From positions 1-55,810 of IMG/VR virus record IMGVR_UViG_3300023184_005760: a stretch of 55,810 nucleotides of DNA. The stretch is one strand, 5' to 3'. Origin of the DNA: a virus (taxonomy: Duplodnaviria; Caudoviricetes). A program made the translations under genes and the position numbers. Positions 1-55,810 of the stretch are shown here, piece by piece; position 1 is the first letter of the stretch; each line of letters begins with the position of its first letter. The notes below the pieces were generated by a model. That model was not told the origin of the DNA and made no database searches. It saw only the letters and a list, made by a program, of their open reading frames with translations.

Positions 1-1483
1 CCACAACAGGCACGTTGGTATTGGTAATGGTAGCCGTGGCGTTCCAAGCCAAGATACCATTGGGGATATTGCAATCAACCCACATGTAGTAGGTCTCGCT
101 GGCCGCCACAGTGAAACTCTGGGTGCTGTTGCCTGTAGGTACAGTCCAAGTGCTTTGGAATGACGTAGCAACATTAGATAAGGTATTACCATTGCCAAAG
201 AAATTAGCGGCTGTTACATTTCCAGTGGCACTAGCAACACCAGCAGTCAGTAGGTTACCCACTGTGACATTACCGCCTGCACTTATTAGTCCAGTGGTGT
301 TGAAATTTGAACCATATACAGTGCCAGTTGCAGATATATTTAGGGCCGCAAAGATATTACCGCCAGTTGACATTGTTGCGCTGGAAAATACGTTGCTGGC
401 AGTTATGTTACCGGCAGCTGAAACAAGTCCACCAGTTAAAATATTACCATGTATGGCATTACCAGTGCTTGATACAAGGCCTTGATTTAATATGTTACCT
501 GCTGTGGTTATATTACCTGTAGCACTAATTAATCCGCCAGTTATGATATTGCCACCTTGAACATTACCGGTAGCACTTACTGTTCCACCTGTTGATAAGT
601 TGGCACCGGTAATTGTACTAGAAGCACTCACGGCTCCAGCAGTTAAAATATTACCACCTCTTATGTTGCCAGTTGTTGATAACAGTCCAGCAGTTAAAAT
701 ATTACCACCGGTGATATTGCCAGTTACTGATATATTACCACCGGTAAGATTGCCTCTTGCGGCGCCACCCATGTAAGATAAATCTAAATTGCCGCCGGTT
801 ATGTTTCCTGTTGTTGATACAGGGTTAGAACCTAACGCAGCCAAATTGGCCACAACATTGGCGTTGCCATAAGTGCCGCCCAGGCTAACTGCTGTGCCAT
901 TGGCATAGTTAACAGCAAAGGCATTGTTTGGTAGCGTTAAGTTGCCGTTGGCACCAAATGTCCACTGTGCTGTATTACCAGTGCCGTCATTGCTGTTGAT
1001 CACAACGTTGCCGGTGTTGGCCAACTTGACATATAAATTATCACTACCCAAGAACAACTCAGTTTGATACAAGTTGCCACTGGCCAGGTGTATGTGGTCG
1101 CCATCATTGGCTGTTGGGTATACCAACAACTTTTGACCAGTGGTAATACCGGAACCTGCTGGTTGAAGAGTGATTGTATTTCCTGGAGAGCCGCTGGGCG
1201 TGTATGGATTACCGTAAATGATTCCGCCACCGGGCAATCCTAAATTACCAGTGCTGTCAAATGTCCAAGACTGAGCATTGGCCACAACATTTATATTGGC
1301 ACTATTATTCAGGGTTGGAGAATTAATATTGGCGCCGGTGATGTTGCCCGTGCTACTGTTTACATAACTTTGTAAATTGGCCGCTGTCACAGTGTAGTTG
1401 GTACCGGCAGCGACCACAGGTACTATGGTGTTGGCTGTGATGTTGCCTAGGTTGGGCAGTTGACTAAATTTAACGTTGCTCAT
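1..1483 (-). CDS. Tail fibre-like virion protein, truncated by the window edge
   Basis: Not in the ORF track because it runs off the left edge. Read by hand from ATG 1483: MSNVKFSQLPNLGNITANTIVPVV..., Gly/Asn/Thr-rich with repeated GNITGGN(I/L)LTAG-type units. Confidence 0.75.
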   Translation of the reverse strand, partial: MSNVKFSQLPNLGNITANTIVPVVAAGTNYTVTAANLQSYVNSSTGNITGANINSPTLNNSANINVVANAQSWTFDSTGNLGLPGGGIIYGNPYTPSGSPGNTITLQPAGSGITTGQKLLVYPTANDGDHIHLASGNLYQTELFLGSDNLYVKLANTGNVVINSNDGTGNTAQWTFGANGNLTLPNNAFAVNYANGTAVSLGGTYGNANVVANLAALGSNPVSTTGNITGGNLDLSYMGGAARGNLTGGNISVTGNITGGNILTAGLLSTTGNIRGGNILTAGAVSASSTITGANLSTGGTVSATGNVQGGNIITGGLISATGNITTAGNILNQGLVSSTGNAIHGNILTGGLVSAAGNITASNVFSSATMSTGGNIFAALNISATGTVYGSNFNTTGLISAGGNVTVGNLLTAGVASATGNVTAANFFGNGNTLSNVATSFQSTWTVPTGNSTQSFTVAASETYYMWVDCNIPNGILAWNATATITNTNVPVV

Positions 1484-1485
1484 TA

Positions 1486-1629
1486 CTATTCCTCGACAAA
1501 ACTGTCACCTGTTTCTGAGATCATTTGATTGTTGTCCTCTGTTATAAAAAACACAGAGAGATCTATGTCAACGCCGATGTAGACTCCGGTTTCAATGGTG
1601 ATTCCACCTTCTATTACAATTGTTGACAT
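1486..1629 (-). CDS. Small acidic protein (47 aa), probably virion-associated
   Basis: MSTIVIEGGITIETGVYIG...FITEDNNQMISETGDSFVEE; TAAATA at 1649-1654 upstream; stop lies 2 nt before the fibre gene start. Confidence 0.6.
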   Translation of the reverse strand: MSTIVIEGGITIETGVYIGVDIDLSVFFITEDNNQMISETGDSFVEE

Positions 1630-1760
1630 ATATTGGTATCCATTGGGGTATTTATTGTAGAGTTTGAACTCTCGAATGCGGTAATCAGAACTCGCCGGGT
1701 CAGTATTTAGTGACCTGATCTGGCAAAAATAACACTAGGTTATCAGTTGCACACACACCG

Positions 1761-1795
1761 TAAATAGGCATGTCCGAAAGGACTTTTACCAGGAG
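1761..1795 (+). promoter_or_regulatory. Late-type promoter TAAATA, GNRA hairpin and RBS of phoH
   Basis: TAAATA 1761-1766, GTCC-GAAA-GGAC 1772-1783, AGGAG 1791-1795, TTG start 1804. Confidence 0.55.
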
Positions 1796-1803
1796 AATAG
1801 CAC

Positions 1804-2541
1804 TTGAGTAGACAGCGATCAGCGAAAGCACAAAAAAGAATGAATCAGGCAGTAGAAAACACCATCAGCTTTAGTCCAGCACCTAGAACGGCACAGCGCC
1901 GCATAGACTTGATCCCTCGCACACGAAATCAAGAACGCTTGGTCATGGCACTACAAGACCCTGACGCCCACATAGTAGTTACAGTAGGTCCCGCAGGTAC
2001 GGGCAAAACTTATCTAGCCATGCAGGCGGCCGTTAAGGCACTGAAGGAAGGTGATTGTGACAGGATCGTAATGACACGCCCAGCAGTGGGTGTGGAGGGA
2101 GAAAGTCATGGTTTCCTCCCGGGCAACTTGGTTGCCAAAATGGAACCGTGGACTCGTCCTTTACTAGATGTCATGCGCGAATATTATCGTGCCCAGGACA
2201 TTGTAGCCCTTATAGAAGATCAGGTAATTGACATTTCGCCACTCTCAATGATGCGAGGTCGAACCTTTAAAAATTCATGGATTATTGCCGACGAAATGCA
2301 AAACGCAACCCCGGCACAGGCCAAGATGTTGATGACTCGAATAGGGACGAATAGTAAGATTGTAATGACCGGAGACGTAGAACAAACCGACATTAAACAT
2401 GGCAGTAATGCTCTTGTCGATTTGTGCGAAAGGTTACAGAAGGGAGGTGGTGTTGAAGGTCTTGTAGTTTGTCCGTTTGAAAATCGCGACATACAAAGAC
2501 ATCCAATTATTAGTAAAATATTGGAAATTTACAAAGATTGA
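1804..2541 (+). CDS. phoH: PhoH-family ATPase
   Basis: GPAGTGKT, RPAV, GFLPG, MRGRTF, IIADEMQN, GDVEQTD and QRHP motifs. Confidence 0.95.
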   Translation: MSRQRSAKAQKRMNQAVENTISFSPAPRTAQRRIDLIPRTRNQERLVMALQDPDAHIVVTVGPAGTGKTYLAMQAAVKALKEGDCDRIVMTRPAVGVEGESHGFLPGNLVAKMEPWTRPLLDVMREYYRAQDIVALIEDQVIDISPLSMMRGRTFKNSWIIADEMQNATPAQAKMLMTRIGTNSKIVMTGDVEQTDIKHGSNALVDLCERLQKGGGVEGLVVCPFENRDIQRHPIISKILEIYKD

Positions 2542-2593
2542 TAGCATACACTATTAATTAACTCGTCACGAGATATTGAACATTCTCTGCCGT

Positions 2594-2630
2594 TTAGGAG
2601 GTGATAATTTCGTAGATTTCCCGCCAATTT
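2594..2630 (-). repeat. Stranded duplicate of the 3' end of the HAD gene
   Basis: TTCCCGCCAATTT identical at 2618-2630 and 3722-3734; reads NWREIYEIITS* versus NWREAYQLIIDNK*. Confidence 0.7.
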
Positions 2631-2658
2631 AGATAGAGCACTTATCAGTGCTCTATCT
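2631..2658. repeat. 12-bp perfect inverted repeat over the radical SAM stop codon
   Basis: AGATAGAGCACT-TATC-AGTGCTCTATCT. Confidence 0.8.
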
Positions 2659-3688
2659 TTTTTAAATTGTTAGATAAGTCTGCCGAAACAGTTATTTTGT
2701 TTTGGTATTGATTTCGAACTTGTTGCAGACTCTGTAACACTTGATGATAGGTTTCGCTTGATCTATTCATCACATTGTTTTCACGCCACCAGATGGGCGT
2801 CCAATGTCCCCAGTCCAGTAGATTGCTGTAGTACACTGATGCGCTGTACTGATTGGCAAGTTCTGCAAACTGCACAATTTCATGCCAATTGTTTTTTTGT
2901 ACAACAAAGTTTAATTTCATTGGACGTTTCAGCGAGTGAATGTATTCCAATCCCTGCTGTAGTATTTGCCAGTCTGCGCCTCTAACTGTTCGATATGTGT
3001 CAGCACTGGCAGCATCAATGCTGATTGACCAGGATCCTATTAGATGTTTGATATGGTGAATGAGATCTTTGTTTTTTGCTATCAGTGTGCCGTTGGTGGT
3101 AAGTTTTAGTTGCAAATTCAAATGCGGGTAATCCCGCAAGGATTCCAAAAAATTTATTGCACTGTGACTGGCAAAGATTTCTCCGCTGGTCATCGGGGCA
3201 ATTTCAATTGGGTTATAGGGATTGGTCAGACCCCATTGGCGGATCTCTTGATACAACTCAATTTGTTTTTGTATTTTTTCTGAGTTCTTTTCAATGATCA
3301 CTGTTTCCCTGCAACTGGCACATTTGAGATTACAACTCAAGTCAAGATTCATGTGTATTGTCTTGGGGAACAGTTTTACTTGGGGTATTTTGGCTGGGCG
3401 ATTGGGCAGTGTAGATAATTTTGAACAGTCCCAACTACAGTAGGTAAAGTTGCCGTCGACCACAGCTTGCCTTACCAGGTCAGCTTGATGATTGAGCCAA
3501 ATGCTCTGTAGGGAATTTTCAAACACATTGCCAATGGTATACGGCATGTGCAATTGACAGTCACACAATTGCACATCGCCATCATTGTCGATTTGTAAAC
3601 TGCTAAATGGTGTTGAACAAAACTTGTCCTGGTAAATGGGTTTTTTAACAGGAACGTATTTGTAGAATTTCAGCGTGTCTGCATGCAT
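2645..3688 (-). CDS. Radical SAM protein with N-terminal SPASM/twitch-like Fe-S domain
   Basis: CNLKCASC, GE and TNGT motifs; N-terminal CSTPF...GDVQLCDC...IGN...SIW. Confidence 0.85.
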   Translation of the reverse strand: MHADTLKFYKYVPVKKPIYQDKFCSTPFSSLQIDNDGDVQLCDCQLHMPYTIGNVFENSLQSIWLNHQADLVRQAVVDGNFTYCSWDCSKLSTLPNRPAKIPQVKLFPKTIHMNLDLSCNLKCASCRETVIIEKNSEKIQKQIELYQEIRQWGLTNPYNPIEIAPMTSGEIFASHSAINFLESLRDYPHLNLQLKLTTNGTLIAKNKDLIHHIKHLIGSWSISIDAASADTYRTVRGADWQILQQGLEYIHSLKRPMKLNFVVQKNNWHEIVQFAELANQYSASVYYSNLLDWGHWTPIWWRENNVMNRSSETYHQVLQSLQQVRNQYQNKITVSADLSNNLKKIEH

Positions 3689-3691
3689 TCA

Positions 3692-4315
3692 TTACTTATT
3701 GTCTATTATTAATTGGTAGGCTTCCCGCCAATTTTTGACTACCGGAATTTGCTCGTTGGCATGACTCATATTATGACCATGTTCCATTAGGATACTTTTT
3801 AAACCAAGTTCGTGTCCAACTTCAGCATTTTCCGGTTTGTCTTCTACCCACCAGCATCCTGAGTCTCTGTAAGGCTCCAGTGCTTGATTCTTGTCAGCAC
3901 CAGTTTCCAAACAAACAATCAGTTCAAAAGCAGTCTTACCAAACAGTTTGGCGAGATTCATTTCACGCAGACGTTGTGCATTGACATCGGAACTTAGACT
4001 GGTAATACAGTGAAATACATAACCGTGTTCTTCATGCAGTCGTTTCACATAGTACATGGCATCACGCAAGGGCGGCAAGAAACCAATGGCAGCCGATTCG
4101 TTAAACAGTTTGATTAACTTACGACCTTGATCCTTTGATATGCCATAACGCTCACCAATATCGTACACAAAATCAGATCCGGGTTGTTTTTCGTGTCCGT
4201 GTTGCTCCATCCAGATGGCAAAGGCGTACTCCCAGTTCAATAATACGCCATCGGCATCAACTAGGATCAACTGGTTCGGGTTGTACTTGTGTTTTGGGTT
4301 CTTCTGGTTTGACAA
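3692..4315 (-). CDS. HAD-superfamily phosphatase (5'-nucleotidase-like)
   Basis: LVDADGVLLNW motif I and WVEDKPEN motif IV. Confidence 0.8.
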   Translation of the reverse strand: MSNQKNPKHKYNPNQLILVDADGVLLNWEYAFAIWMEQHGHEKQPGSDFVYDIGERYGISKDQGRKLIKLFNESAAIGFLPPLRDAMYYVKRLHEEHGYVFHCITSLSSDVNAQRLREMNLAKLFGKTAFELIVCLETGADKNQALEPYRDSGCWWVEDKPENAEVGHELGLKSILMEHGHNMSHANEQIPVVKNWREAYQLIIDNK

Positions 4316-4568
4316 TTTCGTATCCGTTCTCTTTGAATAACCGTGTTATGGTCGATTCGTAGTGTTGGTGGTAGTATTCCACAATGCGGTTGAAGTCTCT
4401 AGGAACTGTTACTCCGCTCATGCTACATTTTAACACAGAGAGTGTTCGAAAGTCAAGTATTACATTTGCCGTTTGATGATCGCGACTCTTTAAACTTTTG
4501 GCCACAGCCATCACTTCGTCAATTTGGCCCGTGGCCTTTTGGTAGTAGGTTAGGATTAGGTATCTCAT
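4257..4568 (-). CDS. Hypothetical phage protein
   Basis: 103 aa ORF coupled to its neighbours. Confidence 0.6.
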   Translation of the reverse strand: MRYLILTYYQKATGQIDEVMAVAKSLKSRDHQTANVILDFRTLSVLKCSMSGVTVPRDFNRIVEYYHQHYESTITRLFKENGYEIVKPEEPKTQVQPEPVDPS

Positions 4569-5203
4569 TAGATGTTTCTTTTTAGTATAGAATATGCTAT
4601 CAATTTATGACTTTTGGGCCCGAATGTATTTTTATTTGCTTCAATACTTGAGTCAATGTGGTACTTGTTGTGTATCAAACACTCGGGCAAGTCTACTGGA
4701 TAACTGTTTTCATCCCAGTACAAAAAATCGTGCGGGGTTGATTTTAATACCTGCTGAATTTCTAAATTAAATCGATTGAATTCAGAAATCACAACATTGT
4801 TGGAATTGTTAAAATTCATATGATTGCCATTCCAAAAACGATTGAGATTGTTGATTTGAAAAATCACCCGTCGGGGTGTGATCACAGATAATATCTGTTT
4901 AAGTAGCAACAATTGATCTGCATTGGTATGACCATAGCAACCCCAGGAAAAGTTATAAACTTTGCATTTTAATATGTTGGCAATAATTCCAGCAAATGAC
5001 TGCTCTATTTCTAGTCCCAGCCCGAATGATATGGTATTACCTAGTATTATTATTGGACCATCACAATCATCAAATTCTATGTTTGATCGGTACCCTAAAC
5101 TGTTGAAATGATAATTGGTATTGTTTTTGTTATCGTAGCCAAATTTGGTCACAGTTTGGTTGCGCAAACAATACATGTGATCAGGAGCGACTGGCAATGG
5201 CAT
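4568..5203 (-). CDS. SGNH/GDSL-like protein
   Basis: FNSLGYRS...IIILGNTISFGLG...VYNFSWG...FGPKSH resembles the SGNH blocks; nucleophile position is Thr. Confidence 0.55.
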   Translation of the reverse strand: MPLPVAPDHMYCLRNQTVTKFGYDNKNNTNYHFNSLGYRSNIEFDDCDGPIIILGNTISFGLGLEIEQSFAGIIANILKCKVYNFSWGCYGHTNADQLLLLKQILSVITPRRVIFQINNLNRFWNGNHMNFNNSNNVVISEFNRFNLEIQQVLKSTPHDFLYWDENSYPVDLPECLIHNKYHIDSSIEANKNTFGPKSHKLIAYSILKRNI

Positions 5204-5390
5204 CTGTCAGATCTTTCACAGTTGCAAACCACACATCTGAAATATTAATATCAATATGGAATTGTTTGTTTACAAAATCCACGGTCATGGCCTCATCAAA
5301 TATGTCAAAATTTAAATTGCCAAAAACAGTTGCCAAAGTTAGATCACTGTTGGTATAATTTTTTAGCCAGTCTATTAGAATCTTTTCCAT
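5181..5390 (-). CDS. Acyl carrier protein-like protein lacking the conserved Ser
   Basis: 69 aa, acidic; LNFDIFDEAMTV...QFHIDI...FATVKDL aligns by eye with ACP LGxDSLDxxEL...EFxIEI...xTVxD. Confidence 0.55.
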   Translation of the reverse strand: MEKILIDWLKNYTNSDLTLATVFGNLNFDIFDEAMTVDFVNKQFHIDINISDVWFATVKDLTDAIASRS

Positions 5391-6079
5391 TGCTTGCTGT
5401 TGTAGGTGTCAATTAGTTCAGTGAATTTGTCTTGAGACATTGCGGTTATATTCAGATATCCGCACATGTTGGTATACACATTGAAATTTTTTTCTAGCAG
5501 TTTGTCTACTTCAACTTGATAAGGTGGTATTTTCATTTGTGCCGCCAACTGTTTCCAACTTATAACTTCGTGATTCAAGTTATTTACTAGTAACTTTCTT
5601 TTGATTCGATTATTAATCTTGACTGTGGTCGGGCTATTGATCAATTTGTTCAACTGTTGTTGATAAAATTTGTCACCCTGGGCTCGGTATACTTTTTCAT
5701 AGGCCCATCTTTCGGGCACGTATTTATTTGCGTGTGTGAGGTATAGTACTCGTAAATTTTCAATGAAAGAAAGTTTGTAGGCTATGTTTGGATGACATCT
5801 AAATAAGATCAGTTTATCATCCAACAAGGCTTGTTTGGTATTTTTAGGAATATAAGAATCCCAGTTTTCTTGGTCAACGTCCAATGAATTCCAATAATCG
5901 TGCAGGCCGTGAAACCAGTGCTCATTGTTTTCATGAGCAGTACTGTCACCAAATGATATTCGATCAAGCGGTTTGTATTGATTGACTTCGGGACTCAATG
6001 CCGCCAGTATGTAAATTAAACTTCCACAATATCCAGTTTTGTATGCAATGGCCACCAAATTGTTTTTGGGCAAAAACAT
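5375..6079 (-). CDS. Hypothetical protein, possibly a sulfotransferase-like P-loop fold
   Basis: N-terminal IAYKTGYCGSLI loop and C-terminal YTNMCGYLNI segment; AT-rich. Confidence 0.4.
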   Translation of the reverse strand: MFLPKNNLVAIAYKTGYCGSLIYILAALSPEVNQYKPLDRISFGDSTAHENNEHWFHGLHDYWNSLDVDQENWDSYIPKNTKQALLDDKLILFRCHPNIAYKLSFIENLRVLYLTHANKYVPERWAYEKVYRAQGDKFYQQQLNKLINSPTTVKINNRIKRKLLVNNLNHEVISWKQLAAQMKIPPYQVEVDKLLEKNFNVYTNMCGYLNITAMSQDKFTELIDTYNSKQWKRF

Positions 6080-6087
6080 AATTTTGC

Positions 6088-7011
6088 CTAGTTGATTTGA
6101 CCTAATTCAATCAGGGTGGCACTCAAGTTGATTTCCTGATCAGCCACCAAGGGTATCTTGGCAATGCCATCACGTATGATCACAATGGCCTGATCCTGTT
6201 GTTCAGGTGTGCGGCCCCACAAGTCCAAGTTGTCGTACATCCAGGTGAATATTTCATTGGCTTCTTCGGGAGTGGCATTTTGACACATGAGTGTTCGAGC
6301 TTCTCTAACCCGTCCTTGTTTGAACAAGTCCACACAGTCCAGACGCCAGTCGCCCATGCTCTTGTCTGCCTCCGAAGGAGCAATCAATTGACCTGACTGA
6401 CTGTTGGGTTGCAACAGATTCAGGCACTTGCGCAGGTCTGGGTATGTGGCCTTAACATAGGTATCCAACACATCTAGGTCAAATTCCACACCTTCGCTCA
6501 CCAACACTGTGGCCGCCCGGGCGGTGAACTCGGTATGATCAGTTTTGTTGATTTGCAATTTTTGACAGCGTGAATGCAAGGGTGGAATTATCTTTGAAGG
6601 ATAGTTGCAGGTGAGAATAAATCTCACTGTTTGACTGTAGTCTTCCATCAAGTTGCGCAAGGCTGGTTGTACCGAGTTTGGGTTCATGTAGTCTGCTTCG
6701 TCAATCAGCACAATCTTTAACGTACCAAATGGCATGGTTTGACAAAAACTAATTAATTTATCCACCCACTCGACCTTGCGAGCCTCTTTGGAACCATTGG
6801 CATACATCACATCATACTCATCCACGTCCAGTTCCGAGATCAACATCTTGGCCAAGGTTGTTTTGCCTGTGCCTGCAGAACCCGAAAACATCAGGTGTGG
6901 AATTGATCCATCGCGGATCCATTGTGTCACTTGTTCACGTTGTGCGTTGTCCACAAACACATAACCGTCTACAGTTCGAGGACGGTACTTTTCTACCCAT
7001 AGTTCTTTCAT
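6088..7011 (-). CDS. Clamp loader subunit (RFC / T4 gp44-like AAA+ ATPase)
   Basis: LWVEKYRP, GSAGTGKTT, LIDEAD, RFILTCN and HSRC motifs; start moved to MKELW at 7011. Confidence 0.93.
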   Translation of the reverse strand: MKELWVEKYRPRTVDGYVFVDNAQREQVTQWIRDGSIPHLMFSGSAGTGKTTLAKMLISELDVDEYDVMYANGSKEARKVEWVDKLISFCQTMPFGTLKIVLIDEADYMNPNSVQPALRNLMEDYSQTVRFILTCNYPSKIIPPLHSRCQKLQINKTDHTEFTARAATVLVSEGVEFDLDVLDTYVKATYPDLRKCLNLLQPNSQSGQLIAPSEADKSMGDWRLDCVDLFKQGRVREARTLMCQNATPEEANEIFTWMYDNLDLWGRTPEQQDQAIVIIRDGIAKIPLVADQEINLSATLIELGQIN

Positions 7012-7238
7012 TTTTGCAATGCCTTCCAGACTTTTTGTTTTTCCAATTGTTCCAACCATTCCTCTTCGCCGGCGAATCCCGAGGTGTTCTTCAACATCTC
7101 GTCCACAGCAAATTTTACACGATATAAGTCTTGTTTGCAAGGCCAGTTGTTCCAACCTGTCTCATATGGGTCTGTAGCTCCGTAGTACATTTTTTGACAT
7201 TCACCAATCACCCGGTCAACATTCCAGTCAATGATCAT
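7008..7238 (-). CDS. Hypothetical phage protein
   Basis: 76 aa ORF overlapping both neighbours by 1-4 nt. Confidence 0.6.
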   Translation of the reverse strand: MIIDWNVDRVIGECQKMYYGATDPYETGWNNWPCKQDLYRVKFAVDEMLKNTSGFAGEEEWLEQLEKQKVWKALQK

Positions 7239-7609
7239 TAGGCCGGTACCGCATCTGAGAATGTCAAATCATCGGGCTGATCATCTGCTGACATTAGTAT
7301 GTCTTTGGGATCAACTCGGCGCAGGGTATGCTTGCCAGTTTCGTCTTCTACGTCAATACCACGTGTCCAACGTCCGTGTGCCACACAAACCCATTCACCC
7401 ACACGCACATCCTTTTGTTCAGGGCCCACTGCATACACCTGGCCCCAGCGAGGTCTAATACCTTCACTCTTGCCGTTGTCATTGAGCAACACAATGCCAC
7501 TCTTGGTAAAGCGTTGATCAAAGATCATTTCGCCCACAATCACCACATCATTGAGTGGTCGGATTTGATCACGAGTGAACCGGTGTGCTTCAAACGCTGA
7601 TTTGGTCAT
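7238..7609 (-). CDS. groES: GroES-like co-chaperonin
   Basis: IRPLNDVVIV...TKSGIVL...GQVYAVGP...VRVGE. Confidence 0.85.
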   Translation of the reverse strand: MTKSAFEAHRFTRDQIRPLNDVVIVGEMIFDQRFTKSGIVLLNDNGKSEGIRPRWGQVYAVGPEQKDVRVGEWVCVAHGRWTRGIDVEDETGKHTLRRVDPKDILMSADDQPDDLTFSDAVPA

Positions 7610-7836
7610 ATATCACCCTGGTTGATTGAGCCGGGACGTGGTGTAGTAACCTGGCGTTTGTACTCTGATTTAACTTGTTCGTTTCTGGTACGAATTACTT
7701 CATTGGCATCATTGATCACATCGCCGCGAGCATTCACACGCATGTTGCCTACTGCGCGAACTTGTTCATTTTGCAGTCGTAATGCACCCATGTCCACGGC
7801 TTTGCCATTGGCTGATCTATATACTTCATTTGTCAT
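7606..7836 (-). CDS. Hypothetical phage protein
   Basis: AAGGAG RBS and TAAATA upstream; AVGNMRVNARGD. Confidence 0.7.
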   Translation of the reverse strand: MTNEVYRSANGKAVDMGALRLQNEQVRAVGNMRVNARGDVINDANEVIRTRNEQVKSEYKRQVTTPRPGSINQGDI

Positions 7837-7859
7837 TGCTGTCTCCTTAAAAATAATAT

Positions 7860-8378
7860 TTAACGCAAAAACTCTTCTGCGTCTAAATCATAATACATTG
7901 AATCTATTCGGTGTACTCCCAATAGATATAACACATAACTGGCCACACTGGATCCACGGCCCACACCCCAAATCACACAATTGTCACACATGACATCCAC
8001 AAGATATTTCAAGTAACGTAGCAAATCAAACAGACCACGTTCTTGATATAGCAACAGTTCTTGGCCCACACGCTGTAGTTTTTCTGGTGTGTCACACATG
8101 GCAACCACATGTTCAGCAATGTCCAATGTTTGATACTGCTGGGGCATGTGCCAGCGGCGTTGTTGCAGGCTGTCCCAGTCAGGTACACCGATGTCACTGT
8201 TATGGGGGAATGTCCATAGCACCAACTGCCCGGGATCTTCCAGCAGTTTAATTGCTGATTCGATGTTGACCGAATGATCAATTACACACGTCATCTGCGT
8301 GAGATCTCGACCCTGCATGATCAAATCACACAGGTCAGTTTCATCCAGTATTATTTCTCCGTATTGATTATTTTTCAT
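7860..8378 (-). CDS. dnaE: DNA polymerase III alpha (family C) fragment
   Basis: RVGQEL...GVGRGSSVASYVLYLLGVHRIDSMYYDLDAEEFLR matches DnaE GPGRGSxAGSLVAYxLxITxxDPxxxxLxFERFL; stops before the catalytic DxD. Confidence 0.85.
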   Translation of the reverse strand: MKNNQYGEIILDETDLCDLIMQGRDLTQMTCVIDHSVNIESAIKLLEDPGQLVLWTFPHNSDIGVPDWDSLQQRRWHMPQQYQTLDIAEHVVAMCDTPEKLQRVGQELLLYQERGLFDLLRYLKYLVDVMCDNCVIWGVGRGSSVASYVLYLLGVHRIDSMYYDLDAEEFLR

Positions 8379-8967
8379 TTCGTGGAAAATTTGCAAACAC
8401 CACTGTGTTGTCGCTGGCAAGTGCAGTGTTCTCGGGCCACTCTAGATTCAATTCGTACCAGCCAGTTGACATTACTTTGACAATGTTGCCAGGTGCAGAC
8501 TCATGCTCTACACTTTCATGTTGCATACTGGCTTGATGCCACCAACCTTCCCCTGCAAACGGGCCCGACAGGTCTTCTTCATCGTGCTGATACCAAACTG
8601 AGTCACCCAGTGTGCTGGAAAGGTCTAGACTGGTCACTACCATACGCTCTTCCATCACAGCATTGAGTTTGTAGTATAACATCATGCCAATGATCTGGTC
8701 AACTGGTTCTTCGGGCAAGGTGGTAACACGGATACCCATCAACTGCATCATCTCGGCCCGTTCCTGATTGGCCTGATTTATAAAAACTGAACTTTCCAGT
8801 GCGCCATGCACAAATGCCTTGGCTCGATCCAGGGCAATATTGGTGCTGGCTGAGTCTTTGGTTTTGGTCAACAAGTTAAGGCTCACAGTATATCTGTTCA
8901 TTTGCAGTTGATCTTCGTAGTAGACTCCTGCAAGAAAGTCTAGGTCGTATTGTAGTCTAACGTTCAT
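8368..8967 (-). CDS. Hypothetical phage protein coupled to the dnaE fragment
   Basis: 199 aa ORF overlapping the dnaE fragment start. Confidence 0.7.
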   Translation of the reverse strand: MNVRLQYDLDFLAGVYYEDQLQMNRYTVSLNLLTKTKDSASTNIALDRAKAFVHGALESSVFINQANQERAEMMQLMGIRVTTLPEEPVDQIIGMMLYYKLNAVMEERMVVTSLDLSSTLGDSVWYQHDEEDLSGPFAGEGWWHQASMQHESVEHESAPGNIVKVMSTGWYELNLEWPENTALASDNTVVFANFPRNEK

Positions 8968-9206
8968 TTGATATTGATTTTGTCGTCAAAGTTGATGTGA
9001 TTGATTTCTTCTTGTTTTTTGTAGGATTCTCGCAATCGGTCTTGATACTTGTTGCGAAAAGTTTCCAGGGCCATTCTGATTTGATCGCACAAATGAGCAT
9101 TACCCATGCTGGTGGCTATATTGAGTTTGTTGGAAAGTTCGCTGACTCGAGCACTGAGTTCATCAATGGTCAAGTCGTTTATATCACCGATTAAAGGATG
9201 TTCCAT
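8964..9206 (-). CDS. Small coiled-coil protein
   Basis: 80 aa; upstream TTGACA-18-TACACT lies 6 nt before ATG. Confidence 0.65.
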   Translation of the reverse strand: MEHPLIGDINDLTIDELSARVSELSNKLNIATSMGNAHLCDQIRMALETFRNKYQDRLRESYKKQEEINHINFDDKINIK

Positions 9207-9248
9207 GTTGTTAGTGTAACACTATAACATGAGGGTTGTCAAGTGTTT

Positions 9249-10112
9249 TTAAGCAAATGTGCAACCGTTGTTGCCAATACCGTACCATTTGCTGTTGATG
9301 TATTGCAATGTGCAACCGGTTCCGTATGTGGTTGATGGAAAGGTTATGGTACCAGTTCCTGAACTTTTCCAACCAGCATTGGTCACAGTTAACACCATGG
9401 CAGTGGTGCTGGCAGTTTGCACAAACGTTTTGATTTGCCCCCCAGTGCCTGCGGCCAACGTGGCAGTTCCGTTTGTGGTAAAGTAACTGGTGGTCACAGC
9501 CAAATTGGCAGCACCAGCAGAAGCCAACGATTCACTGCTGTTGTTGAGAGGTTGAATTTGTTTGTTGTTTTCAGTAATGGTAATTGTGCTGCCACCATCG
9601 CTGGAGCCAAAGTTGAACTCATAGACACCTGCGGCAGCAAAGGTAATTACGTTTGATGCGTAACCCTGTATACCCACAGCATTTACACTCACTGCTGAAG
9701 GCAATGTCACAGTGTGTGCGGCATTACCGACAGTTATTCTCAAACAGACTGAACCATAATACCCACTAGCCGGGAAATTCGTAAAACTCAAACTGATAGA
9801 ACCTGTGGTGGTACCAATTGTTTGATATTGTCCTGAAGCATAGTTAACAGCAATGGCTCCAGTTGTTGTGGCAATGGCAATGCGATTGGTACTGACATCA
9901 TTCAAATTCACAGCATAGATGTCATAATTGTTCATGTTGTTGTCAACGTTGGTGAATACTCCATTATTTTGTAAATCGGTGATTTCGTTGGCCGCGTAGG
10001 TAAAGTTTGTTTTGGTGTTGGTGAAGTTGTCACGAAAACCTTGTGAATTGTTGTCTTGTCCAGCGACCGGATATGCTCCGTCGATGTCATTTGGGTTGAT
10101 TTGACTTGCCAT
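9249..10112 (-). CDS. Virion structural protein (baseplate/tail)
   Basis: YPVAGQDNNSQGFRDNF N-terminus, Thr/Asn/Gly-rich beta-type body, directly after a large structural gene. Confidence 0.65.
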   Translation of the reverse strand: MASQINPNDIDGAYPVAGQDNNSQGFRDNFTNTKTNFTYAANEITDLQNNGVFTNVDNNMNNYDIYAVNLNDVSTNRIAIATTTGAIAVNYASGQYQTIGTTTGSISLSFTNFPASGYYGSVCLRITVGNAAHTVTLPSAVSVNAVGIQGYASNVITFAAAGVYEFNFGSSDGGSTITITENNKQIQPLNNSSESLASAGAANLAVTTSYFTTNGTATLAAGTGGQIKTFVQTASTTAMVLTVTNAGWKSSGTGTITFPSTTYGTGCTLQYINSKWYGIGNNGCTFA

Positions 10113-10128
10113 TGTTTTTTTGTCCTAG

Positions 10129-13100
10129 TTATACCAATATATTGGCTTTGGGGAATACCAGATATTTATCATCCCGATTGGTGGGATCGTACATATCAAC
10201 AGGTGCTTCAAACGCCATGCTGGTACCATCAAATGTGGTTTCGGTTGAGTTTGATTGAGGCACAGGCAGCCAATTCACCAGAGTGTATCCAGGAGCAGGA
10301 CTGGTGGGGTAGTATACCTGTGCGCCGGCAAACCTGTGCCCGCGAACAACTTGAATATACTGTGTTTCAGCAGTGAGTTGTGTGGGAGTGAGTGATACCA
10401 ACTGAGTCGCAGTATCCACTGATATGGTATATATTGCCATGCGCTGATTTCCAAAGTTTGCAACCATGCTGCCTGAGGCCGTGGTCAATGTGGTGTTGGT
10501 TCCACCCTTGGTTGTACTCACAGCAAAGTATTGAGTATTCACTGTCATCACATCATAGACTTGTCCACTGCCTTGGGCGGCAGTTCCTGTGCCACTACCA
10601 TTACCGGTGGCAGTGAATGTGATACCCACAGTGTTTGCGCCGGCACCAATCAGCATAAAGTTTGTGGTGCCCACTGTGCTGATTGTGTAAGATTTTCCCA
10701 CAATAAAGTTGCCGGCTGTGACTGTGCCTGTTGCAGTGGCCACAAATTCTGTGCCAACAGTGTTGTCGCTTGCACCCAGTGCAGTAAAGTCTGTGGTTCC
10801 CACAGTTTTAATTTTGTACTTGTTACCCACCATGAGATCACCAGATGTCACGAAAGATGATGTATTCAACGAAACAAATGATCCTCCTGATGTCAAACTA
10901 ATCCTGAATGTGGTAGACGATACTTTGGTAACATAATATTGTTGAATTTCATTGCTGGAGGTAAATTCATTTATGCCACCAATGGCAGTTCCGGTGAACC
11001 ACACCACATCATTGTCGTTCAAGTAAGTGGCAGAATCACAAGTGATCAAGGTTCCTGATGTGATATAACAACCAGTATTGACCACCTCGGTCACATAGTA
11101 TATCTGTGCTAGGCCGTTATCACCGTTGGCATCTATTCCACCAAATATTGAACCGGTGAACCATATGGGATCATTCACATGCATTCCAGTGGTGCCCCCT
11201 GTGGCAGTTGCAGTTTTGATATAGTTGGTGCCAACATAGGTGTTGGTGCAATTGACGGTGTATCCACCGGGTATGGTATGACTTTCATCAAAATATTGAC
11301 CTGCAGTCTCGGGACTGTAATCATTGCCATAGAGATTGGTATAATCTTGCCAGGCAGCGGCAGGTGTGTCATAATTGGTATAGTATTCTTGCTTGACAAA
11401 AATTATTGTACTGCCATCAATATTGGCAACTGTTCCGTCTAGCCCACCCAAGGCAGCAATATTATCCAAAGTTTGTTGATTGACATCTGTGTAGGCTAAT
11501 TGTGTGGCCAGATCTACATAGCCAACAAATGGCAGTTGTCCTGAGCCATATCTATCAAATGTGGTAAGACTGGGTTTGGGGGTCCAATTCTGGGTTACAG
11601 TGTCCCAGTTGCGACTCATGGTACGATCTAACACATAACGATCCACCTTGAAGTCCACAGCATTTAAATGTCCTGCAAATTGTGTCTGTACATAATAAGC
11701 AATTTGTTGACTTCTGCCGGGTTTGGTATAGCACATGACCCAGGCCGGAGTAAATCCCAACACCTGTCCATTGGCTTGTTTGCTGGTCATCCACAGAGGC
11801 AACTTGGTAGATATTTGTCCCACCACATCAACCACTTGATCTCTCATGTCAACCAGACTGTTGGGATACACCTGTGTTATTTGCATGCCACTGTCAACAG
11901 GATAGGTTATAACGTAGGGAAGATTCACAATCTTGCTCACACTGGCTCCGGCCGCATTCACAAGGTCATCCACAATCTTGCTGTATACAACTTCGTAAAC
12001 CACTTGGCCTGTGACAGGATCCACGGCTTGTGCTGTTGAAATTTCTCCCAGCACTAGATTTTTCCAATAGTGATTTAGATACAAACTGCTGACATAGGTT
12101 TCCAGGGTATCAGGAGCCAATCCAAATGCATGTTGATATATCACTCGTGATGACTTGCCAAAATAAGGATCATCAATTCTGTAGATATATTCTGGAACAA
12201 ATATTTCTTGGTTATCTAGCAAACTTGCTATCATCACACGATCATTGGCCGGAGGCATGGCCTCTATTGATAAATTTTGATAGGGTTTATTGTACGCTCG
12301 TTTTATTTTTACAGAGAAGGTTTTGTTGACACTTACTACATCTCGTGTGCCGGTGGCTCTCATGACCGGTGTGAATACCGCGCCGCTGCCGCCATATCCC
12401 TGAGTGACTGTGAGAGTGGCAGGACTGGTATATCCGGCGCCGCCATCTGCCACTTCCACAACAGTTATGGCACCACCGGTCACTGTGATATTTCCTGTTG
12501 TGGCTTGCACTGCACTAGCACCTGTGGGTGTGTTGAATGTCAATACCGGTACTGCGCCCGGAGATGAACTGTAGCCAGAACCCCCATTGTCAACTGTTAT
12601 CGTGTTGACTTTGTAGAGTATTTGTTGAGTGTCTTGGGCATAGGCATTTACTGTGAATGTAAAGGTGCTGTCAAATGTGGTTTCTTGAATGGAAACGTTT
12701 CGTGTGATTGCCTGGGTGGCATCAAATGTTGTGGCACCCAGATCAACTGCAAATGTGTTAAAAGTCACTTGACCAGAAATTTCTCCAGACGGCAACAGTT
12801 GCAGTCCTTGTGGCAAAAGATTGTAAACTCCGGGCACATAAGGATATGGTAACTGTGTTGACCCTGCACCCGGTGCAAGACGATACTGTAGTGAGCGACC
12901 ACCTACATTTTCTGCCGCAATTACCAACATGCTGATGGCACCATTTTCAATTGTGCCAAGATCTCCGGGTGTGAGCCAAACCACTTCAGCATTGGCCGTG
13001 CCAGCAATGGTCAGTGTAAATGGATATGGGTCACTTGCCACAATCAAGTTGGCCGATAATGTGCCAGAGGCTGTGCTCAATGTTACAGGAGTGGTACTGC

Positions 13101-14559
13101 CAAGATTATTAGTTATGCTAAACTCAGTGTCACTTGTTACTGACAACACATAGTACACTTGAGTAGCCGACGCTGTGATTCCACCAAAACTGGTGCCAGT
13201 AAACACAATAGGTTGACCTGTGGCAATTTGGCTGGTGCTGTTGCAAGTGATAATATCTGTACCAAAAGTTGTAGCGGTACAGGTGATGGGCGTGCCTACA
13301 AAATCAGCCTGGTAGGTCACAACATTAAAACTGTATTCAACTTTGGTTACTCCTTGATCGGGAATATATCCATAGTACCAACCTGAATTGGGGTCAATGC
13401 TCAGCCCCGGTGGCAGGCCTGATCCCACATTGACACTGATTGCATATTTAAGGTCAGGTGTGTCATAGTCGTTGGCAATAAATTGATGTGCATAATAATT
13501 GTCGCCGCGTACAGTTCCCAGGTCTGACGGCAGGGAATTTACAATAAACGGTCTGCGCTCTTCACCTTCGTCTGTGGTAATGTTTGAATTGTCCGCAGTG
13601 ATCTGTGTGGTGCTGGCGTTGAGCGTAGCGCGGTTGTACACATAGAAACTAAAAGTTTTTAAATCAGTATTGACCCCATCAGTGACCTGTAGTGTGAATT
13701 GATAATTTTTGTTGATGGCACTGGTTAAAAAATCATAAGGATACAAGTCATCAGGAGTGAGGTCATATCCAGGTGGTTTGGTAACATCCACTGCTGGTTG
13801 AATATATCCAGATATCAATCCCGTGGTGCTGATTGAAACTTCGCCGGGCAAAGCACCTCCTACCAAGGTGACCACTACAGGTACATTAGGTCCTGCATTG
13901 TCAATGGCAATTTGTATGTTCAATCGGTCACCATCATAATAGGTGCCAAGATCACTGGGCGAAGCAAACACCGGCGCATTGGTGTTGATCACTGTGAGTG
14001 TGAATGTTCGATCTCTGATGCGATCCAATGCACCGGCGGCAGTTGTGGTGTAGGCTCGAATGGTAAATTTACTGACAACATCTCTATTGACATCAAACGG
14101 CACACCTTGTATGCTGGCCAGAGCCTGTGGTACACCTACAATTAATCCGTTGTCTGACACTTGAATGCCCGGAGGCAGTGAGCCTGCAATCAAGGTGTAG
14201 TAAACATGTTGCTTAAACTCAGTTGCCATTGTTCCAGTAGCAGTGGTCAGTGCCACAGGTATAGAACTGAATTCTGTGTCAGTGACGCGAAATTGTGTGG
14301 AGTTCGCAACATCTAACACAAAATATCTTACTGTGGAGTCAATGCCACCAAACGTGTTTCCGGAAAAAATAACATTGAGTCCAGCATACAATCCCGCAGT
14401 ACTGGTACAGGTAATCACATTGGTCTCTGCTGTGGTAGCAGTACAGGTGGGAGCGAATGGCAAAGCATCTGTAGTTACCAGCAAATTGTTTTGATAGAAC
14501 ACATTTTCAGGTATGGTTCCCAAACTACTAGCAGGAGTGATCCAAACAGGTTGACTCAT
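10129..14559 (-). CDS. Large virion structural protein (baseplate wedge-like) with Ig-like repeats
   Basis: 1476 aa; repeated GSLPPG(I/L)xxxxxGxIxG Ig-like units and GGSGY motifs. Confidence 0.75.
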   Translation of the reverse strand: MSQPVWITPASSLGTIPENVFYQNNLLVTTDALPFAPTCTATTAETNVITCTSTAGLYAGLNVIFSGNTFGGIDSTVRYFVLDVANSTQFRVTDTEFSSIPVALTTATGTMATEFKQHVYYTLIAGSLPPGIQVSDNGLIVGVPQALASIQGVPFDVNRDVVSKFTIRAYTTTAAGALDRIRDRTFTLTVINTNAPVFASPSDLGTYYDGDRLNIQIAIDNAGPNVPVVVTLVGGALPGEVSISTTGLISGYIQPAVDVTKPPGYDLTPDDLYPYDFLTSAINKNYQFTLQVTDGVNTDLKTFSFYVYNRATLNASTTQITADNSNITTDEGEERRPFIVNSLPSDLGTVRGDNYYAHQFIANDYDTPDLKYAISVNVGSGLPPGLSIDPNSGWYYGYIPDQGVTKVEYSFNVVTYQADFVGTPITCTATTFGTDIITCNSTSQIATGQPIVFTGTSFGGITASATQVYYVLSVTSDTEFSITNNLGSTTPVTLSTASGTLSANLIVASDPYPFTLTIAGTANAEVVWLTPGDLGTIENGAISMLVIAAENVGGRSLQYRLAPGAGSTQLPYPYVPGVYNLLPQGLQLLPSGEISGQVTFNTFAVDLGATTFDATQAITRNVSIQETTFDSTFTFTVNAYAQDTQQILYKVNTITVDNGGSGYSSSPGAVPVLTFNTPTGASAVQATTGNITVTGGAITVVEVADGGAGYTSPATLTVTQGYGGSGAVFTPVMRATGTRDVVSVNKTFSVKIKRAYNKPYQNLSIEAMPPANDRVMIASLLDNQEIFVPEYIYRIDDPYFGKSSRVIYQHAFGLAPDTLETYVSSLYLNHYWKNLVLGEISTAQAVDPVTGQVVYEVVYSKIVDDLVNAAGASVSKIVNLPYVITYPVDSGMQITQVYPNSLVDMRDQVVDVVGQISTKLPLWMTSKQANGQVLGFTPAWVMCYTKPGRSQQIAYYVQTQFAGHLNAVDFKVDRYVLDRTMSRNWDTVTQNWTPKPSLTTFDRYGSGQLPFVGYVDLATQLAYTDVNQQTLDNIAALGGLDGTVANIDGSTIIFVKQEYYTNYDTPAAAWQDYTNLYGNDYSPETAGQYFDESHTIPGGYTVNCTNTYVGTNYIKTATATGGTTGMHVNDPIWFTGSIFGGIDANGDNGLAQIYYVTEVVNTGCYITSGTLITCDSATYLNDNDVVWFTGTAIGGINEFTSSNEIQQYYVTKVSSTTFRISLTSGGSFVSLNTSSFVTSGDLMVGNKYKIKTVGTTDFTALGASDNTVGTEFVATATGTVTAGNFIVGKSYTISTVGTTNFMLIGAGANTVGITFTATGNGSGTGTAAQGSGQVYDVMTVNTQYFAVSTTKGGTNTTLTTASGSMVANFGNQRMAIYTISVDTATQLVSLTPTQLTAETQYIQVVRGHRFAGAQVYYPTSPAPGYTLVNWLPVPQSNSTETTFDGTSMAFEAPVDMYDPTNRDDKYLVFPKANILV

Positions 14560-14567
14560 GTTTTATT

Positions 14568-14834
14568 TTACCAAGGAGCAGTATCGAATGCTATACGATA
14601 CCAAATTATAGTAGTAGCATCGTATTCATACACGCATACATACAGATACTCTTGATCATATGCGATCATGCCTGGAACATCACCGGCTTGACCGCTAGAA
14701 GAAACAGGGGGTGTGGCTTGAACATTATTATAAAGTTCTGTGAAGTTACTGTTTATATACTGAAAAGCTGTGCGCAATGGAGTACCTTGCCCATCGTTGG
14801 CAACATTCCCCACATTGATTAATAGTTGTGTCAT
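14568..14834 (-). CDS. Small structural protein with a T4 gp9/gp10-like N-terminal motif
   Basis: INVGNVANDGQGTPLRTAFQYINSNFTELY; TAAATA upstream. Confidence 0.7.
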   Translation of the reverse strand: MTQLLINVGNVANDGQGTPLRTAFQYINSNFTELYNNVQATPPVSSSGQAGDVPGMIAYDQEYLYVCVYEYDATTIIWYRIAFDTAPW

Positions 14835-14925
14835 AAATTTGCAGTCCTAGTGCTGTATTTACCAAACTTTGTGTTCGGGCTTGCGAACCCGATCTATCGC
14901 TAAATACACGGACTCGGAGTTATCA

Positions 14926-16596
14926 ATGTCATATATTATCAACAACAGCCGTGGAAATGTAATTGCAATCGTTGCAGATGGTACTGTTAATACCACTGCA
15001 ACAGACCTGGCCCTGGTGGGTCGTGCTCTAACAGATTACGGCACCTACGAAAACGAAAACTATGTATATTTGTTGGAAAATTTTGCCAACTCAACTGCAC
15101 CATTGCAACCAATTTTAGGACAACTTTGGTACAACAGCGCCACTGATGTTATTTCCTCATACAGCACTGCCGATACCTGGACGGCACTGGCCACTCAAGA
15201 CTACGTCCAAACACAAAAAGCTAGCCCTGCATTTACTGGGACGCCCACAGCGCCCACTGCCGCAGCCGGAACATCAAACACACAAATTGCTACCACTGCA
15301 TTTGTAAGCCAAAGCCCACAATTTACTGGCACGCCTACCGCACCCACAGCCGCACAAGGAACTGCCACTACACAATTGGCAACCACGGCATTTGTTACAA
15401 ATAGTCCTGCTTTTGCTGGCACGCCTACCGCACCCACAGCCGCACAAGGAACTGCCACTACACAATTGGCAACCACACAATTTGTCACTGTCAGTCCACA
15501 ATTCACAGGCACGCCCATTGCACCTACTGCTACCTATAATGATAATTCTGTTCAGGTGGCCACCACGGCATTTGTGCAAGGTGAAAAAGCAAGCCCAAAC
15601 TTTACAGGTGCACCCACAGCAAACAGTGCTGTTTACAATGATAGTTCAACTAGAATTGCTACCACAGCATTTGTGCAAGGTGAAAAGTTCAGTCCGGTAT
15701 TTACTGGAACACCGTTAGCACCTACTGCTGCCATTTCAGTAAGCAGTACACAAATTGCTACCACACAATTTGTGACCAACTGGACCAATGCCTTACCGAC
15801 CATGAGTCAGCAGAATGCCAATGCAGTTGCTATTACTGGTGGCACAATCATAGGAATCACCGACTTGGCCATAGACGACGGAGGCACAGGCGCCAGCACA
15901 GCCGCCGGTGCCAGAACAAATTTACAATTGGGTAATATTGCTGTGATGAACACCGGCAATGTAGCATTCACCGGCGGCACAATGAATAATGTGTTTATTA
16001 CTGGTGGCGAAATCACTGGACTTATTGTTCCATTGGCTGTGGCCGATGGTGGTACTGGTGGGAATACTCAATCATCTGCTAGAACAGGTCTAGGACTTGG
16101 AACATCATCAACTCAAAATGCCAACAACGTAGCCATCACTGGTGGATCAATTACTGGTCTAAGTTCAGCAATTGCTGTGTCTGACGGCGGAACAGGTGCC
16201 AACACTGCCGCTGATGCTAGAACAAATCTTGGTCTAGGATCTATTGCAACACAAAATTCAAACGCAGTGGCCATCACCGGTGGCTCAGTAACTGGGTTAG
16301 GAAACTTTGGCGCCAGTAATGCGACCATCACTGGTGGAATAATAACTGGAATAACTGATTTAACAGTAGCAGATGGTGGTACTGGTGCCAGCACTGCCGC
16401 TGATGCTAGAACAAATCTTGGCGCGGCAGATGCGGCAACTATAATTATTGCCGGTGGCGGGTTGAGTGGTGGAGGTGCATTAACTGCTAATGTAACGTTG
16501 GCCATTGCCACCAACTCCAATGGATATGGCACGAGATATGTTAGTACAGCGGCCCCAACTGGCGGCAGTGATGGCGATATTTGGTATCAAATTTAA
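14926..16596 (+). CDS. Tail fibre protein
   Basis: Tandem SPxFTGTPTAPTAxxxxxxxQ(I/L)ATTAFV repeats, then VADGGTGASTAADARTNLG repeats; start moved to MSYII (GGAG RBS, TAAATA 14901). Confidence 0.88.
   Translation: MSYIINNSRGNVIAIVADGTVNTTATDLALVGRALTDYGTYENENYVYLLENFANSTAPLQPILGQLWYNSATDVISSYSTADTWTALATQDYVQTQKASPAFTGTPTAPTAAAGTSNTQIATTAFVSQSPQFTGTPTAPTAAQGTATTQLATTAFVTNSPAFAGTPTAPTAAQGTATTQLATTQFVTVSPQFTGTPIAPTATYNDNSVQVATTAFVQGEKASPNFTGAPTANSAVYNDSSTRIATTAFVQGEKFSPVFTGTPLAPTAAISVSSTQIATTQFVTNWTNALPTMSQQNANAVAITGGTIIGITDLAIDDGGTGASTAAGARTNLQLGNIAVMNTGNVAFTGGTMNNVFITGGEITGLIVPLAVADGGTGGNTQSSARTGLGLGTSSTQNANNVAITGGSITGLSSAIAVSDGGTGANTAADARTNLGLGSIATQNSNAVAITGGSVTGLGNFGASNATITGGIITGITDLTVADGGTGASTAADARTNLGAADAATIIIAGGGLSGGGALTANVTLAIATNSNGYGTRYVSTAAPTGGSDGDIWYQI
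15326..15476 (+). repeat. Intragenic direct repeat, 61 bp identical at a 90-bp period
   Basis: 15326-15386 is identical to 15416-15476. Confidence 0.9.
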
Positions 16597-16605
16597 AAGC
16601 ACAAC

Positions 16606-17925
16606 ATGGCATCAGTAATACGAGCAATTGGCTTTAGCAACAGCCTACAACAATTGATTTGGCCAACAACCACAAGCCAAATCATTGCCTACGTTTGGGG
16701 CGGGGGTGGAGGAGGTGGGGGCAATGACAGCAATCCTGGCGGTTCTGGTGGCGGCGGTGGTTTTGCTCGCAAAACATTTACTATAACCAATGGCGATATA
16801 TTGCAAGTTGCTGTGGCCGGAGCAGGCGGCGCAGGCCGAGGCGGATCGGGTGCGCCAGGTGGCGGCGGCGGTGCCAGTTACACAGCCAGCACAGTTTGGA
16901 CCAGTCTAGAACTACTGAGTAATCCTATCAATCAACGTGTTACGGATAGTGCTTATGTGGGGTTTTTGAATCAATACGGGGTTTGGAACTATACTCCCAG
17001 TGCCACATACTTTGATCAAACTGTCACAGTGAACTTTCCATCAACTGGGTATTACAACATTACTGGCAGTTGTGATAATTATGCCACAGTCTACATTGAT
17101 GGCGTCAATGTGTTGTATATCCCTGGGTTTCGGGCAACTTATTCAAGTTCAGTTTTGGTCACTGCCGGCAATCACAGCGTGAGATTGTATGGAGTCAACA
17201 CCGGCGGCCCAGGATCATTTGGAGTAACCATCACTGGTGGTGCCAGTTTTGGAGGTGGCCGCGGCGGCAACTCAGGAGGTGCTGGTAGTTCCGGGGCAGG
17301 TGGAGGTGCCGGGGGAGCCAGTGTTGTTTTCTTAAACGGCTCTCCAATTGCCATAGCCGGTGGTGGTGGTGGCGGTGGTGGTGGAGGCAACTCAGGATCT
17401 GCTACAGGGCAGTCGGCCCCAGGCAGTTCTGGTCAAACATCAGTAGGAATCTATTCAGGGCAAAATGGTCAAGACAAAGGCGGCGACGGTGGAGGTGGTG
17501 GCGCTGGTGGTGGCGGATATGCCGGTGGCAATGGCGGCGCCACACCTGGTGGTGATCAGGGTGGGTATGCAGGATACTTTGGATCAAGTTTAGGAGATAT
17601 TGTGATCAATCCTAGTGGACGTACTCCGGGTGGAATCGGACAGCCGTATTATTCAGGGTCAGCAGGATACGGTGGTACAAACACTCAAGTCGGCGCAGGT
17701 GGTTATGTGGTACTTGACATGAATGTAGGTGGTGGCAGTGTAAAATACAACGGAAACTGGGAATCGGTACAAAAGACCTATGTAAAGAATGCTGGTACCT
17801 GGAAAGCAGTTCAAGCCACCTATGTTAAAAACGGTGGTACCTGGTCACCCATCAATGGATCATTTGCTCCTGTGTTTACCACAGTGAATGGATCCTGGGG
17901 CACTGATCCTAGAGCGTTCTCTTAA
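16606..17925 (+). CDS. Glycine-rich tail-associated / receptor-binding protein
   Basis: Poly-Gly tracts around a beta-sandwich-like insert ([11 protein letters not shown]...GNHSVRL); C-terminal YVKNxGTW repeats. Confidence 0.75.
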
Positions 17926-18242
17926 ACAGAAAAACTGCTGCCGCAACCACAAGTGGTTTGTGCCTGTGGATTGTTGATCACAAAACTGGCACCCATCAGG
18001 TCTTCTTGATAGTCAATCGAAGCACCTTGAAGATATTGCATGCTCATTGAATCTACCACAACCCGGACATCTTCATAGGCAAAGTCAAAGTCATCTTCGT
18101 TTTGAATTTCTTCAAATGTAAAGCCATAACTCATGCCCGAGCAGCCGCCGCCCTGCACAAACACACGTAGCATGAGATTGGGATTGCCTTCTTCGGCAAC
18201 CAAGTCACGCAATTTAGCCACCGCACCAGATTCTAATATCAT
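17922..18242 (-). CDS. erpA: A-type Fe-S cluster carrier (ErpA/IscA)
   Basis: [12 protein letters not shown]...VDSMSMQYL...[14 protein letters not shown]; start at MILES overlaps the SOD stop (TAATG). Confidence 0.93.
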
Positions 18243-18790
18243 TATAGTCTTTCGTTGCAAACGTCCCAGTCAATGATCTTCCAGATATTGTCCAGGTATC
18301 GTTCTTTGTCCCATTGGTAGTCCAGGCTCCAGGCATGTTCCCACCAGTCCACCAGCACACAGATGTCTGTGCGTACTGCATGATTGGCAATGGTCTTAAT
18401 GTCACCGCCGGTGCTCAAGTACACCCAACCTGATCCTTGGATCTTCATTGCAGTTTCCTTAAATGCTTCCTTGAAGTCTTCCCAAGTTTTGAACTTTTCT
18501 TCAATCAGTGCAAGTACTGCACCGCGTGGTCGGTTGGCACCCTTGGGAGCCCGAAGCTGAGGGAAAAATTTATTGTGTAGAAAACTGCCAGCACGATTAA
18601 AATCCGCATTGCCTTCTCCTGCGTTGTAACGCTTGGCATAACCTTTGGCCAAATGCTCAAAATGATAGTTGATAGTTTCCTTACTCATTACAGGTTCAAG
18701 GTCTTTTTCGCCGTAAGGGAGAGGGGTGGTTTCCAGTTTTGCTGGACGGGTGCTTGCTTCTACAAGATTGATGTGGTCACGTAATTCCAT
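18242..18790 (-). CDS. sod: Fe/Mn superoxide dismutase with an N-terminal extension
   Basis: LPY...LEP...YH, FLHNKFF, QGSGW, DWWEHAW; all four metal ligands present; start moved to MELRDH. Confidence 0.9.
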
Positions 18791-18794
18791 GTTG

Positions 18795-18800
18795 TATTTA
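18795..18800 (-). promoter_or_regulatory. Late-type promoter TAAATA with a leaderless start for sod
   Basis: TAAATA-CAAC-ATG; its TAA is also the infA stop codon. Confidence 0.6.
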
Positions 18801-19016
18801 TTTGCGACGAGTAATACGTGCCTTGGTGAGATCGTAAGGGCTAAATTCCATTTCCACACGATCTCCTAGTAGCACTTTGATGTTGTTCTTACGCATACGT
18901 CCAGACAAGTGTGCTAGTACCACGTTGTTGATGTTGTCTATTTTTACCCGGAACATGGCGGCTGGTAGTACTTCTTCTACCCGACCCTCCATGTTTATAA
19001 TATCTTCTTTTGCCAT
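18798..19016 (-). CDS. infA: Translation initiation factor IF-1
   Basis: [21 protein letters not shown]...[33 protein letters not shown]. Confidence 0.95.
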
Positions 19017-19026
19017 TGAATATTAC

Positions 19027-19419
19027 TTATTGGAAATCCAAGGTGGCTGTGACCTTTCGGAGTCTATCAAAACGGAAACTGCGCCACTCTTGTTTTTCCA
19101 AATCAAAAACCCGGATACTGTGAGGATCAGGTTCTTTCCGGGGCTTCTTACTTTCACGCACAATGCCATCCACCGGTGCAGTAGTTGATACCGGCTTTGT
19201 CACACTAACTGGAATTCTACTGTGATCCAAAGTACACAGCATGTCACGGTCAGTGCCGTCTGCTTTGGTGAACGTCACATTGATTTCACTATTTTTCAGC
19301 AGACCTTTGACCCATTCACGTATCTGTTCTTTGATCTGATCATCACCTTCTTGATACTGAGTACCTGGCACACCCTTGAGCAAGCGTACCACTTCATCTT
19401 TTTCCCACATACCACCCAT
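19027..19419 (-). CDS. WYL_2-like SH3/Sm-fold protein
   Basis: VTFTKADGTDRDMLCTL...VFDLEKQEWRSFR; GGAG RBS before MGGMW. Confidence 0.75.
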   Translation of the reverse strand: MGGMWEKDEVVRLLKGVPGTQYQEGDDQIKEQIREWVKGLLKNSEINVTFTKADGTDRDMLCTLDHSRIPVSVTKPVSTTAPVDGIVRESKKPRKEPDPHSIRVFDLEKQEWRSFRFDRLRKVTATLDFQ

Positions 19420-19457
19420 TACAAAATCTCCCTTATAGGTTAATAAACGTTTTTTAA

Positions 19458-19721
19458 TCATGACCACTTCAGTAAAAATACCATGTACTTCTGCTCATCC
19501 AAAATGTTGACTCCACGCTGGAATCCAAATATGGTATCATCCGAGGGTAGCAGTTGTATACCCCAAGTGTCTCTAAACCATGTGATTGTGTCTGCGCCTG
19601 TGGTACAGTTTTTTTGACCTTCTTCGGACATTCTGCACCGTTGCATCTGTGCCCAAAAAGAGACCTCACCTAGTATGGTATCCAGTCTGGCTTCGGGTGT
19701 GGAGTACAAATCTTTATCCAC
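19458..19721 (-). CDS. Hypothetical protein of the C-terminal FxLxW family
   Basis: Ends DEQKYMVFLLKWS. Confidence 0.6.
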   Translation of the reverse strand: MDKDLYSTPEARLDTILGEVSFWAQMQRCRMSEEGQKNCTTGADTITWFRDTWGIQLLPSDDTIFGFQRGVNILDEQKYMVFLLKWS

Positions 19722-20103
19722 GACGCATTCTTGAAATCTCTACTGCTTCTTCGTCTGAGAACACAGGAACCGCGTTTGACTTGTGCATGGTAGCGATACC
19801 TTTGACCTTGGTACCTGTGTACACTTTGTAGACAGGTGCTGTTGATCCACCCGGAGTCGACAGGCTGGGAATGTGTGCGGTGCTACGACCGGCAGGAGTG
19901 GTCAATTTGTATGTGAGTGGCTCAGCCTTCATTGCTCGTTTGCGACGCTTTTCTTCTGCGTCCACTTCCCACTTTTTTTGCAGTTCTTTCCACGAGGCAT
20001 CCAGTTCACGTGCCTTGCGAGCCTCGTCTGCATTACGAAACTTGACCTTGCCCCGCTTCTTGCCATTGAGACTAAGACTGGGGTGGTGTAGATGCATGCT
20101 CAT
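19714..20103 (-). CDS. Basic hypothetical phage protein
   Basis: Lys/Arg-rich; C-terminal YTGTKVKGIATMHKSNAVPVF. Confidence 0.7.
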   Translation of the reverse strand: MSMHLHHPSLSLNGKKRGKVKFRNADEARKARELDASWKELQKKWEVDAEEKRRKRAMKAEPLTYKLTTPAGRSTAHIPSLSTPGGSTAPVYKVYTGTKVKGIATMHKSNAVPVFSDEEAVEISRMRRG

Positions 20104-20293
20104 TGGGTGCGTCCTTTGCTAGTAGTTCAAAACAAAAATACTCGTCACAGAGACTACCAGGATCTTCTGCTCGCTTGTGCAAGCGGCAATAGCCGTTGCC
20201 AGTGTAGGCGCCGCTCTCATCTCCGTTGAACTGGAAATAGGCACAGTGATCACAGCACAAGGCTCGCTCATCGCAGTTGGGGCACAGTCTCAT
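20072..20293 (-). CDS. Cys-rich small protein (metal-binding)
   Basis: CPNC, CCDHC, CRLH and CDEYFC. Confidence 0.55.
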   Translation of the reverse strand: MRLCPNCDERALCCDHCAYFQFNGDESGAYTGNGYCRLHKRAEDPGSLCDEYFCFELLAKDAPNEHASTPPQS

Positions 20294-20520
20294 TTTTTCA
20301 ATAACTCCATGGTGTATTCAGTATCGCGCATGTGAGCCACGGGTTTGAGCCAACCGTTGCTAATGCACTCAGCAATGATCAATCGATATTCGCGTGGGCA
20401 TTCTACACTGACCTCAAAACTTGCTCTAGGAACCAGTTTGATGCCATCAGGCGAGAATGAGAAATCTGCGTCTTTGGAACGTAGAGTTTTGTGTGGGCGA
20501 CCTGTTGAAATCTTAATCAT
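20290..20520 (-). CDS. Hypothetical early protein with a leaderless start
   Basis: ATG lies 5 nt after TATAAT. Confidence 0.65.
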   Translation of the reverse strand: MIKISTGRPHKTLRSKDADFSFSPDGIKLVPRASFEVSVECPREYRLIIAECISNGWLKPVAHMRDTEYTMELLKK

Positions 20521-20525
20521 GCTTT

Positions 20526-20554
20526 ATTATAGCATATTCAGGATTATTTGTCAA
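20526..20554 (-). promoter_or_regulatory. Sigma70 early promoter
   Basis: TTGACA-17-TATAAT. Confidence 0.85.
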
Positions 20555-20564
20555 GTAGTACTTT

Positions 20565-20879
20565 TTACTTAAACAGGATCAAGGCCATGAACCCGGCTTG
20601 CAGTATAAATCCAAACCCAATTGTGATGATGTTCAGCATGTCTTTTAGTACCACTGCTCGCATGAACAGCAGGACCAGACCGCTCCACAAGAACAAGATG
20701 ATGTCCAGACTTGGAGTTCGGTCGCTGAGTCCGGTCATGAGTGCCAGGAAACTGGGCAGGGTTGCACAATGCAACACAATGGCCGCTAACCAACCTAGTG
20801 TGTCTGCTGAAAGTCTTGCTAGGCTGTTGGTGATATAATCACGAACAGCAACAATTGCAACAGGAAAATTAAAAGGCAT
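20565..20879 (-). CDS. Small membrane protein (about 3 TM helices)
   Basis: Three hydrophobic segments; GGAG RBS before MPFNF. Confidence 0.65.
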   Translation of the reverse strand: MPFNFPVAIVAVRDYITNSLARLSADTLGWLAAIVLHCATLPSFLALMTGLSDRTPSLDIILFLWSGLVLLFMRAVVLKDMLNIITIGFGFILQAGFMALILFK

Positions 20880-20907
20880 TACGTTCTCCGTAAAAGATAC
20901 AAAATAG

Positions 20908-20936
20908 ATTATACAAGAATTAGATGATTGCGTCAA
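20908..20936 (-). promoter_or_regulatory. Sigma70 early promoter
   Basis: TTGACG-17-TATAAT. Confidence 0.8.
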
Positions 20937-20946
20937 GCAGGATGGA

Positions 20947-21666
20947 TTACTTGCGTGTTAATTTATCGATTTTTGCCAGTGCGTCTGGACTGGCTTCGGG
21001 CAATACACCCTTGGGCCCAAGTCTGCCTTTGTTTGCTTGAATGCTACCTTTAAGTTGATTAGCATAGCCGCCTCCGATTGTGCCTTTGCGACCTGTTCTA
21101 TCTGTTTTACGCAAATCATCTGGACCAGGTGGTTTTCTATCACGCAGTCTGTCAAAGTTAGGTGCTCGACCGCCATGATCACCGCCACCACCTCTTAATG
21201 CTCGCATTGCATCGCCCATGTTCTTGAAGGTACCTTTAACTTCATCGTCATATTCGCCATGATAGTCAACAGTGACTTCACCAGTTTTCAAATTGTGTTC
21301 AATGCTTCCACCGGCATAGAAACCACCTTCACCATCATCCCATTCAAATTTTTCTATATTAGGGTTACGGGATTTGACTTGATGCCAGCCACTCCAATTA
21401 CCACTTAGTGTATCAAGTGCTTTGCCCAAGTTACCTTCACCTTCCGCCACACCTTGTTCTTTTAACTTGTCTTGAATCTTTTTATAGCGTTGGAAGTTGG
21501 CATCTTTATCCGCATCAGTTTTACCAAACTTTCCAGCATCCATCTTTCGATCAATTTCACGCTTGGCATGCCCAGGAACAACCTTGCGTAGAGTCTGTGG
21601 CAAGCCTTCCGCCACACCTTGCTGGGCAGTTTCTATTAAGTTAATGTAATCTCTAAATGTTTTCAT
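20947..21666 (-). CDS. Putative internal head protein with QGVAEG linkers
   Basis: MKTFRDYINLIE leader, two QGVAEG motifs, charged modules; two TAAATA boxes upstream (21683-21697). Confidence 0.65.
   Translation of the reverse strand: MKTFRDYINLIETAQQGVAEGLPQTLRKVVPGHAKREIDRKMDAGKFGKTDADKDANFQRYKKIQDKLKEQGVAEGEGNLGKALDTLSGNWSGWHQVKSRNPNIEKFEWDDGEGGFYAGGSIEHNLKTGEVTVDYHGEYDDEVKGTFKNMGDAMRALRGGGGDHGGRAPNFDRLRDRKPPGPDDLRKTDRTGRKGTIGGGYANQLKGSIQANKGRLGPKGVLPEASPDALAKIDKLTRK
21440..21621 (-). repeat. 17-bp identical direct repeat CAAGGTGTGGCGGAAGG
   Basis: Copies at 21440-21456 and 21605-21621, both in frame encoding QGVAEG. Confidence 0.9.
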
Positions 21667-21708
21667 AATGAGTCCTTTTTACTATTTACCCTATTTACGT
21701 TAAAATAG

Positions 21709-21776
21709 TATAAATATAGGTGTAGTTCGCGGAACGGGAATTCCCAACTACTCTAACGCTTGAAGGAGCAATCAGC
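21709..21776 (+). promoter_or_regulatory. TATAAATA late promoter and structured leader of the homing endonuclease gene
   Basis: TATAAATA 21709-21716; GTAGTT/AACTAC and GGAA/TTCC stems; short GCT/AGC stem over AAGGAG. Confidence 0.6.
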
Positions 21777-22457
21777 ATGAATATTTACTATGTTTACGCA
21801 TATCTGCGTAGCAAAGACTCAGAAACTGCAAAAGCAGGAACTCCATACTATATCGGTAAAGGCAAAGGCGACCGTGCTATACGCAGACATCCGGGCGTTA
21901 GTGTCCCAACCGACAGATCCAAAATAGTTTTCATCGAGCAAAATTTAACCAATGTGGGTGCTTGTGCTATCGAACGCAGATTGATTCGTTGGTATGGTCG
22001 CAAAGACTTAGGAACAGGCATTTTACTCAATAAAACTCATGGTGCAGATGGTGGCAAAGGCGGAAGTCCAAAAGGTAGAGTGTTTTCGGAAAAAATGCGA
22101 AAAAAGTTGTCCGAAGCAGGCACAAAAAGAGTGCAGTCTGAGGGAACTAAACAAAAAATTCGAATTGCAAAAACGGGCAAGAAAAGACCGCCATTTAGCA
22201 AGGAGTGGTTAGATAATCTATCAAAGTCTCATACTGGTAAGAATAAAAACCCAATGAGTGAATCTCAAAAACAACATCTTAGAGATTTAAATAGCAAGCC
22301 GATATATTGTGTGACTAACAATACTTGGTACAAATCTAAGAGAGCCGCTGCCTCTCTGTTAGGGTTAAAACCAGGTAATATAACACACTGCCTATTAGGT
22401 TATCAAAAATCAACCGGAGGTTTTACTTTTGCTCGTAAAAAATGTGATGACCAATAG
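21777..22457 (+). mobile_element. Free-standing GIY-YIG-type homing endonuclease with NUMOD-like DNA-binding repeats
   Basis: YYVYAYLR...PYYIGKG...R...ERRLI...LLNKT.G.DGG; basic repeats KKLSEA and KQKIRIAK; C-terminal HTH; opposite strand to its neighbours. Confidence 0.85.
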
Positions 22458-23007
22458 TAGTGACTCGATTCAATCTTTTGGACCAGCCCGGATCTGATAT
22501 ATAGTCGGCGTGGTAAAATAACGCATTTTTGATACCGGGCAATCTAAAGTTTTCTAACAGAACTTTTTTGGCCACCAATTCCGATTCGGCCCATAGGGGT
22601 TGATGTATTGGACGAGTTTTATGGGTGCTTTCGCACACCCAACTGAACTGGCAGATTACTCGTTCGTAGAATACGTTTTTCTGATAGATCACACCGCATA
22701 CTGAATCGCCAAAGCGTCCCGATGCCAGTCTATTCATTGTGACTTGGGCCACAGCAACTTTGCCTTCAAAAGGCTCTGATGCGGCTTCCCAGTAGATGTT
22801 ACGTGTCAAACAATCCAAGGATTGAATTTTTTCTTGGGCTGTGACATAACCGGCGGGCATGGATTCAATGCCTGCGCGGAGATTGGTTAGTTTGTGATTG
22901 CTCACAGCGATCACAGCGAGAGCAATGATCCAAAGTCCTGCGACTCGGAACGCTCTCAAACTCCAAATTGCGATTTGATCGCTGATATGGTTTACTTGTG
23001 CTTTCAT
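22423..23007 (-). CDS. SleB-like cell wall hydrolase (Hydrolase_2)
   Basis: [25 protein letters not shown]...CQFSW...FYHADY...IGHHIFY; N-terminal TM segment. Confidence 0.9.
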
Positions 23008-23088
23008 GGTAGTTTTACTTACTCAGTTGATTGCAGAACCGGCAAAGACCGGGCCAAAATGATGCCGTTTTGTAGTAAACGGCGCGGT

Positions 23089-23865
23089 TTACTCAGGGAT
23101 TCGGCACACAGGAATTGGTTCCATCTTGTGCAGGTTTCTGGCTCGAATTGCTCGATACCGCTTGAGGTTGGCTTTTTCAGTCGCGGTCATGGTTTGATCT
23201 CCAGACTGGTCCAGCCACATGGCACGTTCCAGATCAGGGTAACTCATGCCCAGTTGCCCTTCGTCTGTACGTCCGTCATCCCAGAGCCCGTCGGTGGGTT
23301 CTGCGTCAATTATTTCTTGTGGCAAACCAAACTCACGGCCCATGTCCCACACGTCTGTTTTCATGCAGTCGCCAATGGGGCTAATATCCACGCCACCGTC
23401 ACCATACTTGGTAAAAAAGCCCACACCAAAGTCTTCCACGCGGTTGCCTGTGCCCACCACAATACCGCCATAACTTTGAGCAATTTGATACAGGGTCATC
23501 ATGCGCAGTCTAGCACGTGAGTTGGCAAATGCCAGAGTTATGTCTGTGCTGTCTCTGCAAATGGGTTCCAGTTTCTTTTCAAATGCTGTGAACACTGAGG
23601 TCATGTCCATGCTCACATAGGTGACATTTTTGTAACGCTCCAGCAACCAGTCGGCCTGCATACTACTGCGATTGTCCAGTTTGCGATTTTGGCGTATGGG
23701 CATCTGCACCACAATGGTTTGGAGCCCTGTTTCGGCGCATAAAGCGGATACCACTGAGGAGTCAATGCCTCCTGAAATACCCACCACCAAAGTGTCGATT
23801 TTGGCACTCCGGGCATAGGACTTGATCCACTTGACGATGTGTTTGATTCTTTGTTTGTGTGTCAT
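23089..23865 (-). CDS. nadE: NH3-dependent NAD+ synthetase
   Basis: VGISGGIDS, NSRARLRM, GTGN..E, FFTKYGDG and PTDGLW motifs; start probably MTHKQ. Confidence 0.93.
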   Translation of the reverse strand: MTHKQRIKHIVKWIKSYARSAKIDTLVVGISGGIDSSVVSALCAETGLQTIVVQMPIRQNRKLDNRSSMQADWLLERYKNVTYVSMDMTSVFTAFEKKLEPICRDSTDITLAFANSRARLRMMTLYQIAQSYGGIVVGTGNRVEDFGVGFFTKYGDGGVDISPIGDCMKTDVWDMGREFGLPQEIIDAEPTDGLWDDGRTDEGQLGMSYPDLERAMWLDQSGDQTMTATEKANLKRYRAIRARNLHKMEPIPVCRIPE

Positions 23866-24386
23866 ATGTTTAAATTTGGTTTGGGCATGCTTTTTAATTG
23901 CTTCCACATGTTTGCTTTTTCTTGGCATTTTTTCTCTAACTTACGATATCTCTCTCCTAACTTACGCAATTGATCCCATTCTTTTTCAAGGTCGGGATTG
24001 GGTGTCAAGATGTTGAGACGTTCTTCAACCTTCTCCATCCAGGTCTTGAGACTTTTATCATTGATCAAGAGATCAGCATTCTCACCTTTGATATGGACTG
24101 TGTTGTTGGGCTGGATGTTTTGTCCAGCAAAACTGTAACTGCCAGCAGTGGTATTGTTGGTCCAAATAGGGCTACTAATATTGATACCGGTGGCACTCAT
24201 TGTACCGCCACCAATTGTGACATTGGGCACAGCACCGTAAAAAGGATGACTAGTTCCAGTACCACCACTACTAACGGTGAGTGGCTCAATAGTATCGGCA
24301 GTCCACTTGAAGTGAGTATCTTCTAAAGATTTTGTGTTGAGTTGTTCGAGCAACTCGCTAATGTCTTTGATTTCTGTAACAGCCAT
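23862..24386 (-). CDS. Hypothetical phage protein
   Basis: Low-complexity middle, helical C-terminus (VEERLNILTPNPDLEKEW); start probably MAVTE. Confidence 0.65.
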   Translation of the reverse strand: MAVTEIKDISELLEQLNTKSLEDTHFKWTADTIEPLTVSSGGTGTSHPFYGAVPNVTIGGGTMSATGINISSPIWTNNTTAGSYSFAGQNIQPNNTVHIKGENADLLINDKSLKTWMEKVEERLNILTPNPDLEKEWDQLRKLGERYRKLEKKCQEKANMWKQLKSMPKPNLNI

Positions 24387-24520
24387 GAGCCGTCCTTTTG
24401 ATCTATCCATTGCACTGTGTCGCCTACTTTCCATCCGATTTCAGCACACAGTTCAAGACCCAAATCCAACAAGAGTTCTCCAGGATTGTCAGGGTCTTCT
24501 ACCACTTGAACCGTCGGCAT
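24323..24520 (-). CDS. AbrB/MazE-like small DNA-binding protein
   Basis: GELLLDL...IGWKVGDTVQW pattern. Confidence 0.55.
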   Translation of the reverse strand: MPTVQVVEDPDNPGELLLDLGLELCAEIGWKVGDTVQWIDQKDGSWLLQKSKTLASCSNNSTQNL

Positions 24521-24705
24521 TACTTGGCTGCCAAGGCTTCTTTTTCTGTGGTGATTTCTTTGCGGCGCTCTTTGATGCCCTTGCTCATTTCTTGCAGGGC
24601 TTTTCTAGCACGAGCGGCAGCGGCTTTGACGCCTTTTTCGGTGAACTTGGCATTCTCGGCCAAATAGGTTTCATAAGCGGCTACGATTTGTTCGTGTTGT
24701 GTCAT
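24520..24705 (-). CDS. Histone H1-like (Hc1-type) small basic protein
   Basis: KFTEKGVKAAAARARKALQE...RKEI; AAGGAG RBS. Confidence 0.7.
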   Translation of the reverse strand: MTQHEQIVAAYETYLAENAKFTEKGVKAAAARARKALQEMSKGIKERRKEITTEKEALAAK

Positions 24706-24732
24706 TTGTTTCTCCTTGTAACGACAATGTTA

Positions 24733-24761
24733 ATTATACAGCGGCTAGAAGGGGTTGTCAA
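24733..24761 (-). promoter_or_regulatory. Sigma70 early promoter
   Basis: TTGACA-17-TATAAT. Confidence 0.85.
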
Positions 24762-24776
24762 TAACTTGATGTTCTT

Positions 24777-25025
24777 TTAGTCTAGATAAATGTGTCTCTT
24801 GAGCCAGGTGTCCCATACTGTGACAGAGGCAAAGTTATGCGACCAAGTCACACGAAACTGCTCGAATGCACGTTGATCATGAAGCATCATTCGGTTGCCC
24901 GAGATGTTGGCGTGTTCAATTCGATTCTCTTTGATCCAGGTTCGAAATAACGATTCTGCTTGATTGTTGTTGCGCAAGATCACAATGTACAGTGGTTCCA
25001 CTGCACGATAATTGGGTATAGACAT
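24777..25025 (-). CDS. Hypothetical protein
   Basis: 82 aa, TAATG-coupled. Confidence 0.6.
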   Translation of the reverse strand: MSIPNYRAVEPLYIVILRNNNQAESLFRTWIKENRIEHANISGNRMMLHDQRAFEQFRVTWSHNFASVTVWDTWLKRHIYLD

Positions 25026-25276
25026 TAATGGATGGTAGCGTCCCGGGGGACTTGTTGTGGTGTGCTTTTATTTAATTCCCGAAGCATGGCACCAAACTTT
25101 TCATCCAGTTCCAGCATCTCATTGTCATGCTCGGCGGCCTTGGCATCTGGCACTCCCAACAATCTCATCATGGCACCCATGTGTACCAAGGTTATGTTGT
25201 TGCCATACAGCACACCCATGACTTCAAGCATGACCGTTTGGATGCGCTCGTGTAAGTATTCATCTGGTTCAAGCAT
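25025..25276 (-). CDS. Hypothetical protein
   Basis: Start probably MLEPDEY, downstream of a terminator. Confidence 0.6.
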   Translation of the reverse strand: MLEPDEYLHERIQTVMLEVMGVLYGNNITLVHMGAMMRLLGVPDAKAAEHDNEMLELDEKFGAMLRELNKSTPQQVPRDATIH

Positions 25277-25309
25277 AGTATTAATTACCAACACCAACCA
25301 AAAAGCCAC

Positions 25310-25337
25310 AAAAAAGCGGCCCGAAAGCCGCTTTTTT
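25310..25337. terminator. Bidirectional rho-independent terminator
   Basis: AAAAAAGCGGC-CCGAAA-GCCGCTTTTTT. Confidence 0.8.
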
Positions 25338-25352
25338 GGCACTCCGGCCTGC

Positions 25353-25688
25353 TTATGCTTCTTGAGCAGTCTTGGTAGTTGCTTTAGGTGCAGAAGCCCT
25401 CACAGCCTTGACCTTAACTTCGCCTTTCTTGGCGATCTTTGACTTCTCAGCCAACTTGTTGGCTACAGCATAGCCAGCGTCGCCGTCTGTGATGCCCTGT
25501 TCAGTCAAGAACTGAAGAGCCTCTAACTTGGTCATTGCACGTGGCAATTCTACCAAGTTGATGTTGGTACATTTAGCCTTGTTAAGGATCTTGATGCGGG
25601 CTACCAAGTCGTTCGCAAAGCGAGCCTTAGTAGTACCATCGGAATTTGTAGCGGTACCTGCTACTGTAAAGAGTTTGTCTGCTGACAT
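25353..25688 (-). CDS. Basic hypothetical phage protein
   Basis: KARFANDL..RIKIL...LVELP..MTK; Lys/Ala-rich tail. Confidence 0.7.
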   Translation of the reverse strand: MSADKLFTVAGTATNSDGTTKARFANDLVARIKILNKAKCTNINLVELPRAMTKLEALQFLTEQGITDGDAGYAVANKLAEKSKIAKKGEVKVKAVRASAPKATTKTAQEA

Positions 25689-25756
25689 GATAGGTTGCCT
25701 TTCAAAGTTGCCTAAAGTTTAAAAAAATGCTTTGCATTACTGCTCAACATACCTAA

Positions 25757-25785
25757 ATTATAACAAAAGATGTGATATTGGTCAA
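25757..25785 (-). promoter_or_regulatory. Sigma70 early promoter
   Basis: TTGACC-17-TATAAT. Confidence 0.8.
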
Positions 25786-25822
25786 CCACTTTTGCAATAA
25801 TTTTTGGTTCTATTTGCCCGTT

Positions 25823-25951
25823 TTACTGGGCCAGTTCCTTGCTGGTTTGCTGGATGGTATGGACACCTTTGTCAAACATACGTGCCAATCCGGAGAAGCC
25901 CACTGTGGCAATCACCAAACCAAAAATAATACCAAGTACGAAGTTACGCAT
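25823..25951 (-). CDS. Small membrane protein (42 aa)
   Basis: Not in the ORF track: MRNFVLGIIFGLVIATVGFSGLARMFDKGVHTIQQTSKELAQ, AAGGA RBS. Confidence 0.65.
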   Translation of the reverse strand: MRNFVLGIIFGLVIATVGFSGLARMFDKGVHTIQQTSKELAQ

Positions 25952-25960
25952 AAAATTTCC

Positions 25961-26740
25961 TTAGATAATGCTCACACGGTTGAGTTGAGTAGAGCCGTCT
26001 CTGTGAGCCTTGACGGTTCCGGTAATAGTGTGTTTGGCACCCTTGGCCAGTTCTTGGCGGTATGCAAAAAACACAGCAGAGTTGTCTTGGGTAACGCCAG
26101 TGGCATACCAGGTATTCCATTGCTGACTGTAGTTGGATTTCACAATCTCAACTGCCAGAGTGACTTTGTCGCCAGGGGTGCCGATCACGGCGCCTGATGT
26201 TTGGCGCACTCGTTCTTGAACAGCCTGACGCTCTAAACTGCGAGCATGACTTTGTGGGAGACATGCAACCACAGCCAATTCCAATTTGTGTTTCACAGTA
26301 TCAAAGTCATCTTCAACTGCCAGCACCTTGCTAACAGAGCCATCAAACTCTGTGAGTTTGTTTTTAAGAGCACGGAAGGTAATGTCGTTTTGCAGGAACT
26401 TGCGGCACTCCTGTCCTTGTGCAATATCTTCTACAGTGAGCACAGCAGGATTAGCCAAAATGTCAAGCATGATATCGCGGTTGCGACGTTTGTCTATCAC
26501 AGTATTGCTGGACATTTCTGGATCAACCTTGTACATGGTCTCTTTCACATAAGAACCATTCATGCGTTGTGCCGCCACTGCCGCACCCCAAACATTGTCC
26601 ACCGAATGCTTGACACCTGCGGGCTTGGCCCGGGGTTTCCAAGTTTGGCGGGGCTGATATGTTTCATCGGCGTCAGCCGCATGATCCATCATGCGAATTT
26701 CACGGGCTGTCATGTTTGATACGTCTACAAATCCTGGCAT
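25961..26740 (-). CDS. Early protein with a probable C-terminal OB-fold
   Basis: IGTPGDKVTL.VEI...ITGTVKAH...TQLNRV; own promoter and AGGAG RBS. Confidence 0.65.
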   Translation of the reverse strand: MPGFVDVSNMTAREIRMMDHAADADETYQPRQTWKPRAKPAGVKHSVDNVWGAAVAAQRMNGSYVKETMYKVDPEMSSNTVIDKRRNRDIMLDILANPAVLTVEDIAQGQECRKFLQNDITFRALKNKLTEFDGSVSKVLAVEDDFDTVKHKLELAVVACLPQSHARSLERQAVQERVRQTSGAVIGTPGDKVTLAVEIVKSNYSQQWNTWYATGVTQDNSAVFFAYRQELAKGAKHTITGTVKAHRDGSTQLNRVSII

Positions 26741-26770
26741 ACTGGCTCCTAGTTGTGTTAATATGTGTAT

Positions 26771-26799
26771 ATTATAGCAGTTCGGCGATTATTGGTCAA
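26771..26799 (-). promoter_or_regulatory. Sigma70 early promoter
   Basis: TTGACC-17-TATAAT with extended TG. Confidence 0.85.
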
Positions 26800-27259
26800 C
26801 CGTTTCCACGGCTTGCATGGCTTCTGCAAGTGGTGTTAACCGATTACTTAATTCAGTAGAGTCGTAAGTATCACCCACATACCATACACCATCTTTCATC
26901 ACATAGTAAAACTCAGCACCGCAACCTTTGGCACGGTCCAGGAAGTCTTTAAACGTGTGATCTACTGACCAAGTGCATTCTGTTTCGCCGCGATCACGAT
27001 CGTAAAAGGTACACATGTTGCCATAGCGTTCTTCATAGTCGCTACCAGCATCAGCATCTAAACAAGAGAAAGGATGCTTTACACCAATCTCAGGACGCAG
27101 GCTTGACAAGTCGCCCAGGGCTACCAGTTGGTTGGCCTTAGAGGAGTCATAGTGCTCTTGCAATATAGCGCCATTGTGTTCCAAATAGCCATCCCAATGG
27201 CAGTAAACTGATTTGCAAACTTCACCGTGCATAACTGCAATACGACTACGTGTTCCCAT
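26789..27259 (-). CDS. Conserved-looking phage early protein
   Basis: MGTRSRIA...SVYCHWDGY; AAGGAG RBS fixes the start at 27259. Confidence 0.75.
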   Translation of the reverse strand: MGTRSRIAVMHGEVCKSVYCHWDGYLEHNGAILQEHYDSSKANQLVALGDLSSLRPEIGVKHPFSCLDADAGSDYEERYGNMCTFYDRDRGETECTWSVDHTFKDFLDRAKGCGAEFYYVMKDGVWYVGDTYDSTELSNRLTPLAEAMQAVETVDQ

Positions 27260-27289
27260 TCTGGACTCCTTTTTAGTTTCTATACAAGT

Positions 27290-27318
27290 ATTATAGCAAA
27301 AAGGGAATATTCGGTCAA
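27290..27318 (-). promoter_or_regulatory. Sigma70 early promoter
   Basis: TTGACC-17-TATAAT with extended TG. Confidence 0.85.
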
Positions 27319-27352
27319 CCAAAAGAAAAACCCACATTTCTGTAGGGTTTCG

Positions 27353-27370
27353 GTAGCACTAAAGTATTAC
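27353..27370. promoter_or_regulatory. Degenerate 8-2-8 palindrome
   Basis: GTAGCACT-AA-AGTATTAC. Confidence 0.55.
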
Positions 27371-27678
27371 CTTATTTGTACTACTTTTAGGTGGCGTTCT
27401 GCTACTAGTTCTTGCACGAATCCCAGTAACTGGTCAGGAGTCCAGTCATTGTCTAGCCACTCGGTTTCCCACTCATCTACTTTCCACAGCATGTCTCTAT
27501 TTTGAATTTTGATGATGTTTTCTAATCGTTTGATGTGTGTACTCGTGCCTTCAAACAGGTATGAAAAACGTGCTACACCTCCCCAGGCGCCGGTGTAGTC
27601 TTTTTCTCGACGTTCGTGGTCACCAGTAATGCCAAATCCTGTTCGGAATGGCCCGGGAAGGATGTAGAAGTAACTCAT
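27367..27678 (-). CDS. GIY-YIG / T5orf172-like small protein
   Basis: YFYI...GFGIT.D.ERR.KDY...LE...TEW. Confidence 0.5.
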   Translation of the reverse strand: MSYFYILPGPFRTGFGITGDHERREKDYTGAWGGVARFSYLFEGTSTHIKRLENIIKIQNRDMLWKVDEWETEWLDNDWTPDQLLGFVQELVAERHLKVVQIR

Positions 27679-28811
27679 GCTGTTTCAACTTCTTCGTAGA
27701 GTGCTTTGATGTCATCTGCCACAAAGTCAAGTATCTTTTCAAATCGATCCAACAAGGGTTTTGGAATGCGCTGGGTACCACCTAGTCGTTGATACAGTAA
27801 TACTAAAACTGCCGCAATGGCCTCATCCTGCCAAGATACTTCATAGCCATATGTATGCTCGCCCCATTGACGATGTGCATGATGTACAGCCTCGTGAAAG
27901 CCTGCAAGTCCTGCAAAGTAGCCTTGCAGAATTCCAGCAAGTTCGCCTAGGAACTTGTCTGTGATTTTGATCTTGGCAGCCTTGAATGCCTTGAACAAAT
28001 CTTCCATCATAAACCATAGTGAACCATTGATCTCATCATAGTGGAAATAGTCGTTGTGAAATTTACAGGCCATTTCCAAAATTTCATTGTCAAGACTCAG
28101 TGCTTGCATATGAGTAAACGTACCGGGCAAACCTATAAAATCACTTTCTTTGTCTACTGGGTAGCAATCGTATTTTTCGCAAATTTCTTGCTTTGTTAAT
28201 GCTTCTTGGTCGTCGTCGTCATTGCTTTGATCAATTCGAGCACTCATCACTTTGGTTCGATGTTCGTACCACGCACTAATTTTCTTTTTGCCTTTGCCGT
28301 TGATAAGTGCAAATGCTTTACGAGCAAATGCCTTGCTATTGGTTTCCATATACAGCACAGGCATTTCTATTTCACGCCAATCTGTTTCGTCGGTAAACAC
28401 CCCAGCATCAATCAAGGCCGCAACCAGTGTGGCAGTATGTTGAGCATCAACTGAATGGTATTCTTCTTTGCCCGGTATTTTAACGCAATAAAACACCTGC
28501 AGGTACATTGGGTTGAAATTACCAATACCTGCGATGCTGGTACAATGTTTGGCATCTAGTGCTCGTTGAATGTCTTCGTCAATGAACAACAATTTCAACT
28601 TGACCATCTTGATCAATGGTCGTAATTTAGGATCAATTTGAATGCCTTGTTTTTGATATTCAGCAATCAATCGTTGCCAACCTTTGTATGTTTGCAGTTG
28701 TGCCACACGATCTGCCAACGCTACAATCCGACTGGTTTTTTGTTTAAGCGGGTTTCTGTTTTTCATGACGTTTGGCTTACGCACAACATCTTCGTATGCA
28801 GGAATCATCAA
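27675..28811 (-). CDS. ParB/DGQHR-like domain protein
   Basis: IDEDIQRAL...VDAQHT...FALIN, a variant of the QR / DGQHR / FxxxN signature. Confidence 0.55.
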   Translation of the reverse strand: MMIPAYEDVVRKPNVMKNRNPLKQKTSRIVALADRVAQLQTYKGWQRLIAEYQKQGIQIDPKLRPLIKMVKLKLLFIDEDIQRALDAKHCTSIAGIGNFNPMYLQVFYCVKIPGKEEYHSVDAQHTATLVAALIDAGVFTDETDWREIEMPVLYMETNSKAFARKAFALINGKGKKKISAWYEHRTKVMSARIDQSNDDDDQEALTKQEICEKYDCYPVDKESDFIGLPGTFTHMQALSLDNEILEMACKFHNDYFHYDEINGSLWFMMEDLFKAFKAAKIKITDKFLGELAGILQGYFAGLAGFHEAVHHAHRQWGEHTYGYEVSWQDEAIAAVLVLLYQRLGGTQRIPKPLLDRFEKILDFVADDIKALYEEVETA

Positions 28812-28836
28812 AGGCTCCAGTAGTTAATATGTGTAT

Positions 28837-28865
28837 ATTATAGTAGATTTATTGAATTTGGTCAA
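28837..28865 (-). promoter_or_regulatory. Sigma70 early promoter
   Basis: TTGACC-17-TATAAT. Confidence 0.8.
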
Positions 28866-29736
28866 CCGCGGGCTGAGTAGTACTTTTGTTTGCTTTTTTT
28901 AGCAACCTATCCCGTTTCCAACCATCTCGCAGTTTTTGACGTTTGGCCAGTTCAACGGCATCAGGTGTGCTAGGAACAGGATCCGGTAACTCTTCCACCT
29001 CAGCCAGGGTGGGAACAAAAGCATCATATGCATGGGTGTTGAGTTCAAAACCCACAAACTTACGACCCCAACGTAGTGCTGTTCTGCCCGTGGTCAAGCC
29101 ACCACCAAAACAATCCAGTACCGTGTCTCCTCGGTTGCTGGAGTACATGACGAACTTCTCAATAAAGTCTTCACTCAATTGATTCTTGTTTTTGACTTGT
29201 CCGGGCTTGTAGTCCCTAGGCATGTCTTGCACACTCAACCTATCGTGATAACTATCTTTTTGGTCTGTGTACTTGTAGTTGGAGTTGAATGTGCGTTTCT
29301 TGCTACCTCGATCGGGCTTGGACCAAAATAGCACATGGTAGTGACTGCTCACAAACTTGTTCTTGGTACTGACACCAAAACTGTATTTGGCAATGATGTG
29401 ATTGATCTCTTCCAGACCAGTGGCATGTAGGGCATTGAGAATGTGGTGCAGGTTAGTGTACCCACTCACAATGTACATACTGCCGCCCGGACGTAGCACA
29501 CGCTCACATTCCCGGATCCAGTCCAGACTAAATTTAGCATACTCGTTGAGTGGTACATCAACGTAACCTGGCACTACCTTGCTTTCGTCTCTGTGGTAAT
29601 GCACATCCAATTCATCACCTTTGATGCCATAAGGAGGATCAGTAAAGATTAGATCAATGCTGTTGTCAGCCACATGCTCACGCATGCCTTCAATGCAGGA
29701 TTGATTATAGACCTGATAAAGATTCTTTGATTGCAT
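28849..29736 (-). CDS. DNA methyltransferase, N6-A/N4-C beta class
   Basis: IDLIFTDPPY precedes VLDCFGGGLTT...GFEL; start probably MQSKN. Confidence 0.9.
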   Translation of the reverse strand: MQSKNLYQVYNQSCIEGMREHVADNSIDLIFTDPPYGIKGDELDVHYHRDESKVVPGYVDVPLNEYAKFSLDWIRECERVLRPGGSMYIVSGYTNLHHILNALHATGLEEINHIIAKYSFGVSTKNKFVSSHYHVLFWSKPDRGSKKRTFNSNYKYTDQKDSYHDRLSVQDMPRDYKPGQVKNKNQLSEDFIEKFVMYSSNRGDTVLDCFGGGLTTGRTALRWGRKFVGFELNTHAYDAFVPTLAEVEELPDPVPSTPDAVELAKRQKLRDGWKRDRLLKKANKSTTQPAVDQIQ

Positions 29737-30259
29737 TTTTGACCGCCGTTGATATGTTAGTGTTGTACTTATTTTTTCTAAGGATGCGTCCAGATAATTC
29801 AACAATGTCTGACTTGTTTGGTTTCAATTCCCATCCATCACCAAGATGTTTTGCTTTGGCTATTACAATATCTTTTGACACGGCATAGGCTCCATCTCGA
29901 TGCACTGCTATCAACACATCGGCAATGTTGTCGGAGTCTAGCGAGGATTTGTTGGTTCCCATGCTGTTGTTAAGACGTATGCCAGGCAAAGATTTGACGT
30001 TGCCTTTGGCATCGTACATACTCTGGCTGAATATGGTCTTTAACTCAACATCAATGTCATGTTTAGGCCATTCATAGTCACGATGTTTCTCGCCAATATA
30101 AGTGAGATCACCATCACCAAATGCTTCCACCGCCTGTTCCACAGCCAGACCTTTGATAAATCGTAATTGTGCATCATTCAAGTCACCAAGACTATTGCCG
30201 TAGTCAATGATTTTTTGCCAATCAAAACCTTTGAGGTCGGTGATAATTTCTGGAGTCAT
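29705..30259 (-). CDS. Putative PD-(D/E)xK restriction-type endonuclease
   Basis: GLAVE...HRDY...DVELKT; overlaps the MTase start. Confidence 0.5.
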   Translation of the reverse strand: MTPEIITDLKGFDWQKIIDYGNSLGDLNDAQLRFIKGLAVEQAVEAFGDGDLTYIGEKHRDYEWPKHDIDVELKTIFSQSMYDAKGNVKSLPGIRLNNSMGTNKSSLDSDNIADVLIAVHRDGAYAVSKDIVIAKAKHLGDGWELKPNKSDIVELSGRILRKNKYNTNISTAVKNAIKESLSGL

Positions 30260-30591
30260 TATCGTATTACCACACGGTCTTCTTGCACTCGGTCACTAAA
30301 GTAACAGTGACCAAGTCTGCGGATTGTGTCCGCGGCTGTTTGAGGACTGGCCGCAAACATGTCTCGTATGTCATCGGCGGTGATGCCATCAGTGGCTTGA
30401 ATTTGATAGATCTCATAGTGTCGCTGTGGATTGTATCTAGCACGAAGTATCATGTGATTGAGGTTGGGCAAACTACTGCCAATAGGCTTGCCTTTCAGCG
30501 CCGACCAACTACGTTTCGTTTCGTCCGCAGTGATGTCGCCTATGTACTCCAGGCCAGTGTTGTCCCACATGACAACAAAGTGGTGGTTCAC
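30259..30591 (-). CDS. Hypothetical phage protein
   Basis: MWDNTGLE...LRARYNPQRHYEIY. Confidence 0.7.
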   Translation of the reverse strand: MNHHFVVMWDNTGLEYIGDITADETKRSWSALKGKPIGSSLPNLNHMILRARYNPQRHYEIYQIQATDGITADDIRDMFAASPQTAADTIRRLGHCYFSDRVQEDRVVIR

Positions 30592-30824
30592 AGCATGAAC
30601 TTTTTCAAGTAAGATTTGATATCAGTGTAGCCATCGCTGACTTCTTCCAACATCTCATCCATGGTCTCAAGGATGATCATGCGTTGCAGTACATCTGCCA
30701 TTTCTTGGTCTCGAGCGTCCAGCAAGTGATACCATGTCAAGTATTCTTCTGCTGATTCACATGCCCACATGGCATCCAGCATTTCCACCTGCTCAGCAGT
30801 TAAGTTTTTTATTTCTATACTCAC
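30588..30824 (-). CDS. Hypothetical acidic protein
   Basis: First gene after the promoter at 30855. Confidence 0.65.
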   Translation of the reverse strand: MSIEIKNLTAEQVEMLDAMWACESAEEYLTWYHLLDARDQEMADVLQRMIILETMDEMLEEVSDGYTDIKSYLKKFML

Positions 30825-30854
30825 ATTGACACCTATTAAAGTTGCTATGTGTTG

Positions 30855-30883
30855 ATTATACAGGGATCGGGGTTAGTTGTCAA
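30855..30883 (-). promoter_or_regulatory. Sigma70 early promoter
   Basis: TTGACA-17-TATAAT. Confidence 0.85.
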
Positions 30884-30904
30884 GTACTACCTAAGTACTA
30901 GTTT

Positions 30905-31144
30905 TTACTGCCAGTACAGTGTGAAAGCAAAGTAATCACGCTCAGAATCAAAGTAGAAAATGTAGCGACCAGGGCGTTTGTCTGTGCTGACATCTATCAG
31001 TTGCCAGCGCCATTCGCCTACGAGTTCAGTCTTGCACCAGGCCAACACACGATCCAGTTCACCAAAAGGTTTGTGGATTTCTCGGGCATGACGAAAACTA
31101 TCGCCTAGACGAATTTCAAACGGCGTATCATTTGTGTGTTTCAT
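30905..31144 (-). CDS. Hypothetical protein of the FxLxW family
   Basis: Ends YIFYFDSERDYFAFTLYWQ. Confidence 0.65.
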   Translation of the reverse strand: MKHTNDTPFEIRLGDSFRHAREIHKPFGELDRVLAWCKTELVGEWRWQLIDVSTDKRPGRYIFYFDSERDYFAFTLYWQ

Positions 31145-31156
31145 CAGCAGTACTTA

Positions 31157-31375
31157 TTATTGCGCCCATTTCAACTGATAAAATGTGGCCATGGCAGGAT
31201 CCAGGAATCGAAATTCTGCGTGTTTTTGTCGAGTCCATCCTGTGAATTGATCATAGTCAGCCGTGATCCAGGCCCACTCAAAGTCCTGATCTAAAACTAG
31301 GCCCGCTGTGATCAATTGATTCTTTAGGTCAATCGCATCAAAGACTTCTATTCTGTCAACTCTAACTGTGTGCAT
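31157..31375 (-). CDS. Hypothetical protein of the FxLxW family
   Basis: Ends AEFRFLDPAMATFYQLKWAQ. Confidence 0.65.
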   Translation of the reverse strand: MHTVRVDRIEVFDAIDLKNQLITAGLVLDQDFEWAWITADYDQFTGWTRQKHAEFRFLDPAMATFYQLKWAQ

Positions 31376-31590
31376 CGAGCCTGTCCGTTGCGTAGTACAA
31401 ACAGCAGTCGATCATGTTCAGATCGAAACCACCAGGTCATGTCATTGACATTTATGTCAGTTATGTAGCGTTCACCTGGGAGGCCAAACGTTTCAAATCC
31501 CCACATGGCCACGTCATCCCATTGTGCCTGGGTGTCCATGCGATATCCCCAGTCGATCTGGGCACCATATGGAAATTTAGGATCTTGCAA
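31348..31590 (-). CDS. Hypothetical protein, FxLxW-like family
   Basis: WWFRSEHDRLLFVLR; start uncertain, TTG at 31590 chosen to limit overlap. Confidence 0.55.
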   Translation of the reverse strand: MQDPKFPYGAQIDWGYRMDTQAQWDDVAMWGFETFGLPGERYITDINVNDMTWWFRSEHDRLLFVLRNGQARCTQLELTE

Positions 31591-31831
31591 GCCACTCTCG
31601 CTGAATAACTGTGTCGCACACCAACCAGTTGCGCTCAAAGAAGATTCTGTGATCTGTGATGCCAAAATAGTTGCAGAAACTTTGTCCATAACGTAGATCA
31701 TGCAAGGCGTCCCAGGTGTACTGTTTCTTCCACTGCTCATAGTCGCTACGGGGTATGGAGTTGGGAGTGAATTCTACACCCAAGTTTTCATGGTAGGTCA
31801 TCATGTCTCTTATCATGTGTCTAAATGTCAT
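31577..31831 (-). CDS. Hypothetical protein
   Basis: LRYGQSFCNYF. Confidence 0.6.
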   Translation of the reverse strand: MTFRHMIRDMMTYHENLGVEFTPNSIPRSDYEQWKKQYTWDALHDLRYGQSFCNYFGITDHRIFFERNWLVCDTVIQREWLARS

Positions 31832-32135
31832 TTTGATACTTTGTTGTCATTAAATCGTCAGTACAACCAGTGCAGGTCTTTTGTTGGCACATGGTATCAG
31901 TCTTGGGGGACCAATCAGATAATACATTGCCAAGATAGGTGTTCTTGCATTCACCGGCCCAGATATCAAAGTTTTTGTCAATGTAAAATCTGGTGCGGCC
32001 AACATCACAACGATATCCGTGCCAGGCAGTCAATCCTTGATTGTGCATCCAGTTGGCATACACAAGATGTTCCTGGCCTTGCTCATCAGTGGCCCGGCAA
32101 TTGTAATTTTGATGTTTAATTAGATTCGATGACAT
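31821..32135 (-). CDS. Stand-alone SPASM/twitch-like Fe-S domain protein
   Basis: CDVG...YID...ECKN.YLGNV...CQQKTCTGC. Confidence 0.65.
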   Translation of the reverse strand: MSSNLIKHQNYNCRATDEQGQEHLVYANWMHNQGLTAWHGYRCDVGRTRFYIDKNFDIWAGECKNTYLGNVLSDWSPKTDTMCQQKTCTGCTDDLMTTKYQNDI

Positions 32136-32682
32136 TGATACTGTGGCTCACTTGATGTTGTTGGAAAATTTGTGTGTATTTGTCAAAGTTGACCCGATTC
32201 CATGGCTCGTCCATGAGGTTCACATGACAACTTTTTTCGGGACGAGCCATGACTTGGTTTACTGCCAGAACAGTTTCAAAAAATTTGTCTTCATTCCAGA
32301 ATTCTGAATGCACACTAAAACTAATTGCATCTACCAATTGGGCCAGACGCAGATAATAGTCAGTGCTGGCACTGCCATTGGTGGTGACTAAAATTTGTCC
32401 TAGGTCAACATCGCTGTTGCGTAAAAATTCAATCAAGGGCAAGAAACTCCGATTGGCAGTGACTTCGCCCCCAGTGAATGTGATTTTGTAAGGCAAGCCC
32501 ATGTGCTTTGTTTTGTGATAGAAACTGGACCAGACCTGTTTGAGACGGTCAAGATCAGGGTGAGCACTTGTGTCATCATGCAGTTCTGGTGGACAATAAG
32601 AACAGGCATAGTTACAACGTGATCCAATCATCCAGGTCATGCTCACCATTGGTACTATGGGTTCTACCCGAATAATTTTCAT
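32116..32682 (-). CDS. Short radical SAM core protein
   Basis: CNYACSYC, FTGGE, TTNGS, FSVHSE. Confidence 0.85.
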   Translation of the reverse strand: MKIIRVEPIVPMVSMTWMIGSRCNYACSYCPPELHDDTSAHPDLDRLKQVWSSFYHKTKHMGLPYKITFTGGEVTANRSFLPLIEFLRNSDVDLGQILVTTNGSASTDYYLRLAQLVDAISFSVHSEFWNEDKFFETVLAVNQVMARPEKSCHVNLMDEPWNRVNFDKYTQIFQQHQVSHSINVIESN

Positions 32683-33395
32683 CAGTCCCAGAGTGCTTGA
32701 TAATACTTGCCAAAAAGTCGAAATCCGTTTTGTATACGTGCTTCAACAACTTTCATACCTTCGTAATCACACTTGTATGTGTTGTTAGGGCCATCTTTCA
32801 TTTGATAATGCTTGTGTTCACCTTTAGGCACTTCGTTGCCGTCCGCATCCACAGGCACCCACAGCATGTCATGCTCACCTGAACGGAAAGCATCTTCCCA
32901 GGAGTCATCTGTTTTGCACTCAAACGCAAAGATCATTTCGTCCATGGCCCAATCCCAACGCAGGAAGTGATTGGCATCTGTGTCCCACTTGTTTTCTTTG
33001 GCCGGCGCGGCTGTGGATTTCAAATGATCAGGCACATCTTCATCATCCACAAAAGGAGCACCGTGCTTGGCCGCTTTGAGTTGCTTGAGCATGGGCAGGA
33101 TAATAGGACTCAAGGTATGATCCATGCTCCAGGTGTCCCAGTAGTCAATCTTCACATAGTCAATCTTTGGATGCACACGATCCAGTACCCATTGAATTGC
33201 TTTGCTAACAGGGTTCAGGTAGTCGCTCCAGCGGTCACACCACTCTGGACGTTCAATATATTGGCTTTCTTCTTCCAGGGTAAGAATGCCTTTTTTGCGA
33301 GCACACTTTGACCAGTCAGTCCAGAAGAACGCATAGTCCAACATGGTGTAAGGTGAGATCCAGTGATCTCGATATTTTGAAATGTATACTTTCAT
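32682..33395 (-). CDS. Hypothetical phage protein
   Basis: DTWSMDHTL..IILPML...GFRLFGKYYQALWD; AAGGA RBS. Confidence 0.75.
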   Translation of the reverse strand: MKVYISKYRDHWISPYTMLDYAFFWTDWSKCARKKGILTLEEESQYIERPEWCDRWSDYLNPVSKAIQWVLDRVHPKIDYVKIDYWDTWSMDHTLSPIILPMLKQLKAAKHGAPFVDDEDVPDHLKSTAAPAKENKWDTDANHFLRWDWAMDEMIFAFECKTDDSWEDAFRSGEHDMLWVPVDADGNEVPKGEHKHYQMKDGPNNTYKCDYEGMKVVEARIQNGFRLFGKYYQALWD

Positions 33396-33405
33396 GTTTT
33401 ATCCT

Positions 33406-33678
33406 TTAAGTGTGTGACTGAGTGTACCACCAGGTGGCCCAGGCTACCAATGCTGAGACAATTACCACGGCTTCTACTATATCCCAACGATGTTTTGTTT
33501 TTTGTTTTTGTTCATTGAGGTTGTTGTTGATTGTGTTGGCACACAATGCAATCACTTCACGAGTGTTAGCGGCCCGCAATAGATCAGCAAATGTTTCCAA
33601 TGGCTGTAGTACTGTATCTGGTAATTCATCAAGGACAAAGCCTGCCTGTTCCGCTAGTTGTTTAGTCTGTTTGTTCAT
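33406..33678 (-). CDS. Hypothetical protein with a C-terminal TM helix
   Basis: 90 aa ORF in the operon direction. Confidence 0.55.
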   Translation of the reverse strand: MNKQTKQLAEQAGFVLDELPDTVLQPLETFADLLRAANTREVIALCANTINNNLNEQKQKTKHRWDIVEAVVIVSALVAWATWWYTQSHT

Positions 33679-33813
33679 ATCTTATTAAGTATCCACTTGA
33701 GTTTCGTATCCGATCCAGTGCCGCACGTTCACGGTCTTCACCCATTTCAGAGTTATTGATGTAAGACAACAAGATTAGCACAGCAATTACAATCCACTCC
33801 GCATGGGCTTGCA

Positions 33814-34020
33814 TTACCAATCACCATTGTCAACCCAACCACGTATGGTCAAGAACAACCAACTCACTGACCAGGTGCGTTCATTGGGACTGGGCCATCC
33901 ATCGTTGGGCTCACGTCTAGCACGTGGCGTCAATCTCCAATGCAGTGGATTCAGTGTAAAGATAACACTGATCCCACTGTACCGGAACCAATTCAAATAT
34001 CTACTGTTTTCAGTTTCCAT
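33814..34020 (-). CDS. Trp-rich small protein
   Basis: 68 aa ORF overlapping the phosphoesterase end. Confidence 0.55.
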   Translation of the reverse strand: METENSRYLNWFRYSGISVIFTLNPLHWRLTPRARREPNDGWPSPNERTWSVSWLFLTIRGWVDNGDW

Positions 34021-34847
34021 TGTTCCGCCTGTTGTTCATAGCCATCATAGCCACGTGGGTTGCACATCACACGGCATGAGCCGATCATGTAGTCAAACTC
34101 GTGATGAGTATGTCCATGTGTCCACAATTTGATTTGTGGACGATCAAGAATAAACTGGTCCAGGTCTGAACTGTAAGCACCATTCACCATGGTTTGATCT
34201 GCGTACTGCGGGTGAGTTGATGCTTTGCTAGGCGAGTGATGACCAACTACCACGTACTTAGCAGTGGGGTTGGCCGCAATCGACTCTTCAACAAATTTCA
34301 ACATGGCCCGGTGTTCTTCCACACTGGCTTCGGGACTGAATCGGCCCTCACGTGTGTGGCGCTTGCCTTCCGAGTCTTTGTAATGCACAGGATAGCGACT
34401 GTCCCGGATGATTCTAAAATCATTCATGTAACTGCGAATGCGATACAAGGTATCTGGATCTTCGCGATTCATGTCAGTCCATAGCGTACCACACAAGAAC
34501 GTGGTGTCACCAATAGTGATTGATTCTTTTTCTAGAATGTGCAAATTGGGCAAGTAGCCCAGCACATCTTTTAGGTGTGCAAAGGCAGTGGCAAAGTCGC
34601 CATTGTAGTATTCATGATTGCCCACAATGTAGATCACGTGTGGAAAACGATCATGACAGCGTTGGAAGAATTCGTGAAAGCGATTGCTACGATATTCTGG
34701 ACCCATCACACCATAGGGATCACGTTGGGCCAGGTCATAGGCCACACAGATATCGCCGCCCAAGATCAGTACTTGGGCACCTTGATCATTTTCAAAATCA
34801 AGGTCTCCGAATTCAAGATGCACGTCCGATACTAGAGAAATTTTCAC
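33993..34847 (-). CDS. Calcineurin-like metallophosphoesterase
   Basis: SDVHLE, GGDI, GNHEYY, HHSP, HGHTH, NPRGY. Confidence 0.9.
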   Translation of the reverse strand: MKISLVSDVHLEFGDLDFENDQGAQVLILGGDICVAYDLAQRDPYGVMGPEYRSNRFHEFFQRCHDRFPHVIYIVGNHEYYNGDFATAFAHLKDVLGYLPNLHILEKESITIGDTTFLCGTLWTDMNREDPDTLYRIRSYMNDFRIIRDSRYPVHYKDSEGKRHTREGRFSPEASVEEHRAMLKFVEESIAANPTAKYVVVGHHSPSKASTHPQYADQTMVNGAYSSDLDQFILDRPQIKLWTHGHTHHEFDYMIGSCRVMCNPRGYDGYEQQAEQWKLKTVDI

Positions 34848-35178
34848 CGAGTTCTTTCAATTGACTTTTAAGGGTACGCACCGCAGTCTCATCACCATCA
34901 TAGATAGCGGCAGACTTGTCGGGATAGCGTAGTCGAAAACGTTCCACAATTTCCTTCAAATTGTGACCTTGGCATACAAATGCTTTGGTAATACTATTAT
35001 AGCAGAAATACTGATCCAAGTCAACCTCTACCGTGAGTGGGATCAGGCGTTCCTGATCAAGGTCTCGCACTACCGAACCAATTTGGTTCTCTAAGTAACG
35101 GCTCACTGCCCAGGTAAAAACAAACCAGGACACAATGCCCAACAGCACAAGATCTAATATAAAACTTAGCAATTCCAT
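34813..35178 (-). CDS. Membrane-anchored hypothetical protein with a leaderless late start
   Basis: TAAATA-CACT-ATG (MELLSF); N-terminal TM segment. Confidence 0.65.
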   Translation of the reverse strand: MELLSFILDLVLLGIVSWFVFTWAVSRYLENQIGSVVRDLDQERLIPLTVEVDLDQYFCYNSITKAFVCQGHNLKEIVERFRLRYPDKSAAIYDGDETAVRTLKSQLKELGENFSSIGRAS

Positions 35179-35191
35179 AGTGTATTTACTT

Positions 35192-35644
35192 TCATAATGT
35201 CCGGCGTTGTGCCAGGTATTGTTCCCATTGTACCCACTTATTCCGGACCAAGAAACCCCAATCACGTTGTTTGATTCCGGGCATGAACAAGGTCCAACAA
35301 GTCACATCTGGATCCAATTCCACTCTGTGATACTGACTGGCCTTGGCCCAACGGAAACTTCCTGGGCCACACCAACGGGCTATTTCGACCGTCTTACGAC
35401 CTTGAGCATCAAACTGCGGTGTCCACTCCCAGTAGCCACCTCGTAGAATCACAGTAAGGAACGGCCAGGGATGGTCATGCACATCTTCAGTATCCGATTT
35501 CAAAAACTTGTGTACAAACACATTGAACGGAAACCATTTGCGATCTCGAAGAAACACATAGTAGCGTTCCAAGTATGGTTGATTATCCACCCGGTCCATA
35601 ATAATACGGTACCTACCCAAATGTTCAAAGAGTTTTTTAAGCAT
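35192..35644 (-). CDS. Cupin-fold protein
   Basis: HDHPW...GGYWE...YHRVEL...WTLF...WGF; ATG 6 nt after TATAAT. Confidence 0.75.
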   Translation of the reverse strand: MLKKLFEHLGRYRIIMDRVDNQPYLERYYVFLRDRKWFPFNVFVHKFLKSDTEDVHDHPWPFLTVILRGGYWEWTPQFDAQGRKTVEIARWCGPGSFRWAKASQYHRVELDPDVTCWTLFMPGIKQRDWGFLVRNKWVQWEQYLAQRRTL

Positions 35645-35650
35645 ATGATT

Positions 35651-35679
35651 ATTATACAAGATTAGGAATATTCAGTCAA
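35651..35679 (-). promoter_or_regulatory. Sigma70 early promoter
   Basis: TTGACT-17-TATAAT. Confidence 0.8.
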
Positions 35680-35680
35680 G

Positions 35681-35709
35681 AAAAAACCCTACCGTGGGCA
35701 GGGTTTTTT
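35681..35709. terminator. Rho-independent terminator
   Basis: AAAAAACCCTACC-GTG-GGCAGGGTTTTTT. Confidence 0.75.
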
Positions 35710-35746
35710 GTATAGTGTCCCGTGTGATTAGGACAGCGAGTTTGGA

Positions 35747-36016
35747 TTAGGCTACGATGCCCATTGCAAGTGCCTTGTAACCAGCGGCTACAATTTTGCG
35801 GCTTGGCTTACCGATTACATATTCTGTAACCTTGACACCATTACCAGCAGTGCGGCTGTTTGAGTAAACAGCAAAACCGGCAGCACGGATGCGGCTGGCT
35901 TCGGCACTCAAGTTGCCCACGCCAAAACGCTTCTTTGCTTCCGATGGAGTCAAAGTTTCGCCGTTGTAAAGTGCATTGAAGACTTTGTAAGTCTTGGTCT
36001 CTGGATTAAAACGCAT
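35747..36016 (-). CDS. Winged-helix-like DNA-binding protein
   Basis: GETLTPSEAKKRFGVGNLSAEASRIRAAGF.VY; start MRFNP. Confidence 0.65.
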   Translation of the reverse strand: MRFNPETKTYKVFNALYNGETLTPSEAKKRFGVGNLSAEASRIRAAGFAVYSNSRTAGNGVKVTEYVIGKPSRKIVAAGYKALAMGIVA

Positions 36017-36196
36017 AATTTTTACCTTTCTTAAGTTTAGCCGTTGCGTACAGCATCTAAGTATTATATGACAGTTGTAACACAATCGCAACATGTTTTG
36101 GCAACATTGCCAAACTGTGTCAACCTTTCTCAGGGCTATGGCGTTGTATATACAGCAAGAGAAATTCTTGCTAGTTTCAAATCAAAGGAGATTACT

Positions 36197-36397
36197 ATGA
36201 AACAATTTATCGCTCTCATCGCTACCGTGTTTGCTGTTTCTGCATTTGCCGCAGACGCACCCAAGAAAGAAGAAAAGAAAGTAGAAGCCAAGCCTGCTGT
36301 TACTGCGCCTGCTCCGGCAGCCAGTACACCTGCCAAGGTGGATGCCAAAAGCGCACCTACCGCGCCTGCCGCCAAAGCCGAAACTACTAAGAAGTAA
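36197..36397 (+). CDS. Small secreted Ala/Lys/Pro-rich protein
   Basis: Signal peptide MKQFIALIATVFAVSAFA; AAGGAG RBS. Confidence 0.75.
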   Translation: MKQFIALIATVFAVSAFAADAPKKEEKKVEAKPAVTAPAPAASTPAKVDAKSAPTAPAAKAETTKK

Positions 36398-36611
36398 TCC
36401 CAACAGATTTACATCAATCCGGTTACAGGGTACCAACCCATATGATGCACCGGATGATGAATTCCTGTGTTCTAGTCAGGCACGTAAGCCTCGAGTTCCG
36501 CAGTTTCAACCAGACCTGGATGATGATAAAGAACTAAGTGACTATGTGAAGACTAGATTACTCATAGCCAGGATACGGGCTTTGGAAAAGTATCGAGAAA
36601 TACAGGGCTGA
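36342..36611 (+). CDS. Hypothetical protein, start uncertain
   Basis: Plausible C-terminus LSDYVKTRLLIARIRALEKYRE. Confidence 0.4.
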   Translation: MPKAHLPRLPPKPKLLRSNPNRFTSIRLQGTNPYDAPDDEFLCSSQARKPRVPQFQPDLDDDKELSDYVKTRLLIARIRALEKYREIQG

Positions 36612-36677
36612 AAGGCCCTGTTTTCTTTTTCTACGTACCTTTGATAAATAGGTTTGCAAGCATATAAAGAGCGTATT

Positions 36678-37109
36678 ATGTTACACACCATCACAAGTAT
36701 TACTGAAGAAATTGTTAATCTCCTAAAGGACGACCCAGTGCGCCCTGAGATACCGGCTGACCAACGAGTCAATTCCAACAGTCGAATATACATGCTCAAA
36801 GATGGAGACCAAACTCGTGCAATCACCTGTGTGAAGTTTTTGGATGTGATTCCAGCCGCAGTGGATGACTTGGTGGGCTTGGTGGGCAGTGCCAAAACTG
36901 CGGTATTTTATACAATTTGGTCATATGCATCTGGGGCAGGGCGTGAACTGATTGTTCGGGCCCAAGAATCAATCAAAGCGGAGTTTCCCAACATTGATAC
37001 CTATGTAACTTTGAGTCCCAAGACCGAGATGGCCAAGCGTTTCCATTTGAAGAATGGTGCCGGCATCTACCGCGAAAATTCTGACACCGTCAATTACATC
37101 TATAAGTAA
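36678..37109 (+). CDS. Hypothetical protein, possibly GNAT-like fold
   Basis: KDDPVRPEI...FYTIWSY..GAGRELI...TLSPKTEMAKRFHLKNGA; TAAATA upstream. Confidence 0.65.
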   Translation: MLHTITSITEEIVNLLKDDPVRPEIPADQRVNSNSRIYMLKDGDQTRAITCVKFLDVIPAAVDDLVGLVGSAKTAVFYTIWSYASGAGRELIVRAQESIKAEFPNIDTYVTLSPKTEMAKRFHLKNGAGIYRENSDTVNYIYK

Positions 37110-37180
37110 CACGCTCGTGTAGCAATCTTGTCCTGCAAGGGGCGGGACTAGATAACACACACATTACACAGGAGAATAAC

Positions 37181-37408
37181 ATGAGCAAAACACCTTACGA
37201 GATCCGTCTCGAACTTCTCAAAATGGCCAACGAAATCCTCGTGACGCCAGTCTTCCAACAACGTCAAGCACTAACTGATGAGTATCACTCTAAGTTAACT
37301 GACGCCAACCGAGGAACGCATCCGTTTCCAACTTTACCAGATTTTCCGTCTAGCACAGATATTGTGAGCAAGGCAGAAGAACTCAAGAAGTTTGTAGACC
37401 AAGCGTAA
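37181..37408 (+). CDS. Small conserved-looking phage protein
   Basis: MSKTPYEIRLELLKMA; AGGAG RBS; followed by a terminator. Confidence 0.75.
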   Translation: MSKTPYEIRLELLKMANEILVTPVFQQRQALTDEYHSKLTDANRGTHPFPTLPDFPSSTDIVSKAEELKKFVDQA

Positions 37409-37413
37409 AAAAT

Positions 37414-37435
37414 GAAAGCCCCGTAAGGGGCTTTC
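37414..37435. terminator. Terminator between convergent genes
   Basis: GAAAGCCCC-GTAA-GGGGCTTTC. Confidence 0.8.
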
Positions 37436-37452
37436 TTGTGAGTGTATTTGAA

Positions 37453-37749
37453 TTACCGGTGCCACTGTCCTTCAAAGCAATGGCGTATTTCGTGACCCAC
37501 TATGGCCATGTCAGTGACCGGTCCAGTGTAGATGGTACAAGTGTGATTGTTGTATTCTGAGCAGGCCAGGATGCGTTGGTTGCTCAGTGCTGGCATCTTG
37601 CCTTGGCAAAATGAACTTACATTTTCTAACACCACCCAGCGTATGGTCTTTTCGGGCAGATTGGAACGGGCTTCAAATTGAATGTTGTAACTTTGAGCCG
37701 AGACTGTTGCACTCAGCGTCAATAACGCAACGGCCAAAAAGGATTTCAT
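37453..37749 (-). CDS. Secreted protein with an HExxH motif
   Basis: Signal peptide; GHEIRHCF. Confidence 0.65.
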   Translation of the reverse strand: MKSFLAVALLTLSATVSAQSYNIQFEARSNLPEKTIRWVVLENVSSFCQGKMPALSNQRILACSEYNNHTCTIYTGPVTDMAIVGHEIRHCFEGQWHR

Positions 37750-38093
37750 GACAACTCCTTGATATGTTTACACTCGCCTCTAAATTTAAACCCTGAACAG
37801 GTGCATGACCATGAGCCACGCACTTCGTTCACGGTGTACTGGTCACCTTTAGATCCAGTTACTGTGAACACACGACCTTCGGGTTCTTCTTCCTTTAGTT
37901 TGGTCTTGAACTGCACAGAGTTCACTGCAAACTTGCGACCACGGGTATCAATGCGTATAGGATTCTTGAACACTTTGATCTCACCTGTACCAAATGGCCG
38001 GAAAGCATACATCTTGCTCTTGCCATCATCCAGCAAGTACACACCATTGGGGGTGGTATCCTTGTAGTCAGTAGTTTCAGCAAACCATTTCAT
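37746..38093 (-). CDS. SWIM zinc-finger protein
   Basis: GSKGDQYTV...SCTCSGFKFRGECKHI. Confidence 0.8.
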   Translation of the reverse strand: MKWFAETTDYKDTTPNGVYLLDDGKSKMYAFRPFGTGEIKVFKNPIRIDTRGRKFAVNSVQFKTKLKEEEPEGRVFTVTGSKGDQYTVNEVRGSWSCTCSGFKFRGECKHIKELS

Positions 38094-38242
38094 TTGGCCA
38101 TGATCCTTGCTATGACTTCACGTGCCTCAGCAAAGTCTACAATTTCGGGTTCCTTGTATTCTGCTGGCTTGACCACAGGCTTGGGCCAACTCGTATAAGG
38201 TTGTGTCCAACTCATTTTAAACCAGTAGTCTTTGTCTTGCAT
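38090..38242 (-). CDS. Small hypothetical protein
   Basis: Start MQDKD coupled to the upstream stop. Confidence 0.5.
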   Translation of the reverse strand: MQDKDYWFKMSWTQPYTSWPKPVVKPAEYKEPEIVDFAEAREVIARIMAK

Positions 38243-38526
38243 TACATTGTCCAAAAAAGTTCTGAGGAGGGTGAGCAAGAGCGAGGAGTATTCACATCCT
38301 CTTGATATTCTTGGCCAGTCATAAGATTTGTACGGGTGACCATCTTGGGTTTGTAACTTTTGGTATCTATGATAGCAAGTTCAGATATGTTCCAACCTGA
38401 CTTGCGGCAAAGACGAGTACGGGTGGCCATTGCCGCGCCAAAAGTTTTGTATGCACGAGTTTTGTTTGGGCCGTCGTTGACAATAAGACCTGAACCTTTG
38501 CTAACAACATAATAACTATGACTCAT
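38242..38526 (-). CDS. Hypothetical early protein
   Basis: NLMTG...NTP.SCSPSSE.FW; AAGGAG RBS. Confidence 0.7.
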   Translation of the reverse strand: MSHSYYVVSKGSGLIVNDGPNKTRAYKTFGAAMATRTRLCRKSGWNISELAIIDTKSYKPKMVTRTNLMTGQEYQEDVNTPRSCSPSSELFWTM

Positions 38527-38555
38527 TGCGGGCTCCTTTTAGTTTCTATACAAGT

Positions 38556-38584
38556 ATTATAACAAATCGGGAAATTCTGGTCAA
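38556..38584 (-). promoter_or_regulatory. Sigma70 early promoter
   Basis: TTGACC-17-TATAAT. Confidence 0.85.
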
Positions 38585-38590
38585 CCAGGA

Positions 38591-38842
38591 TCAATTGGCC
38601 ATCAAGGTGATTTGAACGTCGATGCCTTCGTGGGTAATGCCAACACCCACTGGGCGACCTTCTCCCCGAAAACTACTGTGTCTGCGATCGTAAGCCAATT
38701 TTTGGATTGCAAGGCGCAGAGCCGCACCATGACTCGCTGTGGCTGTTTTTGTGTAGATATCGTTGATGGTACCGTACATGCCAAAACCGTTGACGATAAA
38801 ACGAATTTTGGTGCTGTTACTAAATCCTGCTACGTGGCGCAT
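38591..38842 (-). CDS. Hypothetical early protein
   Basis: Own promoter and AGGAG RBS. Confidence 0.65.
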   Translation of the reverse strand: MRHVAGFSNSTKIRFIVNGFGMYGTINDIYTKTATASHGAALRLAIQKLAYDRRHSSFRGEGRPVGVGITHEGIDVQITLMAN

Positions 38843-38874
38843 TTTGGGCTCCTGTTTTGTTACTCTATGTCTAT

Positions 38875-38903
38875 ATTATAGCAAAATGGGAAATATTGGT
38901 CAA
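38875..38903 (-). promoter_or_regulatory. Sigma70 early promoter
   Basis: TTGACC-17-TATAAT with extended TG. Confidence 0.85.
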
Positions 38904-38908
38904 CCGGC

Positions 38909-38945
38909 AAAAAGTAGTACTTTTTGTGTAATACTCTAGTATTAC
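38909..38945. promoter_or_regulatory. Two adjacent palindromes (operator or recombination site)
   Basis: AAAAAGTA-G-TACTTTTT 38909-38925 and GTAATACT-CT-AGTATTAC 38928-38945. Confidence 0.65.
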
Positions 38946-40015
38946 TTTATCAAGCCCTGCGAGTGTAGTAATTGCGCAACACAATCTGCTGATCGTTCCC
39001 AACTGAATGCATCACGTATGATAGAACTGTTGGCAAAGGCCCGAGTCTGTAGTTCAGGATAATTGTCTCTGGCAATTCTTAGTGCTTGTCTTATGCTGTC
39101 AACTCTAGGTTGTGCCCACTCTCCCCAGTTGCCATCTTCGGTGGGATAGAAAAACTGATACTCTTGGCAGGTAATGGGAGCCATGTCAAACTCCACAGGA
39201 ATTACACTAGATTGAATCGGTTGTAAAAATTCAGTCTGACCACTATGCATGGTTGTGATGATGGGCAGGCCCGCTGCCGCGGCTTCGATCAAGGGCAGGC
39301 CCCATCCTTCACCCTTGGAGGGCAACACAAACACATGACTCTGTTGATATAAATCAACCAAATCAGACTCTGGCACCGGTCCCCATAACACCCGAACATT
39401 ATTGATCCCTGTGGTTTCTAGCCAGCTAGAAATCTCGTTGTATTTTTCTGTTTGATTTGCAAAATGATCGCTCTTGACCACCAACTCCACGCCAGGGTCA
39501 TTGCCAAACTCTTGAATCCAAGCATATATGGTTTCTATAATGCTTTTTCTCAGTTCATACTTGCCGGCAATGAGATAACTCATGATAGGTGACTCCACTC
39601 GGGGTGCATACGGATGATATTTGGCACTGTTGACCCCTTCTGGAACCACGCGGCATCGATCAGGGTTGGCACCGTTGTCGATCAGGATCTTTCGCCCCCA
39701 CTCACTGGGCACCCACACTTGATCGGCTGCCAACATGGTACTCATTATCGTGGGAGGAACTCGAGTGCTTTCAAACACCACCCACTGTATGTTGGTGCCT
39801 TGATAGTGGTCCTGTATTGGCATGCTCACAAACGAGATGTTGATGTCTTCCGGGCGACTGCGTTCGACCCCAGCCCACAACTCATCTTGGTTATCGCAAT
39901 TGACTTCTTCTACTAGATCACCCAAATAACTCATGCGTCTGAGTGCATCAGCAAAATGGCTGTAATGTACACCTATTCCCAGGGTGTTTCTGTGCCCGAT
40001 CAATCTAATTTTCAT
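38942..40015 (-). CDS. GT-B glycosyltransferase (GT4-like)
   Basis: VWVPSEW, RKS, FVLPSKGEGWGLPLIEAAAAGLPII. Confidence 0.9.
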   Translation of the reverse strand: MKIRLIGHRNTLGIGVHYSHFADALRRMSYLGDLVEEVNCDNQDELWAGVERSRPEDINISFVSMPIQDHYQGTNIQWVVFESTRVPPTIMSTMLAADQVWVPSEWGRKILIDNGANPDRCRVVPEGVNSAKYHPYAPRVESPIMSYLIAGKYELRKSIIETIYAWIQEFGNDPGVELVVKSDHFANQTEKYNEISSWLETTGINNVRVLWGPVPESDLVDLYQQSHVFVLPSKGEGWGLPLIEAAAAGLPIITTMHSGQTEFLQPIQSSVIPVEFDMAPITCQEYQFFYPTEDGNWGEWAQPRVDSIRQALRIARDNYPELQTRAFANSSIIRDAFSWERSADCVAQLLHSQGLIK

Positions 40016-40084
40016 TGTTTAAAATCTCATGGTTTTTACTGACTATTTGTGACACTCATGGTAAATACTGAGAAGGAGAAAAAA

Positions 40085-40255
40085 ATGTCACAAATGTTTA
40101 TTCAATTCATCGAACGTCTAGCCGAGATGTTCCCCAAGCAAAATTATCAATCCCGCTTGGAACAGTATTTAAGCACCAAATGCATAACCAGCGCATCAGA
40201 CGTGGAATACTGGCAACGTCAATATGACAAACAATCAGAAAGAAATTTTGCATGA
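40085..40255 (+). CDS. Small protein, DUF3563-like
   Basis: LEQYL...DVEYWQRQYD; TAAATA and AAGGAG upstream. Confidence 0.55.
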   Translation: MSQMFIQFIERLAEMFPKQNYQSRLEQYLSTKCITSASDVEYWQRQYDKQSERNFA

Positions 40256-40347
40256 AACAAGTTCTAAAAGCAGTTTGGCGATTCTTTGAAGTTATTGGCG
40301 AGCATCGCTATCAACTGGCCAAGCGTCGCGGCCACGGAATGTACTAG
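40252..40347 (+). CDS. Small peptide (31 aa)
   Basis: MKQVLKAVWRFFEVIGEHRYQLAKRRGHGMY; ATGA overlap with the upstream gene. Confidence 0.45.
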   Translation: MKQVLKAVWRFFEVIGEHRYQLAKRRGHGMY

Positions 40348-40401
40348 CATGATCGACGCCCTGGTAACATTGTTCCGCTGGGCACGTGAGGGCTGGGAAG
40401 T

Positions 40402-40821
40402 TCATCCGTAAATCCAACCAAAATTTTTAATTTTGTGTATCCAGGTGAACACCGGCACTGAAAATTCCAGGCGATAAACGCCATTCCAGCCCAGGTATCC
40501 CTGTCCTGGCAGTGGAGATGTCCGGTTGGAATAATGAGCAGGATATTCCGGATAATACATTCCGGCCCAGACAAACTTGGAATCTGAGATCCCAAAGAAA
40601 CTGATCGATTTTACAATCACTGCGGTGTCAGGATCATGATCCTGTTTTTCAAAATGTTCCACTGAAAGATACCCACTGTCTACGGCATCAAACTCAAAAC
40701 TAAAGTCAGTTTCTGTGATCAGTTTCAGCAGTTGTCCTTGTCCGTTGGCGTCTATGATCACCCAAGGTTGCCCCACAGGCTCAAGAGTCACACGCATTTT
40801 CACCGGGTATTCAGTAGGCAT
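40402..40821 (-). CDS. Hypothetical protein coupled to a radical SAM gene
   Basis: YLGWNG.YRLEF.VPVFTWIH. Confidence 0.65.
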   Translation of the reverse strand: MPTEYPVKMRVTLEPVGQPWVIIDANGQGQLLKLITETDFSFEFDAVDSGYLSVEHFEKQDHDPDTAVIVKSISFFGISDSKFVWAGMYYPEYPAHYSNRTSPLPGQGYLGWNGVYRLEFSVPVFTWIHKIKNFGWIYG

Positions 40822-42112
40822 ACTGTGTCCATATTTGAGTTAGTTCAGGATATAATGATCTAGCATCATATCCATAAACCTGATCCCACTTGCGACAGTG
40901 TTCCACCATGAGTTTCAATTGTGCATCTGCATCTGGTGGTTGATCAGTTGACAACAACTGCAAACACATTTCGGCCTGACGTTTGATTGCCACTTGAAAA
41001 TTGTGAGGGTCATTGGCATTGAAATCATCTGTGGCATTGATTGAATTCAATTGATCAATCAACTGCTGGTATTCAACAGCATACTGCTGTTTGACTGCTG
41101 ACGGCAGATTCACAGCATATAAAAATTTTGGATCGTAGCACAAATTGGATCTAACCAATAACTCATGCTCCAGAGCATACTTCAACAGTGTGTGGTAGTA
41201 GCCTATTGACAGCAAACTGGGTGCCGAACGCAGGGTCACTGTGATATTGGACTTGTTGCACAAATCTCGATAACTTTGGATATTTTTTAATACCTGGGCT
41301 GTGTTGGTGCCTTGCCTTTGATATGCGTTATGATCTGTAACAGTTTCAATGCTGATTTCAATTCCAACCCGTTTGAATTGTTTCAACTTGTGGATCAGGT
41401 CAGGTCGGAACACTGTGCCATTGGTCACAAAACTAAAACACAAATCAAACTTTTTGTGTGCAATCATGGTGTCCACCAAGTTTTCAAGGCGATCGGTCAA
41501 CAGGGTTTCACCACCCATGAAGTGAATGTTGTTTAAATTTTGAATAGTCAATATCTGTTGAACAAAATTGTTCCAGACTCGAGGATCACGAGTCCAATCC
41601 ACTCCCAGATATTTTTTGCTTTCTGTGATTCCCCATTGTACCTGTTGCGACGCAATGGTACTGCTGGCATTGGGCTGACACATTTTGCAGGCTAGATTAC
41701 AAAAATTGCCAAGATTGACGTGCAAGTCAATAGGCATGGTATCAGTAACACCGTTATTGCTGTACTCAAAGTGCTTGCGACTGGGACTTTGCAGATAACT
41801 TTGATCAAAGGCCTGTGCAAAAATCACACTCTTTTGATTTTCCTTGATGCGTTTGCTGTAACTTCCGTGTTGCTCTTCTAGATAACAAACCTTGCAAGGA
41901 GATATTTTTTGTATGCCTTGGATGCCTTGTCTAAACTCACGCACAGGTTCACTGTTGTACCATTGCTCAATGGTCATGTTGGAGATGTTGTACTGCCGAT
42001 CAGTGGCCGGATACAGCCGATGGTCCTCGCTACAACATATACCAAAACTACCGTCCCAGTATATTTGTAGACCGTACCAAGGTACATTGCAAAAAATATT
42101 TTGATTAGGCAC
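40811..42112 (-). CDS. Radical SAM protein with N-terminal twitch-like domain
   Basis: CNVPW...ICC...CKVC; CNLACKMC; FMGGE; TNGT. Confidence 0.88.
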
Positions 42113-42698
42113 GTCGATCGAGTATTTTATCCACTAGTCCATAATCCAAGGCTTCTTGAGCTGACATAAAGAAATCACGTTCCATGTCTGCTGATAATTG
42201 CTCAAAGGTCTTGCCCTTGCTGTTGTGCTTGACATAGATCGTGGTCAGATACTCTTTCATCTTTTGGATTTCTCTTGCTTGGATTTGGATGTCTGTGGCT
42301 TGTCCATGAGCACCGCCCGATGGTTGGTGAATCATGTGTCGGGCATGGGGCAGGATCATGCGCTTGCCCGCGGCTCCTGCTGTACTTAGCAGACTTCCCA
42401 TGGAGCAGGCCTGTCCCATCACAATGGTCTGCACATCACACTTGATAAACTGCATGGTATCATAGATAGCCATGCCTGCTGTTACTGATCCACCCGGGCT
42501 GTTAATATATAGACTGATATCTTTGTCTGGATTATCACTTTCCAAAAACAACATTTGTGCTACCAGCAAACTGGCTGTGTGTTCCGATACTTCTGTGTCC
42601 AGCATGATCACACGGTCTTTGAGCAATCGGCTGTAGATGTCATAACTGCGTTCACCTTTTGAGGTTTGTTCAAGCACAATTGGCACTAGATTTGGCAT
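42105..42698 (-). CDS. clpP: ClpP protease proteolytic subunit
   Basis: [30 protein letters not shown]; AAGGAG RBS before MPNLV. Confidence 0.95.
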
Positions 42699-42749
42699 GG
42701 GGTCTCCTTGTTGAAAGCATAAGTATAACAATATTCTTGGAAAAAAGCA

Positions 42750-44357
42750 ATGCGTGACCTACTCAATTTACTCGACAATGTACTAACTGAAGAAAAACTT
42801 GCCTTCAAGGAACTGGGTCCTAAAAAGATGTCTTCTGTTGTGAACCCAAAAACCAAAAAACCATTTACTCGTGCTGAATTATTTTTGTACAAAGTCAAGA
42901 ACAATTTGCCTTTTGAACTGGTTGCTGGTGGCACCGTTGTCATTAACCCCAAAGAAGCGCGAAATGTCGCGGCATGGTTGGCCACTGGCCCCACAGGAAC
43001 CATAGAGATGAGTACTGCAGATGGCGGCACAGTAAAAAATACCGGCCTACAAAAGACCGTGGAGTTTGGCAGCAAAGAAGCCGAAAATATCAAAATCAAG
43101 CCCAGTGATATTTTCCAAACAGACCCCGAAACTGAAATTGCCGATCTAGGCAACAATATTGATACCCTGTTACAAGCCGGAGGATTTCCAGCCTCAGAGA
43201 TGTATAACAAGATTGCCAACAACCCTGCCTTAGTAAACATGGGACAAATAGGTGATGCGGTGATCTACATGGCCAATCAAGCCAATCATGGACAGATTCC
43301 AAAGTTTCCAGACAATCTCAACCAAGATCAAATCAAGGCAATTGAATTATACGCCAGTGAATATCTTGGTGCCCTGGGCTTGGTCAGTGGTGCAGTACCA
43401 TTCATGCGTGGCAGTCGAGAAGAGTTTGAAGGATTCGTGGGCGGCGATCTCAAAGACATGATCATGTTTTTCCCCAAGGCATCCAACAATCCCCTGGCAG
43501 ATAGTTTTAGTGTTGTGAATGATCAAACTGGTCATGCTGTCAAAATTTCCAGCAAGGCCGCTGGCAAAGGTGCCCCACCAAGCCTGGGCAGTATGAAGTT
43601 TCCAGATGATGTTCGGGAAAAATATCCCGAAGCCACTGCTTTCTTGGACCGAGCACAAGACTCATCATTGAGTGCATTTACACAACCATTTGAATTGATG
43701 AACTATTTGTATGAAATCAATCCTAACAAAATTCCCAAAGCCTATCGCAGTCTCATGCCGTTTACTCCAGAGTTACAAGCCAGGCTTGAAAGCAATTTCA
43801 AAGGTGGCAAGCCCGTTCCGCAAACAATCATGGACAAATTTAAAAAACAGTTGGGTGAAAAAGTTCGCAATGGTGATGCCACAGATGGTGGCAAAGCATG
43901 GTATGCTGTGATTCAAGACATGATGCGAGCCGTTAACACTGATCGCGCTGTGCCTGAACTACGTGCCGCATTGATTGAGAGCCTGGGTTACAACTTTGTT
44001 CAGTTGTACTCCAACGTCAAGGGTGACCGACTGGTAACCGAAGCGTTTTGGCCTGCAAAGATTAGTGGACAGGTCAAACTCAAATCAAAAGGATCCGCTG
44101 GTGAACTCAAAGGCAAGATGAGTGTGGAAATATCGCCCGGTGGTGAGGACTTGTATAACCCTTATGACCTTGGAGACAAACGTGGTGACCTTGGCAGTAT
44201 TGATGACGGCGATGCGGCCGACATGGATACTGATGATTATGACAAAATCACCAACGCACCAAGGCTGAAAGGGCCCGGAGCCAAGGCAGCCAGACAAGCC
44301 CAACAGCCAGACTTTGATGAAAAAACTCTAGGACGCAAGAAAAAAGGCGGTGGTTAA
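42750..44357 (+). CDS. Putative internal virion protein with a nuclease-like motif
   Basis: Leader [14 protein letters not shown]; YASEYLG...[12 protein letters not shown]...KISSK. Confidence 0.55.
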
Positions 44358-44740
44358 TCTGTATTGTCGTTAGCGGCCACGTATGCCGCATGTACAAAAT
44401 CTTCTGTGTCTGGGTGTGTGCCACCTATTTTCCAATCCTGGCCAGGAATACCGTCGCGGTCGGGATATATGGTAGCAATAAGTCCATTACCAAATTCCAA
44501 AGTCCATGTGTTATTTTCGCCACATGGGCCAAATGCAAATTCCAACTGCTTCGTAGGTGCTCTCAATGAGCCTTGAAGTGATGTGCGATTTCCTTTTGTT
44601 CCGGGATCGTCACTAATATTCATCACATCAGTTACGTCAAATTTGGGTAGATAGCGTTTATCGCGTTGTAGTCTGCCAAGCATTCCATCTTCTGCTTCCT
44701 TGATAATATCAATGTAGTTTCTTAATAAATCTGTGCTCAT
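44354..44740 (-). CDS. Putative internal virion protein
   Basis: Leader MSTDLLRNYIDIIKEAE; TAAATA at 44763-44768. Confidence 0.55.
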   Translation of the reverse strand: MSTDLLRNYIDIIKEAEDGMLGRLQRDKRYLPKFDVTDVMNISDDPGTKGNRTSLQGSLRAPTKQLEFAFGPCGENNTWTLEFGNGLIATIYPDRDGIPGQDWKIGGTHPDTEDFVHAAYVAANDNTD

Positions 44741-44761
44741 AGTATCTCCAAACGATTGTTT

Positions 44762-45349
44762 TTATTTACCATGACTCATTACACTAATATCATCGCAGAT
44801 GCCCAGTGCTAGGGCTTCTGATGCACTCAGCCAAACGTCTTGTGGTGGCAACAAGTTGTTGCGTATTTCTTCCCGGCCCAGTCCTGTACACAATTCATAG
44901 TGTGCAATCATTCGAGCCTGGGTGAGTTCAAACTCACGCATGGTAGCAAACAACTCATGTGCCTTGCCTTCATTGTACCAGGAGAATTGATGGCTTAGAA
45001 TTGAAGTATTGGGTGTGAGCACTCGGCGTCCGTGAGTGCCAGAAATAAAGATCAACAATCCTGCTGATGCAATGGTTCCCAACCCCACAGTTTTAACTGG
45101 AATCTGCGAACTCATCATCACATCAATCAAGGCAAATGCTGAACCCATGTCTCCACCATTGGAGCAGATCATCAGCAACAATTCTTTTTTCTTTTTTTTG
45201 GTCACATAGTTTTCGTAAAGTAACCATTCCACAACTGGTTTGATACTTTCATCATCCACGTCGCCCATGAAAACATACATGCCAGTGTCGGCAAGTGCTT
45301 GGGCGTGAGTTTGTTCTGTTTGGGTAGTTTCAATTATTGGCATGATCAT
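44762..45349 (-). CDS. Second, divergent ClpP-like protease
   Basis: ICSNGGD, IASAG, LSHQ, DVWLSASEALALGICD. Confidence 0.85.
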   Translation of the reverse strand: MIMPIIETTQTEQTHAQALADTGMYVFMGDVDDESIKPVVEWLLYENYVTKKKKKELLLMICSNGGDMGSAFALIDVMMSSQIPVKTVGLGTIASAGLLIFISGTHGRRVLTPNTSILSHQFSWYNEGKAHELFATMREFELTQARMIAHYELCTGLGREEIRNNLLPPQDVWLSASEALALGICDDISVMSHGK

Positions 45350-45397
45350 AAAAGAGAAAAAGCGGTGTTTTTGGCACCGCTTCTATTTATACGCCGT

Positions 45398-46204
45398 TTA
45401 TCGTACGGTGGTTTGACCAATCACTGCGCCAGGCTTGGCCAGTGCTTCGTCCCGTTTTTGCTTGTATTCAGCATTGTCCACATCAAGTAACTTGACCTCA
45501 CCTGATGTTGTAGGCACAGTTACAGGGGTTACTCGACTTTGTGGAGTTAACCTACGCTCAAGTGCTGAATCGGCATCTTGCTCACGCTTGGAATCACGTG
45601 CTTCGTTGGCATCCATGCTTTGCTCTGCGGCACGACCACGAATCTCGGCTTCACGTTGCATGCGAGACTGATCCCTACGTGTTTGCATTACATTGTTGAC
45701 GCCGGTGGGCAAACGCAATAACACATAGACCTTGTAGTACTGACCATCATGTGTGGCTCGACTATCAACTCGTTGTGCGCCACTCAATTCACCATTGGCG
45801 TTTTTGCGAGTGACTTGTTGATAGTCTTCGATTGTGACTGATCCACGATCGGCTCGGTAACTGTTGGTCTGCGTTGTGATGCGGCTGTACATCTGCTCAA
45901 CCAGTTTGCGCTCTGCGGCCATACGTGCTTTGTCGTAAGCCATCTGCTCGTCTGTACTTGTTGCAGTGCCTACAGCAAACGTCATGTCTGGTGTATCTGG
46001 GGGCAAGTTTACATACCAAGCAGGTGCCTGCGGAACCACACGAGCCTGTGCCTGGGGCAAGGCATAAGGATGTGGGGGTGGTGCAATTTCAACCACTCGA
46101 GCAGCCGGAGCCGGAGTAGGTGCCACTGTTTCGGCTCGTTGTGTGCTGGCGCATGCCACAAGACTCACAGCCACAGCCACGGTTGATAAACGCTTAATTA
46201 ACAT
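45398..46204 (-). CDS. Lipoprotein, LPP20-like
   Basis: Lipobox LVAC; PAWY...FAVGTATS.DEQMA..KA. Confidence 0.7.
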   Translation of the reverse strand: MLIKRLSTVAVAVSLVACASTQRAETVAPTPAPAARVVEIAPPPHPYALPQAQARVVPQAPAWYVNLPPDTPDMTFAVGTATSTDEQMAYDKARMAAERKLVEQMYSRITTQTNSYRADRGSVTIEDYQQVTRKNANGELSGAQRVDSRATHDGQYYKVYVLLRLPTGVNNVMQTRRDQSRMQREAEIRGRAAEQSMDANEARDSKREQDADSALERRLTPQSRVTPVTVPTTSGEVKLLDVDNAEYKQKRDEALAKPGAVIGQTTVR

Positions 46205-46238
46205 ACATACCTTTCCGGGTTAGTTTTACGATAGTTCA

Positions 46239-46267
46239 ATTATACAGGATTGATCATATTTTGTCAA
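46239..46267 (-). promoter_or_regulatory. Sigma70 early promoter
   Basis: TTGACA-17-TATAAT. Confidence 0.85.
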
Positions 46268-46814
46268 CCACTACCCACTGATCCGTTTCCAATCTGCAGA
46301 TAATGCCTTGACGTGTTTGCACATCAGTTTGGGCCCACTCGGTATCCAAAAACCAACGGCACCGAGTACCATTGTGCCAAAACTCTTTAGGGTAATCTGG
46401 GTGTGGCCTAAATTGGTGCAAGCGTCCTTGTGTGCCTACTGCTGTTTTTCTCAGGGTGTCCATATTGGGGCGATCAGTACAGACCATTGTACTTTCTCCA
46501 CGTACACCGACTGGAGCCACGTGTGTTCTTACACTGGCATCTGCTCGGCTCATGGCCACAGCACAGGCTTCTGCGTCAGGTGCGTTGCCCGGCCAATCAT
46601 ACACGCCCTGGGCCAAGTACCACTGAGCACCAATTCTGGCTTTGTAACTCACTTGACATCTGCGATAACCAATGTTGGGGCTGGGCACAATGTCCTTGCG
46701 AACATCACTGCGTTCTTCAATTCTAACTGTGGCTGAAGTAGTAGTGCGGTCAGTCATCACACATTCAGCCTGTGCCAGTATAGGAATCAGGGCCGCTAGT
46801 AGTAATCGTTTCAT
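46254..46814 (-). CDS. Secreted Cys-containing protein
   Basis: Signal peptide ending AQA; six Cys. Confidence 0.65.
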   Translation of the reverse strand: MKRLLLAALIPILAQAECVMTDRTTTSATVRIEERSDVRKDIVPSPNIGYRRCQVSYKARIGAQWYLAQGVYDWPGNAPDAEACAVAMSRADASVRTHVAPVGVRGESTMVCTDRPNMDTLRKTAVGTQGRLHQFRPHPDYPKEFWHNGTRCRWFLDTEWAQTDVQTRQGIICRLETDQWVVVDKI

Positions 46815-47137
46815 TGGCAGTAACTCAATTGGTTAAGGTGAAAGTCAATATACTTGTTGGGGTTGTTGTATGCAATATCATGATCCGGTGTCCAACTGAA
46901 CGGACGGAACGTGCTTCGCATACTAGAGGCAAATTGTTCATCACGTGATTGTCTCATGCTTTGCAACATGGCCACCTGCTGATTTTTAATTCTGCAATCA
47001 ACCTGAAAGTGATTGAGATCTCGGGTGCTCATGGGCACACGATTGGGATTGATTTGATTGGCACAACCACTAAACAGGGCGACACACATAACGCACATGC
47101 CAAATACGATGGCGGAACGATGCACGGCTGGTTTCAT
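46811..47137 (-). CDS. Putative lipoprotein
   Basis: Lipobox FSGC; DC...QVAML. Confidence 0.6.
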   Translation of the reverse strand: MKPAVHRSAIVFGMCVMCVALFSGCANQINPNRVPMSTRDLNHFQVDCRIKNQQVAMLQSMRQSRDEQFASSMRSTFRPFSWTPDHDIAYNNPNKYIDFHLNQLSYCQ

Positions 47138-47321
47138 AGTCTTCTTGCCTTTCTAAGGGGTGACGTGGGACACGGGCCTGGGTTTCTAACCAATTGATCA
47201 TAGCCACTTGATTGGCACAATCGTTGGGCATGGCTGTAACACTGGCGGGAGGATTGTAGTTTACAGTTGATGCACAACCAGTCACTAACAATAGAGGTAA
47301 CAGTCGACGAATCATGCCCAT
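47070..47321 (-). CDS. Putative lipoprotein
   Basis: Lipobox VTGC; DCAN.VAMI. Confidence 0.6.
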   Translation of the reverse strand: MGMIRRLLPLLLVTGCASTVNYNPPASVTAMPNDCANQVAMINWLETQARVPRHPLERQEDYETSRASFRHRIWHVRYVCRPV

Positions 47322-47731
47322 AACTCCAGAGCGTTGTACAACTGATCAGTAGGTACACCATGTTGGGTGTAACCTTCTAGCACTAGATCAAAATAACCTT
47401 GTCCGGGCAAGCCATCTGGCTGACCTGGATTCATAAAGTAAACAATGGCATCTTTTATTTCGCCGTCATGTTCCACAGACATCTCAATACGATTGTAGTA
47501 GTGTGGAAAGCCTTCTAGTGCATCCAGTTTCTGTAAACATTCTTCAGTGATTGACCACAGAACTCCGTCCACATAACAGTCAGGCACCACTACCACATCA
47601 GCATGAATGGCAAATCGAAACGCACTGTCTAGCAGTCGTGCCGGGCCAAGACTTTGTGCTTGAGGACACCGATACGCCATCTCATGCAAGTTGGTGTTCA
47701 TGCCGTAGCCAAAGTAAAGTTTTGTGTTCAT
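47312..47731 (-). CDS. Gamma-glutamylcyclotransferase (AIG2-like)
   Basis: LYFGYGMN...MAYRCP...GVLW...LDALEGFP..Y. Confidence 0.85.
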   Translation of the reverse strand: MNTKLYFGYGMNTNLHEMAYRCPQAQSLGPARLLDSAFRFAIHADVVVVPDCYVDGVLWSITEECLQKLDALEGFPHYYNRIEMSVEHDGEIKDAIVYFMNPGQPDGLPGQGYFDLVLEGYTQHGVPTDQLYNALELWA

Positions 47732-47737
47732 AGCCGT

Positions 47738-47766
47738 ATTATAGCAAATGATGAATTATCGGTCAA
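47738..47766 (-). promoter_or_regulatory. Sigma70 early promoter, leaderless
   Basis: TTGACC-17-TATAAT with ATG 6 nt downstream. Confidence 0.85.
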
Positions 47767-47799
47767 GAGAAAGCCCCAAATTTTGGGGCCTTGCAAAAG

Positions 47800-47817
47800 G
47801 TAATACTTGAGTATTAC
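47800..47817. promoter_or_regulatory. Perfect 8-2-8 palindrome
   Basis: GTAATACT-TG-AGTATTAC. Confidence 0.65.
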
Positions 47818-48089
47818 TTTTTACTTGTTGCTGGCTTGAGCGCCTTGAAAAAATCTTCGTATGCTTTGGCATAGTCAAATTTGGAGGCTTCTTGAACTAC
47901 TTTGACTGCTTCGCTGGTCAATGTGGTCACTGTGTCCAGGCCAACCTTGGCGGCTCGTTTGGTGTAGTCTGCTTGTGCGTCAATGAACTTGATCATTGAT
48001 TCTTTGGCTGTTTCGTTAGTAACGAAAGTGTTAACGATAGTTTTTTTACCGGTTTGAACGGTGTCGATGATTGCATCTGCTGTAAACAT
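47814..48089 (-). CDS. Phasin-like amphipathic helical protein
   Basis: 91 aa, helical and Ala/Lys/Thr-rich; FIDAQADYTK; AGGAG RBS. Confidence 0.45.
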   Translation of the reverse strand: MFTADAIIDTVQTGKKTIVNTFVTNETAKESMIKFIDAQADYTKRAAKVGLDTVTTLTSEAVKVVQEASKFDYAKAYEDFFKALKPATSKK

Positions 48090-48220
48090 TGGGTTCTCCT
48101 ATAAAGCGAGTTTACTATAGGACCCGGCCTATCCAGCGTCCTATGTAGTATTATATATGATTTCTTGACCGCAAATCAAGCAATTTTCCTAGTGAGCGAT
48201 CACTAATCAATAAATATTAT

Positions 48221-49738
48221 ATGACCACATCATTTTGCCACAAAATTCTTGTGTTGGGCAACAATTCACTAATCACTAATCAAGAAGTCGATACTTTGGC
48301 ATCACAGGATCAAACTTGTAATTTTGGTCTGATCACTGATCCAGAATTCATACCCGATTTGCCGGGCTATTATCATACTACCTGTGTGGACCTATCAGTG
48401 GGTGAGATTGCCAGGATGGCACAATATTATGACAGCATAGTGTTGTCCTCCCAGACCGCCGATCAATGGTCCCATCCCACATTATTTTCTGCCACTGTAA
48501 AATTGTTAGAAGATCTGCAGGATCTAGGCCATAATGTTATCATGCAAAGTGCATCAACATCATCAAGAGTGATTTTTAAAAAAATTCTAGAAACCAACAA
48601 GAGTTTTTGCATTTATCCTTTTATGAATTTACAAATTCGCGATGGTGAGAACATGTTGTTGTGCTCAAGATCTCTCACGCCAGTGACCAAAATTCATAAT
48701 CTTGGGAACTGGCAAACCAATGCAGATTATCAACATATTAGAAAACAAATGCTTGCAGGTAACAAATTGCCTAACTTTTGTGGCTTTTGTTACAACATTG
48801 AAAACAAAGGCGGCAAGCCTGCAAGAATATTTGACACTTTAGAATGGGCCCAGCGATTGAATTTACAAAGCCTTGAAGATGCTGAAAAAATCACATCACC
48901 AATGTACTACGCAATCAGGCCCAGCAACAAATGCAATTTGATGTGTAGGTCCTGTGTGCCAAGAGATAGTCATCTGATAGATCAAGAATTCAAACGCATC
49001 AAGATTAAATTGGACAAAGGTTCTCAAGCCGCCGATGGCTATACAGGATTTGAAATTGTAAATTTTGACAATTTAAAACGCTTGTATGTGGCAGGGGGTG
49101 AACCCACTGTGATGCCCGAGTTGTATGATTTTTTACGCAAGTGCATAAGTCAACAACACACGGATTTTGAATTCATGATCAACACCAATGCAGTAAAACT
49201 CAGCGATACCCTGTTGGATTTGTTCAGTCATTTTTCAAATCTAGGATTCAGTACAAGTCTAGATGGTGTGGAACTGGTAAACGATTACATTAGATATCCA
49301 TCAAAATTTGAAAGTGTAATTGACAATATCAAAAAACTCCAAGCAAACGGGCACAAGGTATCATTTATTTCAGTTGTATCTATTTATAATGTGGCCAGTT
49401 TACACAGTCTATTGGAATTCCAAGACAAAGAATTCCCCGGCTCACCGGTACAATTGAATTTTGACAGTTTTTGTAATGATATTCAATCTGCCTTTAATCA
49501 TCCCAACTGTCAGTTGGTACTAGATTCACTGGAGCGATGCAAAAAAACCAAAGTGTATTTCAACTACAGCCGGGGTACCAAAAGTATCATTGACCAATTG
49601 CACCAACACTACAGCAATGCTCCGGCAGTTAACATGCATAAACTCAAAGAATTTTTTGACTTTAATAGAAAACTAGATCAGTCTAGAAATCAAAAACTAG
49701 CCGATTACATTCCAGAATTGGCAGTTTTTGAATGCTAA
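48221..49738 (+). CDS. Radical SAM protein with twitch-like domain and N-terminal extension
   Basis: CIYPF...CGFC; CNLMCRSC; VAGGEP; NTNA; TAAATA-TTAT-ATG. Confidence 0.88.
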   Translation: MTTSFCHKILVLGNNSLITNQEVDTLASQDQTCNFGLITDPEFIPDLPGYYHTTCVDLSVGEIARMAQYYDSIVLSSQTADQWSHPTLFSATVKLLEDLQDLGHNVIMQSASTSSRVIFKKILETNKSFCIYPFMNLQIRDGENMLLCSRSLTPVTKIHNLGNWQTNADYQHIRKQMLAGNKLPNFCGFCYNIENKGGKPARIFDTLEWAQRLNLQSLEDAEKITSPMYYAIRPSNKCNLMCRSCVPRDSHLIDQEFKRIKIKLDKGSQAADGYTGFEIVNFDNLKRLYVAGGEPTVMPELYDFLRKCISQQHTDFEFMINTNAVKLSDTLLDLFSHFSNLGFSTSLDGVELVNDYIRYPSKFESVIDNIKKLQANGHKVSFISVVSIYNVASLHSLLEFQDKEFPGSPVQLNFDSFCNDIQSAFNHPNCQLVLDSLERCKKTKVYFNYSRGTKSIIDQLHQHYSNAPAVNMHKLKEFFDFNRKLDQSRNQKLADYIPELAVFEC

Positions 49739-49775
49739 ATCACACAGTGAGTTAAATACAACAAAGGAGACACAG

Positions 49776-50396
49776 ATGTTTGATATTTTTAAAGGCGTAG
49801 ATCGGGTCATGATGGCCAAATTGGTTGCATTACATATCTTCGTGATCGTAATCAGCAATGCTCTAGTTTCAATTCCGGTTGAGATCATGGGTGTGAAATT
49901 GACATGGGCCGCATTTACCTATCCCCTGGTAATTTTGGCAACAGATTTGACAGTACGATTGATTGGTAAAGGCATTGCTCGAGCAACCATTGCGGCAGCC
50001 TATCCACTTGCCATCATTGGCAGTATTGCTGTTGTGCTGTTAGAAGGCGCACCACAAAGTGTAGCATTACGAATTGGTTTTGGATCCGCCACAGCATACC
50101 TAATCGGTTGTTTGCTGGACGTTTATGTGTTCCAATATGTTCGCGAAAAGTTCACACAACAATGGTGGGCAGCTCCGGCACTCAGCATGGTTGTTGCTAA
50201 CTTCATCGACAGTTACGTATTCTTCAGTATTGCTTTCCAAGGTGGTGCAAACGAGTACATGGCCGCTAACTGGCCTGAGATTGCACTGAGCCAAAGTCTA
50301 TTGAAGATTTTAGTTGGCTTTGTTGTGTTCTTGCCAGCATATGGGCTATTACTAAACTTTATGAAGAAGCGTTTGGGCAACACCGATCAGGGTTAA
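49776..50396 (+). CDS. VUT-family (YhhQ-like) queuosine precursor transporter
   Basis: ISNALV...TWAAFTYP...ATDLTVR...LDVYVF...IDS..FF.IAF; multi-TM; AAGGAG RBS. Confidence 0.85.
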   Translation: MFDIFKGVDRVMMAKLVALHIFVIVISNALVSIPVEIMGVKLTWAAFTYPLVILATDLTVRLIGKGIARATIAAAYPLAIIGSIAVVLLEGAPQSVALRIGFGSATAYLIGCLLDVYVFQYVREKFTQQWWAAPALSMVVANFIDSYVFFSIAFQGGANEYMAANWPEIALSQSLLKILVGFVVFLPAYGLLLNFMKKRLGNTDQG

Positions 50397-50416
50397 ATAC
50401 TCTATAGGAGATCGTT

Positions 50417-50671
50417 ATGTTAAACAAAATCAAGGAATTCTTTCTTGGCAAGCCCAAAGCAGATGCACCTGAGGCACCTTACAAAGTTGAGGCGCCCAGC
50501 ACCGATTGGCCATTTCCCAAAGCAAGTGAAATTGCTCCGGAACCTGCTCCAGTGGTAGCAACTGCTCCTGCTAAAAAGCCAAGAGCACCGGCCAAGCCCA
50601 AGGCGGCACCTGCAGTAAAACCAGCAGTGGCAGCCCGAAAGCCCCGAGCAAAGAAGACCCCAGCAAACTAA
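50417..50671 (+). CDS. Pro/Ala/Lys-rich small protein
   Basis: TAAATA and AGGAG upstream; APYKVEAP; basic tail. Confidence 0.7.
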   Translation: MLNKIKEFFLGKPKADAPEAPYKVEAPSTDWPFPKASEIAPEPAPVVATAPAKKPRAPAKPKAAPAVKPAVAARKPRAKKTPAN

Positions 50672-50673
50672 TC

Positions 50674-50695
50674 AAGCCCCGCAAGGGGCTTTTTT
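50674..50695 (+). terminator. Rho-independent terminator
   Basis: AAGCCCC-GCAA-GGGGCTTTTTT. Confidence 0.85.
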
Positions 50696-50727
50696 AATGA
50701 GCAATAAATACTACAAAGGAGATAGTC

Positions 50728-51273
50728 ATGGCAGAACAAAAACAACTATCACGTAGTGAACGTGAAGCCGTTATCAAAGACAAAGCAGGATGGGTAATCG
50801 TTGTATTTGCCGCATTCTTGGCCATTAACACATACATGGGCAACGGCAACTCGGGTCGAATCTTAAACGACACAATCGAAGCCAACAACACCTGGGCATT
50901 TTATCAAGCAAAATCGATCAAAGGCACCTTGGCTGAAATGGCCTTGGATGATGCCATGGCTCGCAAGGATGTGAACAAGGTACATTCACTCAGCAAGAAG
51001 ATTGCCAGGTACGAATCAGATCCTGCCACAGGCGAAGGCAAGAAAGAACTAATGGCCAAGGCACGTGCATTAGAAGCAGATCGTGCTGTGGCAAAACAAC
51101 GTAGCCCTTGGTATACGTTTGCTGGCAGTCTATTCCAGATTGCCATTGTGTTATTATCGGCTAGTATATTGGCAGTTAACAATCGCTTGTACACAGCCAG
51201 TTTGTATGTTGGTGGCATCGCAATGGTACTGATGAGTCAGGCTATCTGGCTTTGGATCCCCACACTATTTTAA
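50728..51273 (+). CDS. Membrane protein, DUF4337-like
   Basis: NNTWAFYQAKSIK...FQIAIVL.SASI; three TM segments. Confidence 0.75.
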   Translation: MAEQKQLSRSEREAVIKDKAGWVIVVFAAFLAINTYMGNGNSGRILNDTIEANNTWAFYQAKSIKGTLAEMALDDAMARKDVNKVHSLSKKIARYESDPATGEGKKELMAKARALEADRAVAKQRSPWYTFAGSLFQIAIVLLSASILAVNNRLYTASLYVGGIAMVLMSQAIWLWIPTLF

Positions 51274-51341
51274 ACCCAGTTTAATCTAGAGCAAGACTCC
51301 TGTAAATACTTCAAGCCCTGACCACAAGGGCATGAGGTATA

Positions 51342-51596
51342 ATGAAAAAATATGGAGCCATCTACCGAACCGTAATCTTAGTATTATTGCTAATACTATG
51401 TGCTTCTGCGATGGTATCAAGTTCACCCATGTACGGTGGCGATCGACCCAGTGTAGCACGAGAACTACCTGCTCGAGAACGAGAAGTCAGACTCAATCAC
51501 GGCGTTGCTGAATGTGTTAGAACGGCTTGGATAGGCAATGTCAACAACAGAACATTAATCTGTGTTGAGTATCGCTTGAAGAAAGAGGTCAAGTAA
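51342..51596 (+). CDS. Small membrane-anchored or secreted protein
   Basis: N-terminal hydrophobic segment; C-terminal Cys pair. Confidence 0.55.
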   Translation: MKKYGAIYRTVILVLLLILCASAMVSSSPMYGGDRPSVARELPAREREVRLNHGVAECVRTAWIGNVNNRTLICVEYRLKKEVK

Positions 51597-52375
51597 TGGA
51601 TCCCATAACCCTCTTTGCTCTAGCCAATGGCGCTGTGGCCGCTGTTAAAAAAGGCTGTCAACTATACAAAGACATCAAGGGTGCTGCCGGTGACGTCAAG
51701 GCTGTGCTCAAGGATCTCGACGAGCAGTTTCACGGTGCATACGAAGCCAAAGGTAAAACTGCCACTGTTGAACAACGCAATCAATTTGTAAAAGAAAAAA
51801 ATCGCATCATTGAACTGAACAAACGTGATGGCGAGACTGTGGGCATCTACACTGAACTAGGTGAGCACCTTGGCACCTACTACGACAACTACTACAAGTG
51901 CATGGCCATCTTTGAAGAAGAAGAAAAGCACAGCCAACACGAAATCTATGCGGGTGATGCCAGCCTGGGCAAACGTGCCTTGCAACGTGTGCTCATGCGC
52001 AAACAACTGGAACAGATGGGCACCGAACTGCGTGAAATCATGGTGTATCAAAGCCCTCCCGAACTGGGTGCGCTACACACCGAAGTTGAAGAAATGATGA
52101 AGGTCATGGGCAAGCAACAAAAAATTCTTGTTGCTCAGCAGATGAAGGAAGATCACATTCGGGCTATCAGGAAACGCCGACGCCTAGATGCCATATGGGC
52201 CAATGCCATATGGGGAGTGATGGGTATTATTATTGCGGCATCAATTGGTCTGATGTTTGCTTGGGTGATACAGGATAGAATTCAAAAGTATCCTCAACTG
52301 GGTACAGGTATAATACCCAAGTCAGAAGCACAACGAAGAGCCGAAGCAGAGCCTAAAAAGTATACAGGCAGATAA
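51596..52375 (+). CDS. Coiled-coil protein with a C-terminal TM helix
   Basis: MDPITLFA...; 259 aa. Confidence 0.7.
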   Translation: MDPITLFALANGAVAAVKKGCQLYKDIKGAAGDVKAVLKDLDEQFHGAYEAKGKTATVEQRNQFVKEKNRIIELNKRDGETVGIYTELGEHLGTYYDNYYKCMAIFEEEEKHSQHEIYAGDASLGKRALQRVLMRKQLEQMGTELREIMVYQSPPELGALHTEVEEMMKVMGKQQKILVAQQMKEDHIRAIRKRRRLDAIWANAIWGVMGIIIAASIGLMFAWVIQDRIQKYPQLGTGIIPKSEAQRRAEAEPKKYTGR

Positions 52376-52516
52376 TCAATGTCTGTGTGTTATCCAATAG
52401 GCAAATCCAAGAGCAACGGCTCCTGAAAATACCAAAATCAACAGAGTAACACCCAGCACCTTACCCACTGAGTTCTCTGCGATTAGGTCGTTTAGTTCTT
52501 CAAAGATACTGCTCAT
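52376..52516 (-). CDS. Small membrane protein (46 aa)
   Basis: Not in the ORF track: MSSIFEELNDLIAENSVGKVLGVTLLILVFSGAVALGFAYWITHRH; TAAATA 6 nt upstream. Confidence 0.55.
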   Translation of the reverse strand: MSSIFEELNDLIAENSVGKVLGVTLLILVFSGAVALGFAYWITHRH

Positions 52517-52575
52517 AGAAAGTATTTAAAATGCCTTGTATAAAACAAAAGCACATACATATGAGTAAATAAACT

Positions 52576-53286
52576 ATGACTGAACTAATTGCAACCCTGG
52601 TAATGACACACATTACTATCATTTGTGTCACGCTGTATTTGCATCGCGGCCAGGCCCACCGAGGCATTGAATTTCATCCTGTGCTAGAACACTTCATGAG
52701 ATTTTGGCTGTGGCTAACCACAGGCATGGTAACTAAACAGTGGGTGGCCATACACCGCAAGCATCACAGATTCAGTGACCAGGCGGGAGATCCACACTCA
52801 CCACATGTGTATGGAATTAAGAGAGTTTTCTTCAAAGGAGCATGGTTATATCATGCGGCATCAAAAGATTCGGTCATGGTTGACACATACGGTCGTGGTA
52901 CTCCTGCTGATTGGATGGAGCTTCACGTATACCAGCCTCACAGTAGACTTGGCATTGGCATTCTCTTTGTGCTCGACACCTTGATATTTGGTTGGTGGGG
53001 GCCTTTGATCTGGGGCATACAAATGATATGGATTCCGTTTTGGGCCGCAGGTGTTATTAATGGCGTAGGTCATTGGATAGGATATAGAAATGGACATACT
53101 AAAGATCATAGTCGTAATATTAGTCCTTGGGGCATTGTCATTGGTGGCGAAGAGTTGCATAACAACCACCACCTGGACCCAGCGAGTCCCAAACTCAGCA
53201 AGAATTGGTTTGAGTTTGATATAGGCTGGATGTGGCTGGGCTTGTTTAGGCTGCTAGGACTTGCCCGATTGCGTAATCAGGTGTAG
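52576..53286 (+). CDS. Membrane fatty acid desaturase (delta-9-like)
   Basis: His boxes LHRGQAH, HRKHH...DPHSP and GEELHNNHH; FDIGW. Confidence 0.92.
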   Translation: MTELIATLVMTHITIICVTLYLHRGQAHRGIEFHPVLEHFMRFWLWLTTGMVTKQWVAIHRKHHRFSDQAGDPHSPHVYGIKRVFFKGAWLYHAASKDSVMVDTYGRGTPADWMELHVYQPHSRLGIGILFVLDTLIFGWWGPLIWGIQMIWIPFWAAGVINGVGHWIGYRNGHTKDHSRNISPWGIVIGGEELHNNHHLDPASPKLSKNWFEFDIGWMWLGLFRLLGLARLRNQV

Positions 53287-53885
53287 TCTTGCTTTAGATC
53301 AGGATCAATCAACTGACCTTGCATCAAGTATATAGGGCTCTTGCGATAAATCCACACGTCATGGAATGGATCAGTCAATATCTTCAAACACCAAACCAAG
53401 GCAACTCGACGACTTTGTATAGCAGTGAGTTGAATCATTCTAAACACAACACCTGCCAAACCCAACCATAACCAGCCCATGCCCACACGATTCACAAATG
53501 TCATAGGATCGTTGTCGGGAATCAGCAGGTTCATCAACTCAGCATCAAAGAAGGCCAGCAAAGGCACAGCTACAAAACAGGCCATCAGCACTCGCTTGCG
53601 TTTGAGGTTGAATCCAATCTTGATTTTTTCCTTGTATTCAAACGTGGCATTGTTGTACTCGTCATAGCCGTGCGGCTCGAAGAAAAAGTGTCCGGCCTGA
53701 CGAGTGGTCATGGCAATCAACCAGGCCACATAGGCACTCACAACAGGATCAATGAACAAGTAAACATAAGCAATCAAAAAACTTGTGGCCGATATCAAGT
53801 GCAAAAATTGGTTGATTCTGCTGTGATGATAATAACGATGGTCGTCCCAGCGTTGTTCGCGTAGTGTTTCTAGTATGTCTTTCAT
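53277..53885 (-). CDS. Membrane protein, Mpo1/DUF962-like
   Basis: YYHHSRINQFLH...RQAGHFFFE; several TM segments. Confidence 0.55.
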   Translation of the reverse strand: MKDILETLREQRWDDHRYYHHSRINQFLHLISATSFLIAYVYLFIDPVVSAYVAWLIAMTTRQAGHFFFEPHGYDEYNNATFEYKEKIKIGFNLKRKRVLMACFVAVPLLAFFDAELMNLLIPDNDPMTFVNRVGMGWLWLGLAGVVFRMIQLTAIQSRRVALVWCLKILTDPFHDVWIYRKSPIYLMQGQLIDPDLKQDYT

Positions 53886-53903
53886 GATTTTCCTTTGGTT
53901 AAT

Positions 53904-54914
53904 TTATTTGGTCCACAAGTGGTTGGGAGTGAGGTTGTCTCGGAAGATTTCCCATGCTCTCTCCCAACTCCAACGTTGACTACCTTCCCATACTTTCTGT
54001 CTATTTAAAAATAAACAGTCAGTAACTGCCTGTTTTAGATCCGGATTCATACAGCCAGTGATGCCTTCATCAATCACATCTTCGGGCCCTTGAACAGGAT
54101 AAGCCGCCACTGGAGTTCCGCAGGCCATGGCTTCAATCATCACAATACCAAAGGTTTCCCATTCACTAGGAAACACAAACACTTCTGCGTTGGCATAATA
54201 ACGTGCTAGATCCTCGCCTGTTTTGAATCCTGTAAAATGCACATCAGGATATTTTTTTTGGTAGGTTTCTAGCATGGGACCATCGCCTACCATGACTTTG
54301 AGATAGCCAGGATAATCCATTTCAAAGAATGCTTCTAGATTCTTTTCTTTGCTTACTCTGCTCACACACAAGAGATATCTGCTGGTTGTTTTTACCCTGT
54401 GTCCTGGATGGAATACGTCACGGTCAACACCGCGGGTCCAGGGAATAACTTCTCCATTGAACCCATGTGCTTGCAATTCTCGAACCATGGAGTCTGTTGT
54501 GGTTAGAACCTTGCCACTATGTTTATGAAACCATCGTACAAAACGCCAGGTAAGAGACTCAGGTATTCCAAATAACTTTTTGAGCCCTTCAGGAAATTTA
54601 GTGTGATAAGCGGTATTGTGGCGAATATTACCCAGTGAAAGATATGCTCTAGCCCACAGACCCAAAGGACCTTCTGTGGCGATGTGGATATAATCCGGAG
54701 CAATCTCCTCAATCTTCGCGCCCAAGTTCCTGGGATAGGCAATCTTGACTTCGTGGTAGCGAGGGCAATTAATGTAGCGGAACCTCCCGGGATCAATATA
54801 ATCAACATGATAACCATCCAGTACCGCACAAGTCTCGATGTTCTTGTAAGTGGTGACCACCCCATTAATTTGATCCGGCAAGTTGTCTGTTATTATCAAT
54901 ATCTTCTTGGTCAT
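53904..54914 (-). CDS. agt: GT4 glycolipid synthase (Agt-like diacylglycerol glycosyltransferase)
   Basis: ITD..P.QINGVV.T, IHIATEGPLG, YHTKFPE, WTRGVD, EKNLEAF, VGDGP, FVFPS..ETFG.V.IEAMACG.PVAAYPV.GP; directly downstream of plcP. Confidence 0.8.
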   Translation of the reverse strand: MTKKILIITDNLPDQINGVVTTYKNIETCAVLDGYHVDYIDPGRFRYINCPRYHEVKIAYPRNLGAKIEEIAPDYIHIATEGPLGLWARAYLSLGNIRHNTAYHTKFPEGLKKLFGIPESLTWRFVRWFHKHSGKVLTTTDSMVRELQAHGFNGEVIPWTRGVDRDVFHPGHRVKTTSRYLLCVSRVSKEKNLEAFFEMDYPGYLKVMVGDGPMLETYQKKYPDVHFTGFKTGEDLARYYANAEVFVFPSEWETFGIVMIEAMACGTPVAAYPVQGPEDVIDEGITGCMNPDLKQAVTDCLFLNRQKVWEGSQRWSWERAWEIFRDNLTPNHLWTK

Positions 54915-55659
54915 TTTTTCGTGTCCATGTTACAATTTCCCAGCGTCCGTCATGATGTTCTACCAATGCCGTACACGATTCTACCCAGTCACCATCGTTC
55001 ATGTAGGTCACACCATCAATCTCTTTTATTTCTGCGTGATGGATGTGACCGCACACCACGCCATCAAATCCTCTTTTCTTGCAGTAGGCCGCAAGATTCC
55101 TTTCAAAGTGAAACATGAAGTCAATGGCTTTTTTGACCCTATGCTTAAGAAACTGGCTAAGACTCCAGTAACCAAAACCCATACGATGGCGGATCCAATT
55201 AAATCTACTATTAAGTCCCAAGATAAAGTCATATGCTCGGTCTCCCAAAAAACTCAGCCACGGTGCCAGTCGGGTGATGCCATCAAACAAGTCACCGTGT
55301 ACCACAAGGTAGTGTCGGCCGTCTGCACCTATATGTTCACATTGATTGCAAATTTCTACTGTGCCGAATGAGGCTGCATATGGTATCATCGGACGCAGGA
55401 ATTCGTCATGATTTCCAGCCACGTATACAACCCTAGTGCCACGTTTAGCGTGACCAAGAACGCGACGAACGACATTGGTGTGGCTTTGTTTCCAACGCCA
55501 CTTGTTTTGTTGTATCTTCCACGCATCAATGATATCACCAACTAGGTATAGGGTATCGCATGAGTTGTGCTTTAAAAAATTGTTTAGTTCTTCTGCCTTG
55601 CAGTCTCTTGTGCCAAGGTGCACATCACTGATAAAAATACTGCGATACGTTTTCTGCAT
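54865..55659 (-). CDS. plcP: PlcP-like phospholipase C (LpxH-related metallophosphoesterase)
   Basis: YRSIFISDVHLGT.DC.A, LYLVGDIID.W, GNHDE, HGD.FD, CGHIH, YMNDGDWVESCTALVE. Confidence 0.82.
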   Translation of the reverse strand: MQKTYRSIFISDVHLGTRDCKAEELNNFLKHNSCDTLYLVGDIIDAWKIQQNKWRWKQSHTNVVRRVLGHAKRGTRVVYVAGNHDEFLRPMIPYAASFGTVEICNQCEHIGADGRHYLVVHGDLFDGITRLAPWLSFLGDRAYDFILGLNSRFNWIRHRMGFGYWSLSQFLKHRVKKAIDFMFHFERNLAAYCKKRGFDGVVCGHIHHAEIKEIDGVTYMNDGDWVESCTALVEHHDGRWEIVTWTRKNDQEDIDNNRQLAGSN

Positions 55660-55663
55660 CTAG

Positions 55664-55669
55664 TATTTA
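55664..55669 (-). promoter_or_regulatory. Late-type promoter TAAATA with a leaderless start for plcP
   Basis: TAAATA-CTAG-ATG. Confidence 0.6.
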
Positions 55670-55684
55670 GGCATATTTGTGTTA

Positions 55685-55810
55685 CTATTTTGTTACAAAC
55701 ATTTGATCCACAAAGTCTAACAATAGAGTATGATGTTGGCCTCTGTGATATCGACCACGCATCCATGAGTAACTGTCGTACCAGAATTGTTCACTTTCAG
55801 GATGACATCC
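55685..55810 (-). CDS. 3' end of a gene entering from the right edge, GATase-like (HPE motif)
   Basis: GCHPESEQFWYDSYSWMRGRYH...FVTK*. Confidence 0.45.
   Translation of the reverse strand, partial: GCHPESEQFWYDSYSWMRGRYHRGQHHTLLLDFVDQMFVTK

Follow-up and report, generated by a model that had tools for sequence, protein, structure and literature searches.

The PlcP-Agt1 pair of P. aeruginosa (PA3219-PA3218) has the same gene order as the phage locus analyzed here, with genes that overlap or abut, and its products are 58% (PlcP) and 40% (GT4) identical to those of the phage. A Pho box (a Pho-box-like repeat in the phage) lies upstream in both, and in P. aeruginosa it was seen as CTGTCAC-agtc-GTTTCAC (PMC8528852, available in part). 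In this bacterium Agt1 makes MGDG and Agt2 makes GADG, and the available text of the same paper gives MGDG as the product of Agt1 expressed in E. coli; the phage GT4 is likened to Agt1 by sequence. The locus described here differs in being phage-encoded, in having half-sites that are mostly GTAAC or GTAAT rather than GTCAT, and in its -10 element, TAAATA, which abuts the start codon. The first PlcP to be described, that of S. meliloti (SMc00171), has the motifs GNHDEFLR and GDWVESCTA, which are identical in the phage PlcP, but is without an adjacent GT4 gene. The S. meliloti reference gene used for comparison (L148) lies beside sinR/sinI-type genes and is taken by us to be SMc00171. The assignment also draws on the 47% identity between its product and the P. 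aeruginosa reference PlcP (the PA3219 orthologue, which adjoins cyaB), matching the 46% given for the two proteins in the available part of PMC8528852. The PlcP/Agt of SAR11 HTCC7211 and Phaeobacter MED193 (Sebastian et al. 2016; PMC4796936, available in part) were compared by arrangement, the likeness being a "type 2" plcP-agt neighborhood. When the PlcP of phage Mosig was used as bait for SAR11 HTCC7211, matches were obtained in other taxa only.

Cyanophage pstS, phoA, and other genes under host PhoBR are phage-borne phosphorus-stress genes with host-type Pho boxes, and PMC10976474 (available in part) cites the regulation of cyanophage pstS by host PhoBR. The present case differs in that the cargo is a predicted lipid-remodeling pathway, the phage is a non-cyanobacterial lake jumbo phage, and the putative Pho box consists of direct repeats of the proteobacterial type. 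PlcP-family proteins are also encoded by Pelagibacter phage Mosig and Synechococcus phage S-SRM01 (48 and 36% identity, respectively, to the PlcP described here), but both phages are without a GT4 partner. The Mosig homologue, annotated as "putative UDP-2,3-diacylglucosamine hydrolase," is oriented divergently from pstS, and the DNA between the two genes has TTAAC-N6-TTAAC repeats. The PlcPs of these two phages lie elsewhere in the tree described below and so are separate acquisitions.

Organization of the plcP-agt Locus

The window (the whole stretch of DNA that was analyzed, 55,810 nucleotides) is an IMG/VR record that is 16% complete and is a fragment of a lake jumbo phage of ~350-365 kb. 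The features discussed are as follows.

1804-2541, plus strand: phoH (PF02562, 225 bits)
52576-53286, plus strand: short DesA-family membrane fatty-acid desaturase, a convergent neighbor (236 aa; NF049918, 384.3 bits, cut-off 400)
53277-53885, minus strand: accessory membrane protein with a weak likeness to Mpo1 (DUF962; PF06127, 20.1 bits, cut-off 24)
53904-54914, minus strand: agt-like GT4 glycosyltransferase, predicted glycosyl-diacylglycerol synthase (ORF, 336 aa)
54865-55659, minus strand: plcP, PlcP-type metallophosphoesterase, predicted phospholipase C of lipid remodeling (ORF, 264 aa)
55664-55669, minus strand: TAAATA box, a -10-like element with the repeat 11 nt upstream of it and the ATG (55657-55659) 4 nt after it
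55678-55699, minus strand: Pho-box-like tandem direct repeat, tTGTAACa aaat aGTAACa, 11-bp period (from the sequence and a pattern scan)
55685-55810, minus strand: 3' end of the upstream gene, with its stop codon inside the repeat (open-ended ORF)

A preliminary description of this DNA had reported an LpxH-like metallophosphoesterase with GNHD that overlaps a GT4 gene. Both ORFs and all four of the motifs that it quoted are present in the translations, VAGNHDEF and MNDGDWVESCTAL in the plcP product and IHIATEGPLG and AYHTKFPEG in the GT4. The ORFs overlap by 50 nt (54865-54914), as they do in the phage relative L004. The GT4 matches Pfam Glycos_transf_1 (88.6 bits, residues 165-288) and Glyco_transf_4 (51.0 bits, residues 45-166), and none of the NCBIfam equivalogs hit it at its cut-off. 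Its identity to Agt1 (the PA3218 orthologue) extends over 324 aa (E 8e-81) and includes HxATEGPLG and HTxFPE. The translation also contains an E-x7-E stretch, ETFGIVMIE, which we take to be a motif of significance. The level of identity to Agt1 is comparable to the 41% given for Agt1 and the MED193 Agt in PMC8528852 (available in part).

The gene immediately downstream of plcP encodes a GT4 homologue in 33 of 42 bacterial loci and in 58 of 80 sampled viral loci; the GT4 is absent from the other 22, some of which are truncated, and from three of five near-complete phage genomes. The gene plcP is itself absent from G011, the only relative with terminal repeats, and this, together with the many loci from which the GT4 is missing, indicates that the module is dispensable. 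The match of the neighboring desaturase to NF049918 spans profile positions 11-241 of 385. The Mpo1-like protein is found in just five of 80 related loci and is absent from L004, and it is doubtful that it forms part of the plcP module. A conserved plcP-agt-Mpo1 module was considered and dropped, there being no meaningful similarity to the Mpo1-like neighbor in P. aeruginosa. Homologues of the desaturase, the Mpo1-like protein, orf259, and orf181 were found beside plcP in none of the 42 bacterial loci. On the other side of plcP, the end of the upstream gene matches positions 5782-5907 of L004 with 93% nucleotide identity, where it closes a 220-aa ORF that matches BPL_N/GATase. The window had also been credited with phoH and two other phosphatases; phoH is present, as is a second metallophosphoesterase (33993-34847; phrog_1649, E 7e-53; Pfam Metallophos), but the other is represented only by a sub-threshold match to NT5C 5'-nucleotidase at 3692-4315 (21.4 bits versus 24.8).

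A Promoter Layout Shared by plcP and pstS

The start of plcP is preceded by the arrangement tGTAAC-N6-GTAAC-N11-TAAATA-N4-ATG, and the composite of repeat and TAAATA occurs once in the window and in none of 100 shuffles. The Pho-box consensus is CTGTCATNNNNCTGTCAT (PMC8528852) and Pho boxes overlap the -35 region (PMC2695467); PMC10976474 warns from experiment that bioinformatics predicts Pho boxes unreliably in phage genomes (all three sources being available in part). At plcP, the site consists of two direct repeats of ~7 nt each with an 11-bp period and lies 11 nt upstream of the -10 element, at the -35 position (~10 bp upstream) of a Pho box, and in the complete 359.6-kb relative G001 a site of this kind is also found at pstS, a canonical Pho-regulon gene of the same genome. 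Among 61 distinct plcP upstream regions of relatives, the repeat is present in 43 and absent from 18, as compared with a frequency of 0.75% in 33,782 background windows. In 15 of the upstream regions TAAATA follows the repeat after 11 nt, and in 25 after 21-22 nt. Taken without TAAATA, the bare repeat was no commoner than the reversed control and is not useful alone, and a sigma-70 and terminator scan of positions 51000-55810 gave nothing above shuffles. TAAATA is a poor sigma-70 -10 hexamer.

Where the preliminary description had seen a late-type leaderless start, the TAAATA box 4 nt before the ATG does exist and lies within the last 20 nt before the start in 47 of the 61 upstream regions; its late or leaderless status is putative, the near-leaderless layout of plcP being suggestive of a leaderless transcript.

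The composite was scanned for in five phage records (1.28 Mb) and occurs seven times, versus two for the reversed control. Six of the seven occurrences are directly upstream of plcP or pstS, and the seventh, in G002, precedes a 147-aa ORF without a family. A strict GTAAY form of the composite, applied to four relatives, overlooked GTCAC-type sites, and the pattern was then widened. Of 50 distinct relatives, 37 have the same layout upstream of their pstS; in G001, the pstS promoter reads GTCACTGAATTGTCAC, then 11 nt, then TAAATA. When a matrix trained on phage pstS promoters only was applied to the window, the plcP promoter scored first (22.3 bits; next, 14.9 bits), and in G001 the plcP promoter again came first (23.3 bits), followed by that genome's own pstS (16.8 bits). 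The protein encoded by the phage pstS scores as a PstS equivalog (386 bits versus a cut-off of 339).

Its identity to PstS proteins from Limnohabitans, Acidovorax, Hydrogenophaga, and Polaromonas is 71-81%, and, judging by PstS similarity alone, the host is probably a member of the Comamonadaceae (Burkholderiales). The direct repeat is present in the pstS upstream regions of 54 of 77 such bacterial loci, mostly Comamonadaceae with other Burkholderiales, versus 3.7% of background. The Comamonadaceae pstS promoters carry a GTCAC-N6-GTCAT Pho box, examples in the host family reading GTCACTGAATTGTCAT, then ~10 nt, then TAGAGT; the -10 elements of host pstS are TAGAGT or TAAAGT, at ~10 nt from the repeat. 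No obvious Pho box was found directly upstream of the host plcP in the four Comamonadaceae inspected. A repeat that is common to the phage pstS promoters and matches the pstS Pho boxes of Comamonadaceae suggests that phosphate-responsive control has been kept, and the operon looks wired to host PhoB and not rewired away from it. The pathway had initially been described as rewired by the phage, with a late-type start; a move away from PhoB onto a plain late promoter is not supported here, as the tandem repeat 11 nt upstream of TAAATA points to a retained phosphate response.

It is unlikely that the operon is driven by a phage late promoter (TAAATA) alone and independently of phosphate, with repeats that are incidental or bound by a phage factor. 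In the 1.28 Mb scanned, the repeat goes specifically with plcP and pstS (six of the seven composites), the same two promoters give the top two matrix matches in G001, and the half-sites, their period, and their distance from the -10 element match those of the host-family pstS Pho boxes. No PhoB-type winged-helix DNA-binding domain (PF00486) was found in seven phage records, five of them at least 96% complete. What recommends a late promoter is the distribution of TAAATA itself, which we take to resemble the late element (N)ATAAATA of T4 and cyanophages: it is found within 55 nt upstream of 13 of the 89 ORF starts in the window, where ~1.6 would be expected from its 36 occurrences, and the genes that it precedes include structural genes and genes of the tail-fibre region, the latter without repeats. 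The T4-like phage Mosig similarly has TAAATA-N5-ATG before its plcP. The form of polymerase that reads TAAATA may be phage-modified, and PhoB might not be able to activate such a form.

Proposed Function of the Operon

Judged from the identity and family placement of the genes, their viral context, and a promoter architecture that is shared with pstS, all of which are features of the sequence, it is fairly probable that this lake jumbo phage carries a plcP-agt operon behind a host-type Pho box and TAAATA box in common with pstS and that the operon serves lipid remodeling under phosphate starvation; from the same features we infer the enzyme activities, the binding of PhoB, the leaderless transcript, the host, and the benefit to the phage. 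The promoter would be a hybrid in which a host-type Pho box is fused to a TAAATA box, the phage pstS having the same layout. In a phosphate-starved host, PhoB~P would bind the repeats, and phage pstS and plcP-agt would be switched on together. PlcP is predicted to cut the phosphorylated head group off membrane glycerophospholipids so that diacylglycerol stays behind, and the GT4 is predicted to glycosylate this diacylglycerol to monoglucosyl- and/or glucuronosyl-diacylglycerol. The phosphorus of the phospholipids would then be available for replication of the very large genome while the membrane remains intact. A phospholipase C frees phospho-head groups and not free phosphate, and the operon has no linked phosphatase of its own. 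All eight of the Comamonadaceae genomes tested have a PlcP homologue of their own (54-55% identity to the phage PlcP), so the contribution of the phage copy is hard to see.

The enzymes might instead remodel lipids for the sake of a changed membrane and not for phosphorus, the gain being superinfection exclusion, altered receptor display or grazing resistance, or a membrane conditioned so that a very large virion can be assembled or the cell lysed. The DesA-family desaturase lies within the plcP flank in 31 of 80 related loci, which hints at a wider membrane-lipid module, and PMC9938194 and PMC9457565 (both available in part) tie lipid remodeling to phage attachment and predation. This is nevertheless an improbable account of the operon, as the promoter shared with pstS, the canonical phosphate-uptake gene, would couple expression to phosphorus status and pstS is directly beside plcP in five of 80 loci and in Mosig. 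A changed membrane is compatible with a role in phosphorus supply, and both could hold.

Relationship of the plcP Product to PlcP and LpxH

The profile scores, sequence identities, and tree support the assignment of the plcP product as PlcP-type, not LpxH, and bear out the initial proposal that the pair consists of a PlcP and an Agt-type GT4. The protein matches Pfam Metallophos (47.6 bits, cut-off 21.5) but falls far under the cut-offs of both LpxH equivalog profiles (NF003743, 49.3 bits, cut-off 134; TIGR01854, 37.8 bits, cut-off 190.35). Its closest characterised relatives are PlcPs, the PA3219 orthologue (E 2e-97) and the S. meliloti PlcP (47% identity over 243 aa, E 3e-85). The criterion of Sebastian et al. 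for PlcP is a BLASTP E value of <1e-40 against the MED193 PlcP; similarity to characterised PlcP is strong here, with the P. aeruginosa and S. meliloti proteins as references instead of MED193.

The metal-binding motifs of the phage PlcP comprise D12 and H14, G41-D42, G82-N83-H84-D85, H121, and G204-H205 with H207, of which D12, H14, D42, N83, H84, D85, H121, H205, and H207 are invariant in all 50 aligned PlcP-type sequences. GNHD is likewise unchanged across the 50 sequences. In the alignment with solved LpxH chains, aGNHDeflr of the phage PlcP pairs with hGNRDflvg, so that the earlier remark that LpxH proper has GNRD holds for the solved chains aligned; four solved LpxH sequences were matched, and the pairing is seen in the alignments available for three of them.

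In a tree of 86 rows obtained with a quick IQ-TREE search, all 21 jumbo-phage PlcPs form one clade (SH-aLRT 97) within the bacterial PlcPs, which include both reference orthologues, from P. aeruginosa and S. meliloti. True LpxH is on a long, separate branch (support 99 and 95). The phylogeny of PlcP versus LpxH that the preliminary description had called for thus places the phage clade inside the PlcPs and apart from LpxH. PlcP is a separate paralogue that coexists with LpxH, as illustrated by two gammaproteobacterial MAGs that contain a true LpxH (290 and 253 bits) together with a separate PlcP-like gene.

The phage PlcP and LpxH are alike in fold class, both having a helical insertion (residues ~127-195) in a metallophosphoesterase core, but are 17-20% identical. 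In the structure model of the phage protein (pLDDT 87.1), the 23 best Foldseek matches are LpxH structures, with TM values of 0.52-0.57. This likeness, the naming of many near-identical proteins as LpxH by JGI, the LpxH annotation of the Mosig and S-SRM01 homologues, and the listing of lpxH as a viral AMG in PMC9611531 and PMC10653327 (each available in part) are what favor an LpxH (UDP-2,3-diacylglucosamine hydrolase) acting in lipid A synthesis, the name used in source annotations and KEGG-based virome surveys. With equivalog scores far below both cut-offs, GNHD in place of GNRD, coexistence with true LpxH in the same genomes, a long supported branch between the two families, PlcPs as closest characterised relatives, and an Agt-type GT4 as partner gene, that identification is very improbable.

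Viral Context and Prevalence

Relatives of the phage plcP are widespread in viral DNA. The gene is present at >80% identity on at least 595 IMG/VR contigs, 595 of 600 pattern matches in IMG/VR encoding relatives, and is found in four of the five relatives with a completeness of at least 96% (349-367 kb). Three of these were tested and have one TerL and one PhoH each. A search of INPHARED for near-identical DNA gave no match. The share in lake-water sequencing libraries is small (0.06-0.07, from contigs only), and stretches that lack cover there carry no meaning. Short contigs in one lake metatranscriptome, a library that may contain DNA, match the GT4 over 255 nt with two differences and plcP over 81 nt with none, which is weak evidence of RNA.

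That the last 4 kb of the contig are host DNA, from a chimeric assembly or a prophage flank, is hardly credible, even though the locus closes a contig that is 16% complete and there is a 94%-identical copy on a contig binned into a "Haliscomenobacter" MAG, because the same genes are interior to viral contigs of 143-367 kb with terminase, synteny between L004 and the window extends to either side of plcP with phage-type genes continuing past it, and the nearest cellular PlcPs are just 53-58% identical. The relatives on large viral contigs with terminase also answer the call in the preliminary description for confirmation that the contig is viral across this locus and not a chimeric host fragment.

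Implications for Phage Phosphorus Acquisition

No description of a phage-encoded PlcP was found in the literature searched, in agreement with the initial impression that the pathway was not known to have been characterised in a phage. We would give an even chance to the fuller account, according to which a cosmopolitan lineage of lake jumbo phages has a small Pho regulon of pstS and plcP (agt being present or not), in which every gene is preceded by a host-type Pho box and TAAATA; the plcP mRNA would be leaderless, host PhoB would order the conversion of phospholipid to glycolipid, and the phosphorus would go to a genome of ~350 kb. This would be the first such pathway in bacteria to be virus-encoded, and the "lpxH" AMGs of viromes would be largely misnamed plcP. 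The gene is very common and routinely mislabelled LpxH, and it has probably been filed under lipopolysaccharide synthesis in virome surveys.

Phosphorus limits lakes and phage replication, and the known phage phosphorus genes (pstS, phoA, and phoH) act on uptake or on unknown targets. The phospholipid phosphorus of a cell is of the order of that in its chromosome, a stock that is relevant to a virus filling capsids with ~350 kb of DNA each. The promoters of pstS and plcP may represent a compact example, from outside the cyanophages, of the use by a phage of a two-component regulator borrowed from its host, and their motif provides a means to look for more members of a viral Pho regulon. If the proposal is correct, PlcP-Agt would add the host membrane as a phosphorus store that can be tapped by the virus on demand.

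Gene Pair and Viral Context

The predicted metallophosphoesterase gene (plcP), the glycosyltransferase gene (GT4), and their neighbors in the window are as follows.

54865-55659, minus strand: plcP, an ORF of 264 aa with Pfam Metallophos
53904-54914, minus strand: GT4 gene, an ORF of 336 aa with Pfam Glyco_transf_4 and Glycos_transf_1
53277-53885, minus strand: weak Mpo1-like membrane protein, under the Pfam cut-off
52576-53286, plus strand: short DesA-family desaturase, 384 bits against a cut-off of 400

The plcP and GT4 ORFs, which overlap as the preliminary description had stated, share 50 nt on the minus strand, and each of the four motifs that it listed (GNHD, NDGDWVESCTAL, HIATEGPLG, and YHTKFPE) is found in the translations. 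Relatives of plcP are encoded by 595 of 600 IMG/VR pattern matches. Among the best 80 of these (at least 595) relatives, which are 81-98% identical, GT4 directly follows plcP in 58 loci, a desaturase is near plcP in 31, and an Mpo1-like gene is near it in five. Many relatives (L021, L035, L051, L063, L086, and others) have a PlcP of 294 aa with ~30 additional C-terminal residues, and in these GT4 begins ~20 nt past plcP without overlap; only the closest relatives of the window have the 264-aa form and the 50-nt overlap.

The window, an IMG/VR record rated 16% complete by CheckV, encodes tail fibres, a clamp loader, a DNA methyltransferase, the PhoH reported earlier, two ClpPs, several radical-SAM proteins, and a cell-wall hydrolase. 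That the locus is viral across this region, a point previously left for checking, is supported by these genes in the window, by plcP and its neighbors in the interior of large viral contigs, and by a syntenic contig, L004. The plcP relatives are partly interior to IMG/VR contigs of 143-367 kb; those of 349-367 kb are rated 96-100% complete, and each of the three examined has one large terminase and one PhoH. The plcP-GT4 module is dispensable to the phage because plcP is present in four and GT4 in two of the five near-complete genomes.

L004 (NZ_JBBAKG010000110.1), an 18.5-kb contig labelled as a Haliscomenobacter MAG, is syntenic with the window at 79-93% nucleotide identity, with cassettes gained or lost around plcP, the usual picture in a flexible region of a phage genome. 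There is little doubt that this contig comes from a phage and was wrongly binned with a Bacteroidota MAG, and the AGGAG-type ribosome-binding sites in the leaders of the window argue against that bin label. A second contig, L101 ("Rickettsiales MAG"), is 93% identical to the PlcP of the Pelagibacter phage Mosig and looks like a similar mis-binning. By clamp loader, the closest cultured phages are PA5oct-like jumbo phages of Pseudomonas (50%). Deposited phages contain PlcP homologues only in Mosig (48%), S-SRM01 (36%), and two uncultured records, named LpxH if annotated; unlike in the window, no GT4 adjoins those of Mosig and S-SRM01.

Several other genes were observed. In L004 (5980-7656) and the window (7860-8420, minus strand), separate ORFs encode pieces of a DNA polymerase III α subunit, its NTPase and finger domains, which may reflect a polymerase gene that is split or mobile; in L004 one such piece forms an insertion that separates the upstream gene from plcP, with a small Imm32-like ORF after it. 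Within its 56 kb the window encodes four proteins of the radical-SAM family, of which one has a SPASM domain, and one radical-SAM gene is followed by a Vut_1 gene (vitamin or queuosine-precursor transporter-like); the coordinates of this set are 2645-3688, 32116-32682, and 40811-42112 on the minus strand and 48221-49738 and 49728-50396 on the plus strand. The cassette at 48.2-50.4 kb is missing from L004. Host-like genes (18242-18859, 23089-23928, 42105-42731, 44762-45349, and 47312-47731, all minus strand) encode an Fe/Mn superoxide dismutase, an NAD synthetase, two ClpP-family proteases, and a γ-glutamyl cyclotransferase-like protein.

Family Assignment of the Metallophosphoesterase

The reference PlcPs were same-species orthologues of two characterized PlcPs, taken from PLSDB records. 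The window protein is 58% identical to the Pseudomonas aeruginosa orthologue (E 2e-97) and 47% identical to that of Sinorhizobium meliloti (E 3e-85), with 47% identity between the two references, in agreement with the 46% published for the two PlcPs in PMC8528852, in which PA3219 is PlcP and PA3218 is Agt1. Both PLSDB records seem to be chromosomal sequence under the wrong label, which surveys of plasmids should bear in mind: a P. aeruginosa "plasmid" (L147, NZ_CP042268.1) with the chromosomal cyaB/PA3218/PA3219 region and a 3.72-Mb S. meliloti record labelled pSymB (L148, CP090106.1).

LpxH was considered as an alternative identity. It is favored by structure: in the AlphaFold model (pLDDT 87.1), a long helical insertion spanning residues ~127-195 is set in a metallophosphoesterase core, and the 23 top-ranking Foldseek matches of the model are LpxH structures, 17-20% identical to it; LpxH also gave the sole, weak matches (E 3e-5) in a PDB sequence search. 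The scores against the two NCBIfam LpxH equivalogs, however, are 49.3 and 37.8 bits, far under the cut-offs of 134 and 190. In the PDB alignments GNHD is opposite the GNRD of LpxH, as had been noted from the sequence, and GNHD and all metal-binding residues are invariant in a 50-sequence alignment. Two gammaproteobacterial MAGs each have a true LpxH (290 and 253 bits) together with a distinct PlcP-like gene. The proposed phylogenetic comparison, run as a quick IQ-TREE on 86 rows (21 jumbo-phage PlcPs, the Mosig and S-SRM01 homologues, 17 bacterial sequences from named organisms or MAGs, 45 cluster representatives, and three of LpxH type), placed all 21 jumbo-phage PlcPs in a single clade (support 97), sister to a Competibacteraceae MAG sequence and nested among bacterial PlcPs that include both references, with true LpxH set apart by long branches (support 99 and 95). 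LpxH is therefore very unlikely: the predicted enzyme is a member of the PlcP family that shares the LpxH fold. The name "lpxH" appears among the lipopolysaccharide AMGs of two virome papers (PMC9611531 and PMC10653327), and such entries are plausibly misnamed members of the PlcP family.

Glycosyltransferase

The GT4 protein is 40% identical to the P. aeruginosa Agt1 orthologue across 324 residues (E 8e-81), with HxATEGPLG and HTxFPE stretches in common; the earlier Agt-type assignment holds on this identity and on the adjacency to plcP in bacteria. A GT4 homologue (36-47% identity) lies immediately past plcP in 33 of 42 bacterial loci, including those of Croceicoccus, Kordiimonas, Roseomonas, and Neokomagataea, an arrangement that corresponds to the "type 2" neighborhood of PMC4796936. 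No close GT4 homologue was found in deposited phages (best 29%). Judged by sequence, each of the two enzymes fits without peculiarity into a known bacterial family. In Escherichia coli, Agt1 alone gave MGDG and Agt2 gave GADG (PMC8528852). A nucleotide-sugar dehydrogenase-like gene a few kb upstream in the closest relatives (10 of the best 80 of at least 595 loci) scores 142 bits against a cut-off of 190, with UDP-glucose 6-dehydrogenases as best matches; it may fit a glucuronosyl donor for the predicted GT4, but is only a hint.

Predicted Promoter and Repeat Upstream of plcP

The 25-nt gap before plcP and the end of the upstream gene read tGTAAC-aaaata-GTAAC-acaaatatgcc-TAAATA-ctag-ATG. TAAATA occurs within 55 nt upstream of 13 of 89 ORF starts in the window, against ~1.6 expected from its 36 occurrences, and is shared by structural genes, including those of the tail-fibre region; examples are at 48211-48216, 50394-50399, and 52560-52575 on the plus strand and 14835-14860 and 20947-21720 on the minus strand. 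It either immediately precedes the start codon or has a ~25-nt leader with AGGAG after it. TAAATA is a poor σ70 -10 hexamer; it looks like a general promoter core of the phage, perhaps of late type. In most relatives it is 4-7 nt from the plcP ATG, so that with the usual start a few bases downstream the plcP transcript would have little or no leader. Strong σ70-like promoters (TTGACA ... TATAAT) were observed at 26741-26790, 28812-28860, 20521-20570, 8964-9260, and 47732-47780, all on the minus strand; two have a near-identical block, ctataatatacacatattaac, before AGGAG-type leaders, and such sites look like repeated early-promoter cassettes.

The late-type leaderless start of the preliminary description stands as to the box, with a putative near-leaderless layout, but that description overlooked the tandem repeat of 11-bp period upstream. 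The composite of repeat and TAAATA occurs once in the window and in none of 100 shuffles. Among 61 distinct 70-nt plcP upstream sequences from relatives, many with wholly different flanks, the loose repeat is found in 43 (background, 0.75% of 33,782 windows; shuffle mean, 0.47) and the strict repeat in 25 (background, 0.16%); 18 are without a repeat. The repeat ends 11 nt before TAAATA in 15 upstreams and 21-22 nt before it in 25.

Five phage records (1.28 Mb) contain seven composite matches, against two for the reversed control, and six of the seven are directly before a plcP or PstS gene. The seventh (L094 1027-1543, minus strand, equivalent to G002:C1:8507-9023), the sole site away from these genes, lies ahead of an ORF of 147 aa that belongs to no known family, with a 495-aa ORF upstream of the site; it could be a third regulon member or a chance match. 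Of 309 pattern matches to phage pstS loci, 303 were relatives, giving 79 usable upstreams, 50 of them distinct; in this independent set the composite precedes pstS in 37 of the 50 distinct upstreams, and a ~25-nt leader with AAGGAG comes after it. A 22-column matrix trained solely on phage pstS promoters (27 distinct sites) ranks the plcP promoter first across the complete 359.6-kb relative G001 (23.3 bits), ahead of that phage's own pstS promoter (16.8), and first in the window (22.3; next match, 14.9). pstS is directly upstream of plcP in five of the best 80 of at least 595 viral loci.

In Mosig, pstS and plcP are divergent, and TTAAC-N6-TTAAC repeats separate them. In this pstS/"LpxH" intergenic region (L001 4842-4991), (C/T)TTAAC recurs several times with 11-bp spacing, and TAAATA-N5-ATG stands at the plcP start. 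The arrangement agrees with the PyTTAAPyPy(T/A) type of Pho box that PMC10976474 quotes and suggests that a marine T4-like pelagiphage follows the same logic.

Probable Host and Regulator

The phage PstS is a PstS equivalog, 71-81% identical to PstS of Limnohabitans, Acidovorax, Hydrogenophaga, Polaromonas, and other Burkholderiales, and this similarity, the only host clue, would point to Burkholderiales. The direct repeat seen in the phage is also present within 250 nt before pstS in 54 of 77 of these bacterial loci (background, 3.7%). In a typical bacterial example pstS is preceded by GTCACTGAATTGTCAT, ~10 nt, and TAGAGT, and G001 pstS is preceded by GTCACTGAATTGTCAC, 11 nt, and TAAATA; P. 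aeruginosa plcP is preceded by CTGTCAC-agtc-GTTTCAC. The Pho box consensus is given as CTGTCATNNNNCTGTCAT (PMC8528852), and the box sits over the -35 region (PMC2695467).

The claim that the phage had rewired the pathway from PhoB onto a late promoter is at odds with the host-type Pho-box-like repeat, common to pstS, that precedes TAAATA. No PhoB-type winged helix was found in seven phage records, five of them near-complete. The most economical account is that pstS and plcP(-agt) are kept under the host phosphate-starvation regulator, a putative control for which PMC10976474 offers a parallel, citing regulation of cyanophage pstS by host PhoBR; an experiment in that paper found predicted Pho boxes in a phage unreliable. 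A PlcP of their own is present in all eight Comamonadaceae genomes examined, at 54-55% identity, and no Pho box was found directly upstream of plcP in the four Comamonadaceae genes inspected; by sequence, the phage copy is old and divergent, not newly captured. For expression, the evidence comprises only short near-identical contigs from one lake-water RNA library that possibly includes DNA. Phospholipase C releases phospho-head groups, not phosphate.

Phosphorus-stress AMGs under host PhoB are already known. In line with the earlier remark that the system was not known as characterized in a phage, open full-text literature yielded no account of a PlcP or PlcP-Agt encoded by a phage, subscription journals and supplements being outside this scope. 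What is new is PlcP-Agt as a widespread phage operon and the apparent joint wiring of this operon and pstS to the host Pho system. Under the host phosphate-starvation regulator, the predicted lipid pathway would be active mainly in phosphate-starved cells.
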